This document shows positions 1 through 19,374 of a stretch of 19,374 nucleotides of DNA, one piece after another. Positions within the stretch are counted from its first letter, which is position 1. Each line of letters starts with the position of its first letter. The notes under the pieces are model-generated. The model saw nothing but the letters and a program-made list of their open reading frames with translations. It did not search any database and had not been told where the DNA came from. This DNA is from a virus (Duplodnaviria > Heunggongvirae > Uroviricota > Caudoviricetes): the IMG/VR virus record IMGVR_UViG_2690316142_000006. One strand, given 5' to 3'. The position numbers and the translations under genes are program-made.

Positions 1-372
1 GAAGGAGTGTCCGTTAAACTCAGGCTACCTCAGTCTGCTGATTTGAGTCGCTACAGTGGCACGGTGGTTAACCGTCCGACGTTTTTTGCTTTTGCAAAAG
101 GCGCGGGTGTGATGGGGGAAGCGGGACCTGAAGCCATTCTGCCACTGCGTCGCGGTGCTGATGGTAAGCTGGGGGGTGTGGCGGATACTGGTGGTTCAGG
201 CATGGTGATGTTTGCCCCGCAGTACAACATTGAGATCAATAACGATGGCACGAACGGGCAGATAGGTCCGGCTGCCCTGAAGGTGGTTTATGACCTCGGG
301 AAAAAAGCGGCCGCGGACTTTATGCAACAGCAGGCCCGTGATGGTGGCCGGTTAAGTGGAGCATACCGGTAA
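1..372 (+). CDS. H: Tail tape measure protein, C-terminal end (gpH-like); gene continues upstream of the window
   Basis: Frame is open from base 1 to TAA at 370-372. The stop overlaps the ATG of the M homologue, matching lambda order H-M-L-K-I-J. Gly-rich C-terminus. Confidence 0.7.
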   Translation, partial: EGVSVKLRLPQSADLSRYSGTVVNRPTFFAFAKGAGVMGEAGPEAILPLRRGADGKLGGVADTGGSGMVMFAPQYNIEINNDGTNGQIGPAALKVVYDLGKKAAADFMQQQARDGGRLSGAYR

Positions 373-701
373 TGGAGACGTTTCACTGGAAAGTGCGCCC
401 GGATATGAATGTGGTATCAGAGCCGAAAGTGGTGACAGTGAAGCTGGGCGATGGTTATGAACAGCGTCGTGCGGCGGGACTGAATAACCAGTTGTCGACT
501 TACAGCGTGAAGATACGTGTTCGTAAAGGTGAACACCCATTTTTAAAAGCCTTTCTGGAACGGCACGGTGGCGTCCGCGCATTTCAGTGGACGCCACCTT
601 ATGACTGGAAGCCGATCAGGGTGGTTTGTCGTAAATGGTCGGCAAGCGTGGGGGCGTTGTGGGTAACCATAACGGCAGATTTTGAACAGGTCGTGGCATA
701 G
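372..701 (+). CDS. M: Minor tail protein M (lambda gpM family)
   Basis: 109-aa ORF beginning METFHWKVRPDMNVVSEPKVV, recognised as lambda gpM-like. Start overlaps the H stop and the gene sits directly before the L homologue. Confidence 0.88.
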   Translation: METFHWKVRPDMNVVSEPKVVTVKLGDGYEQRRAAGLNNQLSTYSVKIRVRKGEHPFLKAFLERHGGVRAFQWTPPYDWKPIRVVCRKWSASVGALWVTITADFEQVVA

Positions 702-710
702 GAGGCTCTG

Positions 711-1409
711 ATGCAGGATATTCCACAGGAAACACATCATGAGACGACACGCCTCACTCAGTCAGCCCAGGTGGTGCTCTGGGAAATCGATCTGACAGAG
801 GTCGGTGGTGAACGTTATTTTTTCTGTAATGAGCAGAACGAAAAAGGTGAGCCGGTTACCTGGCAGGGGCGGCAGTATCAGGCATACCCCATTCAGGGGA
901 CGGGATTTGAACTGAACGGCAAGGGCAGTGCTGCCCGTCCGACACTGACGGTTTCTAACCTGCACGGAATGGTCACCGGGATGGCGGAAGACCTGCAGAG
1001 TCTGGTCGGCGGAACGGTGGTCAGGCGTAAGGTTTACGCCCGTTTTCTGGATGCGGTGAACTTCGTCAACGGAAACAGCGACGCCGATCCGGAACAGGAG
1101 GTGATCAGCCGCTGGCGCATCGAGCAGTGCAGCGAACTGAGCGCGGTCAGTGCCTCTTTTGTGCTGGCCACACCAACGGAGACGGATGGCGCGGTTTTCC
1201 CGGGGCGTATCATGCTGGCGAATACCTGTATGTGGACTTACCGTTCTGATGAGTGTGGTTACACGGGCAGGGCAGTGGCTGACGAGTTCGACAAACCAAC
1301 GACGGATATCCGGAAGGACAAATGCAGCAAGTGTATGCGCGGGTGTGAGTTGCGCAACAATACCGGTAATTTCGGCGGTTTCCTTTCCATCAATAAACTT
1401 TCTCAGTAA
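711..1409 (+). CDS. L: Minor tail protein L (lambda gpL family)
   Basis: 232-aa ORF with Cys-rich C-terminus (CSKCMRGCELRNNTGNFGGFLSINKLSQ) typical of gpL. Lies between the M and K homologues. Confidence 0.9.
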   Translation: MQDIPQETHHETTRLTQSAQVVLWEIDLTEVGGERYFFCNEQNEKGEPVTWQGRQYQAYPIQGTGFELNGKGSAARPTLTVSNLHGMVTGMAEDLQSLVGGTVVRRKVYARFLDAVNFVNGNSDADPEQEVISRWRIEQCSELSAVSASFVLATPTETDGAVFPGRIMLANTCMWTYRSDECGYTGRAVADEFDKPTTDIRKDKCSKCMRGCELRNNTGNFGGFLSINKLSQ

Positions 1410-1413
1410 ATCC

Positions 1414-2157
1414 ATGACACAGACAGAATCAGCGATTCTGGCGCACGCCCGGCGATGTGCGCCAGCGGAGTCGTGTGGCTTCGTGGTAAGAACGCCGGAG
1501 GGAGACAGGTATCTTCCCAGCGAGAATATCTCCGGTGAGCCGGAGGAACGGTTCCGGATGGCTCCGGAGGACTGGCTGCGGGCACAAATGCAGGGTGAGA
1601 TTGTGGCGCTGGTCCACAGTCATCCCGGTGGTCTGCCCTGGCTGAGTGAGGCTGACCGGCGGCTGCAGGTGCAGAGTGATTTGCCGTGGTGGCTGGTCTG
1701 CCGGGGGGCGATTCACAAGTTCCGCTGTGTGCCGCATCTCACCGGGCGGCGCTTTGAGCACGGGGTGACGGACTGTTACACGCTGTTCCGGGATGCTTAT
1801 CATCTGGCAGGGATTGAGATGCCGGATTTTCATCGCGGGGATGACTGGTGGCGTAACGGTCAGAATCTCTATCTTGACAATATGGAGGTGACGGGTTTTT
1901 ACCGTGTCGCACTGACAGAGGCACAGCCGGGCGATGTGCTGCTGTGCTGTTTTGGTTCATCGGTGCCGAATCATGCCGCCATTTACTGTGGTGACGGCGA
2001 GCTGCTGCACCATATTCCTGAACAACTGAGCAAACGAGAGAGGTATACCGACAAATGGCAGCGACGCACACACTCCCTCTGGCGTCACCGGGCATGGCGC
2101 GCATCTGCCTTTACGGGGATTTACAACGATTTGGTCGCCGCATCGACCTTCGTGTGA
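1414..2157 (+). CDS. K: Tail assembly protein K (MPN/JAMM plus NlpC/P60 motifs)
   Basis: Start chosen at the ATG (MTQTESAILAHARRC) 4 nt after the L stop; the track ORF from 1150 is an in-frame upstream extension inside L. JAMM-like motif HSHPGGLPWLSEAD (HxHx7SxxD); Cys (DCYTLF) and His (LLHHIP) as in NlpC/P60 peptidases. Confidence 0.85.
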   Translation: MTQTESAILAHARRCAPAESCGFVVRTPEGDRYLPSENISGEPEERFRMAPEDWLRAQMQGEIVALVHSHPGGLPWLSEADRRLQVQSDLPWWLVCRGAIHKFRCVPHLTGRRFEHGVTDCYTLFRDAYHLAGIEMPDFHRGDDWWRNGQNLYLDNMEVTGFYRVALTEAQPGDVLLCCFGSSVPNHAAIYCGDGELLHHIPEQLSKRERYTDKWQRRTHSLWRHRAWRASAFTGIYNDLVAASTFV

Positions 2158-2696
2158 AAACGGGGGCTGAAGCCATCCGGGCACTGGCCACACAGCTCCC
2201 GGCGTTTCGTCAGAAACTGAGTGACGGCTGGTATCAGGTGCGCATTGCCGGGCGTGATGCAGGTGAAACCGAATTGTCTGCCCGTCTTAATGAGCCGCTG
2301 GCAAATGGTGCAGTGATCCACATAGTACCGCGTCTGGTGGGAGCTAAAAGTGGCGGTGTGTTTCAGGCGGTGCTGGGGGCGGCTGTTATGGCGGTTGCTA
2401 TATGGATGCCGGGGGTAGGAATTATGGCGAGTAATCTGCTGTTTTCTCTCGGTGCCAGTATGACGCTTGGCGGTGTTGCACAGATGCTGGCACCGAAAGC
2501 CAGAACTCCCCGTACACAGACAACGGATAACGGTAAGCAGAACACGTATTTCTCGTCACTGGATAACATGGTTGCCCAGGGCAATGTTCTGCCCGTTCTG
2601 TACGGTGAAATGCGCGTGGGGTCACGTGTGGTTTCTCAGGAGATCAGCACGGCAGACGAAGGGGATGGTGGTCAGGTTGTGGTGATTGGTCGCTGA
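2055..2696 (+). CDS. I: Tail assembly protein I (lambda gpI family)
   Basis: 213-aa ORF MAATHTLPLASPGMARICLYGDLQRF with hydrophobic Gly/Ala-rich central segment. Overlaps the 3' end of K. An alternative start at 2094 (MARICLY) is possible. Confidence 0.85.
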   Translation: MAATHTLPLASPGMARICLYGDLQRFGRRIDLRVKTGAEAIRALATQLPAFRQKLSDGWYQVRIAGRDAGETELSARLNEPLANGAVIHIVPRLVGAKSGGVFQAVLGAAVMAVAIWMPGVGIMASNLLFSLGASMTLGGVAQMLAPKARTPRTQTTDNGKQNTYFSSLDNMVAQGNVLPVLYGEMRVGSRVVSQEISTADEGDGGQVVVIGR

Positions 2697-2714
2697 TGCA
2701 AAATGTTTTATGTG

Positions 2715-2738
2715 AAACCGCCTGCGGGCGGTTTTGTC
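2715..2738 (+). terminator. Short GC hairpin plus T-run in the I-J intergenic spacer (possible weak terminator or attenuator)
   Basis: aaaccgcc-tgcg-ggcggttt followed by tg/tcgttt. GAGG Shine-Dalgarno at 2750-2753 precedes the J ATG at 2757. Confidence 0.3.
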
Positions 2739-2756
2739 GTTTATGGAGCGTGAGGA

Positions 2757-5700
2757 ATGGGTAAAGGCAGCAGTAAGGGGCATACCCCGCGCGAAGCGAA
2801 GGACAACCTGAAATCCACGCAGTTGCTGAGTGTGATTGATGCCATCAGCGAAGGGCCGGTTGACGGTCCGGTGGATGGATTAAAAAGCGTGCTGCTGAAC
2901 GGTACGCCGGTCCTGGACAGCGAGGGGAAGACAAACTTTTCCGGTGTTACGGTGGTGTTCCGTGCAGGTGAGCAGGAGCAGACACCGCCGGAGGGTTTTG
3001 AATCCTCCGGCTCCGAGACGGTGCTGGGTACGGAAGTGAAATATGACACGCCGATCACCCGGACCATCACGTCGGCAAACATCGACCGTCTGCGCCTGAC
3101 CTTCGGTGTGCAGGCACTGGTGGAAACCACCTCAAAGGGTGACCGGAATCCGTCGGAAGTCCGCCTGCTGGTTCAGATACAGCGTAACGGTGGCTGGGTG
3201 ACGGAAAAAGACATCACCATTAAGGGCAAAACCACTTCGCAGTATCTGGCCTCGGTGGTGGTGGGTAACCTGCCGCCGCGCCCGTTTAATATCCGGATGC
3301 GCAGGATGACACCGGACAGCACCACAGACCAGCTGCAGAACAAAACGCTCTGGTCGTCGTACACCGAAATCATCGATGTGAAACAGTGCTACCCGAACAC
3401 GGCGCTGGTCGGCGTGCAGGTGGATTCAGAGCAGTTCGGTAACCAGCAGGTGAGTCGCAATTATCATCTTCGCGGGCGCATTCTGCAGGTGCCGTCGAAC
3501 TATAATCCGCAGACGCGGCAATACAGCGGTATCTGGGACGGAACGCTTAAGCCAGCATACAGCAACAACATGGCCTGGTGTCTGTGGGACATGCTCACTC
3601 ATCCGCGCTACGGCATGGGGAAACGTCTTGGTGCGGCAGATGTGGACAAATGGGCGCTGTATGTCATCGGCCAGTACTGCGACCAGTCAGTGACGGACGG
3701 ATTTGGCGGCACGGAGCCGCGCATCACCTGTAACTCTTACCTGACCACACAGCGTAAGGCGTGGGATGTTCTCAGTGATTTCTGCTCGGCGATGCGCTGT
3801 ATGCCGGTATGGAACGGACAGATGCTGACGTTCGTGCAGGACCGACCGTCGGATAAGGTGTGGACCTATAACCGCAGTAATGTGGTGATGCCGGACGATG
3901 GCGCGCCGTTCCGCTACAGCTTCAGCGCCCTGAAGGACCGCCATAATGCCGTTGAGGTGAACTGGATTGACCCAGATAACGGCTGGGAGACGGCGACAGA
4001 GCTTGTGGAGGATACGCAGGCCATTGTCCGTTACGGTCGTAACGTCACGAAGATGGATGCCTTTGGCTGTACCAGCCGGGGGCAGGCACACCGAGCCGGG
4101 CTGTGGCTGATTAAAACGGAACTGCTGGAAACGCAGACCGTGGACTTCAGCGTGGGCGCAGAAGGGCTTCGCCATGTACCGGGTGATGTCATTGAAATCT
4201 GCGATGATGATTATGCCGGTATCAGCACCGGTGGTCGCGTACTGGCGGTGAACAGCCAGACCCGGACGCTGACGCTCGACCGTGAAATCACGCTGCCGTC
4301 CTCCGGTACCACGCTGATAAGCCTGGTTGACGGAAGTGGCAATCCGGTCAGCGTGGAGGTCCAGTCCGTCACCGACGGCGTGAAGGTGAAAGTGAGCCGG
4401 GTTCCTGACGGCGTTGCAGAATACAGCGTGTGGGGGCTGAAGCTGCCGACGCTGCACCAGCGATTGTTCCGCTGCGTGAGTATCCGTGAGAACGACGACG
4501 GCACGTATGCCATCACCGCCGTGCAGCATGTGCCGGAAAAAGAGGCCATCGTGGATAACGGGGCACACTTTGACGGTGACCGGCGCGGCACGGTGAATGG
4601 TGTCACGCCGCCAGCGGTGCAGCACCTGACTGCCGAAGTCACCGCAGACAGCGGGGAATATCAGGTGCTGGCGCGATGGGACACGCCGAAGGTGGTGAAG
4701 GGTGTGAGCTTCCTGCTTCGCCTGACCGTGGCAGCGGACGACGGCAGTGAGCGGCTGGTCAGCACAGCCAGGACGACGGAAACCACATACCGCTTCAGGC
4801 AGCTGGCGCTGGGGAATTACAGTCTGACAGTCCGGGCGGTAAATGCCCGGGGGCAGCAGGGCGATCCGGCGTCGGTATCGTTCCGGATTGCGGCACCGGC
4901 AGCGCCTGTCACTATTGAACTGATACCGGGGTATTTTCAGATAACGGCGGTCCCGAAACTGGCTGTATATGACCCGACGGTGCAGTTTGAGTTCTGGTTT
5001 TCGGAAAAGCGGATTGCGGATATCAGGCAGGTTGAAACCAGCGCCCGCTATCTTGGCACGGCGCTGTACTGGATAGCCGCCAGTATCAATATCAGGCCGG
5101 GCCATGATTATTATTTTTACGTTCGCAGTGTGAACACCGTTGGCAAATCGGCATTTGTGGAGGCCATCGGTCGGGCGAGCGATGATGCAGAAGGTTATCT
5201 GAATTTTTATAAAGGGTTGATCAATAAAACGCATCTCGGCAAGGAGTTGTGGACGCAGATTGATAACGGTCAGCTTGCGCCGGACCTGACTGAAATCAGG
5301 ACGTCCATTACGAATGTCAGCAATGAAATCACGCTGCCATCCTCCGGCACCACGCTGATAAGCCTGGTTGACGGGCAGGGGAATCCGGTCAGCGTGGAGG
5401 TCCAGTCCGTCACCGACGGCGTGAAGGTAAAAGTGAGCCGTGTTCCTGACGGTGTTGCTGAATACAGCGTGTGGGGGCTGAAGCTGCCGACGCTGCACCA
5501 GCGATTGTTCCGCTGCGTGAGTATCCGTGAGAACGACGACGGCACGTATGCCATCACCGCCGTGCAGCATGTGCCGGAAAAAGAAGCCATCGTGGATAAC
5601 GGGGCGCACTTTGACGGCGACCAGAGCGGCACGGTGAATGGTGTCACGCCGCCAGCGGTGCAGCACCTGACTGCCGAAGTCACCGCAGACAGCGGGGAAT

Positions 5701-7295
5701 ATCAGGTGCTGGCGCGCTGGGACACGCCGAAGGTGGTGAAGGGCGTGAGCTTCCTGCTCCGTCTGACCGTAACAGCGGATGACGGCAGTGAGCGGCTGGT
5801 CAGCACGGCCCGGACGACGGAAACCACTTACCGCTTCACACAACTGGCGCTGGGGAACTACAGGCTGACAGTCCGGGCAGTAAATGCGTGGGGGCAGCAG
5901 GGCGATCCGGCGTCGGTATCGTTCCGGATTGCCGCACCGGCAGCGCTGTCGCGGATTGAGCTGACGCCGGGCTATTTTCAGATAACCGCCACGCCGCATC
6001 TTGCGGTTTATGATCCGACGGTACAGTTTGAGTTCTGGTTCTCGGAAAAGCGGATTGCGGATATCAGGCAGGTTGAAACCACAGCACGCTATCTTGGCAC
6101 GGCGCTGTACTGGATAGCCGCCAGTATCAATATCAAACCGGGCCATGATTATTACTTTTATATCCGCAGTGTGAACACCGTTGGCAAATCGGCATTCGTG
6201 GAGGCTGTTGGTCAGCCGAGTGATGATGCATCCGGTTATCTGGATTTTTTCAAAGGCGAGATAGGGAAAACCCATCTGGCTCAGGAGCTGTGGACGCAGA
6301 TTGATAACGGTCAGCTTGCGCCTGACCTGGCTGAAATCAGGACGTCCATTACGGATGTCAGCAATGAAATCACGCAGACCGTCAATAAGAAACTGGAAGA
6401 CCAGAGTGCGGCAATTCAGCAGATACAGAAGGTTCAGGTTGATACAAATAATAACCTGAACAGCATGTGGGCTGTGAAGCTGCAGCAGATGCAGGACGGA
6501 CGCCTTTATATCGCGGGTATTGGTGCCGGTATTGAGAACACCCCTGACGGCATGCAGAGTCAGGTGCTGCTGGCGGCGGACAGGATTGCGATGGTTAATC
6601 CTGCGAATGGCAACACAAAACCGATGTTTGTTGGTCAGGGCGATCAGATATTCATGAACGACGTGTTCCTGAAACGCCTGACGGCCCCCACCATTACCAG
6701 CGGTGGAAATCCATCGGCATTTTCCCTGACTCCGGACGGAAAGCTGACCGCTAAAAATGCGGATATCAGTGGCAGTGTGAATGCGAACGCCGGGACGCTC
6801 AACAATGTCACGGTAAATGAAAACTGTACGATTAAGGGCATGCTGGAGGCGACTCAGGTCAGAGGTGACTTCGTTAAAGCTGTATCCAAATCATTTCCGA
6901 AACAGGCTGGTACGTGGGGTAACACGGAAACACCAAACGGGACGGTTACAGTCACCATAAGCGATGATCATAACTTTGACCGCCAGATTATTATTCCGCC
7001 CATTATTTTTAACGGTATAGCGTATGACGATCCGGGGAGCGGAAATAACCCAGGAGGCACGCGATACACGGGTTATGGTTTTGAAGTTCGCAAAAACGGC
7101 GTATTAATCGCATCCAGAGAAACTAAAGGTGCCATTCCCGGTAGTTACAGTGCAGTTATTGATATGCCTAGTGGTGGTGGTAGCGTCACTCTGGAGTTTA
7201 AGATTTTCCAGAAAGGCAATCAGGGGGCAGGCAATATCACCGACTGTACGGTGATTGTGACCAAAAAAGCGGCTTCCGGCATCAGTATTCGTTGA
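2757..7295 (+). CDS. J: Tail tip / central tail fibre host-specificity protein J, 1512 aa, with an internal in-frame duplication
   Basis: N-terminus [34 protein letters not shown] matches lambda J as I recall it. Conserved J motifs throughout (e.g. [21 protein letters not shown]). About 347 aa longer than a lambda-type J because of the tandem duplication at 4284-6365. Confidence 0.9.
4284..6365 (+). repeat. Tandem direct repeat inside J: two 1041-bp units (4284-5324 and 5325-6365), about 95% identical
   Basis: Both units start with gaaatcacgcTGCC and the same 10-mer gaaatcacgc recurs at 6366. Protein block from [16 protein letters not shown] to TSIT(N/D)VSNE occurs twice. Unit length is a multiple of 3. 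Confidence 0.85.
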
Positions 7296-7317
7296 AATAT
7301 TTATAACCCCAATAAAT

Positions 7318-7344
7318 GGCGTCAGGAATGACGCCTTTTTTATT
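7318..7344 (+). terminator. Rho-independent terminator downstream of J
   Basis: ggcgtca-ggaa-tgacgcc followed by ttttttatt, 23 nt after the J stop. Confidence 0.6.
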
Positions 7345-7365
7345 GCAGAAAAGCGAGAGGTAATT

Positions 7366-7842
7366 ATGCGTAAAGTTTGTGCAGCCATTTTGTCCGCAGC
7401 CATTTGCCTGGCCGTATCCGGTGCGCCTGCATGGGCGTCTGAACATCAGTCCACGCTGAGCGCGGGGTATCTTCATGCCCGGACCAACGTTCCCGGCAGT
7501 GATGATCTGAACGGGATTAACGTGAAATACCGTTATGAGTTTACGGATACGCTGGGGCTGGTGACGTCATTCAGCTATGCAGGAGACAAGAATCGCCAGC
7601 TGACCCGTTACAGCGATACCCGCTGGCATGAAGATTCCGTGCGTAACCGCTGGTTCAGCGTGATGGCGGGGCCGTCTGTGCGCGTGAATGAATGGTTCAG
7701 CGCGTATGCGATGGCGGGTGTGGCTTACAGCCGTGTGTCGACTTTTTCCGGGGATTATATCCGCGTAACTGACAATAAGGGGAAAACGCACGATGTGCTG
7801 ACCGGAAGTGATGACGGTCGCCACAGCAACACGTCTCTGGCG
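7366..7842 (+). CDS. lom: Lom family outer-membrane protein (Ail/Lom/OmpX/PagC beta-barrel family), 3'-truncated at an N/junction
   Basis: Signal peptide MRKVCAAILSAAICLAVSGAPAWA, GAGAGG RBS, aromatic-rich beta-strand pattern. The reading frame runs into N at 7843 and then into J-internal sequence. Confidence 0.75.
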
Positions 7843-7843
7843 N
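7843..7843. other. Single unresolved base (N) at a junction between lom sequence and J-internal sequence
   Basis: Literal n in the sequence. Flanks are lom ...tctctggcg on the left and J-internal gcaccggcagcgcctgtcact on the right. Confidence 0.95.
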
Positions 7844-9187
7844 GCACCGGCAGCGCCTGTCACTATTGAACTGATACCGGGGTATTTTCAGATAACGGCG
7901 GTCCCGAAACTGGCTGTATATGACCCGACGGTGCAGTTTGAGTTCTGGTTTTCGGAAAAGCGGATTGCGGATATCAGGCAGGTTGAAACCACAGCACGCT
8001 ATCTTGGCACGGCGCTGTACTGGATAGCCGCCAGTATCAATATCAGGCCGGGCCATGATTATTATTTTTACGTTCGCAGTGTGAACACCGTTGGCAAATC
8101 GGCATTTGTGGAGGCCATCGGTCGGGCGAGCGATGATGCAGAAGGTTATCTGAATTTTTATAAAGGGTTGATCAATAAAACGCATCTCGGCAAGGAGTTG
8201 TGGACGCAGATTGATAACGGTCAGCTTGCGCCGGACCTGACTGAAATCAGGACGTCCATTACGAATGTCAGCAATGAAATCACGCAAACCGTCAATAAAA
8301 AACTGGAAAATCAGAGTGCTGCAATCCAGCAGATACAGAAAGTTCAGGTTGATACAAATAATAACCTGAACAGCATGTGGGCTGTGAAGCTGCAACAGAT
8401 GAAGGACGGACGCCTTTATATTGCGGGTATCGGTGCCGGTATTGAGAATACGCCAGCAGGAATGCAGAGTCAGGTGCTGCTGGCGGCAGACAGGATTGCG
8501 ATGATTAATCCTGCGAATGGCAACACAAAGCCGATGTTTGTTGGTCAGGGCGATCAGATATTCATGAACGACGTGTTCCTGAAATGCCTGACGGCTCCGA
8601 CCATTACCAGCGGCGGTAATCCTCCGGCATTTTCCCTGACACCTGGCGGACGGCTGACGGCGAAAAATGCCGATATCAGCGGTAACGTGAACGCGAACTC
8701 CGGGACGCTCAACAACGTCACGATTAATAAGAACTGTCGGGTTCTGGGAAAATTGTCCGCGAACCAGATTGAAGGCGATCTCGTTAAAACAGTGGGCAAA
8801 CCTTTCCCACGGGACTCCCGGGCACCGGAGAGGTGGCCATCAGGGACCATTACCGTCAGGGTTTATGACGATCAGCCGTTTGATCGGCAAATTGTTATTC
8901 CCGCGGTGGCGTTTCGCGGTGCTAAACATGAGCGGAAGAATAACAATATTTATTCGTCATGCCGCCTGATAGTGAAGAAAAACGGTGCTGAAATTTATAA
9001 CCGAACGACCCTGGATAATACGCTGATATATACGGGTGTTATTGATATGCCTGCCGGTCACGGTCACATGACGCTGGAGTTTTCTGTATCGGCATGGCTG
9101 GTAAATGGCTGGTATCCCACAGCAAGTATCAGCGATTTGCTGGTTGTGGTGATGAAGAAAGCCACTGCAGGCATCACGATTAGCTGA
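7844..9187 (+). CDS. J: J protein 3' fragment (second copy, no 5' part) with a different C-terminal receptor-binding region
   Basis: Starts mid-gene at sequence equivalent to J position 4893. A mosaic of unit-1-like and unit-2-like sequence. The C-terminal ~150 aa (...[35 protein letters not shown]...[10 protein letters not shown]) differs from the copy at 6840-7295. Confidence 0.8.
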
Positions 9188-9206
9188 ATTTTATAACCCA
9201 GATACG

Positions 9207-9233
9207 GGCACCAGAAATGGTGCCTTTTTTATT
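9207..9233 (+). terminator. Rho-independent terminator downstream of the J fragment
   Basis: ggcacc-agaaat-ggtgcc followed by ttttttatt. Confidence 0.55.
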
Positions 9234-9254
9234 GCAGAAAAGCGAGAGGTAATT

Positions 9255-9854
9255 ATGCGTAAAGTTTGTGCAGCCATTTTGTCCGCAGCCATTTGCCTGG
9301 CCGTATCCGGTGCGCCTGCATGGGCGTCTGAACATCAGTCCACGCTGAGCGCCGGGTATCTTCAGACCCATACTGATATGCCAGGCAGCGATGACCTGAA
9401 GGGCATTAACGTGAAATACCGTTATGAGTTTACGGACACGCTGGGGCTGATTACGTCATTCAGTTATGCCAACGCTGAAGATGAGCAAAAAACGCATTAC
9501 AGCGATACCCGCTGGCATGAGGATTCCGTGCGTAACCGCTGGTTCAGCGTGATGGCGGGGCCGTCTGTGCGCGTGAATGAATGGTTCAGCGCGTATGCGA
9601 TGGCGGGCGTGGCTTACAGCCGTGTGTCGACCTTCTCCGGGGATTATCTCCGCGTAACTGACAACAAGGGGAAAACGCACGATGTGCTGACCGGAAGTGA
9701 TGGCGGTCGCCACAGCAACACGTCTCTGGCGTGGGGGGCTGGCGTGCAGTTTAACCCGACCGAATCCGTGGCCATTGACCTTGCTTATGAAGGTTCCGGC
9801 AGTGGTGACTGGCGCACTGACGGTTTCATCGTGGGTGTCGGTTATAAGTTCTGA
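9255..9854 (+). CDS. lom: Lom family outer-membrane protein, intact (199 aa)
   Basis: Complete ORF with signal peptide and C-terminal ...GFIVGVGYKF ending in the terminal aromatic typical of beta-barrel outer-membrane proteins. Same upstream RBS context as the other copies. Confidence 0.9.
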   Translation: MRKVCAAILSAAICLAVSGAPAWASEHQSTLSAGYLQTHTDMPGSDDLKGINVKYRYEFTDTLGLITSFSYANAEDEQKTHYSDTRWHEDSVRNRWFSVMAGPSVRVNEWFSAYAMAGVAYSRVSTFSGDYLRVTDNKGKTHDVLTGSDGGRHSNTSLAWGAGVQFNPTESVAIDLAYEGSGSGDWRTDGFIVGVGYKF

Positions 9855-9882
9855 TTAGCCAGGTAACACAGTGTTATGACTG

Positions 9883-9906
9883 CCCGCTGGTTCAGGCGGG
9901 CTTTTT
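9883..9906 (+). terminator. Rho-independent terminator downstream of lom
   Basis: gcccgc-tggttca-gcgggc followed by ttttt, immediately upstream of the stf start. Confidence 0.6.
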
Positions 9907-9917
9907 GTGGGGTGAAT

Positions 9918-10244
9918 ATGGCAGTAAAGATTTCAGGTGTACTGAAAGATGGGGCGGGTAAACCTGTCGTAAATTGTGCGATTGAACTGCGGGCCAGAAG
10001 AACCAGTCCGACCGTTGTGGCACACGTTGTTGCCACTTGCGTGACGGACAATAACGGTGCTTATGTGATTGAGGCTGAGCCGGGGTATTACGAGGTTGCG
10101 CTTCACTGTAACGGCTGGCAGCCAACCCGTGTCGGGGATATTGATGTGGCACCGACTGATGCACCGGGGACACTGAACGCGTTTCTGAATGCACCAAAGG
10201 ATGGTGATTTACGTCCGGAGGTGATGAAGTGTCAGCGCCAGTGA
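9918..10244 (+). pseudogene. stf: Side tail fibre (stf) 5' fragment, interrupted after about 109 codons by an IS21-family element
   Basis: [12 protein letters not shown]... is homologous to the N-terminus of the full stf at 14926 but a diverged allele. The ORF stops at TGA 10242-10244 where the IS terminal sequence begins. The track ORF start at 9876 lies inside the lom terminator hairpin, so 9918 is preferred. Confidence 0.75.
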
Positions 10245-10330
10245 TATAAGACGGTAATTCGCCATTTGGATTGTCCGCTCCACCCAACATGTTGTTTCCT
10301 TAAGGTTCTCACACCAGAAAGGACATCAAC

Positions 10331-12300
<1,970 letters not shown>

Positions 12301-12349
12301 CGAAAGTATTTAGCGGGCATGAAAATGGCAAATAACGGTCAAACATCGT

Positions 12350-12360
12350 NNNNNNNNNNN
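12350..12360. other. Assembly gap (11 N)
   Basis: Literal n run. Left flank is the IS21-family right end, right flank is J-internal sequence. Confidence 0.98.
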
Positions 12361-14274
12361 AATCCGGTCAGCGTGGAGGTCCAGTCCGTCACCGACGGCG
12401 TGAAGGTAAAAGTGAGCCGTGTTCCTGACGGTGTTGCTGAATACAGCGTGTGGGGGCTGAAGCTGCCGACGCTGCACCAGCGATTGTTCCGCTGCGTGAG
12501 TATCCGTGAGAACGACGACGGCACGTATGCCATCACCGCCGTGCAGCATGTGCCGGAAAAAGAAGCCATCGTGGATAACGGGGCGCACTTTGACGGCGAC
12601 CAGAGCGGCACGGTGAATGGTGTCACGCCGCCAGCGGTGCAGCACCTGACTGCCGAAGTCACCGCAGACAGCGGGGAATATCAGGTGCTGGCGCGCTGGG
12701 ACACGCCGAAGGTGGTGAAGGGCGTGAGCTTCCTGCTCCGTCTGACCGTAACAGCGGATGACGGCAGTGAGCGGCTGGTCAGCACGGCCCGGACGACGGA
12801 AACCACTTACCGCTTCACACAACTGGCGCTGGGGAACTACAGGCTGACAGTCCGGGCAGTAAATGCGTGGGGGCAGCAGGGCGATCCGGCGTCGGTATCG
12901 TTCCGGATTGCCGCACCGGCAGCGCTGTCGCGGATTGAGCTGACGCCGGGCTATTTTCAGATAACCGCCACGCCGCATCTTGCGGTTTATGATCCGACGG
13001 TACAGTTTGAGTTCTGGTTCTCGGAAAAGCGGATTGCGGATATCAGGCAGGTTGAAACCACAGCACGCTATCTTGGCACGGCGCTGTACTGGATAGCCGC
13101 CAGTATCAATATCAAACCGGGCCATGATTATTACTTTTATATCCGCAGTGTGAACACCGTTGGCAAATCGGCATTCGTGGAGGCTGTTGGTCAGCCGAGT
13201 GATGATGCATCCGGTTATCTGGATTTTTTCAAAGGCGAGATAGGGAAAACCCATCTGGCTCAGGAGCTGTGGACGCAGATTGATAACGGTCAGCTTGCGC
13301 CTGACCTGGCTGAAATCAGGACGTCCATTACGGATGTCAGCAATGAAATCACGCAGACCGTCAATAAGAAACTGGAAGACCAGAGTGCGGCAATTCAGCA
13401 GATACAGAAGGTTCAGGTTGATACAAATAATAACCTGAACAGCATGTGGGCTGTGAAGCTGCAGCAGATGCAGGACGGACGCCTTTATATCGCGGGTATT
13501 GGTGCCGGTATTGAGAACACCCCTGACGGCATGCAGAGTCAGGTGCTGCTGGCGGCGGACAGGATTGCGATGGTTAATCCTGCGAATGGCAACACAAAAC
13601 CGATGTTTGTTGGTCAGGGCGATCAGATATTCATGAACGACGTGTTCCTGAAACGCCTGACGGCCCCCACCATTACCAGCGGTGGAAATCCATCGGCATT
13701 TTCCCTGACTCCGGACGGAAAGCTGACCGCTAAAAATGCGGATATCAGTGGCAGTGTGAATGCGAACGCCGGGACGCTCAACAATGTCACGGTAAATGAA
13801 AACTGTACGATTAAGGGCATGCTGGAGGCGACTCAGGTCAGAGGTGACTTCGTTAAAGCTGTATCCAAATCATTTCCGAAACAGGCTGGTACGTGGGGTA
13901 ACACGGAAACACCAAACGGGACGGTTACAGTCACCATAAGCGATGATCATAACTTTGACCGCCAGATTATTATTCCGCCCATTATTTTTAACGGTATAGC
14001 GTATGACGATCCGGGGAGCGGAAATAACCCAGGAGGCACGCGATACACGGGTTATGGTTTTGAAGTTCGCAAAAACGGCGTATTAATCGCATCCAGAGAA
14101 ACTAAAGGTGCCATTCCCGGTAGTTACAGTGCAGTTATTGATATGCCTAGTGGTGGTGGTAGCGTCACTCTGGAGTTTAAGATTTTCCAGAAAGGCAATC
14201 AGGGGGCAGGCAATATCACCGACTGTACGGTGATTGTGACCAAAAAAGCGGCTTCCGGCATCAGTATTCGTTGA
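12361..14274 (+). CDS. J: J protein 3' fragment (third copy), identical to J 5382-7295
   Basis: Translation is identical to the C-terminal 637 aa of the full J. The track ORF 12319-14274 (MKMANNGQTSXXXX...) is an artificial fusion across the N gap. Confidence 0.8.
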
Positions 14275-14296
14275 AATATTTATAACCCCAATAAAT

Positions 14297-14323
14297 GGCG
14301 TCAGGAATGACGCCTTTTTTATT
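14297..14323 (+). terminator. Rho-independent terminator downstream of J (copy of 7318-7344)
   Basis: Same hairpin plus T-run as 7318-7344. Confidence 0.6.
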
Positions 14324-14344
14324 GCAGAAAAGCGAGAGGTAATT

Positions 14345-14827
14345 ATGCGTAAAGTTTGTGCAGCCATTTTGTCCGCAGCCATTTGCCTGGCCGTATCCGG
14401 TGCGCCTGCATGGGCGTCTGAACATCAGTCCACGCTGAGCGCGGGGTATCTTCATGCCCGGACCAACGTTCCCGGCAGTGATGATCTGAACGGGATTAAC
14501 GTGAAATACCGTTATGAGTTTACGGATACGCTGGGGCTGGTGACGTCATTCAGCTATGCAGGAGACAAGAATCGCCAGCTGACCCGTTACAGCGATACCC
14601 GCTGGCATGAAGATTCCGTGCGTAACCGCTGGTTCAGCGTGATGGCGGGGCCGTCTGTGCGCGTGAATGAATGGTTCAGCGCGTATGCGATGGCGGGTGT
14701 GGCTTACAGCCGTGTGTCGACTTTTTCCGGGGATTATATCCGCGTAACTGACAATAAGGGGAAAACGCACGATGTGCTGACCGGAAGTGATGACGGTCGC
14801 CACAGCAACACGTCTCTGGCGCACTGA
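14345..14827 (+). pseudogene. lom: lom with an 83-bp internal deletion and frameshift (premature stop)
   Basis: Aligns to lom 9255-9854 up to ...NTSLA (tctctggcg), then resumes at cactgacggtttcatcgtgggtgtcggttataaattctga. This omits the equivalent of 9732-9814; the deleted block ends in ctggcg, the same hexamer that precedes it. Confidence 0.75.
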
Positions 14828-14888
14828 CGGTTTCATCGTGGGTGTCGGTTATAAATTCTGATTAGCCAGGTAACACAGTGTTATGACA

Positions 14889-14914
14889 GCCCGCCGGTTC
14901 AGGCGGGCTTTTTT
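14889..14914 (+). terminator. Rho-independent terminator downstream of lom
   Basis: gcccgcc-ggttca-ggcgggc followed by tttttt. Confidence 0.6.
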
Positions 14915-14925
14915 GTGGGGTGAAT

Positions 14926-17900
14926 ATGGCAGTAAAGATTTCAGGTGTACTGAAAGACGGCACAGGAAAACCGGTACAGAACTGCACAATCCAGCTGAAA
15001 GCAAAACGTAACAGCACCACGGTGGTGGTGAACACGCTGGCCTCAGAAAATCCGGATGAAGCCGGGCGTTACAGCATGGACGTTGAGTACGGTCAGTACA
15101 GCGTTATTCTGTTGGTGGAAGGATTCCCGCCGTCACATGCCGGGACCATCACCGTGTATGAAGATTCCCGACCCGGTACGCTGAATGATTTTCTCGGTGC
15201 CATGACGGAGGATGATGCCCGTCCGGAGGCACTGCGCCGTTTTGAGCTGATGGTGGAAGAGGTGGCGCGTAACGCGTCCGCGGTGGCACAGAACACGGCA
15301 GCCGCGAAGAAATCAGCCAGCGATGCCAGCACATCAGCCCGTGAGGCGGCAACCCATGCGACTGATGCTGCAGATTCAGCACGTGCAGCCAGCACGTCAG
15401 CCGGACAGGCCGCTTCGTCGGCTCAGTCAGCGTCTTCCAGCGCAGGAACGGCATCAACAAAGGCCACTGAAGCCTCAAAAAGTGCTGCCGCTGCAGAGTC
15501 CTCAAAAAGCGCGGCGGCTACCAGTGCCGGTGCGGCGAAAACGTTAGAAACGAATGCGGCAGCGTCACAACAATCAGCAGCCACTTCTGCATCCACCGCG
15601 ACCACGAAAGCGTCAGAAGCTGCCACCTCAGCCCGGGATGCGTCGGCTTCAAAAGAGGCGGCAAAATCATCAGAAACGAACGCATCATCAAGCGCCAGTA
15701 GCGCAGCTTCCTCGGCGACGGCGGCTGCAAATTCTGCGAAGGCGGCCAAAACGTCCGAGACGAACGCCAGGTCTTCTGAAACGGCAGCGGGACAGAGTGC
15801 CTCAGCTGCGGCAGGCTCAAAAACAGCGGCTGCGTCGTCTGCCAGCGCCGCGTCAACAAGTGCCGGGCAGGCCTCAGCCAGTGCCACCGCCGCCGGAAAA
15901 TCGGCAGAAAGCGCCGCATCATCCGCTTCAACAGCCACAACGAAGGCTGGCGAAGCCACTGAGCAGGCCACGGCAGCAGCGAGGTCAGCTTCCGCAGCGA
16001 AGACATCCGAAACGAACGCGAAAGCGTCGGAAACCCGTGCAGAATCCTCAAAAACGGCTGCCGCATCGTCCGCCAGTTCGGCGGCGTCATCGGCATCATC
16101 GGCGTCTGCTTCAAAAGATGAGGCGACCAGACAGGCGTCAGCAGCGAAGGGCAGCGCCACGACGGCATCCACGAAGGCGACAGAGGCTGCTGGTAGTGCG
16201 ACGGCAGCAGCTCAGAGCAAAAGTACGGCGGAATCTGCAGCAACGCGCGCTGAGACAGCGGCAAAACGGGCAGAGGATATTGCATCCGCCGTGGCGCTTG
16301 AGGATGCGAGCACGACGAAAAAGGGGATAGTACAGCTCAGTAGTGCGACTAACAGCACTTCCGAGTCACTGGCGGCAACACCAAAAGCCGTTAAGGCCGC
16401 GTATGACCTGGCTAACGGGAAATACACCGCACAGGATGCAACGACAGCACAGAAAGGGATAATCCAGCTAAGCAGCGCGACCAACAGCACGTCTGAAACG
16501 CTGGCGGCAACGCCAAAGGCAGTAAAAGCAGCCAATGACAATGCTGAGAAACGTCTGCAGAAAGATCAGAACGGTGCGGATATCCCTGGCAAAGACACCT
16601 TTACGAAAAATATTGGTGCCTGCCGTGCCTTCGGTGGGTCAGTAAGCACAACAACAGGAAACTGGACGACTGCACAGTTTATCGAGTGGCTGGATTCTCA
16701 GGGAGCATTTAACCATCCATACTGGATGTGCAAGGGTTCCTGGTCTTATGGCAATAATAAAATCATTACTGATACTGGCTGCGGTAATATTCATCTCGCC
16801 GGAGCTGTCATTGAAGTAATGGGGATAAAGTCAGCGATGACGATCCGCATTACCACTCCGACCACATCCAGCGGTGGCGGAACAACCAACGCCCAGTTTA
16901 CCTATATTAATCACGGAACAGATTATTCACCTGGCTGGCGAAGGGACTATAACTCCAGAAATAAGCCAACGGCATCAGAGATCGGGGCGCTACCGTCAGG
17001 TGGAACAGCAGTATCATCAGTTAATCTGGCTTCAAAAGGTCGGGTAGCCGCGCTGACAGACAATACGCAGGGGGCAGCAGGTCTTGAGTTATACGAGGTG
17101 TATAACAACGGATATCCAACAGCGTATGGAAATATCATTCACCTGAAAGGGATGACAGCCGTTGGCGAAGGTGAGTTACTCATCGGCTGGAGTGGTACAA
17201 GCGGTGCTCATGCTCCGGCATTTATTCGTTCACGACGGGATACGACCGACGCAAACTGGTCGCCGTGGGCGCAGCTTTACACCTCGGCTCATCCTCCTGC
17301 AGAGTTTTATCCAGTCGGTGCACCAATCCCGTGGCCATCAGATACCGTTCCGTCTGGTTATGCCCTGATGCAGGGGCAGACTTTTGACAAATCTGCTTAC
17401 CCGAAACTTGCAGCCGCTTATCCGTCAGGCGTGATCCCTGATATGCGTGGCTGGACGATTAAGGGCAAGCCCGCCAGTGGTCGTGCCGTATTGTCTCAGG
17501 AACAGGATGGCATTAAATCGCACACCCACAGCGCCAGCGCATCCAGTACGGATTTGGGGACGAAAACCACATCGTCGTTTGATTACGGCACTAAATCCAC
17601 GAATAACACCGGGGCGCATACGCACAGTCTGAGCGGCTCTACAAGTTCAGCTGGGGCCCACCAACATAGTCAGACTGGGCCCAGAACGAATAGCGGGAGT
17701 CAACCTACTGGAATGTTTCCGGCAGGGAGTACTCAAGTTAGCGGGACTAATCAGGTTGGTATCAGTGGCTCATTAACCAGTGGCACCTCCCAATGGGTAG
17801 GTAAATCATCTTCAGAAGGAAACCATACACACTCACTGTCCGGCACAGCAGCATCTGCGGGTGCACACGCGCATACTGTCGGTATTGGTGCTCATACGCA

Positions 17901-18009
17901 CTCTGTTGCGATTGGTTCACATGGACACACCATCACCGTTAACGCTGCTGGTAACGCGGAAAACACCGTCAAAAACATCGCATTTAACTATATTGTGAGG
18001 CTCGCATAA
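14926..18009 (+). CDS. stf: Side tail fibre protein Stf (about 1027 aa) with a T4 gp37-like His-rich tip
   Basis: N-terminus [60 protein letters not shown] matches lambda Stf as I recall it. Long Ala/Ser/Thr-rich low-complexity shaft; two copies of KGI(V/I)[11 protein letters not shown](S/T)[11 protein letters not shown]; seven HxH motifs near the C-terminus. True start is ATG 14926; the track ORF starts at GTG 14920. Confidence 0.9.
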
Positions 18010-18590
18010 TGGCATTCAGAATGAGTGAACAAGCACGGACCATAAAAATTTATAACCTGCTGGCCGGAACTAATGAATTTATTGGTGAAGGTGACGCATA
18101 TATTCCGCCTCATACAGGTCTGCCTGCAAACAGTACCGATATTGCACCGCCAGATATTCCGGCTGGTTTCGTGGCTGTTTTCAACAGTGATGAGTCATCG
18201 TGGCATCTCGTTGAAGATCATCGGGGTAAAACGGTTTATGACGTGGCTTCCGGCGACGCGTTATTTATTTCTGAACTCGGCTCATTACCGGAAAATGTCA
18301 CCTGGTTATCCCCGGAAGGGGAGTTTCAGAAGTGGAACGGCACAGCCTGGGTGAAGGATACGGAAGCAGAAAAACTGTTCCGGATCCGGGAGGCGGAAGA
18401 AACAAAAAACAGCCTGATGCAGGTAGCCAGTGAGCATATAGCGCCGCTTCAGGATGCTGTGGATCTGGAGATCGCAACGGAGAAAGAAACCTTGTTGCTG
18501 GAAGCTTGGAAAAAGTATCGGGTGTTGCTGAACCGTGTTGATACATCAACTGCACCGGATATTGAATGGCCAGTAGCACCTATAGGGTAA
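18009..18590 (+). CDS. tfa: Tail fibre assembly protein Tfa (lambda Tfa family), 193 aa
   Basis: [54 protein letters not shown]... is near-identical to lambda Tfa as I recall it. Start overlaps the stf stop (taATGg). Confidence 0.9.
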
Positions 18591-18599
18591 ATTCGTAAT

Positions 18600-19339
18600 G
18601 ATTACCTAAATACGTTATTCTTTTGTTAAAAAAGTGATTTTGCTATAGGTAGGGAGTATGTTCTTGGATTAAGAATAAAAAATCGCCATGAAAGAGCTTC
18701 ATGGCGAGTACATAAACGTACAAAATGTGATGAAAGTAGAGTGGCGTAAGCCACTATATTAAGATATGACAATAGCGAAGAAAAGTAAATAACATTTTAT
18801 GGACGTTTAATTGTTAATTATAAAAACTAGAGTGCCCGATATTGTTTATCTTGCTTTAAAATAATGTACTCAAACCAAATTTTTGAGCTAAAAGCTCAAA
18901 TAATATAAATGCAATAATAATGTTTAATAAGACAATTAGCTTGCTTTGTATTTTCATTTCGGAATACTGTTAAGTAACTTTGATGACCCTAACAATAGAT
19001 CGGAATTTTCTTAGAGTCAATGGTCACTGTTTTTGCTTGCAAAGCAAATGTTTTGGTGGTTATAAGTCGTCTTAATATAGTCACGCATGCAACTTGTTCC
19101 ATGCGGAGATTAAAGATTGGAATATAACGCGAAGATGGAATTAAATTACATTTGCAATAATTAATTTATTATTACTCAATAATTACCGATATTATTATTG
19201 TAAATTAATCATTAGAATGCAAAAAGAAATGTAACGGCAAAATAAGAGGACGATAGCTGAGAAAAAAGCGTGCTTTCCCAATCTGGGGCAAATCACGTCT
19301 GAATGACACCTGAAAACAGGTGGTAGCCTCAAGAAGGCT
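18600..19339. other. AT-rich (about 30% GC) non-coding region between tfa and IS1
   Basis: No ORF of 60 aa or more on either strand. All three minus-strand frames carry frequent stops (tta/cta/tca triplets checked through 18716-18970). Several short palindromes. Base composition differs sharply from the ~50-55% GC tail genes. Confidence 0.7.
18671..18706 (-). terminator. Hairpin with a T-run on the minus strand (possible terminator for leftward transcription)
   Basis: cgccatgaa-agagc-ttcatggcg (9-bp stem); the flanking plus-strand aagaataaaaaat reads as a T-run on the minus strand. Confidence 0.4.
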
Positions 19340-19374
19340 GGTGATGCTGCCAACTTACTGATTTAGTGTATGAT
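19340..19374 (+). mobile_element. IS1 terminal inverted repeat and first 35 bp (element continues beyond the window)
   Basis: ggtgatgctgccaacttactgatttagtgtatgat matches the start of IS1 as I remember it. Confidence 0.8.

Follow-up and report, generated by a model that had tools for sequence, protein, structure and literature searches.

The tail-tip region of phage lambda is arranged in the order H-M-L-K-I-J-lom-stf-tfa. Neighbouring alternative alleles for fibres or receptor binding are known from the invertase switches of Mu (Gin/G segment), P1 (Cin) and e14 (Pin). A row of similar tail genes in a draft sequence can also be compared with the products of assembly itself; indeed, the authors of the Sanger pipeline describe SSPACE and GapFiller as greedy, with false joins being possible, and put the number of contigs in an S. 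sonnei assembly at about 405 (PMC5320598).

Here we analyse a stretch of viral DNA of 19,374 bp (hereinafter the window) in which three J-lom-stf modules follow one another. Our comparison with finished chromosomes indicates, with little room for doubt, that this row is an assembly artefact interleaving two lambdoid prophages, each possessing one J-lom-stf set, and that no tandem array exists.

Materials and Methods

The window is the entire draft scaffold CXBN01000105.1 (assembly GCA_001251235.1), built from short reads and containing gap Ns. CXBN01 corresponds to S. sonnei ShIB2013 (PMC5447701, Table 1), a strain belonging to the Holt 2012 Illumina collection. The genomes used for comparison are finished genomes of the same clonal species, not that of ShIB2013 itself, and the tie to the species through a paper concerns only CP019689.1 (S. 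sonnei 75/02). Searches restricted to E. coli gave best matches of 96-99% and did not settle the arrangement, which was resolved through an exact-protein look-up in finished chromosomes. The finished loci are named L005 (prophage A), L009 (prophage B) and L008 (S. sonnei 75/02). The supplement of the paper on the pipeline (PMC5320598) was searched for the scaffold accession without success, and a literature search on the assembly pipeline returned nothing.

Results

Read from left to right, the window encodes H', M, L, K, I, J, an Ail/Lom fragment, a J C-terminal fragment, lom and the N-terminus of stf, followed by istA and istB of an IS21 element, a further J fragment, a lom of 160 aa, a stf of 1029 aa and tfa. 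The Pfam scan and the finished loci agree in assigning these genes to a lambdoid tail tip, with the gpJ domain series (FNIII-A, Phage-tail_3, Ig_J, Ig_J_second, Phage_Tail_Tip and Ig_GpJ_C), Ail/Lom, a Stf with phage_tail_N and a Caudo_TAP Tfa. N runs are present at 7843 (one N) and 12350-12360 (11 Ns), and the scaffold is composed, in this order, of segments A1 (1-5334), B1 (5335-7842), A2 (7844-12349, after the single N) and B2 (12361-19374, after the 11 Ns). The features are the following:

1-32, no strand: 32 nt that close a multi-copy IS3-family (IS600-like) element and with which the scaffold begins on the left; the same 32 nt terminate IS copies in L005 (e.g., 12636-12667)
7-2696, plus strand: prophage A tail genes H' (C-terminal remnant), M (372-701), L (711-1409), K (1414-2157) and I (2094-2696), from Pfam, the L005 match and gene spacing
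2757-5334, plus strand: prophage A J, codons 1-859 (segment A1); the finished J_A differs at two aa of this part
5324-5334, no strand: 11-nt microhomology TGAAATCACGC, at which J_A is falsely joined, with no N, to a point of J_B lying 1041 bp further back in the gene (self-comparison; finished J of 1159 and 1165 aa)
5335-7842, plus strand: segment B1, J_B codons 513-1165 and the beginning of lomΔ83, redundant duplicate of the stretch from the 12314-equivalent to 14821, 100% to L009
7843, no strand: gap of one N, at which prophage B lom is followed by the middle of prophage A J
7844-9187, plus strand: prophage A J, 3' part (segment A2), true continuation of 2757-5334 (99.3% overlap, L005 match, J_A rebuild)
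9255-9854, plus strand: prophage A lom, full length, 199 aa (Pfam Ail_Lom 1-199/199); the exact protein adjoins the 1159-aa J in finished chromosomes
9876-10229, plus strand: prophage A stf, N-terminal remnant interrupted by IS21 (Pfam phage_tail_N); the match to finished loci runs on into IS21
10230-12349, plus strand: IS21-family element, istA 10331-11503 and istB 11500-12300, stopping 10 nt before the IS end (ends set against a complete copy)
12350-12360, no strand: gap of 11 Ns, at which IS21 is followed by the middle of prophage B J
12361-14274, plus strand: prophage B J, 3' part, start of segment B2, 100.000% to L009
14345-14827, plus strand: prophage B lom with an 83-bp frameshifting deletion, 160 aa; junction 14821/14822 on the CTGGCG repeat at 14816-14821
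14920-18590, plus strand: prophage B stf (14920-18009) and tfa (18009-18590), with Pfam phage_tail_N, Phage_fiber_2, Collar and Caudo_TAP, and present in finished loci
19340-19374, no strand: start of an IS1 copy (35 nt), with which the scaffold stops on the right; the window ends in GGTGATGCTGCCAACTTACTGATTTAGTGTATGAT and finished loci run on into IS1 (InsA/DDE_Tnp_IS1 genes)

This gene content is the one reported by an earlier note on the same DNA, made from the sequence alone. The note had also pointed to an exact copy shared by 5382-7842 and 12361-14821, and the two indeed align over 2461 bp with 0 mismatches; copy 1 has an N on its right and copy 2 has an N on its left. The divergent alleles that it described in the middle module were likewise recovered, with identities of 88.6% for the J C-terminus, 88.4% for lom and 93.8% for the start of stf.

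The finished chromosomes resolve these pieces into two loci. In CP023645.1 two gene sets lie at 1,268,951-1,289,532 and 1,949,502-1,970,101, about 0.66 Mb apart, with a single J in each. The layout of prophage A is IS-H'-M-L-K-I-J(1159 aa)-lom(199 aa)-stf'::IS21, and that of prophage B is H-M-L-K-I-J(1165 aa)-lomΔ83(160 aa)-stf-tfa-IS1. Segments joined in the scaffold are placed by the finished genomes at different loci, with identities of 99.8-100%. Positions 1-5334 match L005 3698-9031 (99.79%, gap-free) and 7840-10657 match L005 8587-11403 (99.8%); on the other side, 5324-7842 match L009 4295-6813 at 100% and 12361-19374 match L009 4353-11366 at 100.000% over 7014 bp, gap-free. The joined segments are, moreover, redundant or overlapping: B1 is contained within B2, A1 and A2 share about 442-445 bp, and the breakpoints fall at an N, at a repeat boundary or at a microhomology. 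The suspicion, raised in the earlier note, of collapsed and mis-scaffolded repeats deriving from two lambdoid prophages is thus confirmed by the mapping to finished loci. The statement that each break coincides with an N or an IS holds for 7843 and 12350-12360 but fails for a fourth breakpoint, the join at 5334/5335, which carries no N and only the 11-nt microhomology, and which had escaped notice; the overlap of 4893-5334 with 7844-8285 (99.3%) had been missed as well.

The N-free join generates a chimeric J of 1512 aa, in which aa 1-859 of J_A are fused to aa 513-1165 of J_B and the Ig_J and Ig_J_second domains are duplicated. A J of this length is on record from CXBN01000105.1 only, the finished S. 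sonnei J genes encoding 1159 and 1165 aa, and a probe spanning 5334/5335 matched none of 5,426 finished E. coli genomes. This join bears directly on the reconstruction favoured in the earlier note, in which 1-7842 and 14822-19374 would form one prophage, with 12361-14821 being its collapsed copy and 7844-12349 coming from a second one. Two prophages are indeed involved, and the identity between 5382-7842 and 12361-14821 would let 1-7842 run into 14822-19374. However, such a prophage would need the 1512-aa J, with an internal duplication of 347 aa, against the 1159 and 1165 aa of the finished proteins, and a junction that is absent from finished genomes. Furthermore, 1-5334 is 99.8% identical to prophage A and the spacing of M, L, K, I and J in the window fits prophage A and not prophage B, in which the stretch preceding J_B shares only about 89% identity with 1-5334. 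Finally, joining 2757-5334 to 8286-9187 restores an intact J of 1159 aa, with 0 internal stops and two aa differences from the finished J_A. The assignment of 12361-19374 as the continuation of 1-7842 is therefore wrong: 1-5334 goes with the middle module to L005 (99.8%, with an overlap of about 445 bp), and only 5335-7842 belongs with 12361-19374 (L009, 100%). We consider that reconstruction very unlikely.

The interleaving of two prophages also left a mark on the consensus. All the substitutions that distinguish A1 and A2 from finished prophage A (16 of 16) carry the prophage B base, as is expected of collapsed paralogs. A third J-bearing prophage was considered as the source of the three mismatches between 4893-5334 and 7844-8285 and was rejected; the bases are the prophage B allele and form a 5-bp cluster flanked by runs of 40 and 49 nt common to both alleles.

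As for lom, the first copy stops, as the earlier note had seen, at the very base where the third lom lacks 83 bp, and a 6-nt CTGGCG direct repeat is found there. The note had taken this point as a possible assembly branch, but the junction is gap-free in five finished chromosomes, which encode the identical 160-aa Lom; the same observation overturned the idea that 14821/14822 might represent a further false join. Many finished E. coli genomes match the deletion flanks at 100%, all of them with the 83 bp, and a probe on the deletion junction gave 0 matches in the 5,426 finished E. coli genomes. The 83-bp deletion is a genuine allele, seen here in S. sonnei-type loci only.

The IS21 element of the window is 100% identical to a multi-copy IS21. 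In five finished genomes, the copy located at prophage A is truncated, with nested IS3-family elements at the equivalents of 10657 and 11327 and no istB end. Since the istB end is missing at the true locus, the intact IS21 right end of the scaffold derives most likely from other copies, and the IS21 sequence beyond about 10657 is probably their collapsed consensus. Downstream of IS21, the expected target duplication GAAG and the remaining part of stf were looked for and are not present. That the 11-N gap, which approximates the 10 nt missing from the IS21 end, might reflect a true adjacency between the IS and J was examined and judged unlikely, as the copy at the true locus lacks the right part.

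A partly real rearrangement might be envisaged at this point, in which an IS21-mediated event in ShIB2013 set the 3' half of J_B beside the IS21 lying in prophage A stf, the other joins being artefacts. The size of the gap would suit it, and IS-mediated rearrangements are frequent in Shigella genomes. On the other hand, the IS21 copy at the true locus is broken in the five finished genomes, and J_B runs intact through 5381/5382 at every finished locus, as it does in the scaffold's own copy 1 (5335-5381), which makes this event highly improbable. We attach an equally slight probability to a hybrid, partly duplicated tail region in ShIB2013, peculiar to this isolate, formed through IS21 or recombination and placing part of the prophage B J-lom-stf-tfa beside the disrupted prophage A stf.

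Discussion

All segments of the window map to finished prophage loci, the A pieces overlap, the consensus is chimeric and IS sequence stands at both scaffold ends, which lie 32 nt inside the IS3-family element and 35 nt inside IS1, while A2 stops 10 nt before the end of the multi-copy IS21. Mis-scaffolding explains this scenario: contigs of two separate prophages were chained through tail genes about 90% similar and through multi-copy IS elements. A1 and A2 are overlapping pieces of prophage A interrupted by B1, which redundantly repeats the initial 2.5 kb of B2, the latter being the 3' half of prophage B. A pipeline of the Velvet/SSPACE/GapFiller type is the likely route of these joins, the software step responsible for each of them being what we infer.

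The chance that J-lom-stf cassettes for alternative host ranges really stand in tandem in ShIB2013 is negligible. The deposited scaffold order and the existence of an IS-bounded tail-block tandem duplication of different structure in finished S. sonnei 75/02 speak for it, and the following observations against it: J copies 2 and 3 are 5'-truncated, begin exactly at N gaps and lack start codons, one "cassette" duplicates another without a single base change, all copies are direct with no invertase or recombinase besides the IS21 istAB, all breakpoints are Ns, ISs or microhomologies, the pieces lie about 0.66 Mb apart in the finished genomes examined, and the consensus is blended between paralogs.

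From a biological viewpoint, the window thus contains two ordinary decaying lambdoid prophages of S. sonnei and no novelty. In practice, the scaffold illustrates clearly how a draft assembly may give rise to gene arrays and proteins that do not exist: public protein collections already include its 1512-aa chimeric J and its shortened J and Lom fragments, and the 16 paralog-derived pseudo-SNPs could pass for recombination or gene conversion.

Compared with the lambda tail-tip region, both prophages exhibit the same gene order and the canonical Pfam domains (gpJ, Ail/Lom, Stf N-terminus and Tfa), and they differ from it by a decay that is typical for Shigella, with the 83-bp frameshifting deletion in the lom of prophage B; in prophage A, an IS cuts H short, and IS21 with nested IS copies breaks up stf. 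The likeness to the Mu, P1 and e14 switches is only superficial. The window contains no invertase ORF, tail genes and istAB being the only genes found, self-BLAST revealed direct repeats only, with no inverted crossover sites, and the supposed alternatives are truncated gene fragments.

In S. sonnei 75/02 (CP019689.1, L008), the prophage A tail block is tandemly duplicated and IS-bounded, so that genuine tail modules in tandem can occur in the species, albeit in another structure. The genes are the same prophage A ones (H'-M-L-K-I-J-lom-stf'), head to tail, in whole blocks 99.98% identical, with a period of 9417 bp and direct IS3-family copies at the borders, as in an IS-mediated tandem duplication; the window, in contrast, interleaves fragments of two prophages with Ns, and its 2461-bp duplicate is flanked by an N, the 11-N gap, the microhomology join and a real deletion point.

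The closest counterpart is the artefact shown by short-read drafts of bacterial genomes in which repeats collapse and paired ends mis-scaffold the contigs, as with Velvet, SSPACE and GapFiller (Page et al. 2016, PMC5320598). The window shares with it the breakpoints at Ns, IS ends and short microhomologies, the base-perfect duplicate abutting gaps, the paralog-blended consensus, the ends lying about k-1 nt into IS copies and the conflict with finished genomes of the clone, and no essential difference separates the two.

Gene Content and Provenance of the Window

The gene content that the earlier note had read from the sequence was upheld by Pfam, and the runs of Ns lie where it had placed them (a single N at 7843 and 11 Ns at 12350-12360).

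Gene content of the window (Pfam)
First part of the window: M, L, K, I, then a gpJ-type protein
7366-7869: Ail/Lom fragment of 167 aa, translated through the N
Middle module: J C-terminal fragment, full 199-aa Lom, 122-aa Stf N-terminus
After the middle-module Stf N-terminus: IS21 istA/istB
Last part of the window, after the IS21: J fragment, 160-aa Lom, 1029-aa Stf, Tfa

According to an exact-protein look-up, the window is the entire draft record CXBN01000105.1 (19,374 bp) of assembly GCA_001251235.1; in a published list (PMC5447701), CXBN01 is assigned to strain ShIB2013 of Shigella sonnei, which comes from the Holt et al. 2012 collection. The finished E. coli genomes answered the question of the arrangement only partly; in ipaH-positive E. 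coli, the middle module was matched at 99% by one M-L-K-I-J(3480 bp)-lom-stf locus of ordinary type. The decisive step was the look-up of the window's exact proteins in long contigs. The finished 4.8-Mb chromosome CP023645.1 harbors two separate loci about 0.66 Mb apart, here called prophage A (locus L005) and prophage B (locus L009).

Loci in CP023645.1 and BLAST matches of the window
1,949,502-1,970,101: L005, prophage A, IS3-family-H'-M-L-K-I-J(1159 aa)-Lom(199 aa)-stf'-IS
1,268,951-1,289,532: L009, prophage B, H-M-L-K-I-J(1165 aa)-lom-stf(1027 aa)-tfa, then IS1
Window 1-5334: L005 3698-9031, 99.79%, no gaps
Window 5324-7842: L009 4295-6813, 100%
Window 7840-10657: L005 8587-11403, 99.79%
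Window 12361-19374: L009 4353-11366, 100.000%, 7014 bp, no gaps

The segments 1-5334 and 7840-10657 overlap by 445 bp on prophage A, and the same picture was obtained in four more finished chromosomes of each type. Naming the pieces after their prophage, the scaffold order is A1 (1-5334) joined directly to B1 (5335-7842), then the N, A2 (7844-12349), the 11 Ns and B2 (12361-19374). On these sequence comparisons, the arrangement is almost certainly an assembly artefact, as had been suspected; the pairing of segments proposed at that time did not hold, in that 1-5334 belongs with the middle module and not with 5335-7842.

The segments 5382-7842 and 12361-14821 are indeed identical base for base (2461 bp); the first copy ends on its right at the single N (7843) and the second begins directly after the 11-N run. 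The first base of the block is also that of a 47-nt run common to the J genes of the two prophages (J_A and J_B), and its last base is also that of a 28-nt run common to both lom alleles. The different alleles noticed in the middle module were recovered by self-BLAST, with identities to the outer ones of 88.6% (J C-terminus), 88.4% (lom) and 93.8% (stf start). The stf of prophage B also contains a weak (77%) internal direct repeat (16321-16407 and 16453-16539), which coincides with Pfam Phage_fiber_2 repeats and is ordinary fibre repeat structure.

False Join and Chimeric J

Two further similarities had escaped the first reading. The segment 4283-5334 shares 91% identity with 5324-6375 (self-BLAST), which appears as an in-frame 1041-bp internal "tandem duplication" of J, giving an ORF of 1512 aa with Ig_J and Ig_J_second each present twice. 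The join at 5334|5335 carries no N and is located on the 11-nt microhomology TGAAATCACGC; a probe across it had no match among 5,426 finished E. coli genomes. The deposited 1512-aa J consists of J_A residues 1-859 followed by J_B residues 513-1165, and its sole recorded source is CXBN01000105.1 (exact-protein look-up). Furthermore, 4893-5334 and 7844-8285 are 99.3% identical, so that the first J piece shares its end with the beginning of the middle module, and joining 2757-5334 to 8286-9187 yields an intact 1159-aa J, 2 aa off the finished one. The record calls as genes the chimeric J (2757-7295), two truncated J fragments (7811-9187 and 12319-14274) and the Lom fragment running through the N (7366-7869); the chimera and these fragments have entered public protein collections, where they pass for genuine proteins.

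Probable Blending of the Two Prophages

All the substitutions relative to finished prophage A (11/11 in A1 and 5/5 in A2) carry the prophage B base.

Sites with the prophage B base (16)
1989, 2000, 2046, 3506, 4027, 4043, 4456, 4463, 4464, 4625, 4631, 7992, 7993, 7996, 9293, 9296

The three mismatches in the A1/A2 overlap are all such sites, and they fall in a 5-bp cluster between 40- and 49-nt runs common to both alleles. Since only about 11% of sites distinguish prophage A from prophage B, this agreement of all 16 sites is not due to chance, and it indicates a blended consensus. Real gene conversion is a less likely source of the prophage B bases in the A pieces; these 16 pseudo-SNPs would mimic it, or recombination, in comparative analyses of the ShIB2013 draft genome.

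The lom Deletion

The third lom lacks, as had been stated, 83 bp from the exact base at which the first lom copy stops; the first block copy stops there because the two lom alleles diverge at that point. The deletion (window 14816-14827, in the lom of prophage B; L009 6337-6819) sits on a 6-nt CTGGCG direct repeat. A probe across the junction (14821|14822) had no match among the 5,426 finished E. coli genomes, and all those with 100% identical flanks keep the 83 bp. A false join was ruled out here, the junction being gap-free in five finished chromosomes that encode an identical 160-aa Lom. The deletion in prophage B is real and shifts the reading frame; with it, a prophage gene for an outer-membrane protein has become a pseudogene, a change specific to the lineage.

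IS Elements and Scaffold Ends

At its left end the scaffold holds 32 nt of an IS3-family element and at its right end 35 nt of an IS1, and A2 stops 10 nt before the end of its IS21, which is 100% identical to copies numbering five to nine per replicon in related strains. Neither the expected 4-bp target duplication (GAAG) nor the remaining stf was found after the IS21 in the window. At the true locus of the finished genomes, the IS21 in stf is interrupted by two nested IS3-family elements (about 1.27 kb, IS600-like), at positions equivalent to 10657 and 11327 (window 10230-12349 versus L005 11404-14517), and lacks its right part (istB end); for this reason, the seamless IS21 of the scaffold is probably a consensus from other copies. 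The IS21 is intact in the scaffold whereas that of the finished genomes carries nested elements, and therefore at least one more collapsed-repeat path is hidden.

Discussion

An overlap of about 10-15 nt is enough for GapFiller and SSPACE to merge neighbouring contigs, and the 11-nt join at 5334|5335 would be in keeping with this. The Sanger high-throughput pipeline consists of Velvet, SSPACE and 120 iterations of GapFiller; its authors reported that these greedy steps may produce false joins and gave an average of 405 contigs for their 299 S. sonnei assemblies (PMC5320598). A pipeline of this type is the likely source of the joins of the scaffold, an attribution that we infer only, since CXBN01000105.1 was not found in the supplement of that paper.

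Two observations concern related genomes. In the finished genome of S. sonnei 75/02, of the same lineage (L008 1983-20600; CP019689.1 4626665-4647264, reversed), the tail block of prophage A (IS-H'-M-L-K-I-J-lom-stf'-IS21') is duplicated head-to-tail in its entirety; the copies (L008 1983-11183 and 11400-20600) are 99.98% identical, with a period of 9417 bp and direct IS3-family copies at the boundaries. The tandem duplication may be real and IS-mediated, or it may be an artefact of long-read assembly. In the ipaH-positive E. coli O121 201805972 (L002 24241-25992; CP119441.1), the T3SS effector gene ipaHd lies directly downstream of the tail fibre genes in the prophage that most resembles prophage A (99% over J-lom-stf). 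The annotation gives the J of this E. coli prophage as a pseudogene, with a stop inside it.

Nothing supports an array of host-range cassettes in the window: the additional copies of J lack their 5' part and begin at gaps, every copy is in direct orientation, no invertase was found in the window, and one "cassette" duplicates another without a mismatch. The arrangement holds no novelty, and the underlying biology is that of two standard, decaying lambdoid tail-tip regions.

Follow-up and report, generated by a model that had tools for sequence, protein, structure and literature searches.

Whether a phage tail tip has been lengthened by an in-frame tandem duplication, or whether the long gene is a product of assembly, is the question raised by a 4539-bp open reading frame (ORF; Table 1) that stays open for 1512 aa in the ORF list of the window, by which we mean the whole 19,374-bp stretch of DNA analysed here. 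The initial annotation described two 1041-bp units lying head to tail within this gene, bounded by the 10-mer GAAATCACGC at 4284, 5325 and 6366, and proposed two origins for them, a real microhomology-mediated recombination or a chimeric assembly of the J genes of two prophages.

A tandem repeat within a gpJ-type gene

Self-BLAST and a motif count recovered both the head-to-tail units (4284–5324 and 5325–6365) and the three copies of the 10-mer. The alignment of 4283–5334 with 5324–6375 had a period of 1041 and an identity of 91.1% over 1053 columns; compared without gaps, the units share 90.6% of their nucleotides and 91.9% of their amino acids (319/347), a lower nucleotide identity than the ~95% first estimated. 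The 10-mer also occurs at 8276 and 13345, giving five matches in the window against 0.04 expected by chance. The initial annotation likened unit 1 to the allele of the J fragment at 7844–9187 and unit 2 to another allele, an assignment borne out by the 99.3% identity between the 3′ part of unit 1 (4893–5334) and 7844–8285.

Alignment to lambda gpJ (1132 aa; PDB 8iyk, 8k35 and 8xcg), proposed earlier as a check, placed residues 1–835 of the window J against gpJ 1–835 and its C-terminal part against the gpJ fibre and receptor-binding structures (E = 0 against 8iyk_J, phmmer). The Pfam set of gpJ was found above cut-offs (FNIII-A_GpJ, Phage-tail_3, Ig_J, Ig_J_second, Phage_Tail_Tip and Ig_GpJ_C), and by its ordered domains and its similarity to solved gpJ the protein is of the gpJ type. 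As recorded, however, the ORF departs from the single central domains and the ~1130–1165 aa of that type: it is 347 codons longer, and both Ig_J and Ig_J_second occur twice. The 1512-aa protein is a singleton, present on one contig; in the same collection, the proteins of its neighbours appear in 543 and 1212 index blocks.

The window is a gapped draft record

The window is the whole of record CXBN01000105.1, from draft assembly GCA_001251235.1, and protein databases list its J under Shigella sonnei. Gap characters interrupt it at two places, with 1 N and 11 N (Table 1), and self-BLAST revealed an exact repeat of 2461 bp (5382–7842 and 12361–14821, 100% identical). The gaps, this repeat and the draft status of the record were all absent from the initial annotation. 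We rejected a reading of the repeat as a 6979-bp tandem duplication (5382–12360, then 12361 onward) because it covers the first 2461 bp only.

Table 1 Features of the window, with the S. sonnei tail locus (A or B) to which each belongs.
Feature	Position	Strand	Content or remark
Chimeric 1512-aa 'J' ORF	2757..7295	+	J_B codons 1–859 joined to J_A codon 510–stop
Unit 1, locus-B allele of J codons 510–856	4284..5324	+	Inside the 99.78% locus-B match
Unit 2, locus-A allele of J codons 510–856	5325..6365	+	Inside 5324–7842, 100.000% locus A, 2519 bp
Probable false join, switch from locus B to locus A	5324..5334	+	11-nt overlap TGAAATCACGC
Piece 1, locus B	1..5334	+	Truncated tape-measure 3′ end, M, L, K, I, J_B nt 1–2578
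Piece 2, locus A, first copy	5324..7842	+	J_A nt 1527–end and lom_A to its deletion point
Single-N scaffold gap	7843..7843	.	Separates locus A (lom) from locus B (middle of J)
Piece 3, locus B	7844..12349	+	J_B 3′ part, lom_B, 122-aa stf stub, IS21-like element (~10230–12349)
11-N scaffold gap	12350..12360	.	Separates the IS21-like element from the middle of J_A
Piece 4, locus A	12361..19374	+	J_A nt 1585–end, lom_A (160 aa), stf (1029-aa ORF), tfa (193 aa)

The window interleaves two tail loci of finished S. sonnei chromosomes

The complete chromosome CBDDMI010000001.1 carries two paralogous lambdoid tail loci in the same orientation, locus A at 1.27 Mb and locus B at 1.95 Mb, ~680 kb apart, each encoding a J with a single copy of Ig_J and Ig_J_second (1165 aa in locus A, J_A; 1159 aa in locus B, J_B). 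Locus A has the order ...H-M-L-K-I-J-lom(160 aa)-stf-tfa-IS1 and is alike in 53G (HE616528.1), CP019689.1 and CBDDMI010000001.1, and locus B, with the order H′-M-L-K-I-J-lom-stf′::IS21-like, is alike in CBDDMI010000001.1 and in several further S. sonnei contigs of chromosome size. Locus B is what remains of a degraded prophage: an IS interrupts the tape measure gene and the IS21-like element interrupts stf. E. coli FDAARGOS_943, tried as a stand-in reference, was only 92–99% identical and was superseded by the S. sonnei chromosomes; its two prophages illustrate that upstream tail genes can be identical while J differs.

Mapped to these loci, the window resolves into four pieces that run B, A, B, A, each 99.8–100% identical to one locus but interleaved, whereas the finished loci lie far apart with one normal J each. 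Adjacent segments therefore map to distant places of CBDDMI010000001.1 (1.27 versus 1.95 Mb), as expected of a misassembly. Piece 1 matches L007 3077–8410 (CBDDMI010000001.1) at 99.78% without gaps, and in the complete genome its left end borders an IS3-family element. Piece 2 is identical over 2519 bp to L013 7959–10477, with L015 matching likewise, and ends after a 28-nt run common to lom_A and lom_B, exactly at their divergence. In piece 3, 7844–10657 matches L007 at 99.8% and 10653–11327 matches L007 12045–12719, and the IS21-like element encodes IstA/IstB by Pfam. Piece 4 is 100.000% identical to L013 8017–15030 over 7014 bp; it starts at the start of a 47-nt run common to A and B and ends at the edge of IS1, whose InsA adjoins this locus-A end in complete genomes. 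Two of the three piece edges beside N gaps sit where such a common run (28 or 47 nt) begins or ends, and each of the two gaps lies exactly at a change of locus, of which the record has three.

Between the two locus-B pieces there is an overlap of 441 bp (with three mismatches, all locus-A bases) and between the two locus-A pieces one of 2461 bp (100% identical), so that one genomic stretch is represented twice for both loci, again as expected of a misassembly. The second 2461-bp copy starts directly after the IS21-like element, as it might if an IS21-like-element rearrangement, by circular-intermediate integration or by recombination between IS copies, had made the repeats around a 4.5-kb insert. 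We dropped this reading, which we consider extremely improbable, because both boundaries of the insert are N gaps (11 N between IS and J, 1 N at the other end) and no sequenced junction supports it; in complete genomes, moreover, the sequence after the locus-B element holds other IS elements and a DUF4376 gene instead of J_A. The IS21-like element in J of E. coli VTB97379v, 86% identical, is a simple insertion at another site and is unrelated to the structure of the window.

The junction between the units is confined to this record

The two units do not descend from a single parent gene: unit 1 comes from locus B (99.8% identity) and unit 2 from locus A (100%). In BLAST searches locus-B matches stop at 5334 and locus-A matches begin at 5324, leaving an 11-nt overlap that consists of the 10-mer plus one shared base. 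Past this overlap the true locus-B sequence continues with AAACCGTC..., and ahead of it the true locus-A sequence reads ...CTCGACCG; the junction 27-mer is GTCAGCAATGAAATCACGCTGCCATCC, for which the true continuations are GTCAGCAATGAAATCACGCAAACCGTC in locus B and CTCGACCGTGAAATCACGCTGCCATCC in locus A. Every J of this type has the 11-nt motif twice, with a spacing of 1041 nt.

None of the 5426 complete E. coli genomes searched covered at least 80% of a 301-mer spanning this junction; every match ended at 5334 or began at 5324, and the full ORF yielded only ~3498-bp matches in complete E. coli genomes, each as two query pieces. A 21-mer across the junction had two matches in GTDB representative genomes and IMG/VR, both in unrelated DNA with similarity limited to the 21-mer. 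Among the S. sonnei chromosome-sized records examined there was no over-long J; most encode 1159 or 1165 aa, the exceptions being a J of 1151 aa in one record and a J split into 452 + 726 aa in another.

These results bear on the first of the proposed origins, an out-of-register microhomology recombination between J_B and J_A at the 11-nt repeat that would yield a hybrid 1512-aa tip with two Ig_J/Ig_J_second sets. The junction is free of N and keeps the ORF open and in frame, as a genuine in-frame duplication would, and the microhomology that borders the units at all three positions could in principle mediate such an event; both points count against an artefact. The units are, however, alleles from loci 680 kb apart rather than copies of one gene, the record has two further A/B switches over N gaps with both loci doubled and overlapping, the junction is missing from all complete E. 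coli genomes searched, and the protein is a singleton. Because J_A and J_B share long identical stretches, recombination between them would be expected in register, and locus B, with its tape measure gene and stf both cut, could not supply a functional tail. We therefore regard a genuine duplication as very unlikely. It is hardly more credible that the hybrid J, with its second Ig_J/Ig_J_second module ahead of the fibre, is real in this one isolate and that the N gaps and interleaving seen in the rest of the record reflect an unrelated assembly problem.

A real tandem duplication of ~680 kb, formed by unequal sister-chromosome exchange and captured by the assembler at its B-left/A-right joint, would suit the direct orientation of loci A and B in the complete chromosome, and the path 1–7842 followed by 14822–19374 is the type of joint expected. 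Homologous exchange would nevertheless keep J in register and at its normal length rather than offset it by 1041 bp at an 11-nt homology, and the N-bounded B insert at 7844–12349 and the doubled representation would be left unexplained. Nothing in the record requires such an event, and we give it almost no weight.

Locus-B pieces resemble a mixed consensus, and normal J genes can be rebuilt

Nearly all mismatches between the window and locus B carry the locus-A base (16 of 17 overall; 11 of 12 in piece 1 and 5 of 5 in piece 3). Two copies of one B stretch even disagree with each other, having B bases at 5041–5045 and A bases at 7992–7996. Together these observations indicate a mixed A/B consensus in the locus-B pieces. 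Joining 2757–5334 to 8286–9187 gives a 1159-aa J that differs by three residues from the J_B of complete genomes, and the A part of the chimeric ORF is an exact suffix of J_A. Undoing the chimera gives J proteins of 1159 and 1165 aa, the normal lengths found in complete genomes.

A probable origin in scaffolding and gap closing

Judging from the sequence comparisons, the tandem duplication is almost certainly a scaffolding and gap-closing artefact of a short-read draft S. sonnei assembly. Of the two origins first proposed, the chimeric assembly of two prophages' J genes is thus upheld and the real microhomology recombination is not, on the basis of the ~680 kb between the loci and the N gaps at the other switches. 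J_A and J_B have numerous identical stretches, so read pairs would connect contigs of different loci, and a scaffolder would lay the pieces in series as B, A, B, A. Gap-closing software would then extend every edge into gaps that do not exist, which would account for the 441-bp and 2461-bp overlaps between pieces of the same locus. Two gaps would be left open, as 1 N and 11 N, and the first gap would count as closed, since B sequence extended rightward and A sequence extended leftward by chance have 11 nt in common, TGAAATCACGC. Because 1041 is divisible by 3, no frameshift resulted, and gene callers annotated the ORF as a J of 1512 aa.

What we observed directly is that the pieces come from two loci, that the record has gaps and overlaps, and that the junction is unique. 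The particular software we infer from features of the record and from a 10-nt threshold, which together would fit a pipeline of Velvet, SSPACE and GapFiller; we found no paper linking GCA_001251235.1 to a specific pipeline. GapFiller by default treats a gap as closed once the extensions from its two sides share at least 10 nucleotides (PMC3446322), a minimum that the 11-nt closure in the record just exceeds. A paper on the Sanger pipeline, whose dataset includes 299 S. sonnei assemblies, describes SSPACE and GapFiller as 'greedy algorithms' that 'can lead to false joins' (PMC5320598), and the residual 1-N and 11-N gaps and the flanks that extend into one another in this record resemble such joins.

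Over-long J genes in draft assemblies

The initial annotation suggested that, if the duplication were real, the tail tip would gain a further set of central domains. We find no evidence that the tip is lengthened, the doubling of Ig_J and Ig_J_second being a property of the chimeric ORF, and locus B is in any case a decayed remnant. The ORF nonetheless sits in public databases as "phage attachment tail tip protein J [Shigella sonnei]", alongside comparable over-long J singletons of 1304–1882 aa, and draft-based surveys of tail-fibre length or domain shuffling would score such ORFs as new architectures. We propose to screen for such false positives by N characters in or beside the gene, by singleton status and by the mapping of pieces to two loci of a finished genome.

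Four other over-long draft J ORFs, of 1720 aa in S. sonnei (P0001), 1442 and 1412 aa in E. coli (P0003 and P0009) and 1882 aa (P0004), are likewise singletons with an internal tandem J repeat, but the end points of their repeats differ from one another. Whereas the junction in the window was closed without N, two of the three over-long draft J genes inspected, those in FTVF01000064.1 (S. sonnei, 1720 aa) and UDEU01000011.1 (E. coli, 1412 aa), have a single N exactly at the duplication junction.

Structure of the repeat and of the record

Self-BLAST of the window aligned 4283-5334 with 5324-6375 at a period of 1041 bp and 91.1% identity, and the 10-mer GAAATCACGC was found at 4284, 5325 and 6366, as well as at 8276 and 13345 (five occurrences against 0.04 expected by chance), confirming the tandem repeat described in the initial annotation. 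The 1512-aa J frame is also open, as had been claimed, while the identity of the two 1041-bp units, previously put at ~95%, was lower in an ungapped count (90.6% for DNA and 91.9%, or 319/347 residues, for protein). The predicted protein has the domains of lambda gpJ, Ig_J and Ig_J_second being present twice each, and can be aligned to solved lambda gpJ. At the junction the units overlap by 11 nt, TGAAATCACGC (5324-5334), which is the 10-mer plus one more common base.

The window is the complete 19,374-bp record CXBN01000105.1 of draft assembly GCA_001251235.1, and its J protein carries the label Shigella sonnei. It holds one N at 7843 and eleven at 12350-12360. The 2461 bp at 5382-7842 are repeated at 12361-14821 with zero differences, and 4893-5334 recurs at 7844-8285 with three clustered differences. 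Given these gaps, the internal repeats and the whole-record draft status, none of which the initial annotation mentions, the record is a scaffold of three pieces (1-7842, 7844-12349 and 12361-19374). In finished genomes its left end (1) adjoins an IS3-family element and its right end (19374) adjoins IS1; contigs that end at IS elements are usual in short-read assemblies. A 121-aa ORF at 7-372 is the C-terminal stub of the tape-measure gene, which is cut by the IS3-family element in finished genomes.

Two source loci in finished S. sonnei chromosomes

Exact-sequence lookup of the 122-aa side tail fibre (stf) stub and the 160-aa Lom located two lambdoid tail loci, A and B, at separate places and in the same orientation in CBDDMI010000001.1 (4.82 Mb). 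Locus A has the same appearance in strain 53G (HE616528.1) and CP019689.1, and locus B in several further chromosome-sized S. sonnei contigs; among the finished or chromosome-sized S. sonnei records examined, none had a J longer than 1165 aa.

Features of the window and their counterparts in finished S. sonnei chromosomes
Feature	Position	Source	Detail
J ORF	2757-7295	window	1512 aa
Segment	1-5334	locus B	99.78%, 12 mismatches, ungapped
Segment	5324-7842	locus A	100.000% over 2519 bp
Segment	7844-10657	locus B	99.8%
Segment	10653-11327	locus B	IS21-like element, past a nested IS
Segment	12361-19374	locus A	100.000% over 7014 bp
lom_B	9255-9854	window
stf_B stub	9876-10244	window	122 aa
IS21-like element	~10230-12349	window	IstA 390 aa, IstB 266 aa
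lom_A	14345-14827	window	160 aa
Direct repeat in stf_A	16321-16407 / 16453-16539	window	87 nt, 77% identity
Locus B	~1.95 Mb	CBDDMI010000001.1	upstream IS, truncated tape-measure end, M, L, K, I, J 1159 aa; then 199-aa Lom, 122-aa stf stub, IS21-like element interrupted by other IS elements
Locus A	~1.27 Mb	CBDDMI010000001.1	tape measure, M, L, K, I, J 1165 aa; then 160-aa Lom, 1027-aa stf, 193-aa tfa, IS1

Mapped onto these loci, the record reads B, A, N, B, eleven Ns, A, and judged by this alignment the boundary between units 1 and 2 corresponds to the first switch from B to A. True locus-B sequence continues past 5334 as AAACCGTC..., and true locus-A sequence ahead of 5324 is ...CTCGACCG. 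The B pieces overlap by 441 bp and the A pieces by 2461 bp, as happens when contig edges are lengthened to fill a non-existent gap. lom_A and lom_B are identical over the 28 nt up to 7842, where the first A piece ends exactly at their point of divergence, and the last A piece (from 12361) starts where a 47-nt run common to both loci begins. Undoing the interleaving restores ordinary genes: 2757-5334 joined to 8286-9187 encodes a 1159-aa J differing at 3 residues from the J of finished locus B (J_B), and the translation of 5325-7295 is an exact suffix of the locus-A protein (J_A).

Where the B pieces depart from finished locus B, 16 of 17 positions carry the locus-A base; such differences lie at 1989-4631, 7992-7996 and 9293-9296. 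This points to a mixed consensus of paralogous prophage loci, which is a likelier source of the A bases than gene conversion in this isolate; the two representations of one B stretch conflict with each other, 5041-5045 having the B bases and 7992-7996 the A bases.

The junction in other genomes and proteins

A 301-nt junction query against 5426 complete E. coli genomes matched J in 4374 of them, reaching 80% coverage in none, and the matches ended at 5334 or began at 5324. With the whole 4539-bp ORF as query, these genomes yielded just ~3498-bp J genes, each split into two query pieces, and the rebuilt J_B gave a single ungapped 3480-bp match at up to 98.6% identity. The junction-specific 21-mer occurred twice, in a GTDB genome and in an IMG/VR contig, in each case within unrelated DNA that shows no resemblance outside those 21 nt. 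In a collection of 5.8 billion protein clusters the 1512-aa protein is a singleton from one contig; the index of this collection lists 543 blocks with the flanking stf stub and 1212 with the exact Lom.

An assembly origin for the long J

GapFiller by default counts a gap as closed once the two extensions share an overlap of 10 nt or more (parameter n; PMC3446322), against which the junction overlap is 11 nt. The Wellcome Sanger pipeline runs Velvet and SSPACE, followed by GapFiller for 120 rounds. According to its authors these tools are greedy and "can lead to false joins", and the 299 S. sonnei assemblies in their public dataset have a mean of 405 contigs (PMC5320598). Leftover gaps of one and eleven Ns in a record submitted as a contig would fit a pipeline of the Velvet/SSPACE/GapFiller type, and we infer that such software produced CXBN01000105.1. 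A false join at the 11-nt motif would keep the reading frame, because each J of this type contains the motif twice, at a spacing of 1041 nt (347 codons), and would thus leave a plausible-looking long ORF.

On sequence grounds, the J repeat is almost certainly a chimeric assembly and not real biology. The mapping to B and A, the N gaps and the unique junction bear out the second of two alternatives in the initial annotation, a chimera of two prophage J genes. If loci A and B had undergone an unequal exchange, or if microhomology had mediated a true duplication, the rest of the record's interleaving would still have to be artefactual, and the join would have been made out of register at 11 nt despite the long in-register identities on offer. 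Locus B, moreover, is a decayed prophage remnant from which no tail could be made. Taken together, such real events are very improbable.

Over-long J genes elsewhere

Protein search returned further over-long J singletons of 1304-1882 aa, whose repeat end points differ from case to case. The 1720-aa J of S. sonnei draft FTVF01000064.1 has repeats at 11318-12981 and 12983-14646 with a single N between them (12982) and a second N at 15204, and the 1412-aa J of E. coli UDEU01000011.1 has a repeat region at 6427-7949 with a single N at the junction (7185); both are artefacts of the same class as the window's long J. On the 904-kb contig JBNDCC010000003.1, a 1304-aa J holds a perfect 610-bp tandem repeat (7898-9122) with zero Ns, followed directly by IS66-family genes and then a short ORF with the J C-terminal domain, and may represent a true duplication that arose recently in a pseudogene, or else an error of long-read assembly. 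An Escherichia-type J of 1882 aa with four identical tandem ~250-aa blocks (P0004), filed under Bacillus thuringiensis Sbt003, probably reflects contamination plus repeat misassembly. The sole value of the window's long J is as a caution about over-long tail-tip proteins in databases built on draft assemblies.

Other features of the two loci

The lom_A gene lacks 83 nt that are present in lom_B; a CTGGCG direct repeat bounds this stretch on both sides (junction at 14816-14821), and the difference has the look of a genuine microhomology-flanked deletion. The resulting frameshift and immediate stop (...SLAH*) leave Lom at 160 aa, lacking the final barrel strands, and locus A of the finished S. 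sonnei chromosomes examined carries this form. The direct repeat within stf_A probably represents an internal repeat motif of the fibre.

The IS21-like element, which cuts stf_B to its stub, is intact in the window; in finished S. sonnei genomes a nested IS3-family element interrupts this copy past the equivalent of 10657, and the match to finished locus B stops after 11327. The window's element could have been built as a consensus from other IS copies, or else this isolate lacks the nested insertions. An IS21-like element of E. coli VTB97379v (istA annotated as ISEc62 family) is just 86% identical to it.

E. coli FDAARGOS_943 carries two prophages with protein-identical V, G, T, H, M, K and I that diverge from J on, a natural case of the paralogy that misleads short-read assemblers. 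Both have an ipaH effector gene downstream.

Follow-up and report, generated by a model that had tools for sequence, protein, structure and literature searches.

The stretch of DNA analysed here (the window, 19,374 nt, taken whole) is very probably a draft scaffold of Shigella sonnei ShIB2013 in which two lambda-like prophages have been interleaved, and the two divergent receptor-binding tips that end its J genes are ordinary types, both likely to use the porin OmpC. We refer to the prophages as P1 and P2, to the tip of P1 J as allele B, and to the tip of P2 J, which occurs twice in the window, as allele A/C.

Make-up of the scaffold

The window was found to be identical to a whole draft scaffold, CXBN01000105.1 (19374 nt; assembly GCA_001251235.1). 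The CXBN01 record is listed as S. sonnei ShIB2013, a lineage IIIc strain of the collection described by Holt et al. in 2012 (strain table; PMC5447701 Table 1). The assembly is a short-read draft. Single-N or short-N gaps are typical of the scaffolders and gap fillers of that period, and the window contains one of each kind (Table 1). Its gene content consists of the distal tail genes M, L, K, I, J, lom, stf and tfa of lambda-like prophages. When the window was compared with itself, 5382-7842 proved to be identical to 12361-14821 (100% over 2461 nt), and this exact repeat is bounded precisely by the N gaps. Since the gaps at 7843 and 12350-12360 coincide with the ends of the repeat, the window is to be read as three pieces: A (1-7842), B (7844-12349) and C (12361-19374). 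The same comparison gave 91% identity between 4283-5334 and 5324-6375, 88.7% between 7844-8737 and both other J copies, and 99.1% between 4890-5334 and 7840-8285.

Table 1. Features of the window, with the evidence for each.
Feature	Coordinates	Strand	Evidence or remark
Piece A-left, degraded prophage P1	1..5334	+	Colinear with EIEC O121 prophage, 96.3%
Genes in piece A-left	tape-measure remnant; M 372-701; L 711-1409; K 1414-2157; I to 2696	+	
P1 J, 5' part (2578 nt, residues 1-859)	2757..5334	+	2757-5333: 857/859 aa vs 1159-aa J of CP019689.1
P2 sequence misjoined to P1	5335..7842	+	Exact copy, 5382-7842 = 12361-14821; join absent elsewhere
Genes within 5335-7842	3' ~1.96 kb of P2 J (to 7295); truncated lom 7366-7842	+	
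Scaffold gap, single N	7843..7843	.	Between lom fragment and mid-J
P1 J, 3' part (residues 713-1159)	7844..9187	+	7844-9184: 446/447 aa vs 1159-aa J of CP019689.1
Allele B receptor-binding domain, PPompW / gpJ-1A2 type	8735..9187	+	PF12421, 126.6 bits; PDB 9wca, E=5e-100
Intact P1 lom, 199 aa	9255..9854	+	Pfam Ail_Lom
P1 stf, 5' end, IS-cut	9876..10229	+	Pfam phage_tail_N; intact-stf homology stops at 10229
IS21-family insertion sequence, running into gap	10230..12349	+	istA 10331-11503 (390 aa); istB 11500-12300 (266 aa)
Scaffold gap, 11 N	12350..12360	.	
Piece C, prophage P2	12361..19374	+	12688-14271: 528/528 aa vs 1165-aa J of CP019689.1
Genes in piece C	J 3' part 12361-14274; lom 14345-14827; stf 14926-18009; tfa 18009-18590	+	
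Allele A/C receptor-binding domain, phage 434 (h434) type	13819..14274	+	95.4% vs 434 tip; PF12421, 90.3 bits

In the arrangement that we favour, P1 would comprise 1-5334 and 8286-12349, with a single 1159-aa J split across 2757-5334 and 7844-9187 and ending in allele B. P2 would occupy 12361-19374, with a 1165-aa J ending in allele A/C and followed by a truncated lom, stf and tfa, and 5335-7842 would be a second, misplaced copy of the P2 J-lom segment. Consistent with this arrangement, 31-5334 is colinear with a prophage of EIEC O121, and 7840-10229 continues the same prophage after an overlap of 445 nt. When 2757-5334 was joined to 8286-9187, an open frame of 3480 nt encoding 1159 aa was obtained. 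Within the overlap (~442 nt, 4893-5334 vs 7844-8285), the sole difference is a cluster of three nucleotides, ACCAGCGCCCGC at 5031-5042 vs ACCACAGCACGC at 7982-7993, which changes VETSARY to VETTARY. The version in piece B is that of P2, whereas the P1 J of finished genomes has the version of piece A-left, suggesting that reads from the two paralogues were mixed at the end of the contig. The same cluster had led us to consider piece A-left as belonging to a third prophage; this was dropped, as the J of finished S. sonnei carries the A-left version.

The longest J reading frame of the window (2757-7295, 1512 aa) fuses residues 1-859 of P1 J to residues ~512-1165 of P2 J. At the junction (5334/5335), AATGAAATCACGC runs into TGCCATCC, a position in J that lies 347 codons upstream, and 11 bases (5324-5334) are shared. 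As a result, the Ig_J and Ig_J_second domains are each doubled in this ORF, in comparison with one of each in lambda J. A 300-nt query across the join hit 14185 J places in 5426 complete E. coli genomes, none of which covered 80% of the query. A 44-mer spanning the join had no exact match in viral and genome contig collections or in the loci that we fetched, the source record excepted, and the 1512-aa product is on record from exactly one contig, CXBN01000105.1. The 1512-aa ORF is thus chimeric, drawing on two genes, and no finished genome has it. We infer that the gap-filling step followed the wrong paralogue.

Separate loci in finished S. sonnei genomes

The finished S. sonnei chromosomes place P1 and P2 at different loci. 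The P1 locus has a single 1159-aa J upstream of a Lom identical to that encoded at 9255-9854. The P2 locus encodes a J of 1165 aa, a Lom of 160 aa, an Stf of 1027 aa, identical to the product of 14926-18009, and a Tfa of 193 aa. The corresponding J segments of the window match the two J proteins of CP019689.1 (Table 1), and both finished J genes have the full domain set of lambda J. P1 and P2 are found at 1.987-2.008 Mb and 1.301-1.324 Mb, respectively, in CP104423.1, and at 4.617-4.647 Mb and 0.412-0.436 Mb in CP019689.1, a circle of 4.89 Mb; the distance between them is ~660 kb in both. A 48-mer specific to the P2 allele and a 52-mer specific to the P1 allele were each found, among the fetched finished loci, only in their own locus type. 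A true multi-copy J locus would be expected to have unbroken sequence at all of its copy junctions and the same layout in finished genomes; in the window two of the three junctions are N gaps, and finished genomes lack the layout. The original prediction had described a full, a middle and a third copy of J in one window, and these resolve, respectively, into the chimeric ORF, the 3' part of a P1 J split by the scaffold, and an exact repeat of 2461 nt ending at N gaps. The co-occurrence of both alleles in one window, which it had also pointed out, is likewise a product of scaffolding.

It might be argued that the layout is real, the ShIB2013 prophage having been rearranged locally into an internally duplicated 1512-aa J and two partial Js, one of them with another tip, by recombination among J paralogues and IS elements. 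The J paralogues, being 88-99% identical over long stretches, would permit such recombination, and CP019689.1 has a tandem repeat of the P1 tail module. That tandem, however, consists of two whole 1159-aa Js of the same allele, which is another arrangement. Moreover, two of the three junctions of the window are N gaps, the copies of the repeat match at 100% and terminate precisely at these gaps, and the third junction rests on 11 shared nucleotides and occurs in no complete genome or other locus. Pieces A-left and B, in turn, share ~442 nt, and merging them restores exactly the J that finished genomes have, 3480 nt long. We therefore consider a real rearrangement extremely improbable, and prefer the interleaving of two prophages by assembly.

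The finished loci also inform on the state of the two prophages. In P1 of these loci, a short tape-measure fragment and M are immediately preceded by IS elements; in the window, its stf is cut after the N-terminal domain, at 10229/10230, by the IS21-family element (10230-12349; NCBIfam transpos_IS21, 284 bits; IS21_help_AAA, 302 bits). P1 is a degraded remnant, unable to make virions itself, so the induction assay proposed with the original prediction would miss allele B. P2 retains, in the finished loci, the tail tube, chaperones, tape measure, M-L-K-I-J, stf, tfa and an integrase gene. A deletion of 83 nt between two direct repeats of CTGGCG (14821/14822) has shortened its lom, so that Lom is truncated to 160 aa. 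This truncation was considered as a further misjoin and ruled out, the same 160-aa Lom being present in finished genomes.

Several further features of these loci were observed. Piece A ends, at 7842, exactly at the point of the P2 lom deletion. The IS21-family element appears intact in the window, while istA at that site is split by an IS3-family element in the finished loci (L013, 11077-13440); what the window shows may therefore be a consensus drawn from copies of that IS elsewhere. Residue 960 of P1 J (8561-8563) is Cys in place of Arg in an otherwise invariant motif (FLKCLTAP), and the same substitution is found in finished S. sonnei. In CP019689.1 (S. sonnei 75/02), the P1 tail module M-L-K-I-J-lom appears twice in tandem in the assembled sequence, 9417 nt apart, with an IS3-family element in between, and both J copies (L014, 6454-9933 and 15871-19350) end in the allele B tip. 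To the right of P1 in finished S. sonnei (L010-L017, 15960-20600) we found a metal ABC transporter cluster of four genes (one ZnuA-like, one ABC_tran and two ABC-3 permeases), together with one gene for Usp and one for a porin. A prophage of this type is also present in the EIEC O121 relative (L003), where it carries ipaH beside yecD-aspS, which indicates a chromosomal site different from that of S. sonnei P1.

The two receptor-binding tips

The C-terminal peptides that the original prediction had quoted were all recovered at their positions, and its central observation, that the two C-termini are truly different alleles, was confirmed. Allele B and allele A/C are 39.5% identical over the last ~150 aa, with 12 gap positions; this is far from the identity of more than 90% that would have spoken against the prediction, and neither allele is a frameshifted remnant, as both are open to the stop codon. 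Allele A/C at 6840-7295 is an exact duplicate of 13819-14274. In windows of 60 nt, the nucleotide identity between pieces B and C is 78-98% in 8503-8742, 37-62% in 8713-9189 and 83-100% in 9190-9367. The divergent block is thus a cassette that extends from ~8735, the start of the receptor-binding domain, to the stop codon, with conserved DNA, 85-100% identical, on either side, and the swap point lies where it had been proposed.

Both tips scored well above the curated cut-off (26.2 bits) of Pfam PF12421 (Ig_GpJ_C), allele B with 126.6 bits over profile positions 2-135 of 135 and allele A/C with 90.3 bits over positions 1-134 of 135. Each ends a TipJ-type protein, after Ig_J_second and Phage_Tail_Tip, in the same domain order as in lambda J. 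Three solved gpJ structures, 9wca, 8xcj and 8iyk, were matched by both alleles: against 9wca (A8 gpJ), E-values were 4.9e-100 for B and 2.4e-78 for A/C, and against 8iyk (lambda gpJ), 1.4e-76 for B and 7.6e-69 for A/C, the matches to all three structures ranging from 5e-100 to 8e-69. Both alleles are, on this evidence, members of the gpJ C-terminal receptor-binding-domain family. By likeness to these structures, a trimeric Ig-like fold, whose bottom loops would contact a trimeric porin, is predicted for both tips.

Both alleles are already known and are ordinary, widespread types. Among 5426 complete E. coli genomes, 3378 contain DNA like that of allele B (8735-9187), in most cases with an identity of 90-95%, and 2113 contain DNA like that of allele A/C (6840-7295); by simple counting, at least 65 of the 5426 must carry both tip types. 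In deposited phages, tips with 96-99% identity to allele A/C occur in Evi, 2851, Kati, phi458, Tritos and many Stx1a and Stx2c phages. Tips with 92-95% identity to allele B occur in vB_EcoS-640R1 (94.7%), PPompW prophages, Stx2a phages, PhiR5_1 and P-EibA. A literature search on the PhiR phages bearing such tips returned nothing relevant.

The middle copy, which carries allele B, had been described as closer in architecture to the C-terminus of lambda J. This holds marginally, and in length and indels: allele B is 40.4% identical to the lambda tip with 1 gap position, as compared with 35.5% and 17 gap positions for allele A/C. An identity of 40%, however, is too low to suggest LamB as the receptor. 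The tip of lambda gpJ (PDB 8iyk, 8xcj), a LamB binder, shares with both alleles PF12421, the position at the end of TipJ and the core motifs, but it is just 40% (B) and 35% (A/C) identical, and its receptor-contacting loops are not conserved. The residues conserved with lambda are confined to the core motifs in both alleles, so that neither belongs to the lambda-type LamB-binding group.

Receptors of the two tips and tip exchange

Phage 434 and lambda h434, which has the tail fibre gene of 434, are known to adsorb to OmpC (PMC3509688, PMC11101478). We found that the tip of phage 434 J (OL657226) is 95.4% identical to allele A/C over the last 151 aa, with no gaps and an equal length and indel pattern, the difference amounting to seven substitutions; P2 is otherwise another phage, a S. 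sonnei lambdoid prophage with a truncated lom. Allele B, being 38-41% identical to the 434 tip, falls outside this type.

The closest characterised relative of allele B is gpJ-1A2, in which lambda J carries, from residue 964, a gpJ tip that occurs naturally in E. coli (PMC11338833). Selection of this chimera was carried out in cells deleted for lamB, and on lambda particles it delivers DNA via OmpC variants in such a strain (Brodel et al., Nature 2024; PMC11338833). The gpJ-1A2 sequence came from PDF text that had lost bases in machine reading, and in an alignment tolerant of frameshifts 127 of 142 readable positions are identical to allele B. The natural tip of the PPompW_699 / O157 prophage J agrees with gpJ-1A2 at every readable position, three evident reading errors apart; aligned with allele B over 150 aa, PPompW_699 shows 92.7% identity and no indel. 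Allele B differs from this type at 11 of 150 residues, five of which lie in one loop (HERKNNN vs HEKEHTD). Allele B, moreover, resides in a degraded prophage that cannot form virions by itself. A third type of tip, also an OmpC user, represented by A8 gpJ (PDB 9wca/9wcb) and phage phi330, which are 98.7% identical (A8 gpJ of 9wca vs phi330), belongs to the same domain family; phi330 is known to need OmpC (PMC12502783). This type is 60-64% identical to allele B and 41-43% to allele A/C, and is a distinct tip type with a longer loop. A 2026 preprint on receptor prediction covers the GpJ of Drexlerviridae only and includes no lambdoid tips.

Judging from these relatives, both alleles most likely bind the porin OmpC, A/C as a tip of the 434 type and B as a tip of the PPompW/gpJ-1A2 type. 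The original prediction had inferred that the alleles probably target different outer-membrane receptors, which is unsupported, since the closest characterised relatives of both tips (434, 95.4%; PPompW_699, 92.7%) use OmpC. It is plausible that the two alleles differ in the OmpC variants that they accept: A8 and 1A2 are known to accept different sets of OmpC variants (PMC11338833), and by analogy the range of variants may differ between alleles B and A/C.

Two other views of the tips should be weighed against this assignment. One is that they do target different receptors, for example LamB or another porin for B and OmpC for A/C. The low identity of the tips (~39%) would fit this view, as would the 67% identity of allele B to the tip of phage 21, whose native receptor is LamB, and the five-residue loop in which B differs from 1A2/PPompW. 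In addition, phage 21 is moved to OmpC by one mutation, and its tip is 81% identical to the OmpC-using phi330/A8 tip, which means that similarity does not fix the receptor. Nevertheless, the closest characterised relatives of both alleles are OmpC users (434, 95.4%; gpJ-1A2/PPompW, ~93%; PMC11338833, PMC3509688), and so is the A8/phi330 type at 60-64% identity to B; we regard different receptors as rather unlikely. The other view, which we hold to be less probable still, is that one allele is a dead remnant without a working tip. P1 is degraded, with IS elements replacing all that lay upstream of the tape-measure remnant and an IS-cut stf, and the J homologue of EIEC O121 is annotated as a pseudogene with an internal stop. 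The rebuilt P1 J, however, is an open 1159-aa frame, 99-100% conserved among finished S. sonnei, and its tip matches PF12421 with 126.6 bits over the full domain; P2 J is likewise intact at 1165 aa. We thus prefer two ordinary tips that both use OmpC.

The J trimer is known to close the tail tip, and the loops of its Ig-like end domain bind a trimeric porin, which triggers opening of the tail (PMC11101478). The tip domain is flanked by conserved DNA, and homologous recombination can therefore swap the cassette; such exchange among lambdoid phages and resident prophages would bring about a change of host range. The A8 and 1A2 chimeras were built directly on this modularity of the gpJ tip (PMC11338833). 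As a speculation that we think unlikely to hold, the 11 substitutions of allele B, of which five lie in one surface loop, might retarget the tip to a different OmpC variant or another porin, in which case the degraded P1 could act as a store for a host-range cassette that an infecting lambdoid phage could acquire through the flanks 8503-8742 and 9190-9367.

These data also call for caution in the use of drafts with several lambdoid prophages, which can show false tandem or fused tail genes. Before J copy numbers or pairs of J alleles are claimed from scaffolds of this kind, the sequence should be examined for N gaps and compared with finished genomes. The 1512-aa J, entered as a called gene in public protein collections, would mislead surveys of J length or domain duplication. 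Taken together, the two loci illustrate the known principle that the gpJ tip, set between conserved flanks, can be exchanged as a cassette, and, as two tips that are 39% identical both point to OmpC, they suggest that divergence alone does not predict a change of receptor.

Follow-up and report, generated by a model that had tools for sequence, protein, structure and literature searches.

A lambdoid side tail fibre with a probable T4 gp37-type needle and an uncommon tip

The stf-tfa locus

The window (the whole stretch of DNA that was analysed, 19,374 nucleotides) contains a side tail fibre gene of an E. coli prophage and the gene of its assembly chaperone:

14920..18009, + strand: stf (side tail fibre), an open reading frame of 1029 aa including a GTG-start extension
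18009..18590, + strand: tfa (tail fibre assembly chaperone), 193 aa; PF02413 (Caudo_TAP), 4.6e-44; phrog_105, 5e-100

The real start of stf is likely the ATG at 14926, and the translation (14920-18006, +) ends in NYIVRLA. The ATG of tfa overlaps the TAA stop of stf (TAATG). From N- to C-terminus, Stf consists of a domain for tail attachment, a rod rich in Ala and Ser, two Phage_fiber_2 repeats, a middle region and a gp37-type collar with needle. Among the Pfam matches, the prophage tail fibre N-terminal domain PF08400 covers aa 3-136 (1.4e-71), PF03406 is found twice (6.3e-37) and the Collar domain PF07484 lies at aa 800-847 (7e-12). The open reading frames that neighbour stf in the window are J fragments and Ail/Lom, and full-length homologues of 983-1025 aa are present in complete E. 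coli genomes in the gene order J-lom-stf-tfa. Judged by the PF08400 domain and by its place downstream of J, with lom on one side and tfa on the other, the protein classes as a lambdoid side tail fibre.

Two open reading frames in other frames overlap stf, at 17425-17625 (-) and 17447-17632 (+), and were judged spurious because conservation at the protein level is seen in the stf frame. An invertible segment of the kind present in P1, Mu and e14, in which tfa would be followed by a second fibre end or by invertase sites, was rejected, since 18590-19374 holds only open reading frames of at most 52 aa and weak inverted repeats. The surroundings in the window, which include an exact repeat of 2461 nt and a J/lom/stf-N insert bounded by Ns, resemble a scaffold put together from more than one prophage allele.

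Tfa had been read as a gp38-like chaperone, and this assignment is borne out by the PF02413 match together with 31% identity to T4 gp38 (E = 3e-20) and 93% identity to the lambda-type Tfa of HK630.

The HxH motifs and their counterparts in T4 gp37

The sequence-only reading had named seven HxH strings near the C-terminus of Stf. All seven are present in the translation:

17521-17529, + strand: HxH 1, KSHTHS, His 868/870
17617-17625, + strand: HxH 2, GAHTHS, His 900/902
17659-17667, + strand: HxH 3, GAHQHS, His 914/916
17824-17832, + strand: HxH 4, GNHTHS, His 969/971
17866-17874, + strand: HxH 5, GAHAHT, His 983/985
17893-17901, + strand: HxH 6, GAHTHS, His 992/994
17920-17928, + strand: HxH 7, GSHGHT, His 1001/1003

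The span proposed for them, 17521-17928, is exact: it opens with the codon for the first His of motif 1 and closes with that for the last His of motif 7. Their placement in the last ~170 residues also fits, as motif 1 begins 162 residues before the C-terminus, and the linkers, described earlier as Gly/Ser/Thr-rich, are indeed so and are rich in Ala as well. All 14 His residues within the last 234 residues of Stf sit in HxH pairs, and these 14 are invariant across 40 homologues. A chance or low-complexity origin of the pairs is ruled out by shuffling: randomised versions of the last 234 residues contained 0.8 HxH motifs on average and five at most, and none of 5000 reached seven. Furthermore, PF03335 (Phage_fiber, a 14-residue repeat) scores 35.0 bits over five stretches of the C-terminal tip, above its curated gathering threshold of 20; T4 gp37 yields six stretches and 41.8 bits in the same scan.

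[quoted passage not shown] A profile search returned the same entry at 2.3e-104, and tblastn to T4 gene 37 gave 64% identity over 233 aa. The proposed homology to the gp37 tip is thereby detected by both sequence and profile search, and it extends across the whole D10-D11 module. A T4 gp12-type short tail fibre was rejected as an alternative assignment. The sole short-tail-fibre match in the phmmer search of the PDB was 9cuy ('Short tail fiber'; query 69-143, E = 2.4e-08), to which the similarity stops at the collar, and no gp12 entry appeared at phmmer E <= 1 or profile E <= 0.01.

With the D10 boundaries of T4 gp37 taken from Islam 2019 (PMC6957217), the module divides into five predicted parts:

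17308..17517, + strand: collar, N-terminal part (aa 797-866), equivalent to T4 gp37 D10 residues 811-881; 59/69 identical (86%); PF07484
17518..17667, + strand: needle stem, outgoing strand (aa 867-916), HxH 1-3; 40/50 identical to T4 882-931 (80%)
17668..17805, + strand: tip (head) subdomain (aa 917-962), 46 aa against 28 in T4; 6/28 aligned residues identical (21%)
17806..17955, + strand: needle stem, returning strand (aa 963-1012), HxH 4-7; 33/50 identical to T4 960-1009 (66%)
17956..18006, + strand: collar, C-terminal part (aa 1013-1029); 16/17 identical to T4 1010-1026 (94%)

The likeness of the HxH motifs to those of the T4 iron needle holds residue by residue in the alignment, in which all 14 His residues pair one-to-one with a T4 HxH residue. 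On the outgoing strand, T4 H883/885, H915/917 and H929/931 correspond to Stf 868/870, 900/902 and 914/916, the essential G921 is kept as G906, and a 30-residue stretch free of His contains the sequence SFDYGTK. On the returning strand, H966/968, H980/982, H989/991 and H998/1000 correspond to 969/971, 983/985, 992/994 and 1001/1003; G964 is kept as G967 and F970 is replaced by L973. The spacing of the motifs (32, 14, [tip], 14, 9, 9) equals that of T4 gp37, and the C-terminal collar stretch (aa 1013-1029) is invariant across the 40 homologues.

The iron-binding HxH needle of T4 gp37 was solved in 2010, and Bartual is said to have assigned each of the seven HxH motifs to one iron in that year. 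The T4 needle holds seven ferrous ions, with H929 and H931 as iron ligands (Islam 2019, PMC6957217), and alanine substitution of either residue abolishes plaque formation, G921 being essential as well (PMC6957217).

The metal itself could be a different one in Stf. In the short tail fibre gp12 of T4, the one HxH site binds Zn, and the same fold with the same His6 sites might hold zinc, as there, or nickel or manganese, depending on availability. The sequence alone does not specify which metal, and the collar (PF07484) is common to short tail fibres, as the collar-only match to 9cuy illustrates. A metal other than iron is nevertheless distinctly unlikely, given that the closest solved relative (64% identity, every ligand kept) is described with seven ferrous ions (PMC6957217) and that the sequence flanking each HxH motif is nearly identical to that of T4.

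The same conservation bears on the possibility that stf is inert and merely left over from a defective prophage, in which case the needle would be encoded but never built and the motifs would be without present function. Related stf copies lie at the ydfJ (Qin-type) locus, the neighbouring tfaQ and a capsid/protease gene of the closest genome are annotated as frameshifted pseudogenes, and in the window the J-lom region is duplicated and lom truncated. However, stf is an uninterrupted reading frame of 1029 aa, tfa is intact and all structurally critical residues are conserved. In addition, the inducible PhiR26_1, a phage isolated on K-12, shares the stem and is 86% identical overall across the tip region, and the irregularities of the window are more suggestive of assembly artefacts than of decay. 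We therefore regard a relic as unlikely.

Topology and length of the needle

The position of PF07484 at aa 800-847 and of a C-terminal collar strand at aa 1013-1029 indicates that the Stf needle is a long insertion into the Collar domain, carried by a collar formed from aa 797-866 and 1013-1029. In the deduplicated family set, the number of HxH motifs per needle ranges from four to eight, with one member having ten. The variation in length is coupled between the two strands. Outgoing units of 10 aa that lack His pair with returning 9-aa HxH units in 149 of the 151 distinct members surveyed, the outgoing length and the number of returning HxH units being 22/1, 32/2, 41-42/3 and 52/4. Similarly, the two sides of the tip carry equal numbers of 14-aa HxH units (0/0, 1/1 or 2/2) in 150 of the 151. 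Coupled insertions and deletions on the outgoing and returning strands lend independent, if indirect, support to a hairpin topology in which the chain would fold back at the tip.

It had been suggested that the number and spacing of the HxH motifs set both the length of the needle and the geometry of its tip. The first part fits the family survey, and the same idea has already been published for Felixounavirus fibres (PMC12609058). The second part does not hold, as tip geometry would depend on the insert of variable sequence that separates motifs 3 and 4. An AlphaFold2 monomer model of the 234-aa tip, computed with a 40-sequence alignment, had a mean pLDDT of 46.4 and a pTM of 0.18; such low confidence is expected because the needle is presumed to be an obligate intertwined trimer.

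The exchangeable tip

Comparison with other stf alleles delimits an exchangeable segment at the DNA level:

~17646-17830 (about 185 nt), + strand: exchangeable DNA cassette, codons from just before HxH 3 to HxH 4

The identity of 30-nt windows to the stf genes of NCTC10444 and PhiR26_1 is 0.93-1.00 up to ~17610-17640, falls to 0.20-0.63 within 17641-17820 and is 0.97-1.00 again from 17881, with breaks in the base-level alignment at ~17645 and ~17836. The putative head is thus encoded by a cassette of ~185 nt flanked by the conserved DNA of the stem, in which the His motifs are encoded. The tip (aa 917-962) is predicted to be the receptor-contacting end and the only hypervariable part of the module, which would narrow the determinant of receptor specificity to ~140 nt (17668-17805).

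Conserved His-box DNA is said, in work by Tetart of 1996 and 1998, to mediate tip swapping. Our literature search on 'His boxes' together with gp37 returned nothing; a general statement in support of tip swapping is given in PMC3157838, and the mosaic of stf alleles described above also speaks for it. Homologous recombination in the conserved stem flanks would swap receptor specificity while the stem is kept.

The tip allele is rare among complete E. coli genomes, as the cassette is found at >=98.9% identity in about 11 of 5426. The tip insert is identical in three database proteins (P0001-P0003) and 94% identical in a fourth (P0004); in P0001, the entire C-terminal domain is identical to that of Stf. 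The next nearest tip is that of the Tequatrovirus slur03-type gp37 (57%), and all others are at most 44% identical. Among phage records, 30 match the tip insert, all of them T-even and with at most 62% identity. No receptor assignment was found for slur03/mar005P1-type gp37. Tentatively, the 46-residue tip may be a rare, uncharacterised specificity allele with relatives only in virulent T-even phages, directed at a receptor or receptor variant unlike the OmpC/LPS of T4 and Ur-lambda; we hold this as a possibility rather than an expectation. If true, a tip of novel specificity would document continuing tip exchange between virulent and temperate coliphages.

Proposed architecture and mechanism

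The last 234 residues of Stf most probably form a receptor-binding tip of the lambda/T4 gp37 type, with a collar bearing a needle insertion, a T4-like metal needle and a swappable head (probability about 0.9). By analogy with T4, three Stf chains would fold with the help of the adjacent Tfa. Each chain would run to the distal end (aa 867-916) and return (aa 963-1012), so that six strands intertwine into a beta needle. At seven axial levels, the inward-pointing HxH motifs of the three chains would create an octahedral site of six imidazoles that holds one metal ion, amounting to seven ions per fibre (Fe(II) in T4). These ions would act as internal rivets for folding and rigidity and not as receptor ligands. 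The 46-residue insert (aa 917-962) would constitute a small distal head making a reversible first contact with a host surface receptor, which may speed adsorption before J binds its own receptor. For T4 and Ur-lambda, the receptor for this contact is OmpC and/or LPS.

A different role for the metal is given by the 'Ferrojan horse', a published hypothesis that cites the HxH motifs of the T4 and lambda fibres (PMC11705849). Here, fibre iron would be bait for a host siderophore or iron receptor, and the HxH motifs would take part in receptor binding. In T4, however, H929 of the three chains forms an iron site, and mutagenesis puts receptor contact on surface residues of the tip subdomain (PMC6957217). 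Furthermore, the HxH stem is invariant in the family and only the tip varies, as would be expected were specificity located there. In the T4 structure, the irons are buried on the needle axis. A bait function is accordingly extremely improbable.

As far as sequence can tell, the Stf needle is a close relative of a well-known solved structure, and only the small outermost tip is an uncommon variant. PMC3157838 traces knowledge of the relationship between lambda Stf and T4 gp37 back to 1983-1992, citing George 1983 and Hendrix & Duda 1992. The present case therefore carries little weight as a discovery, and its practical value lies in an annotation with exact domain limits. Stf tips are in use for retargeting lambda-based delivery particles (PMC11338833), which makes it useful to catalogue natural tip cassettes together with the register of their stems; the Stf tip allele is one rare entry for such a catalogue. 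Should the tip prove to have a novel specificity, it would form, together with the length rule seen in the family (10 aa out with a 9-aa HxH unit back, and paired 14-aa HxH units), a practical recipe for chimeric needles.

Comparison with known tail fibres

The T4 gp37 tip shares with Stf the succession of collar, outgoing stem, tip, returning stem and collar, as well as the same C-terminus, and in both cases a dedicated chaperone gene follows the fibre gene. The tip subdomains, in contrast, are essentially unrelated, so that the mapped receptor-contact residues of T4 are without counterpart in Stf. Outside the tip module, Stf is a lambdoid side fibre (PF08400 N-terminus and Ala-rich rod), unlike the distal half-fibre of T4, and its chaperone is lambda Tfa-like, with T4 gp38 only distantly similar. 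PMC3157838 gives a lambda-like origin for g38 and for the 3' end of g37 in T4.

The slur03/mar005P1-type gp37 of Tequatrovirus and Mosigvirus forms the sole other group in which the tip insert is recognisably related (57-62%), and has the pattern SQTGPR...QPTG.[FY]P.GST..SGT...GTSQ[WY]..KSS.EGN in common with Stf. These T-even phages, however, are virulent myoviruses of ~168 kb with an eight-motif needle, and their tip is ~40% divergent from that of Stf.

Ur-lambda Stf/Tfa agrees with the present locus in the J-lom-stf-tfa order, the N-terminal domain family and the collar and stem sequences, and probably in its role as an accessory adsorption fibre. According to PMC12617516, the Ur-lambda Stf tip is a homologue of gp37, and docking into OmpC is predicted for it. 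The comparison with lambda-type Stf that had been proposed was run on sequence and shows the same collar and stem, but eight HxH motifs (42, 14, 48, 14, 9, 9, 9) instead of seven, and a different tip insert. The lambda-type needle has one extra unit in each direction, SFDYGTKTTG going out and IGAHQHPVV coming back; the Stf needle is therefore one module shorter than that of lambda and equals that of T4 in length. The rod of the 1029-aa Stf is longer than that of the lambda-type protein.

Other E. coli prophage Stf alleles have a different tip cassette, e.g. RDGRRFNPSVFKDTYQYG..., and those of the NCTC10444, PhiR26_1 and K-12 StfR/StfQ class share with Stf near-identical flanking DNA and the same seven stem motifs.

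The side tail fibre gene and its setting

The open reading frame at 14920-18009 (+) encodes a lambdoid side tail fibre, Stf. This identification follows from Pfam matches to a prophage tail-fibre N-terminal domain (Stf aa 3-136), two Phage_fiber_2 repeats and a Collar domain (aa 800-847), from the neighbouring assembly gene tfa, from the J fragments and Ail/Lom genes lying 5' of stf, and from complete E. coli genomes, in which lambdoid prophages adjoining ydfJ end with the same gene order, J-lom-stf-tfa. The stop codon of stf is overlapped by the ATG of tfa. Tfa shares 93% identity with its counterpart in the lambda-type phage HK630 and 31% with T4 gp38 (E = 3e-20), which, together with the Caudo_TAP match, agrees with its earlier description as a gp38-like chaperone.

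Features of the window
2757-7295: J open reading frame, 1512 aa
9255-9854: lom, complete, of a second gene set, 199 aa
9876-10244: stf N-terminal fragment of the second set
14345-14827: lom, short copy, 160 aa
14920-18009 (+): stf, 1029 aa
18009-18590 (+): tfa, Caudo_TAP tail-fibre assembly protein (Pfam)

The window looks like a scaffold, or an assembly-graph walk, across several prophage alleles. The segment 5382-7842, comprising the C-terminal part of J and the start of lom, recurs at 12361-14821 (2461 nt, 100% identity), and N positions stand at the repeat borders (7842-7843 and 12349-12360), copy 1 ending at N and copy 2 starting directly after the run of 12. The interval between the copies (7844-12348) holds another J C-terminus, lom and stf N-terminal fragment, a second set with about 88% identity. 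None of the complete genomes follows the window colinearly, and the best locus among those of E. coli is only about 11.2 kb long, against 19.4 kb for the window. Compared with strain Z1323HEC0016, the short lom lacks 78 nt exactly at the end of the repeat (junction 14821/14822), so that its truncation coincides with the join. The J frame is about 350 aa longer than J of the related genomes examined (about 1130-1165 aa), because an internal direct duplication (4283-5334 versus 5324-6375, spacing 1041 nt, 91% identity) repeats both Ig_J and Ig_J_second; the duplication may be genuine or a further artefact of assembly. The scaffold problem leaves the 3' end of stf and tfa untouched, both being 98-99% identical to complete genomes.

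Downstream of tfa, the AT-rich interval 18590-19374 corresponds to the prophage end that lies upstream of ydfJ in related genomes. Its inverted repeats are weak, its ORFs do not exceed 52 aa, and neither an invertase nor an alternative fibre end was found in it. In strain Z1323HEC0016, a recombinase gene comes after tfaQ. The Ala/Ser/Thr-rich rod of stf (about 15300-16450) gives rise to long spurious ORFs (100-258 aa) in the remaining frames, minus strand included, and differs in length from that of the closest genome (alignment break 16407/16453; whole Stf 1029 aa here versus 983 aa there). Just before the collar, aa 728-789 (17101-17286) show 79-86% protein identity to parts of two phage tail fibres, those of phage P1 gene S (the constant part beside the invertible segment) and of jumbo phage Goslar, and this stretch marks a further mosaic joint of the fibre.

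Match to the T4 gp37 needle

Translation of stf recovers all seven HxH strings quoted in the sequence-only reading, in the place it had assigned to them (17521-17928), with pairs beginning at residues 868, 900, 914, 969, 983, 992 and 1001. The last 234 residues contain 14 histidines, every one within such a pair. Shuffling this segment 5000 times gave on average 0.8 pairs and at most 5, with seven in 0/5000. The Pfam repeat PF03335 (Phage_fiber, short repeat) scores above threshold in five stretches of the Stf end.

The likeness to the iron-binding tip of T4 gp37 proposed in that reading is borne out. The last 234 aa strongly match one solved structure, the gp37 receptor-binding tip (PDB 2XGF; E = 8.4e-84, 2.3e-104 in a profile search), and T4 gene 37 is 64% identical to the Stf end across 233 aa (tblastn). 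By pairwise alignment, each T4 needle HxH (883/885, 915/917, 929/931, 966/968, 980/982, 989/991 and 998/1000) has a Stf counterpart. G921 and G964, essential in T4 (PMC6957217), are both kept, and F970 of the hydrophobic core is replaced by Leu. Motif spacing is 32, 14, 55, 14, 9, 9 in Stf compared to 32, 14, 37, 14, 9, 9 in T4. An AlphaFold2 model of the tip region, as monomer only, has a pLDDT of 46 and is uninformative.

Domains of the Stf end, with limits transferred from T4 (Islam et al. 2019, PMC6957217) by pairwise alignment, and residues identical to T4
aa 797-866: collar, N-terminal part, 59/69
aa 867-916: outgoing stem, 40/50
aa 917-962: tip subdomain, 6/28 aligned (46 aa here versus 28 in T4)
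aa 963-1012: returning stem, 33/50
aa 1013-1029: collar, C-terminal part, 16/17

A rare tip cassette

DNA identity in 30-nt windows to the stf alleles of E. coli NCTC10444 and phage PhiR26_1 is 0.93-1.00 as far as about 17610-17640, falls to 0.20-0.63 from about 17641 to 17820 and is back at 0.97-1.00 from about 17881. In the base-level alignment, the breaks lie just 5' of HxH 3 and just 3' of HxH 4. The drop between these points thus marks the receptor-binding head as an exchanged cassette, with conserved stem DNA on both sides. T-even adhesins show the same pattern, with exchanges within or near conserved motifs (PMC3157838).

The tip allele is rare. The whole 909-nt segment occurs at an identity of at least 98.9% in 11 of 5426 complete E. 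coli genomes, and 3905 of the 5426 hold partial matches only. Four database clusters carry this tip at 94-100% identity, outside these clusters the closest tips belong to T-even phages including slur03 and mar005P1 (57-62%), and none was found among the lambdoid phages of the phage collection searched. In P0121, a 938-aa protein from the representative search, the window's tip allele breaks off after 'GTSQWV' and is followed by sequence that starts midway through a different stf allele, which has its own complete seven-motif needle; this chimeric database ORF reflects either recombination or a faulty contig join within the tip cassette.

A stem length rule across relatives

Relatives comprised 120 close database proteins and 142 representatives of 50%-identity clusters. 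Nearly every protein of the close set bears seven motifs at constant stem spacing, and only the cross-tip distance differs (35 to 56 residues). Among 151 distinct complete tips, bearing 4 to 8 motifs per needle, the distance between motifs 1 and 2 is 22, 32, 41-42 or 52 residues, rising by one histidine-free SFDYGTK-type unit of 10 aa on the outgoing strand. These distances pair with exactly 1, 2, 3 and 4 trailing 9-residue HxH units, respectively, in 149/151 tips, and the 14-residue HxH units flanking the tip are equal in number on each side (0/0, 1/1 or 2/2) in 150/151. One further protein, with ten motifs and an incomplete C-terminus, falls outside this deduplicated set.

Across the family (proteins P0001-P0262), the needle stem is modular, the 10-aa units of the outgoing strand and the 9-aa HxH units of the returning strand being gained or lost together. 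Such pairing fits a fold-back hairpin, which requires coupled changes on two strands. The coupled counts support the earlier suggestion that needle length depends on how many motifs there are, a relation already put forward in a 2025 paper on phage Bas63 (PMC12609058).

Proposed working of the fibre tip

The Stf end is homologous to the T4 tip, keeps its ligands and adjoins a chaperone gene. By homology with T4, three Stf chains would fold assisted by Tfa, each leaving the collar, reaching the distal end and turning back, so that a six-stranded needle results. The HxH motifs of three chains would meet at seven levels, forming at each a His6 site that holds a metal ion, which is ferrous iron in T4; Bartual (2010) reportedly described each metal site as built from one HxH per chain. 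The metals would be structural in role, and the residues inserted after motif 3 and before motif 4 would be the head contacting the receptor. T4 gp37 holds seven irons, and Ala at H929 or H931 abolishes plaque formation (PMC6957217). The receptor of T4 and Ur-lambda is OmpC and/or LPS (PMC6957217; PMC12617516). Side fibres make Ur-lambda adsorb about 10- to 30-fold faster, yet are dispensable (PMC12617516).

Relation to known systems

The homology of lambda Stf to T4 gp37, the kinship of Tfa with gp38, the iron-binding HxH needle and the variable tip were all established before, and an identical C-terminal domain has already been deposited (P0001, 'tail fiber protein [Escherichia coli]', 100% identity). 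Added here are exact coordinates for the domains and limits for the cassette, the finding that the tip allele is rare and has its affinity with T-even tips, and a compact stem length rule. The needle equals that of T4 in length, whereas one additional module brings lambda-type Stf (HK630) and slur03-type gp37 to eight motifs.

Follow-up and report, generated by a model that had tools for sequence, protein, structure and literature searches.

An AT-rich stretch that follows the last late gene of a lambdoid prophage, and on which no reading frame of usual length is found, raises the question of whether it is filler, a regulatory spacer or the seat of a gene too small for customary thresholds. 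The case dealt with here lies at the right end of a window of 19,374 nt (the whole stretch of DNA analysed), where tfa is the last late gene. The original prediction, made from the sequence alone, was of a non-coding island, perhaps a b-region-like prophage remnant truncated by IS1, or a regulatory or sRNA-bearing spacer. The low GC content, put at about 30%, is borne out (28-30% for positions 18591-19339, and 28.0-30.3% in 300-nt windows over 18600-19199 against 46-63% in the tail-fibre genes), and neither strand of 18591-19374 has an ORF of 60 aa or more, the longest being of 52 aa (19353..19195, minus strand, with its TTG start within IS1) and 48 aa. ‘Non-coding’ is the part that does not hold: the minus strand has a conserved 33-aa ORF of the YncL family (ORF33), with a promoter-like site 5′ and a terminator hairpin 3′ of it, overlooked because of the 60-aa threshold. 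The reading favoured here, with a probability of roughly 0.7, is of a mosaic accessory prophage end with a YncL-paralogue moron and an IS1 scar.

Table 1. Coordinates of the features discussed, as positions in the window.
Feature	Position	Strand	Basis or remark
tfa, tail fibre assembly protein, 193 aa	18009..18590	+	ORF; annotated in relatives
Module M1, 167 bp adjoining tfa	18591..18757		alignment A1
Rho-independent terminator, 10-11 bp stem TCGCCATGAA/TTCATGGCGA then T-tract	18673..18707	-	100% complementary stem
Small stem-loop (GUGGCU-UACG... GCCAC), 3′ untranslated	18737..18758	-	about 30 nt upstream of terminator
Module M2, moron-like cassette with promoter-like site and ORF33	18758..19168	-	alignments
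ORF33, MKIQSKLIVLLNIIIAFILFELLAQKFGLSTLF + stop, 33 aa	18957..18856	-	YncL similarity, intactness, substitution pattern
Sigma-70 promoter-like site, TTGACT-17 nt-TATTGT	18992..19020	-	consensus match
Palindrome TTTGCTT-GCA-AAGCAAA	19032..19048		12-28 nt upstream of -35 hexamer
Very AT-rich filler, 86 bp	19169..19254		alignment A1, BLAST coverage classes
Prophage-arm fragment, 85 bp	19255..19339		start of 535-bp block
IS1 left inverted repeat, transposase reading rightwards	19340..19374	+	terminal repeat GGTGATGCTGCCAACTTACTGATTTAGTGTATGAT

ORF33 is predicted to specify a small single-helix membrane protein, a paralogue of YncL distinct from the product of chromosomal yncL. By BLASTP it aligns with K-12 YncL ungapped from Met1 (E=2e-7, 11 of 28 positions, 39%, identical and 18 of 28 similar), and the alignment score of 60, to be compared with a shuffle mean of 20 (sd 4), was not attained by a single one of 20,000 composition-preserving shuffles; the scores of nine other small membrane peptides are 31 or less. 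Identity to the Citrobacter YncL is 43%. With the NCBIfam YncL model (NF000537) the score is 25.0 bits (E=1.3e-5, model positions 1-28 of 30), and because this is below the curated equivalog cut-off of 35 bits ORF33 does not qualify as a YncL equivalog and would be at best a divergent member of the family or a paralogue. A precomputed Pfam label, PF28073 YncL, is marked weak, a local Pfam copy gave no match and neither did a PHROGs scan.

The two proteins are alike in being collinear, without gaps, from Met1 to an FG motif, and in having a basic N-terminus, Asn12, one hydrophobic helix (predicted for ORF33, from an 18-residue core, LIVLLNIIIAFILFELLA, visible in the sequence between Lys residues) and, near the C-terminus, a basic residue followed by the FG; both genes are tiny, free-standing and on the minus strand. 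YncL (b4598, a stress-induced inner-membrane protein of E. coli K-12) has 31 aa to the 33 of ORF33, its C-terminal tail is WFI where that of ORF33 is LSTLF, and its gene is in the chromosomal patD-ortT interval whereas ORF33 is in a prophage accessory region after tfa. Unlike yncL, ORF33 has a predicted 3′ UTR of some 150 nt and a terminator of its own, and lacks a Shine-Dalgarno sequence 5′ of its ATG (ttccgaaATG, where K-12 yncL has AAGGTGG). Production of YncL depolarises the membrane and condenses the nucleoid, the depolarisation on overproduction being sublethal (PMC12542507; PMC10470546 is a further source on YncL biology), and that it is made in the cell was validated by tagging, according to the citation of Hemm et al. 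in PMC12542507. For ORF33, transcriptomic, ribosome-profiling and proteomic evidence was sought and none found, and a protein search of 1.84 billion representatives yielded only the peptide itself and one frameshift allele (P0003).

ORF33 shows a coding-type substitution pattern. It is intact in all 50 copies checked, which amount to 29 distinct DNA sequences, with 2 variable columns in its 102 nt as against 62 in the 476 nt outside it (Fisher p=4e-4, or 0.011 with the recombination gradient excluded), and its variable sites divide into 5 synonymous and 2 non-synonymous (P=0.005-0.023), these selection statistics resting on 7 variable sites in a very homogeneous family. In diverged alleles conservation of the 3′ UTR is roughly on a par with that of ORF33. 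Conservation by itself is weak evidence because the copies are 95-100% identical, and recent spread could explain part of it.

Of 5426 complete E. coli genomes, 280 contain the island at full length, and about 200 genomes have it intact; by BLAST it is present in phages mEp332, ev099 and PhiR70_1 at 98.5-99.6% identity. The cassette as such is in 811 of the 5426, was without annotation in each of 40 genomes sampled, and the phages that bear it are inducible and plate on K-12 and E. coli C. A BLAST for distant phage relatives returned the same 4 records only, and no relative came out of the GTDB species representatives when these were scanned for exact 31-mers. Its position is always 3′ of tfa and, in complete relatives, between tfa and attR, adjoining ybhB-bioA; in intact loci tfa is followed, after some 1.5 kb of AT-rich DNA without annotation, by an AraC-family regulator gene, beyond which is attR at ybhB-bioA. 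The notion of a b-region-like remnant cut by IS1 is right insofar as complete relatives do have an accessory lambdoid prophage end there and IS1 does truncate it; it is wrong in that IS1 came later, in a subset (79 genomes with the exact junction), the segment itself being conserved. Equally, the contrary view of a conserved spacer of known prophages with no IS truncation is half right, the island being a conserved part of the three phages just named and the IS1 truncation also being real.

The promoter-like site 5′ of ORF33 would have transcription starting at about 18985, with an implied 5′ UTR of about 28 nt. Its -10 hexamer is invariant and its -35 hexamer has one variant among the 29 distinct sequences, and both are conserved in the relatives L102 and L103; as a match to 9 of the 12 consensus positions it is one of 5 such sites in the region, where 3.9 are expected. 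At the other end, the minus-strand terminator-like hairpin of the original prediction is present, with its stem at 18707-18683 and TTTTTTATTC following. Two terminator-like sites occur in the island as against 0.3 +/- 0.6 in shuffles, and a 10-bp perfect hairpin arose in just 7 of 500 dinucleotide shuffles; since shuffles so rarely give either, the terminator is clearly non-random. Its stem is kept in all relatives, L102 and L103 included, and a 93-nt minus-strand fold covering it has z=-7.2, while in the small stem-loop preceding it a C-to-U change in L102 and L103 retains the pair as G-U. An Rfam search of the island gave nothing at gathering threshold, the best matches being to MicC (22.8 bits, gathering 90) and Esr41 (15.6 bits, gathering 102). 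A hok-like long-range interaction between the start region and the 3′ UTR was discarded, being confined to the MFE structure, absent from the centroid and uncompensated in L103.

On the alignments, the island is a mosaic of four parts (M1, M2, the AT-rich filler and a serU-type prophage arm), with module boundaries at 18757 and 19168. M1 travels with tfa in every relative, including at loci without the cassette, and the O169 locus L008 keeps M1 alone; M2, absent from L008, is in lambda-att-type and Qin-type (ydfJ) prophages, and the filler, to which no feature was assignable, is confined to the lambda-att-type lineage. With alleles of 84.6% identity the homology block extends from about 19136 to the terminator. 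(As for tfa, the neighbouring gene in L108 carries Pfam Caudo_TAP.) The 535-bp block of which the window retains the first 85 bp is, in other strains, the prophage right end adjoining zinT/serU, and in intact loci it runs on into host DNA, 340 bp that resemble K-12 and take in the 3′ end of serU; here, judging from complete relatives, IS1 has taken the place of what followed. The possibility that the intact locus has a complete tRNA was rejected, ARAGORN finding none and just the 3′ 62 nt of serU being present with flanking host DNA.

Morons are independent promoter-gene-terminator units between phage genes (Cumby et al. 2012, PMC3594210). Relative to related loci M2 is a discrete insertion with sharp homology boundaries, as a moron is, and it has the further likenesses of a GC content below that of its neighbours, variable presence in similar prophages, an orientation opposite to that of the late operon, and both a promoter-like site and an intrinsic terminator. 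However, its product is far smaller than is typical, expression in the lysogen is a prediction from sequence, and the terminator sits in M1, which goes with tfa even where the cassette is missing. A different parallel is the right end of DLP12 in E. coli K-12 (tfaD - ybcY′ on the minus strand - tfaX′ - appY), which likewise has tfa, a minus-strand accessory gene between 3′-end fragments of tfa and, at the end, an AraC-family regulator of AppY/YdeO type, but there the accessory gene is a methyltransferase pseudogene where here it is for a 33-aa peptide, and the island is without sequence similarity to ybcY or to the region upstream of appY. (A decayed larger gene such as ybcY was rejected, BLASTN at word size 7 against DLP12 tfaD-appY giving nothing above chance.)

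At the right edge, the IS1 left terminus predicted at 19340 is genuine, the same junction in complete genomes leading into a transposase annotated as IS1A. In strain 104 the 35 nt of 19340-19374 continue identically into it, its annotation beginning 55 nt further on, and the exact junction is in 79 complete genomes. IS1 in strain 104 replaces 550 bp of the intact arrangement, an extent read from complete relatives, the window ending at 19374 and showing the left junction alone. The flanks there are ...caagaaggct / IS1 / cttattggct..., with no 8-9 bp target-site duplication, and the missing 550 bp together with the lack of a duplication argue for an adjacent deletion instead of a simple insertion. 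IS1 is a secondary event. In strain 104 an AraC-family regulator gene of the YdeO/AppY-like kind (product YdeO-like, E=1.9e-43) starts 206 bp downstream of the element, whose transposase faces that gene. Adjacent deletions mediated by IS1, and insertions of IS elements ahead of the silenced bgl and flhDC, are known precedents; the resemblance is in the AT-rich site, the replacement of one side without target duplication, and the element being near, and facing, a regulator gene. As a separate observation, the island has been hit by IS1 twice over.

From these components a mechanism can be proposed. The core would be a moron, a small unit transcribed independently from the minus strand, convergently to the late tail genes, and in order it would consist of the promoter, the short 5′ UTR, ORF33, a structured 3′ UTR and a strong intrinsic terminator that may also shield tfa from minus-strand transcription. 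The peptide, if translated, would insert in the inner membrane as a single helix, by analogy with YncL. Made in the lysogen, it could modulate membrane energetics, a role proposed because overproduced YncL causes sublethal depolarisation, and it might thereby be a factor for lysogenic conversion or host manipulation. The right end would be a scar, with its 85 bp deriving from the arm of a phage formerly integrated at serU; IS1 presumably inserted in that arm and then deleted the adjacent 550 bp (judged from complete relatives), and so would have been brought to 206 bp from the regulator, whose expression it may affect.

Other explanations put the emphasis elsewhere. Were the whole to be an AT-rich spacer, i.e. 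horizontally acquired filler that is H-NS-silenced and conserved via recent prophage spread, with ORF33 a relic or chance frame, then 28-30% GC, the lack of annotation in RefSeq and in two of the three phage records, an ORF without a Shine-Dalgarno sequence, copies too alike (95-100%) for conservation to count for much, and repeated targeting by IS1, as of dispensable AT-rich DNA, would all be in keeping. It is nevertheless unlikely, as collinear, composition-corrected similarity to YncL from Met1 is unexpected for a chance ORF, variable sites avoid ORF33 and are mostly synonymous, and a discrete cassette extending from promoter-like site to strong terminator is retained in diverged alleles. 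Nor is the H-NS high-affinity motif TCGATAAATT enriched in the island (a single motif test, and a weak one), H-NS binding being plausible on composition alone. Less probable than such a spacer is that the product of importance is an sRNA of Hfq type, some 85-90 nt long and derived from M1, whether from its own promoter or by processing of the 3′ UTR of ORF33 mRNA, with ORF33 secondary or the transcript dual-function. The 93-nt fold has the classic layout of stem-loop, A/U-rich single strand and terminator with U-tail, M1 is retained in L008 where the cassette is missing, the 3′ UTR is conserved like ORF33 with stem-loop pairing surviving the C-to-U change, and in Rfam MicC and Esr41 align weakly, at full length. 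Those alignments, though, are at chance level (E=0.98 and 4.9) and far under gathering scores, variation is too small for covariation, a terminator with a stabilising hairpin is equally typical of an ordinary mRNA 3′ end, and no convincing promoter is directly upstream of 18757, where homology breaks exactly in L008, so that M1 has no promoter in common.

More doubtful again is the proposition that the island is a long upstream region, for silencing or nucleation, of the YdeO/AppY-like regulator, from which IS1 has uncoupled it. The 1.5 kb or so of unannotated AT-rich DNA from tfa to the regulator in intact loci is pertinent to it, as is the occurrence in 79 genomes of an allele in which IS1 and the 550-bp deletion leave 206 bp between the element and the start codon, the transposase being directed towards the gene. 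At bgl and flhDC, silencing by H-NS is lifted when an IS inserts. Yet M1 and M2 are also in Qin-type prophages that have no downstream AraC gene, L032 has about 1 kb of other DNA between cassette and regulator, so the cassette is not tied to the latter, no notable plus-strand promoter was found, and the proposition could apply at most to 19169-19339. Least probable of these is that ORF33 is a type I toxin-antitoxin-like peptide that stabilises the prophage end or aborts infection, i.e. a depolarising peptide from a poorly translated mRNA restrained by antisense or cis RNA. Its 33 aa, single hydrophobic helix and basic N-terminal residues would fit, overproduction of its homologue YncL leads to membrane depolarisation, the absence of a Shine-Dalgarno sequence together with the long structured 3′ UTR is reminiscent of toxin mRNAs, and a plus-strand promoter-like site at 18766-18795 is a possible source of antisense RNA; but the -35 hexamer of that site is altered in L102 and L103, neither a plus-strand terminator nor a defined antisense unit was found, the long-range pairing of the start region fails in the centroid and in L103 as above, PHROGs gave no match, and YncL is not classed as a toxin, its reported effect being sublethal.

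If the YncL-paralogue moron is accepted, a validated E. coli small membrane protein acquires a natural second family member, and a prophage setting provides a new context, that of phage-host conflict, in which to seek YncL function. Genes too short for the usual ORF thresholds can lie concealed in AT-rich ‘non-coding’ prophage ends, and such small genes are missed because they have no Shine-Dalgarno sequence and score under curated HMM cut-offs. The IS1 allele, 206 bp upstream of the YdeO/AppY-like gene, is a candidate for IS-mediated rewiring of a prophage regulator. In kind none of this is surprising, since it extends the known categories of small membrane proteins, morons and IS1 deletions. 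A bolder version, for which the odds are long, is that in about 15% of E. coli strains a lambdoid prophage YncL paralogue tunes lysogen membrane potential, maybe together with a 3′ UTR sRNA. If that were true, ORF33 might keep out superinfecting phages whose DNA entry depends on proton-motive force, or push cells to a tolerant low-energy state, and the 3′ UTR (stem-loop, A/U-rich linker and terminator) might be released as an sRNA, making this a dual-function phage locus.

Several other reading frames were discarded. The 24-codon plus-strand ORF at 18688-18762 is present as originally described, with its start within the terminator stem, no Shine-Dalgarno sequence and no PHROGs, Pfam or NCBIfam match. 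A 37-aa minus-strand ORF (19102..18989), annotated in PhiR70_1, loses its start codon in L102 and L103, and its exact peptide is missing from a collection of 15 billion proteins. The minus-strand ORF of 52/55 aa at 19195-19372, annotated in ev099, is judged spurious because it crosses the mosaic boundary at 19255, is without a family match and is severed by IS1. Compared with PHROGs, Pfam and NCBIfam, the five small ORFs other than ORF33 gave two marginal chance-level matches only (E=0.075 and 0.2).

The palindromes listed in the original prediction all exist. Those at 18882-18889/18893-18900 and 19032-19038/19042-19048 are as described, with perfect arms of 8 and 7 bp, and the cgcatg/catgcg one is at 19084-19093/19096-19105, one base from where it had been placed. 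Matches with perfect 7-bp arms total 9, from 5 distinct hairpins, where shuffles average 1.4, and the shorter palindromes are just modestly above AT-rich expectation, three of the four probably being incidental. That at 18882-18900 is within ORF33, where the A24D allele breaks its pairing, and that at 19084-19105 is absent from L102 and L103. The palindrome upstream of the -35 hexamer could be an operator, albeit a weakly constrained candidate, with position 19036 being C in 20 and T in 9 of the 29 distinct sequences.

The AT-rich DNA between tfa and an IS1 end (18591-19339, hereafter the island) had originally been suggested to be a non-coding remnant of the prophage b-region truncated by IS1, and the remnant interpretation essentially stands, but 'non-coding' does not, given a YncL-homologous reading frame on the minus strand. 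Binding of H-NS and an sRNA had been suggested too, and either may apply. When all small ORFs of the island were scanned against family libraries, the single hit was of ORF33, a 33-aa minus-strand ORF (18957..18856; MKIQSKLIVLLNIIIAFILFELLAQKFGLSTLF), to the NCBIfam model for YncL, a small membrane protein of E. coli K-12 (E=1.3e-5, positions 1-28 of 30 aligned), though at 25 bits it fails the curated equivalog cut-off of 35. Alignment with K-12 YncL (MNVSSRTVVLINFFAAVGLFTLISMRFGWFI) is ungapped from Met1, with 11/28 residues identical and 18/28 similar (BLASTP E=2e-7), and identity to the Citrobacter orthologue is 43%. Because both peptides are hydrophobic, a composition-preserving shuffle test was run; in neither direction did any of the 20,000 shuffles (mean 20, sd 4) reach the alignment score of 60, and nine unrelated small membrane peptides scored at most 31 in the same comparison. 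The exact ORF33 peptide in metagenome contigs carries a precomputed Pfam label, PF28073 YncL, marked weak. Judged by sequence comparison, the match is homology; since the equivalog threshold is missed and the genomic context differs, ORF33 is considered a paralogue of YncL and not yncL itself.

Whether ORF33 is a gene or a relic can be addressed from its variation. All 50 copies checked (29 distinct DNA sequences) keep it intact. Of the variable alignment columns, only 2 fall within its 102 nt and 62 in the remaining 476 nt (p=4e-4 by Fisher test, or 0.011 with the right-edge recombination gradient removed). More diverged alleles of the cassette that contains it (L102-L104, with DNA identity as low as 84.6%) depart from the allele seen here at six ORF33 positions, five of them synonymous; with the I18V allele added, the overall split is 5 synonymous to 2 non-synonymous, for which P=0.005-0.023 given an expected synonymous fraction of 0.20-0.29. 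The substitution pattern of this YncL homologue is of the coding type. In the diverged alleles homology starts at about 19136 and fades directly after the terminator, and therefore the conserved block is the proposed transcription unit. It retains a promoter-like site, TTGACT-17-TATTGT (19020-18992), which is a consensus match only, and the 27 nt upstream of the ORF33 ATG, where there is no Shine-Dalgarno sequence (ttccgaaATG). Conservation of the 3′ UTR equals that of ORF33. A rival minus-strand ORF of 37 aa (19102..18989), annotated in phage PhiR70_1, loses its start codon in these alleles. One metagenome-derived allele, P0003, encodes a 43-aa variant that is the same through residue 26 and then divergent; its sequence is consistent with a 1-nt slip in an A-run (CAAAAATTT) late in ORF33, and it is an occasional inactivated allele. 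A search for ORF33 expression data found none.

The cassette is discrete and conserved, and has a terminator. The low GC content noted for the island was borne out (28-30% across 18600-19199 versus 46-63% before the tfa stop codon at 18590), as was the lack of any ORF of 60 aa or more on either strand from that stop to the window end, and the hairpin on the minus strand, whose stem (18707-18683) is followed by TTTTTTATTC, is an intrinsic terminator of textbook form. A 10-bp perfect hairpin is contained in only 7 of 500 dinucleotide shuffles, and two terminator-like sites are observed where 0.3 are expected, while shorter palindromes show only a modest excess over chance for AT-rich DNA. The palindromes are positioned as first listed, except for one that is shifted by a single base (truly 19084-19093/19096-19105) and is missing from L102 and L103. 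Another (18882-18900) lies within ORF33 codons 20-26 and is broken by an A24D allele, and a third (19032-19048) is immediately upstream of the -35 hexamer, yet polymorphic; among those originally listed, clear constraint is on the terminator only. RNA of the minus strand spanning about 18985-18668 outperforms its shuffles in folding (z=-3.4); the last 93 nt, made up of a stem-loop, a linker rich in A/U and the terminator, reach z=-7.2. This would suit either a stabilised 3′ end of the usual mRNA type or an sRNA derived from the 3′ UTR. Rfam gave chance-level hits only on island RNA. A full-length match to the Rfam sRNA family IS009 (RF02111; 218 bits, E about 1e-53) at 18352-18550 on the plus strand is wholly inside the tfa coding sequence, and the family appears to model tfa coding DNA.

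YncL is induced by heat shock and minimal medium, and cells that overproduce it show sublethal depolarisation, a psp response and condensed nucleoids (PMC12542507). In vivo, YncL is in addition a substrate of RseP (PMC10470546). In the lysogen, ORF33 would be transcribed leftwards from its own promoter, translated despite the missing Shine-Dalgarno sequence and its product inserted into the inner membrane where, by analogy with its homologue YncL, it may perturb membrane potential. The terminator may also shield tfa from antisense transcription. The cassette, which as far as its sequence goes would fit the concept of phage morons, is present in 811 of 5426 complete genomes at up to 3 copies per genome, and is unannotated in all 40 sampled rows. 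It extends known kinds and is no new kind; it is useful for annotation and as a way into a family of small proteins that has been little studied, with no surprise in kind.

By BLAST, all 749 bp of the island are found in three phages, mEp332, PhiR70_1 and ev099, with 98.5-99.6% identity; among 5426 complete E. coli genomes, 280 have it whole and 1343 in part. The only annotation on it in relatives' records is a pair of hypothetical ORFs, from two phage records. The intact prophage TUM9757 (L004) has the order J - lom - stf - tfa - island - 757 bp - AraC-family gene - IS remnants - ybhB-bioA. The island thus forms the right-hand accessory end, equivalent to the b-region, of a lambda-like prophage sitting at attB-lambda. 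Its nested modules (see table) were delimited by comparison with 54 related loci, using alignments and BLAST. The 535-bp block at its right runs on, in intact loci, into 340 bp with 97% identity to the K-12 chromosome, namely the last 62 nt of tRNA-Ser serU and 278 bp of downstream host DNA. Carried by intact prophages and phages of the island's lineage (L004 5860-6199), this stretch is a scar left by a serU-integrated ancestor; relative to the window, its counterpart falls shortly past the IS1 junction.

Modules of the island and ORFs elsewhere in the window
Feature	Coordinates	Remarks
M1	18591-18757	with tfa in every relative, O169 strain locus L008 included
M2 (cassette)	18758-19168	~96% identity to Qin-type prophages inserted at ydfJ
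Filler	19169-19254	restricted to lambda-att lineage
Right-hand part	19255-19339	start of 535-bp block, also prophage end adjoining zinT in E. coli 042
1512-aa ORF	2757-7295	
199-aa ORF	9255-9854	
651-aa ORF	12319-14274	
160-aa ORF		directly ahead of stf

Fragments of the tfa 3′ end, about 75-83% identical to DLP12 tfaD/tfaX, come directly after M1 in L008 (at about 4215-4255) and again next to M2 in the Qin-type prophages, where they recur shortly beyond the cassette (L006 5584-5666, 6326-6500). They look like recombination linkers shuffling accessory cassettes between tfa copies. The layout of DLP12 (tfaD-ybcY'-tfaX'-appY) is mirrored here as tfa, minus-strand accessory unit, tfa fragment and AraC regulator, with no similarity of the island to DLP12 on sequence comparison.

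That the sequence from 19340 to 19374 is an IS1 left inverted repeat was confirmed, the same junction leading into an annotated IS1A transposase in complete genomes. The exact junction is in 79 complete genomes; in 831, including serU-type prophage ends, sequence across that point is uninterrupted. In strain 104, a complete relative sharing the junction, IS1 replaces the equivalent of L004 5750-6299 (550 bp), serU scar included, with no target duplication, a pattern characteristic of adjacent deletion by IS1. The 550-bp deletion is known from that strain, the window covering the first 35 nt of IS1; such a stop is typical of short-read contig ends. The strain 104 IS1 end is 206 bp upstream of the start codon of the regulator beyond the island, towards which the transposase reads. 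This regulator (247 aa; L004 6506-7249 and L005 7135-7878) is a YdeO/AppY/GadX-like AraC-family protein, under the equivalog cut-off of NCBIfam YdeO (E=1.9e-43), and many phages of the lambda-like type, ev203 and 1H12 among them, have a copy with 53% identity at this position. In a further relative, L033, a second, independent IS1 of opposite orientation (about 12586-13090, corresponding to ~18711 of the window) directly follows the terminator hairpin, making the AT-rich island a repeated IS1 target.

Elsewhere, the layout of 1-14900 looks more complex than one J-lom-stf series. Across 15400-16350, the repetitive centre of the side tail fibre gene (1029 aa), rich in Ala/Ser/Thr, gives rise to three long overlapping ORFs (249-258 aa) that are spurious and lie in alternative frames and on the opposing strand.
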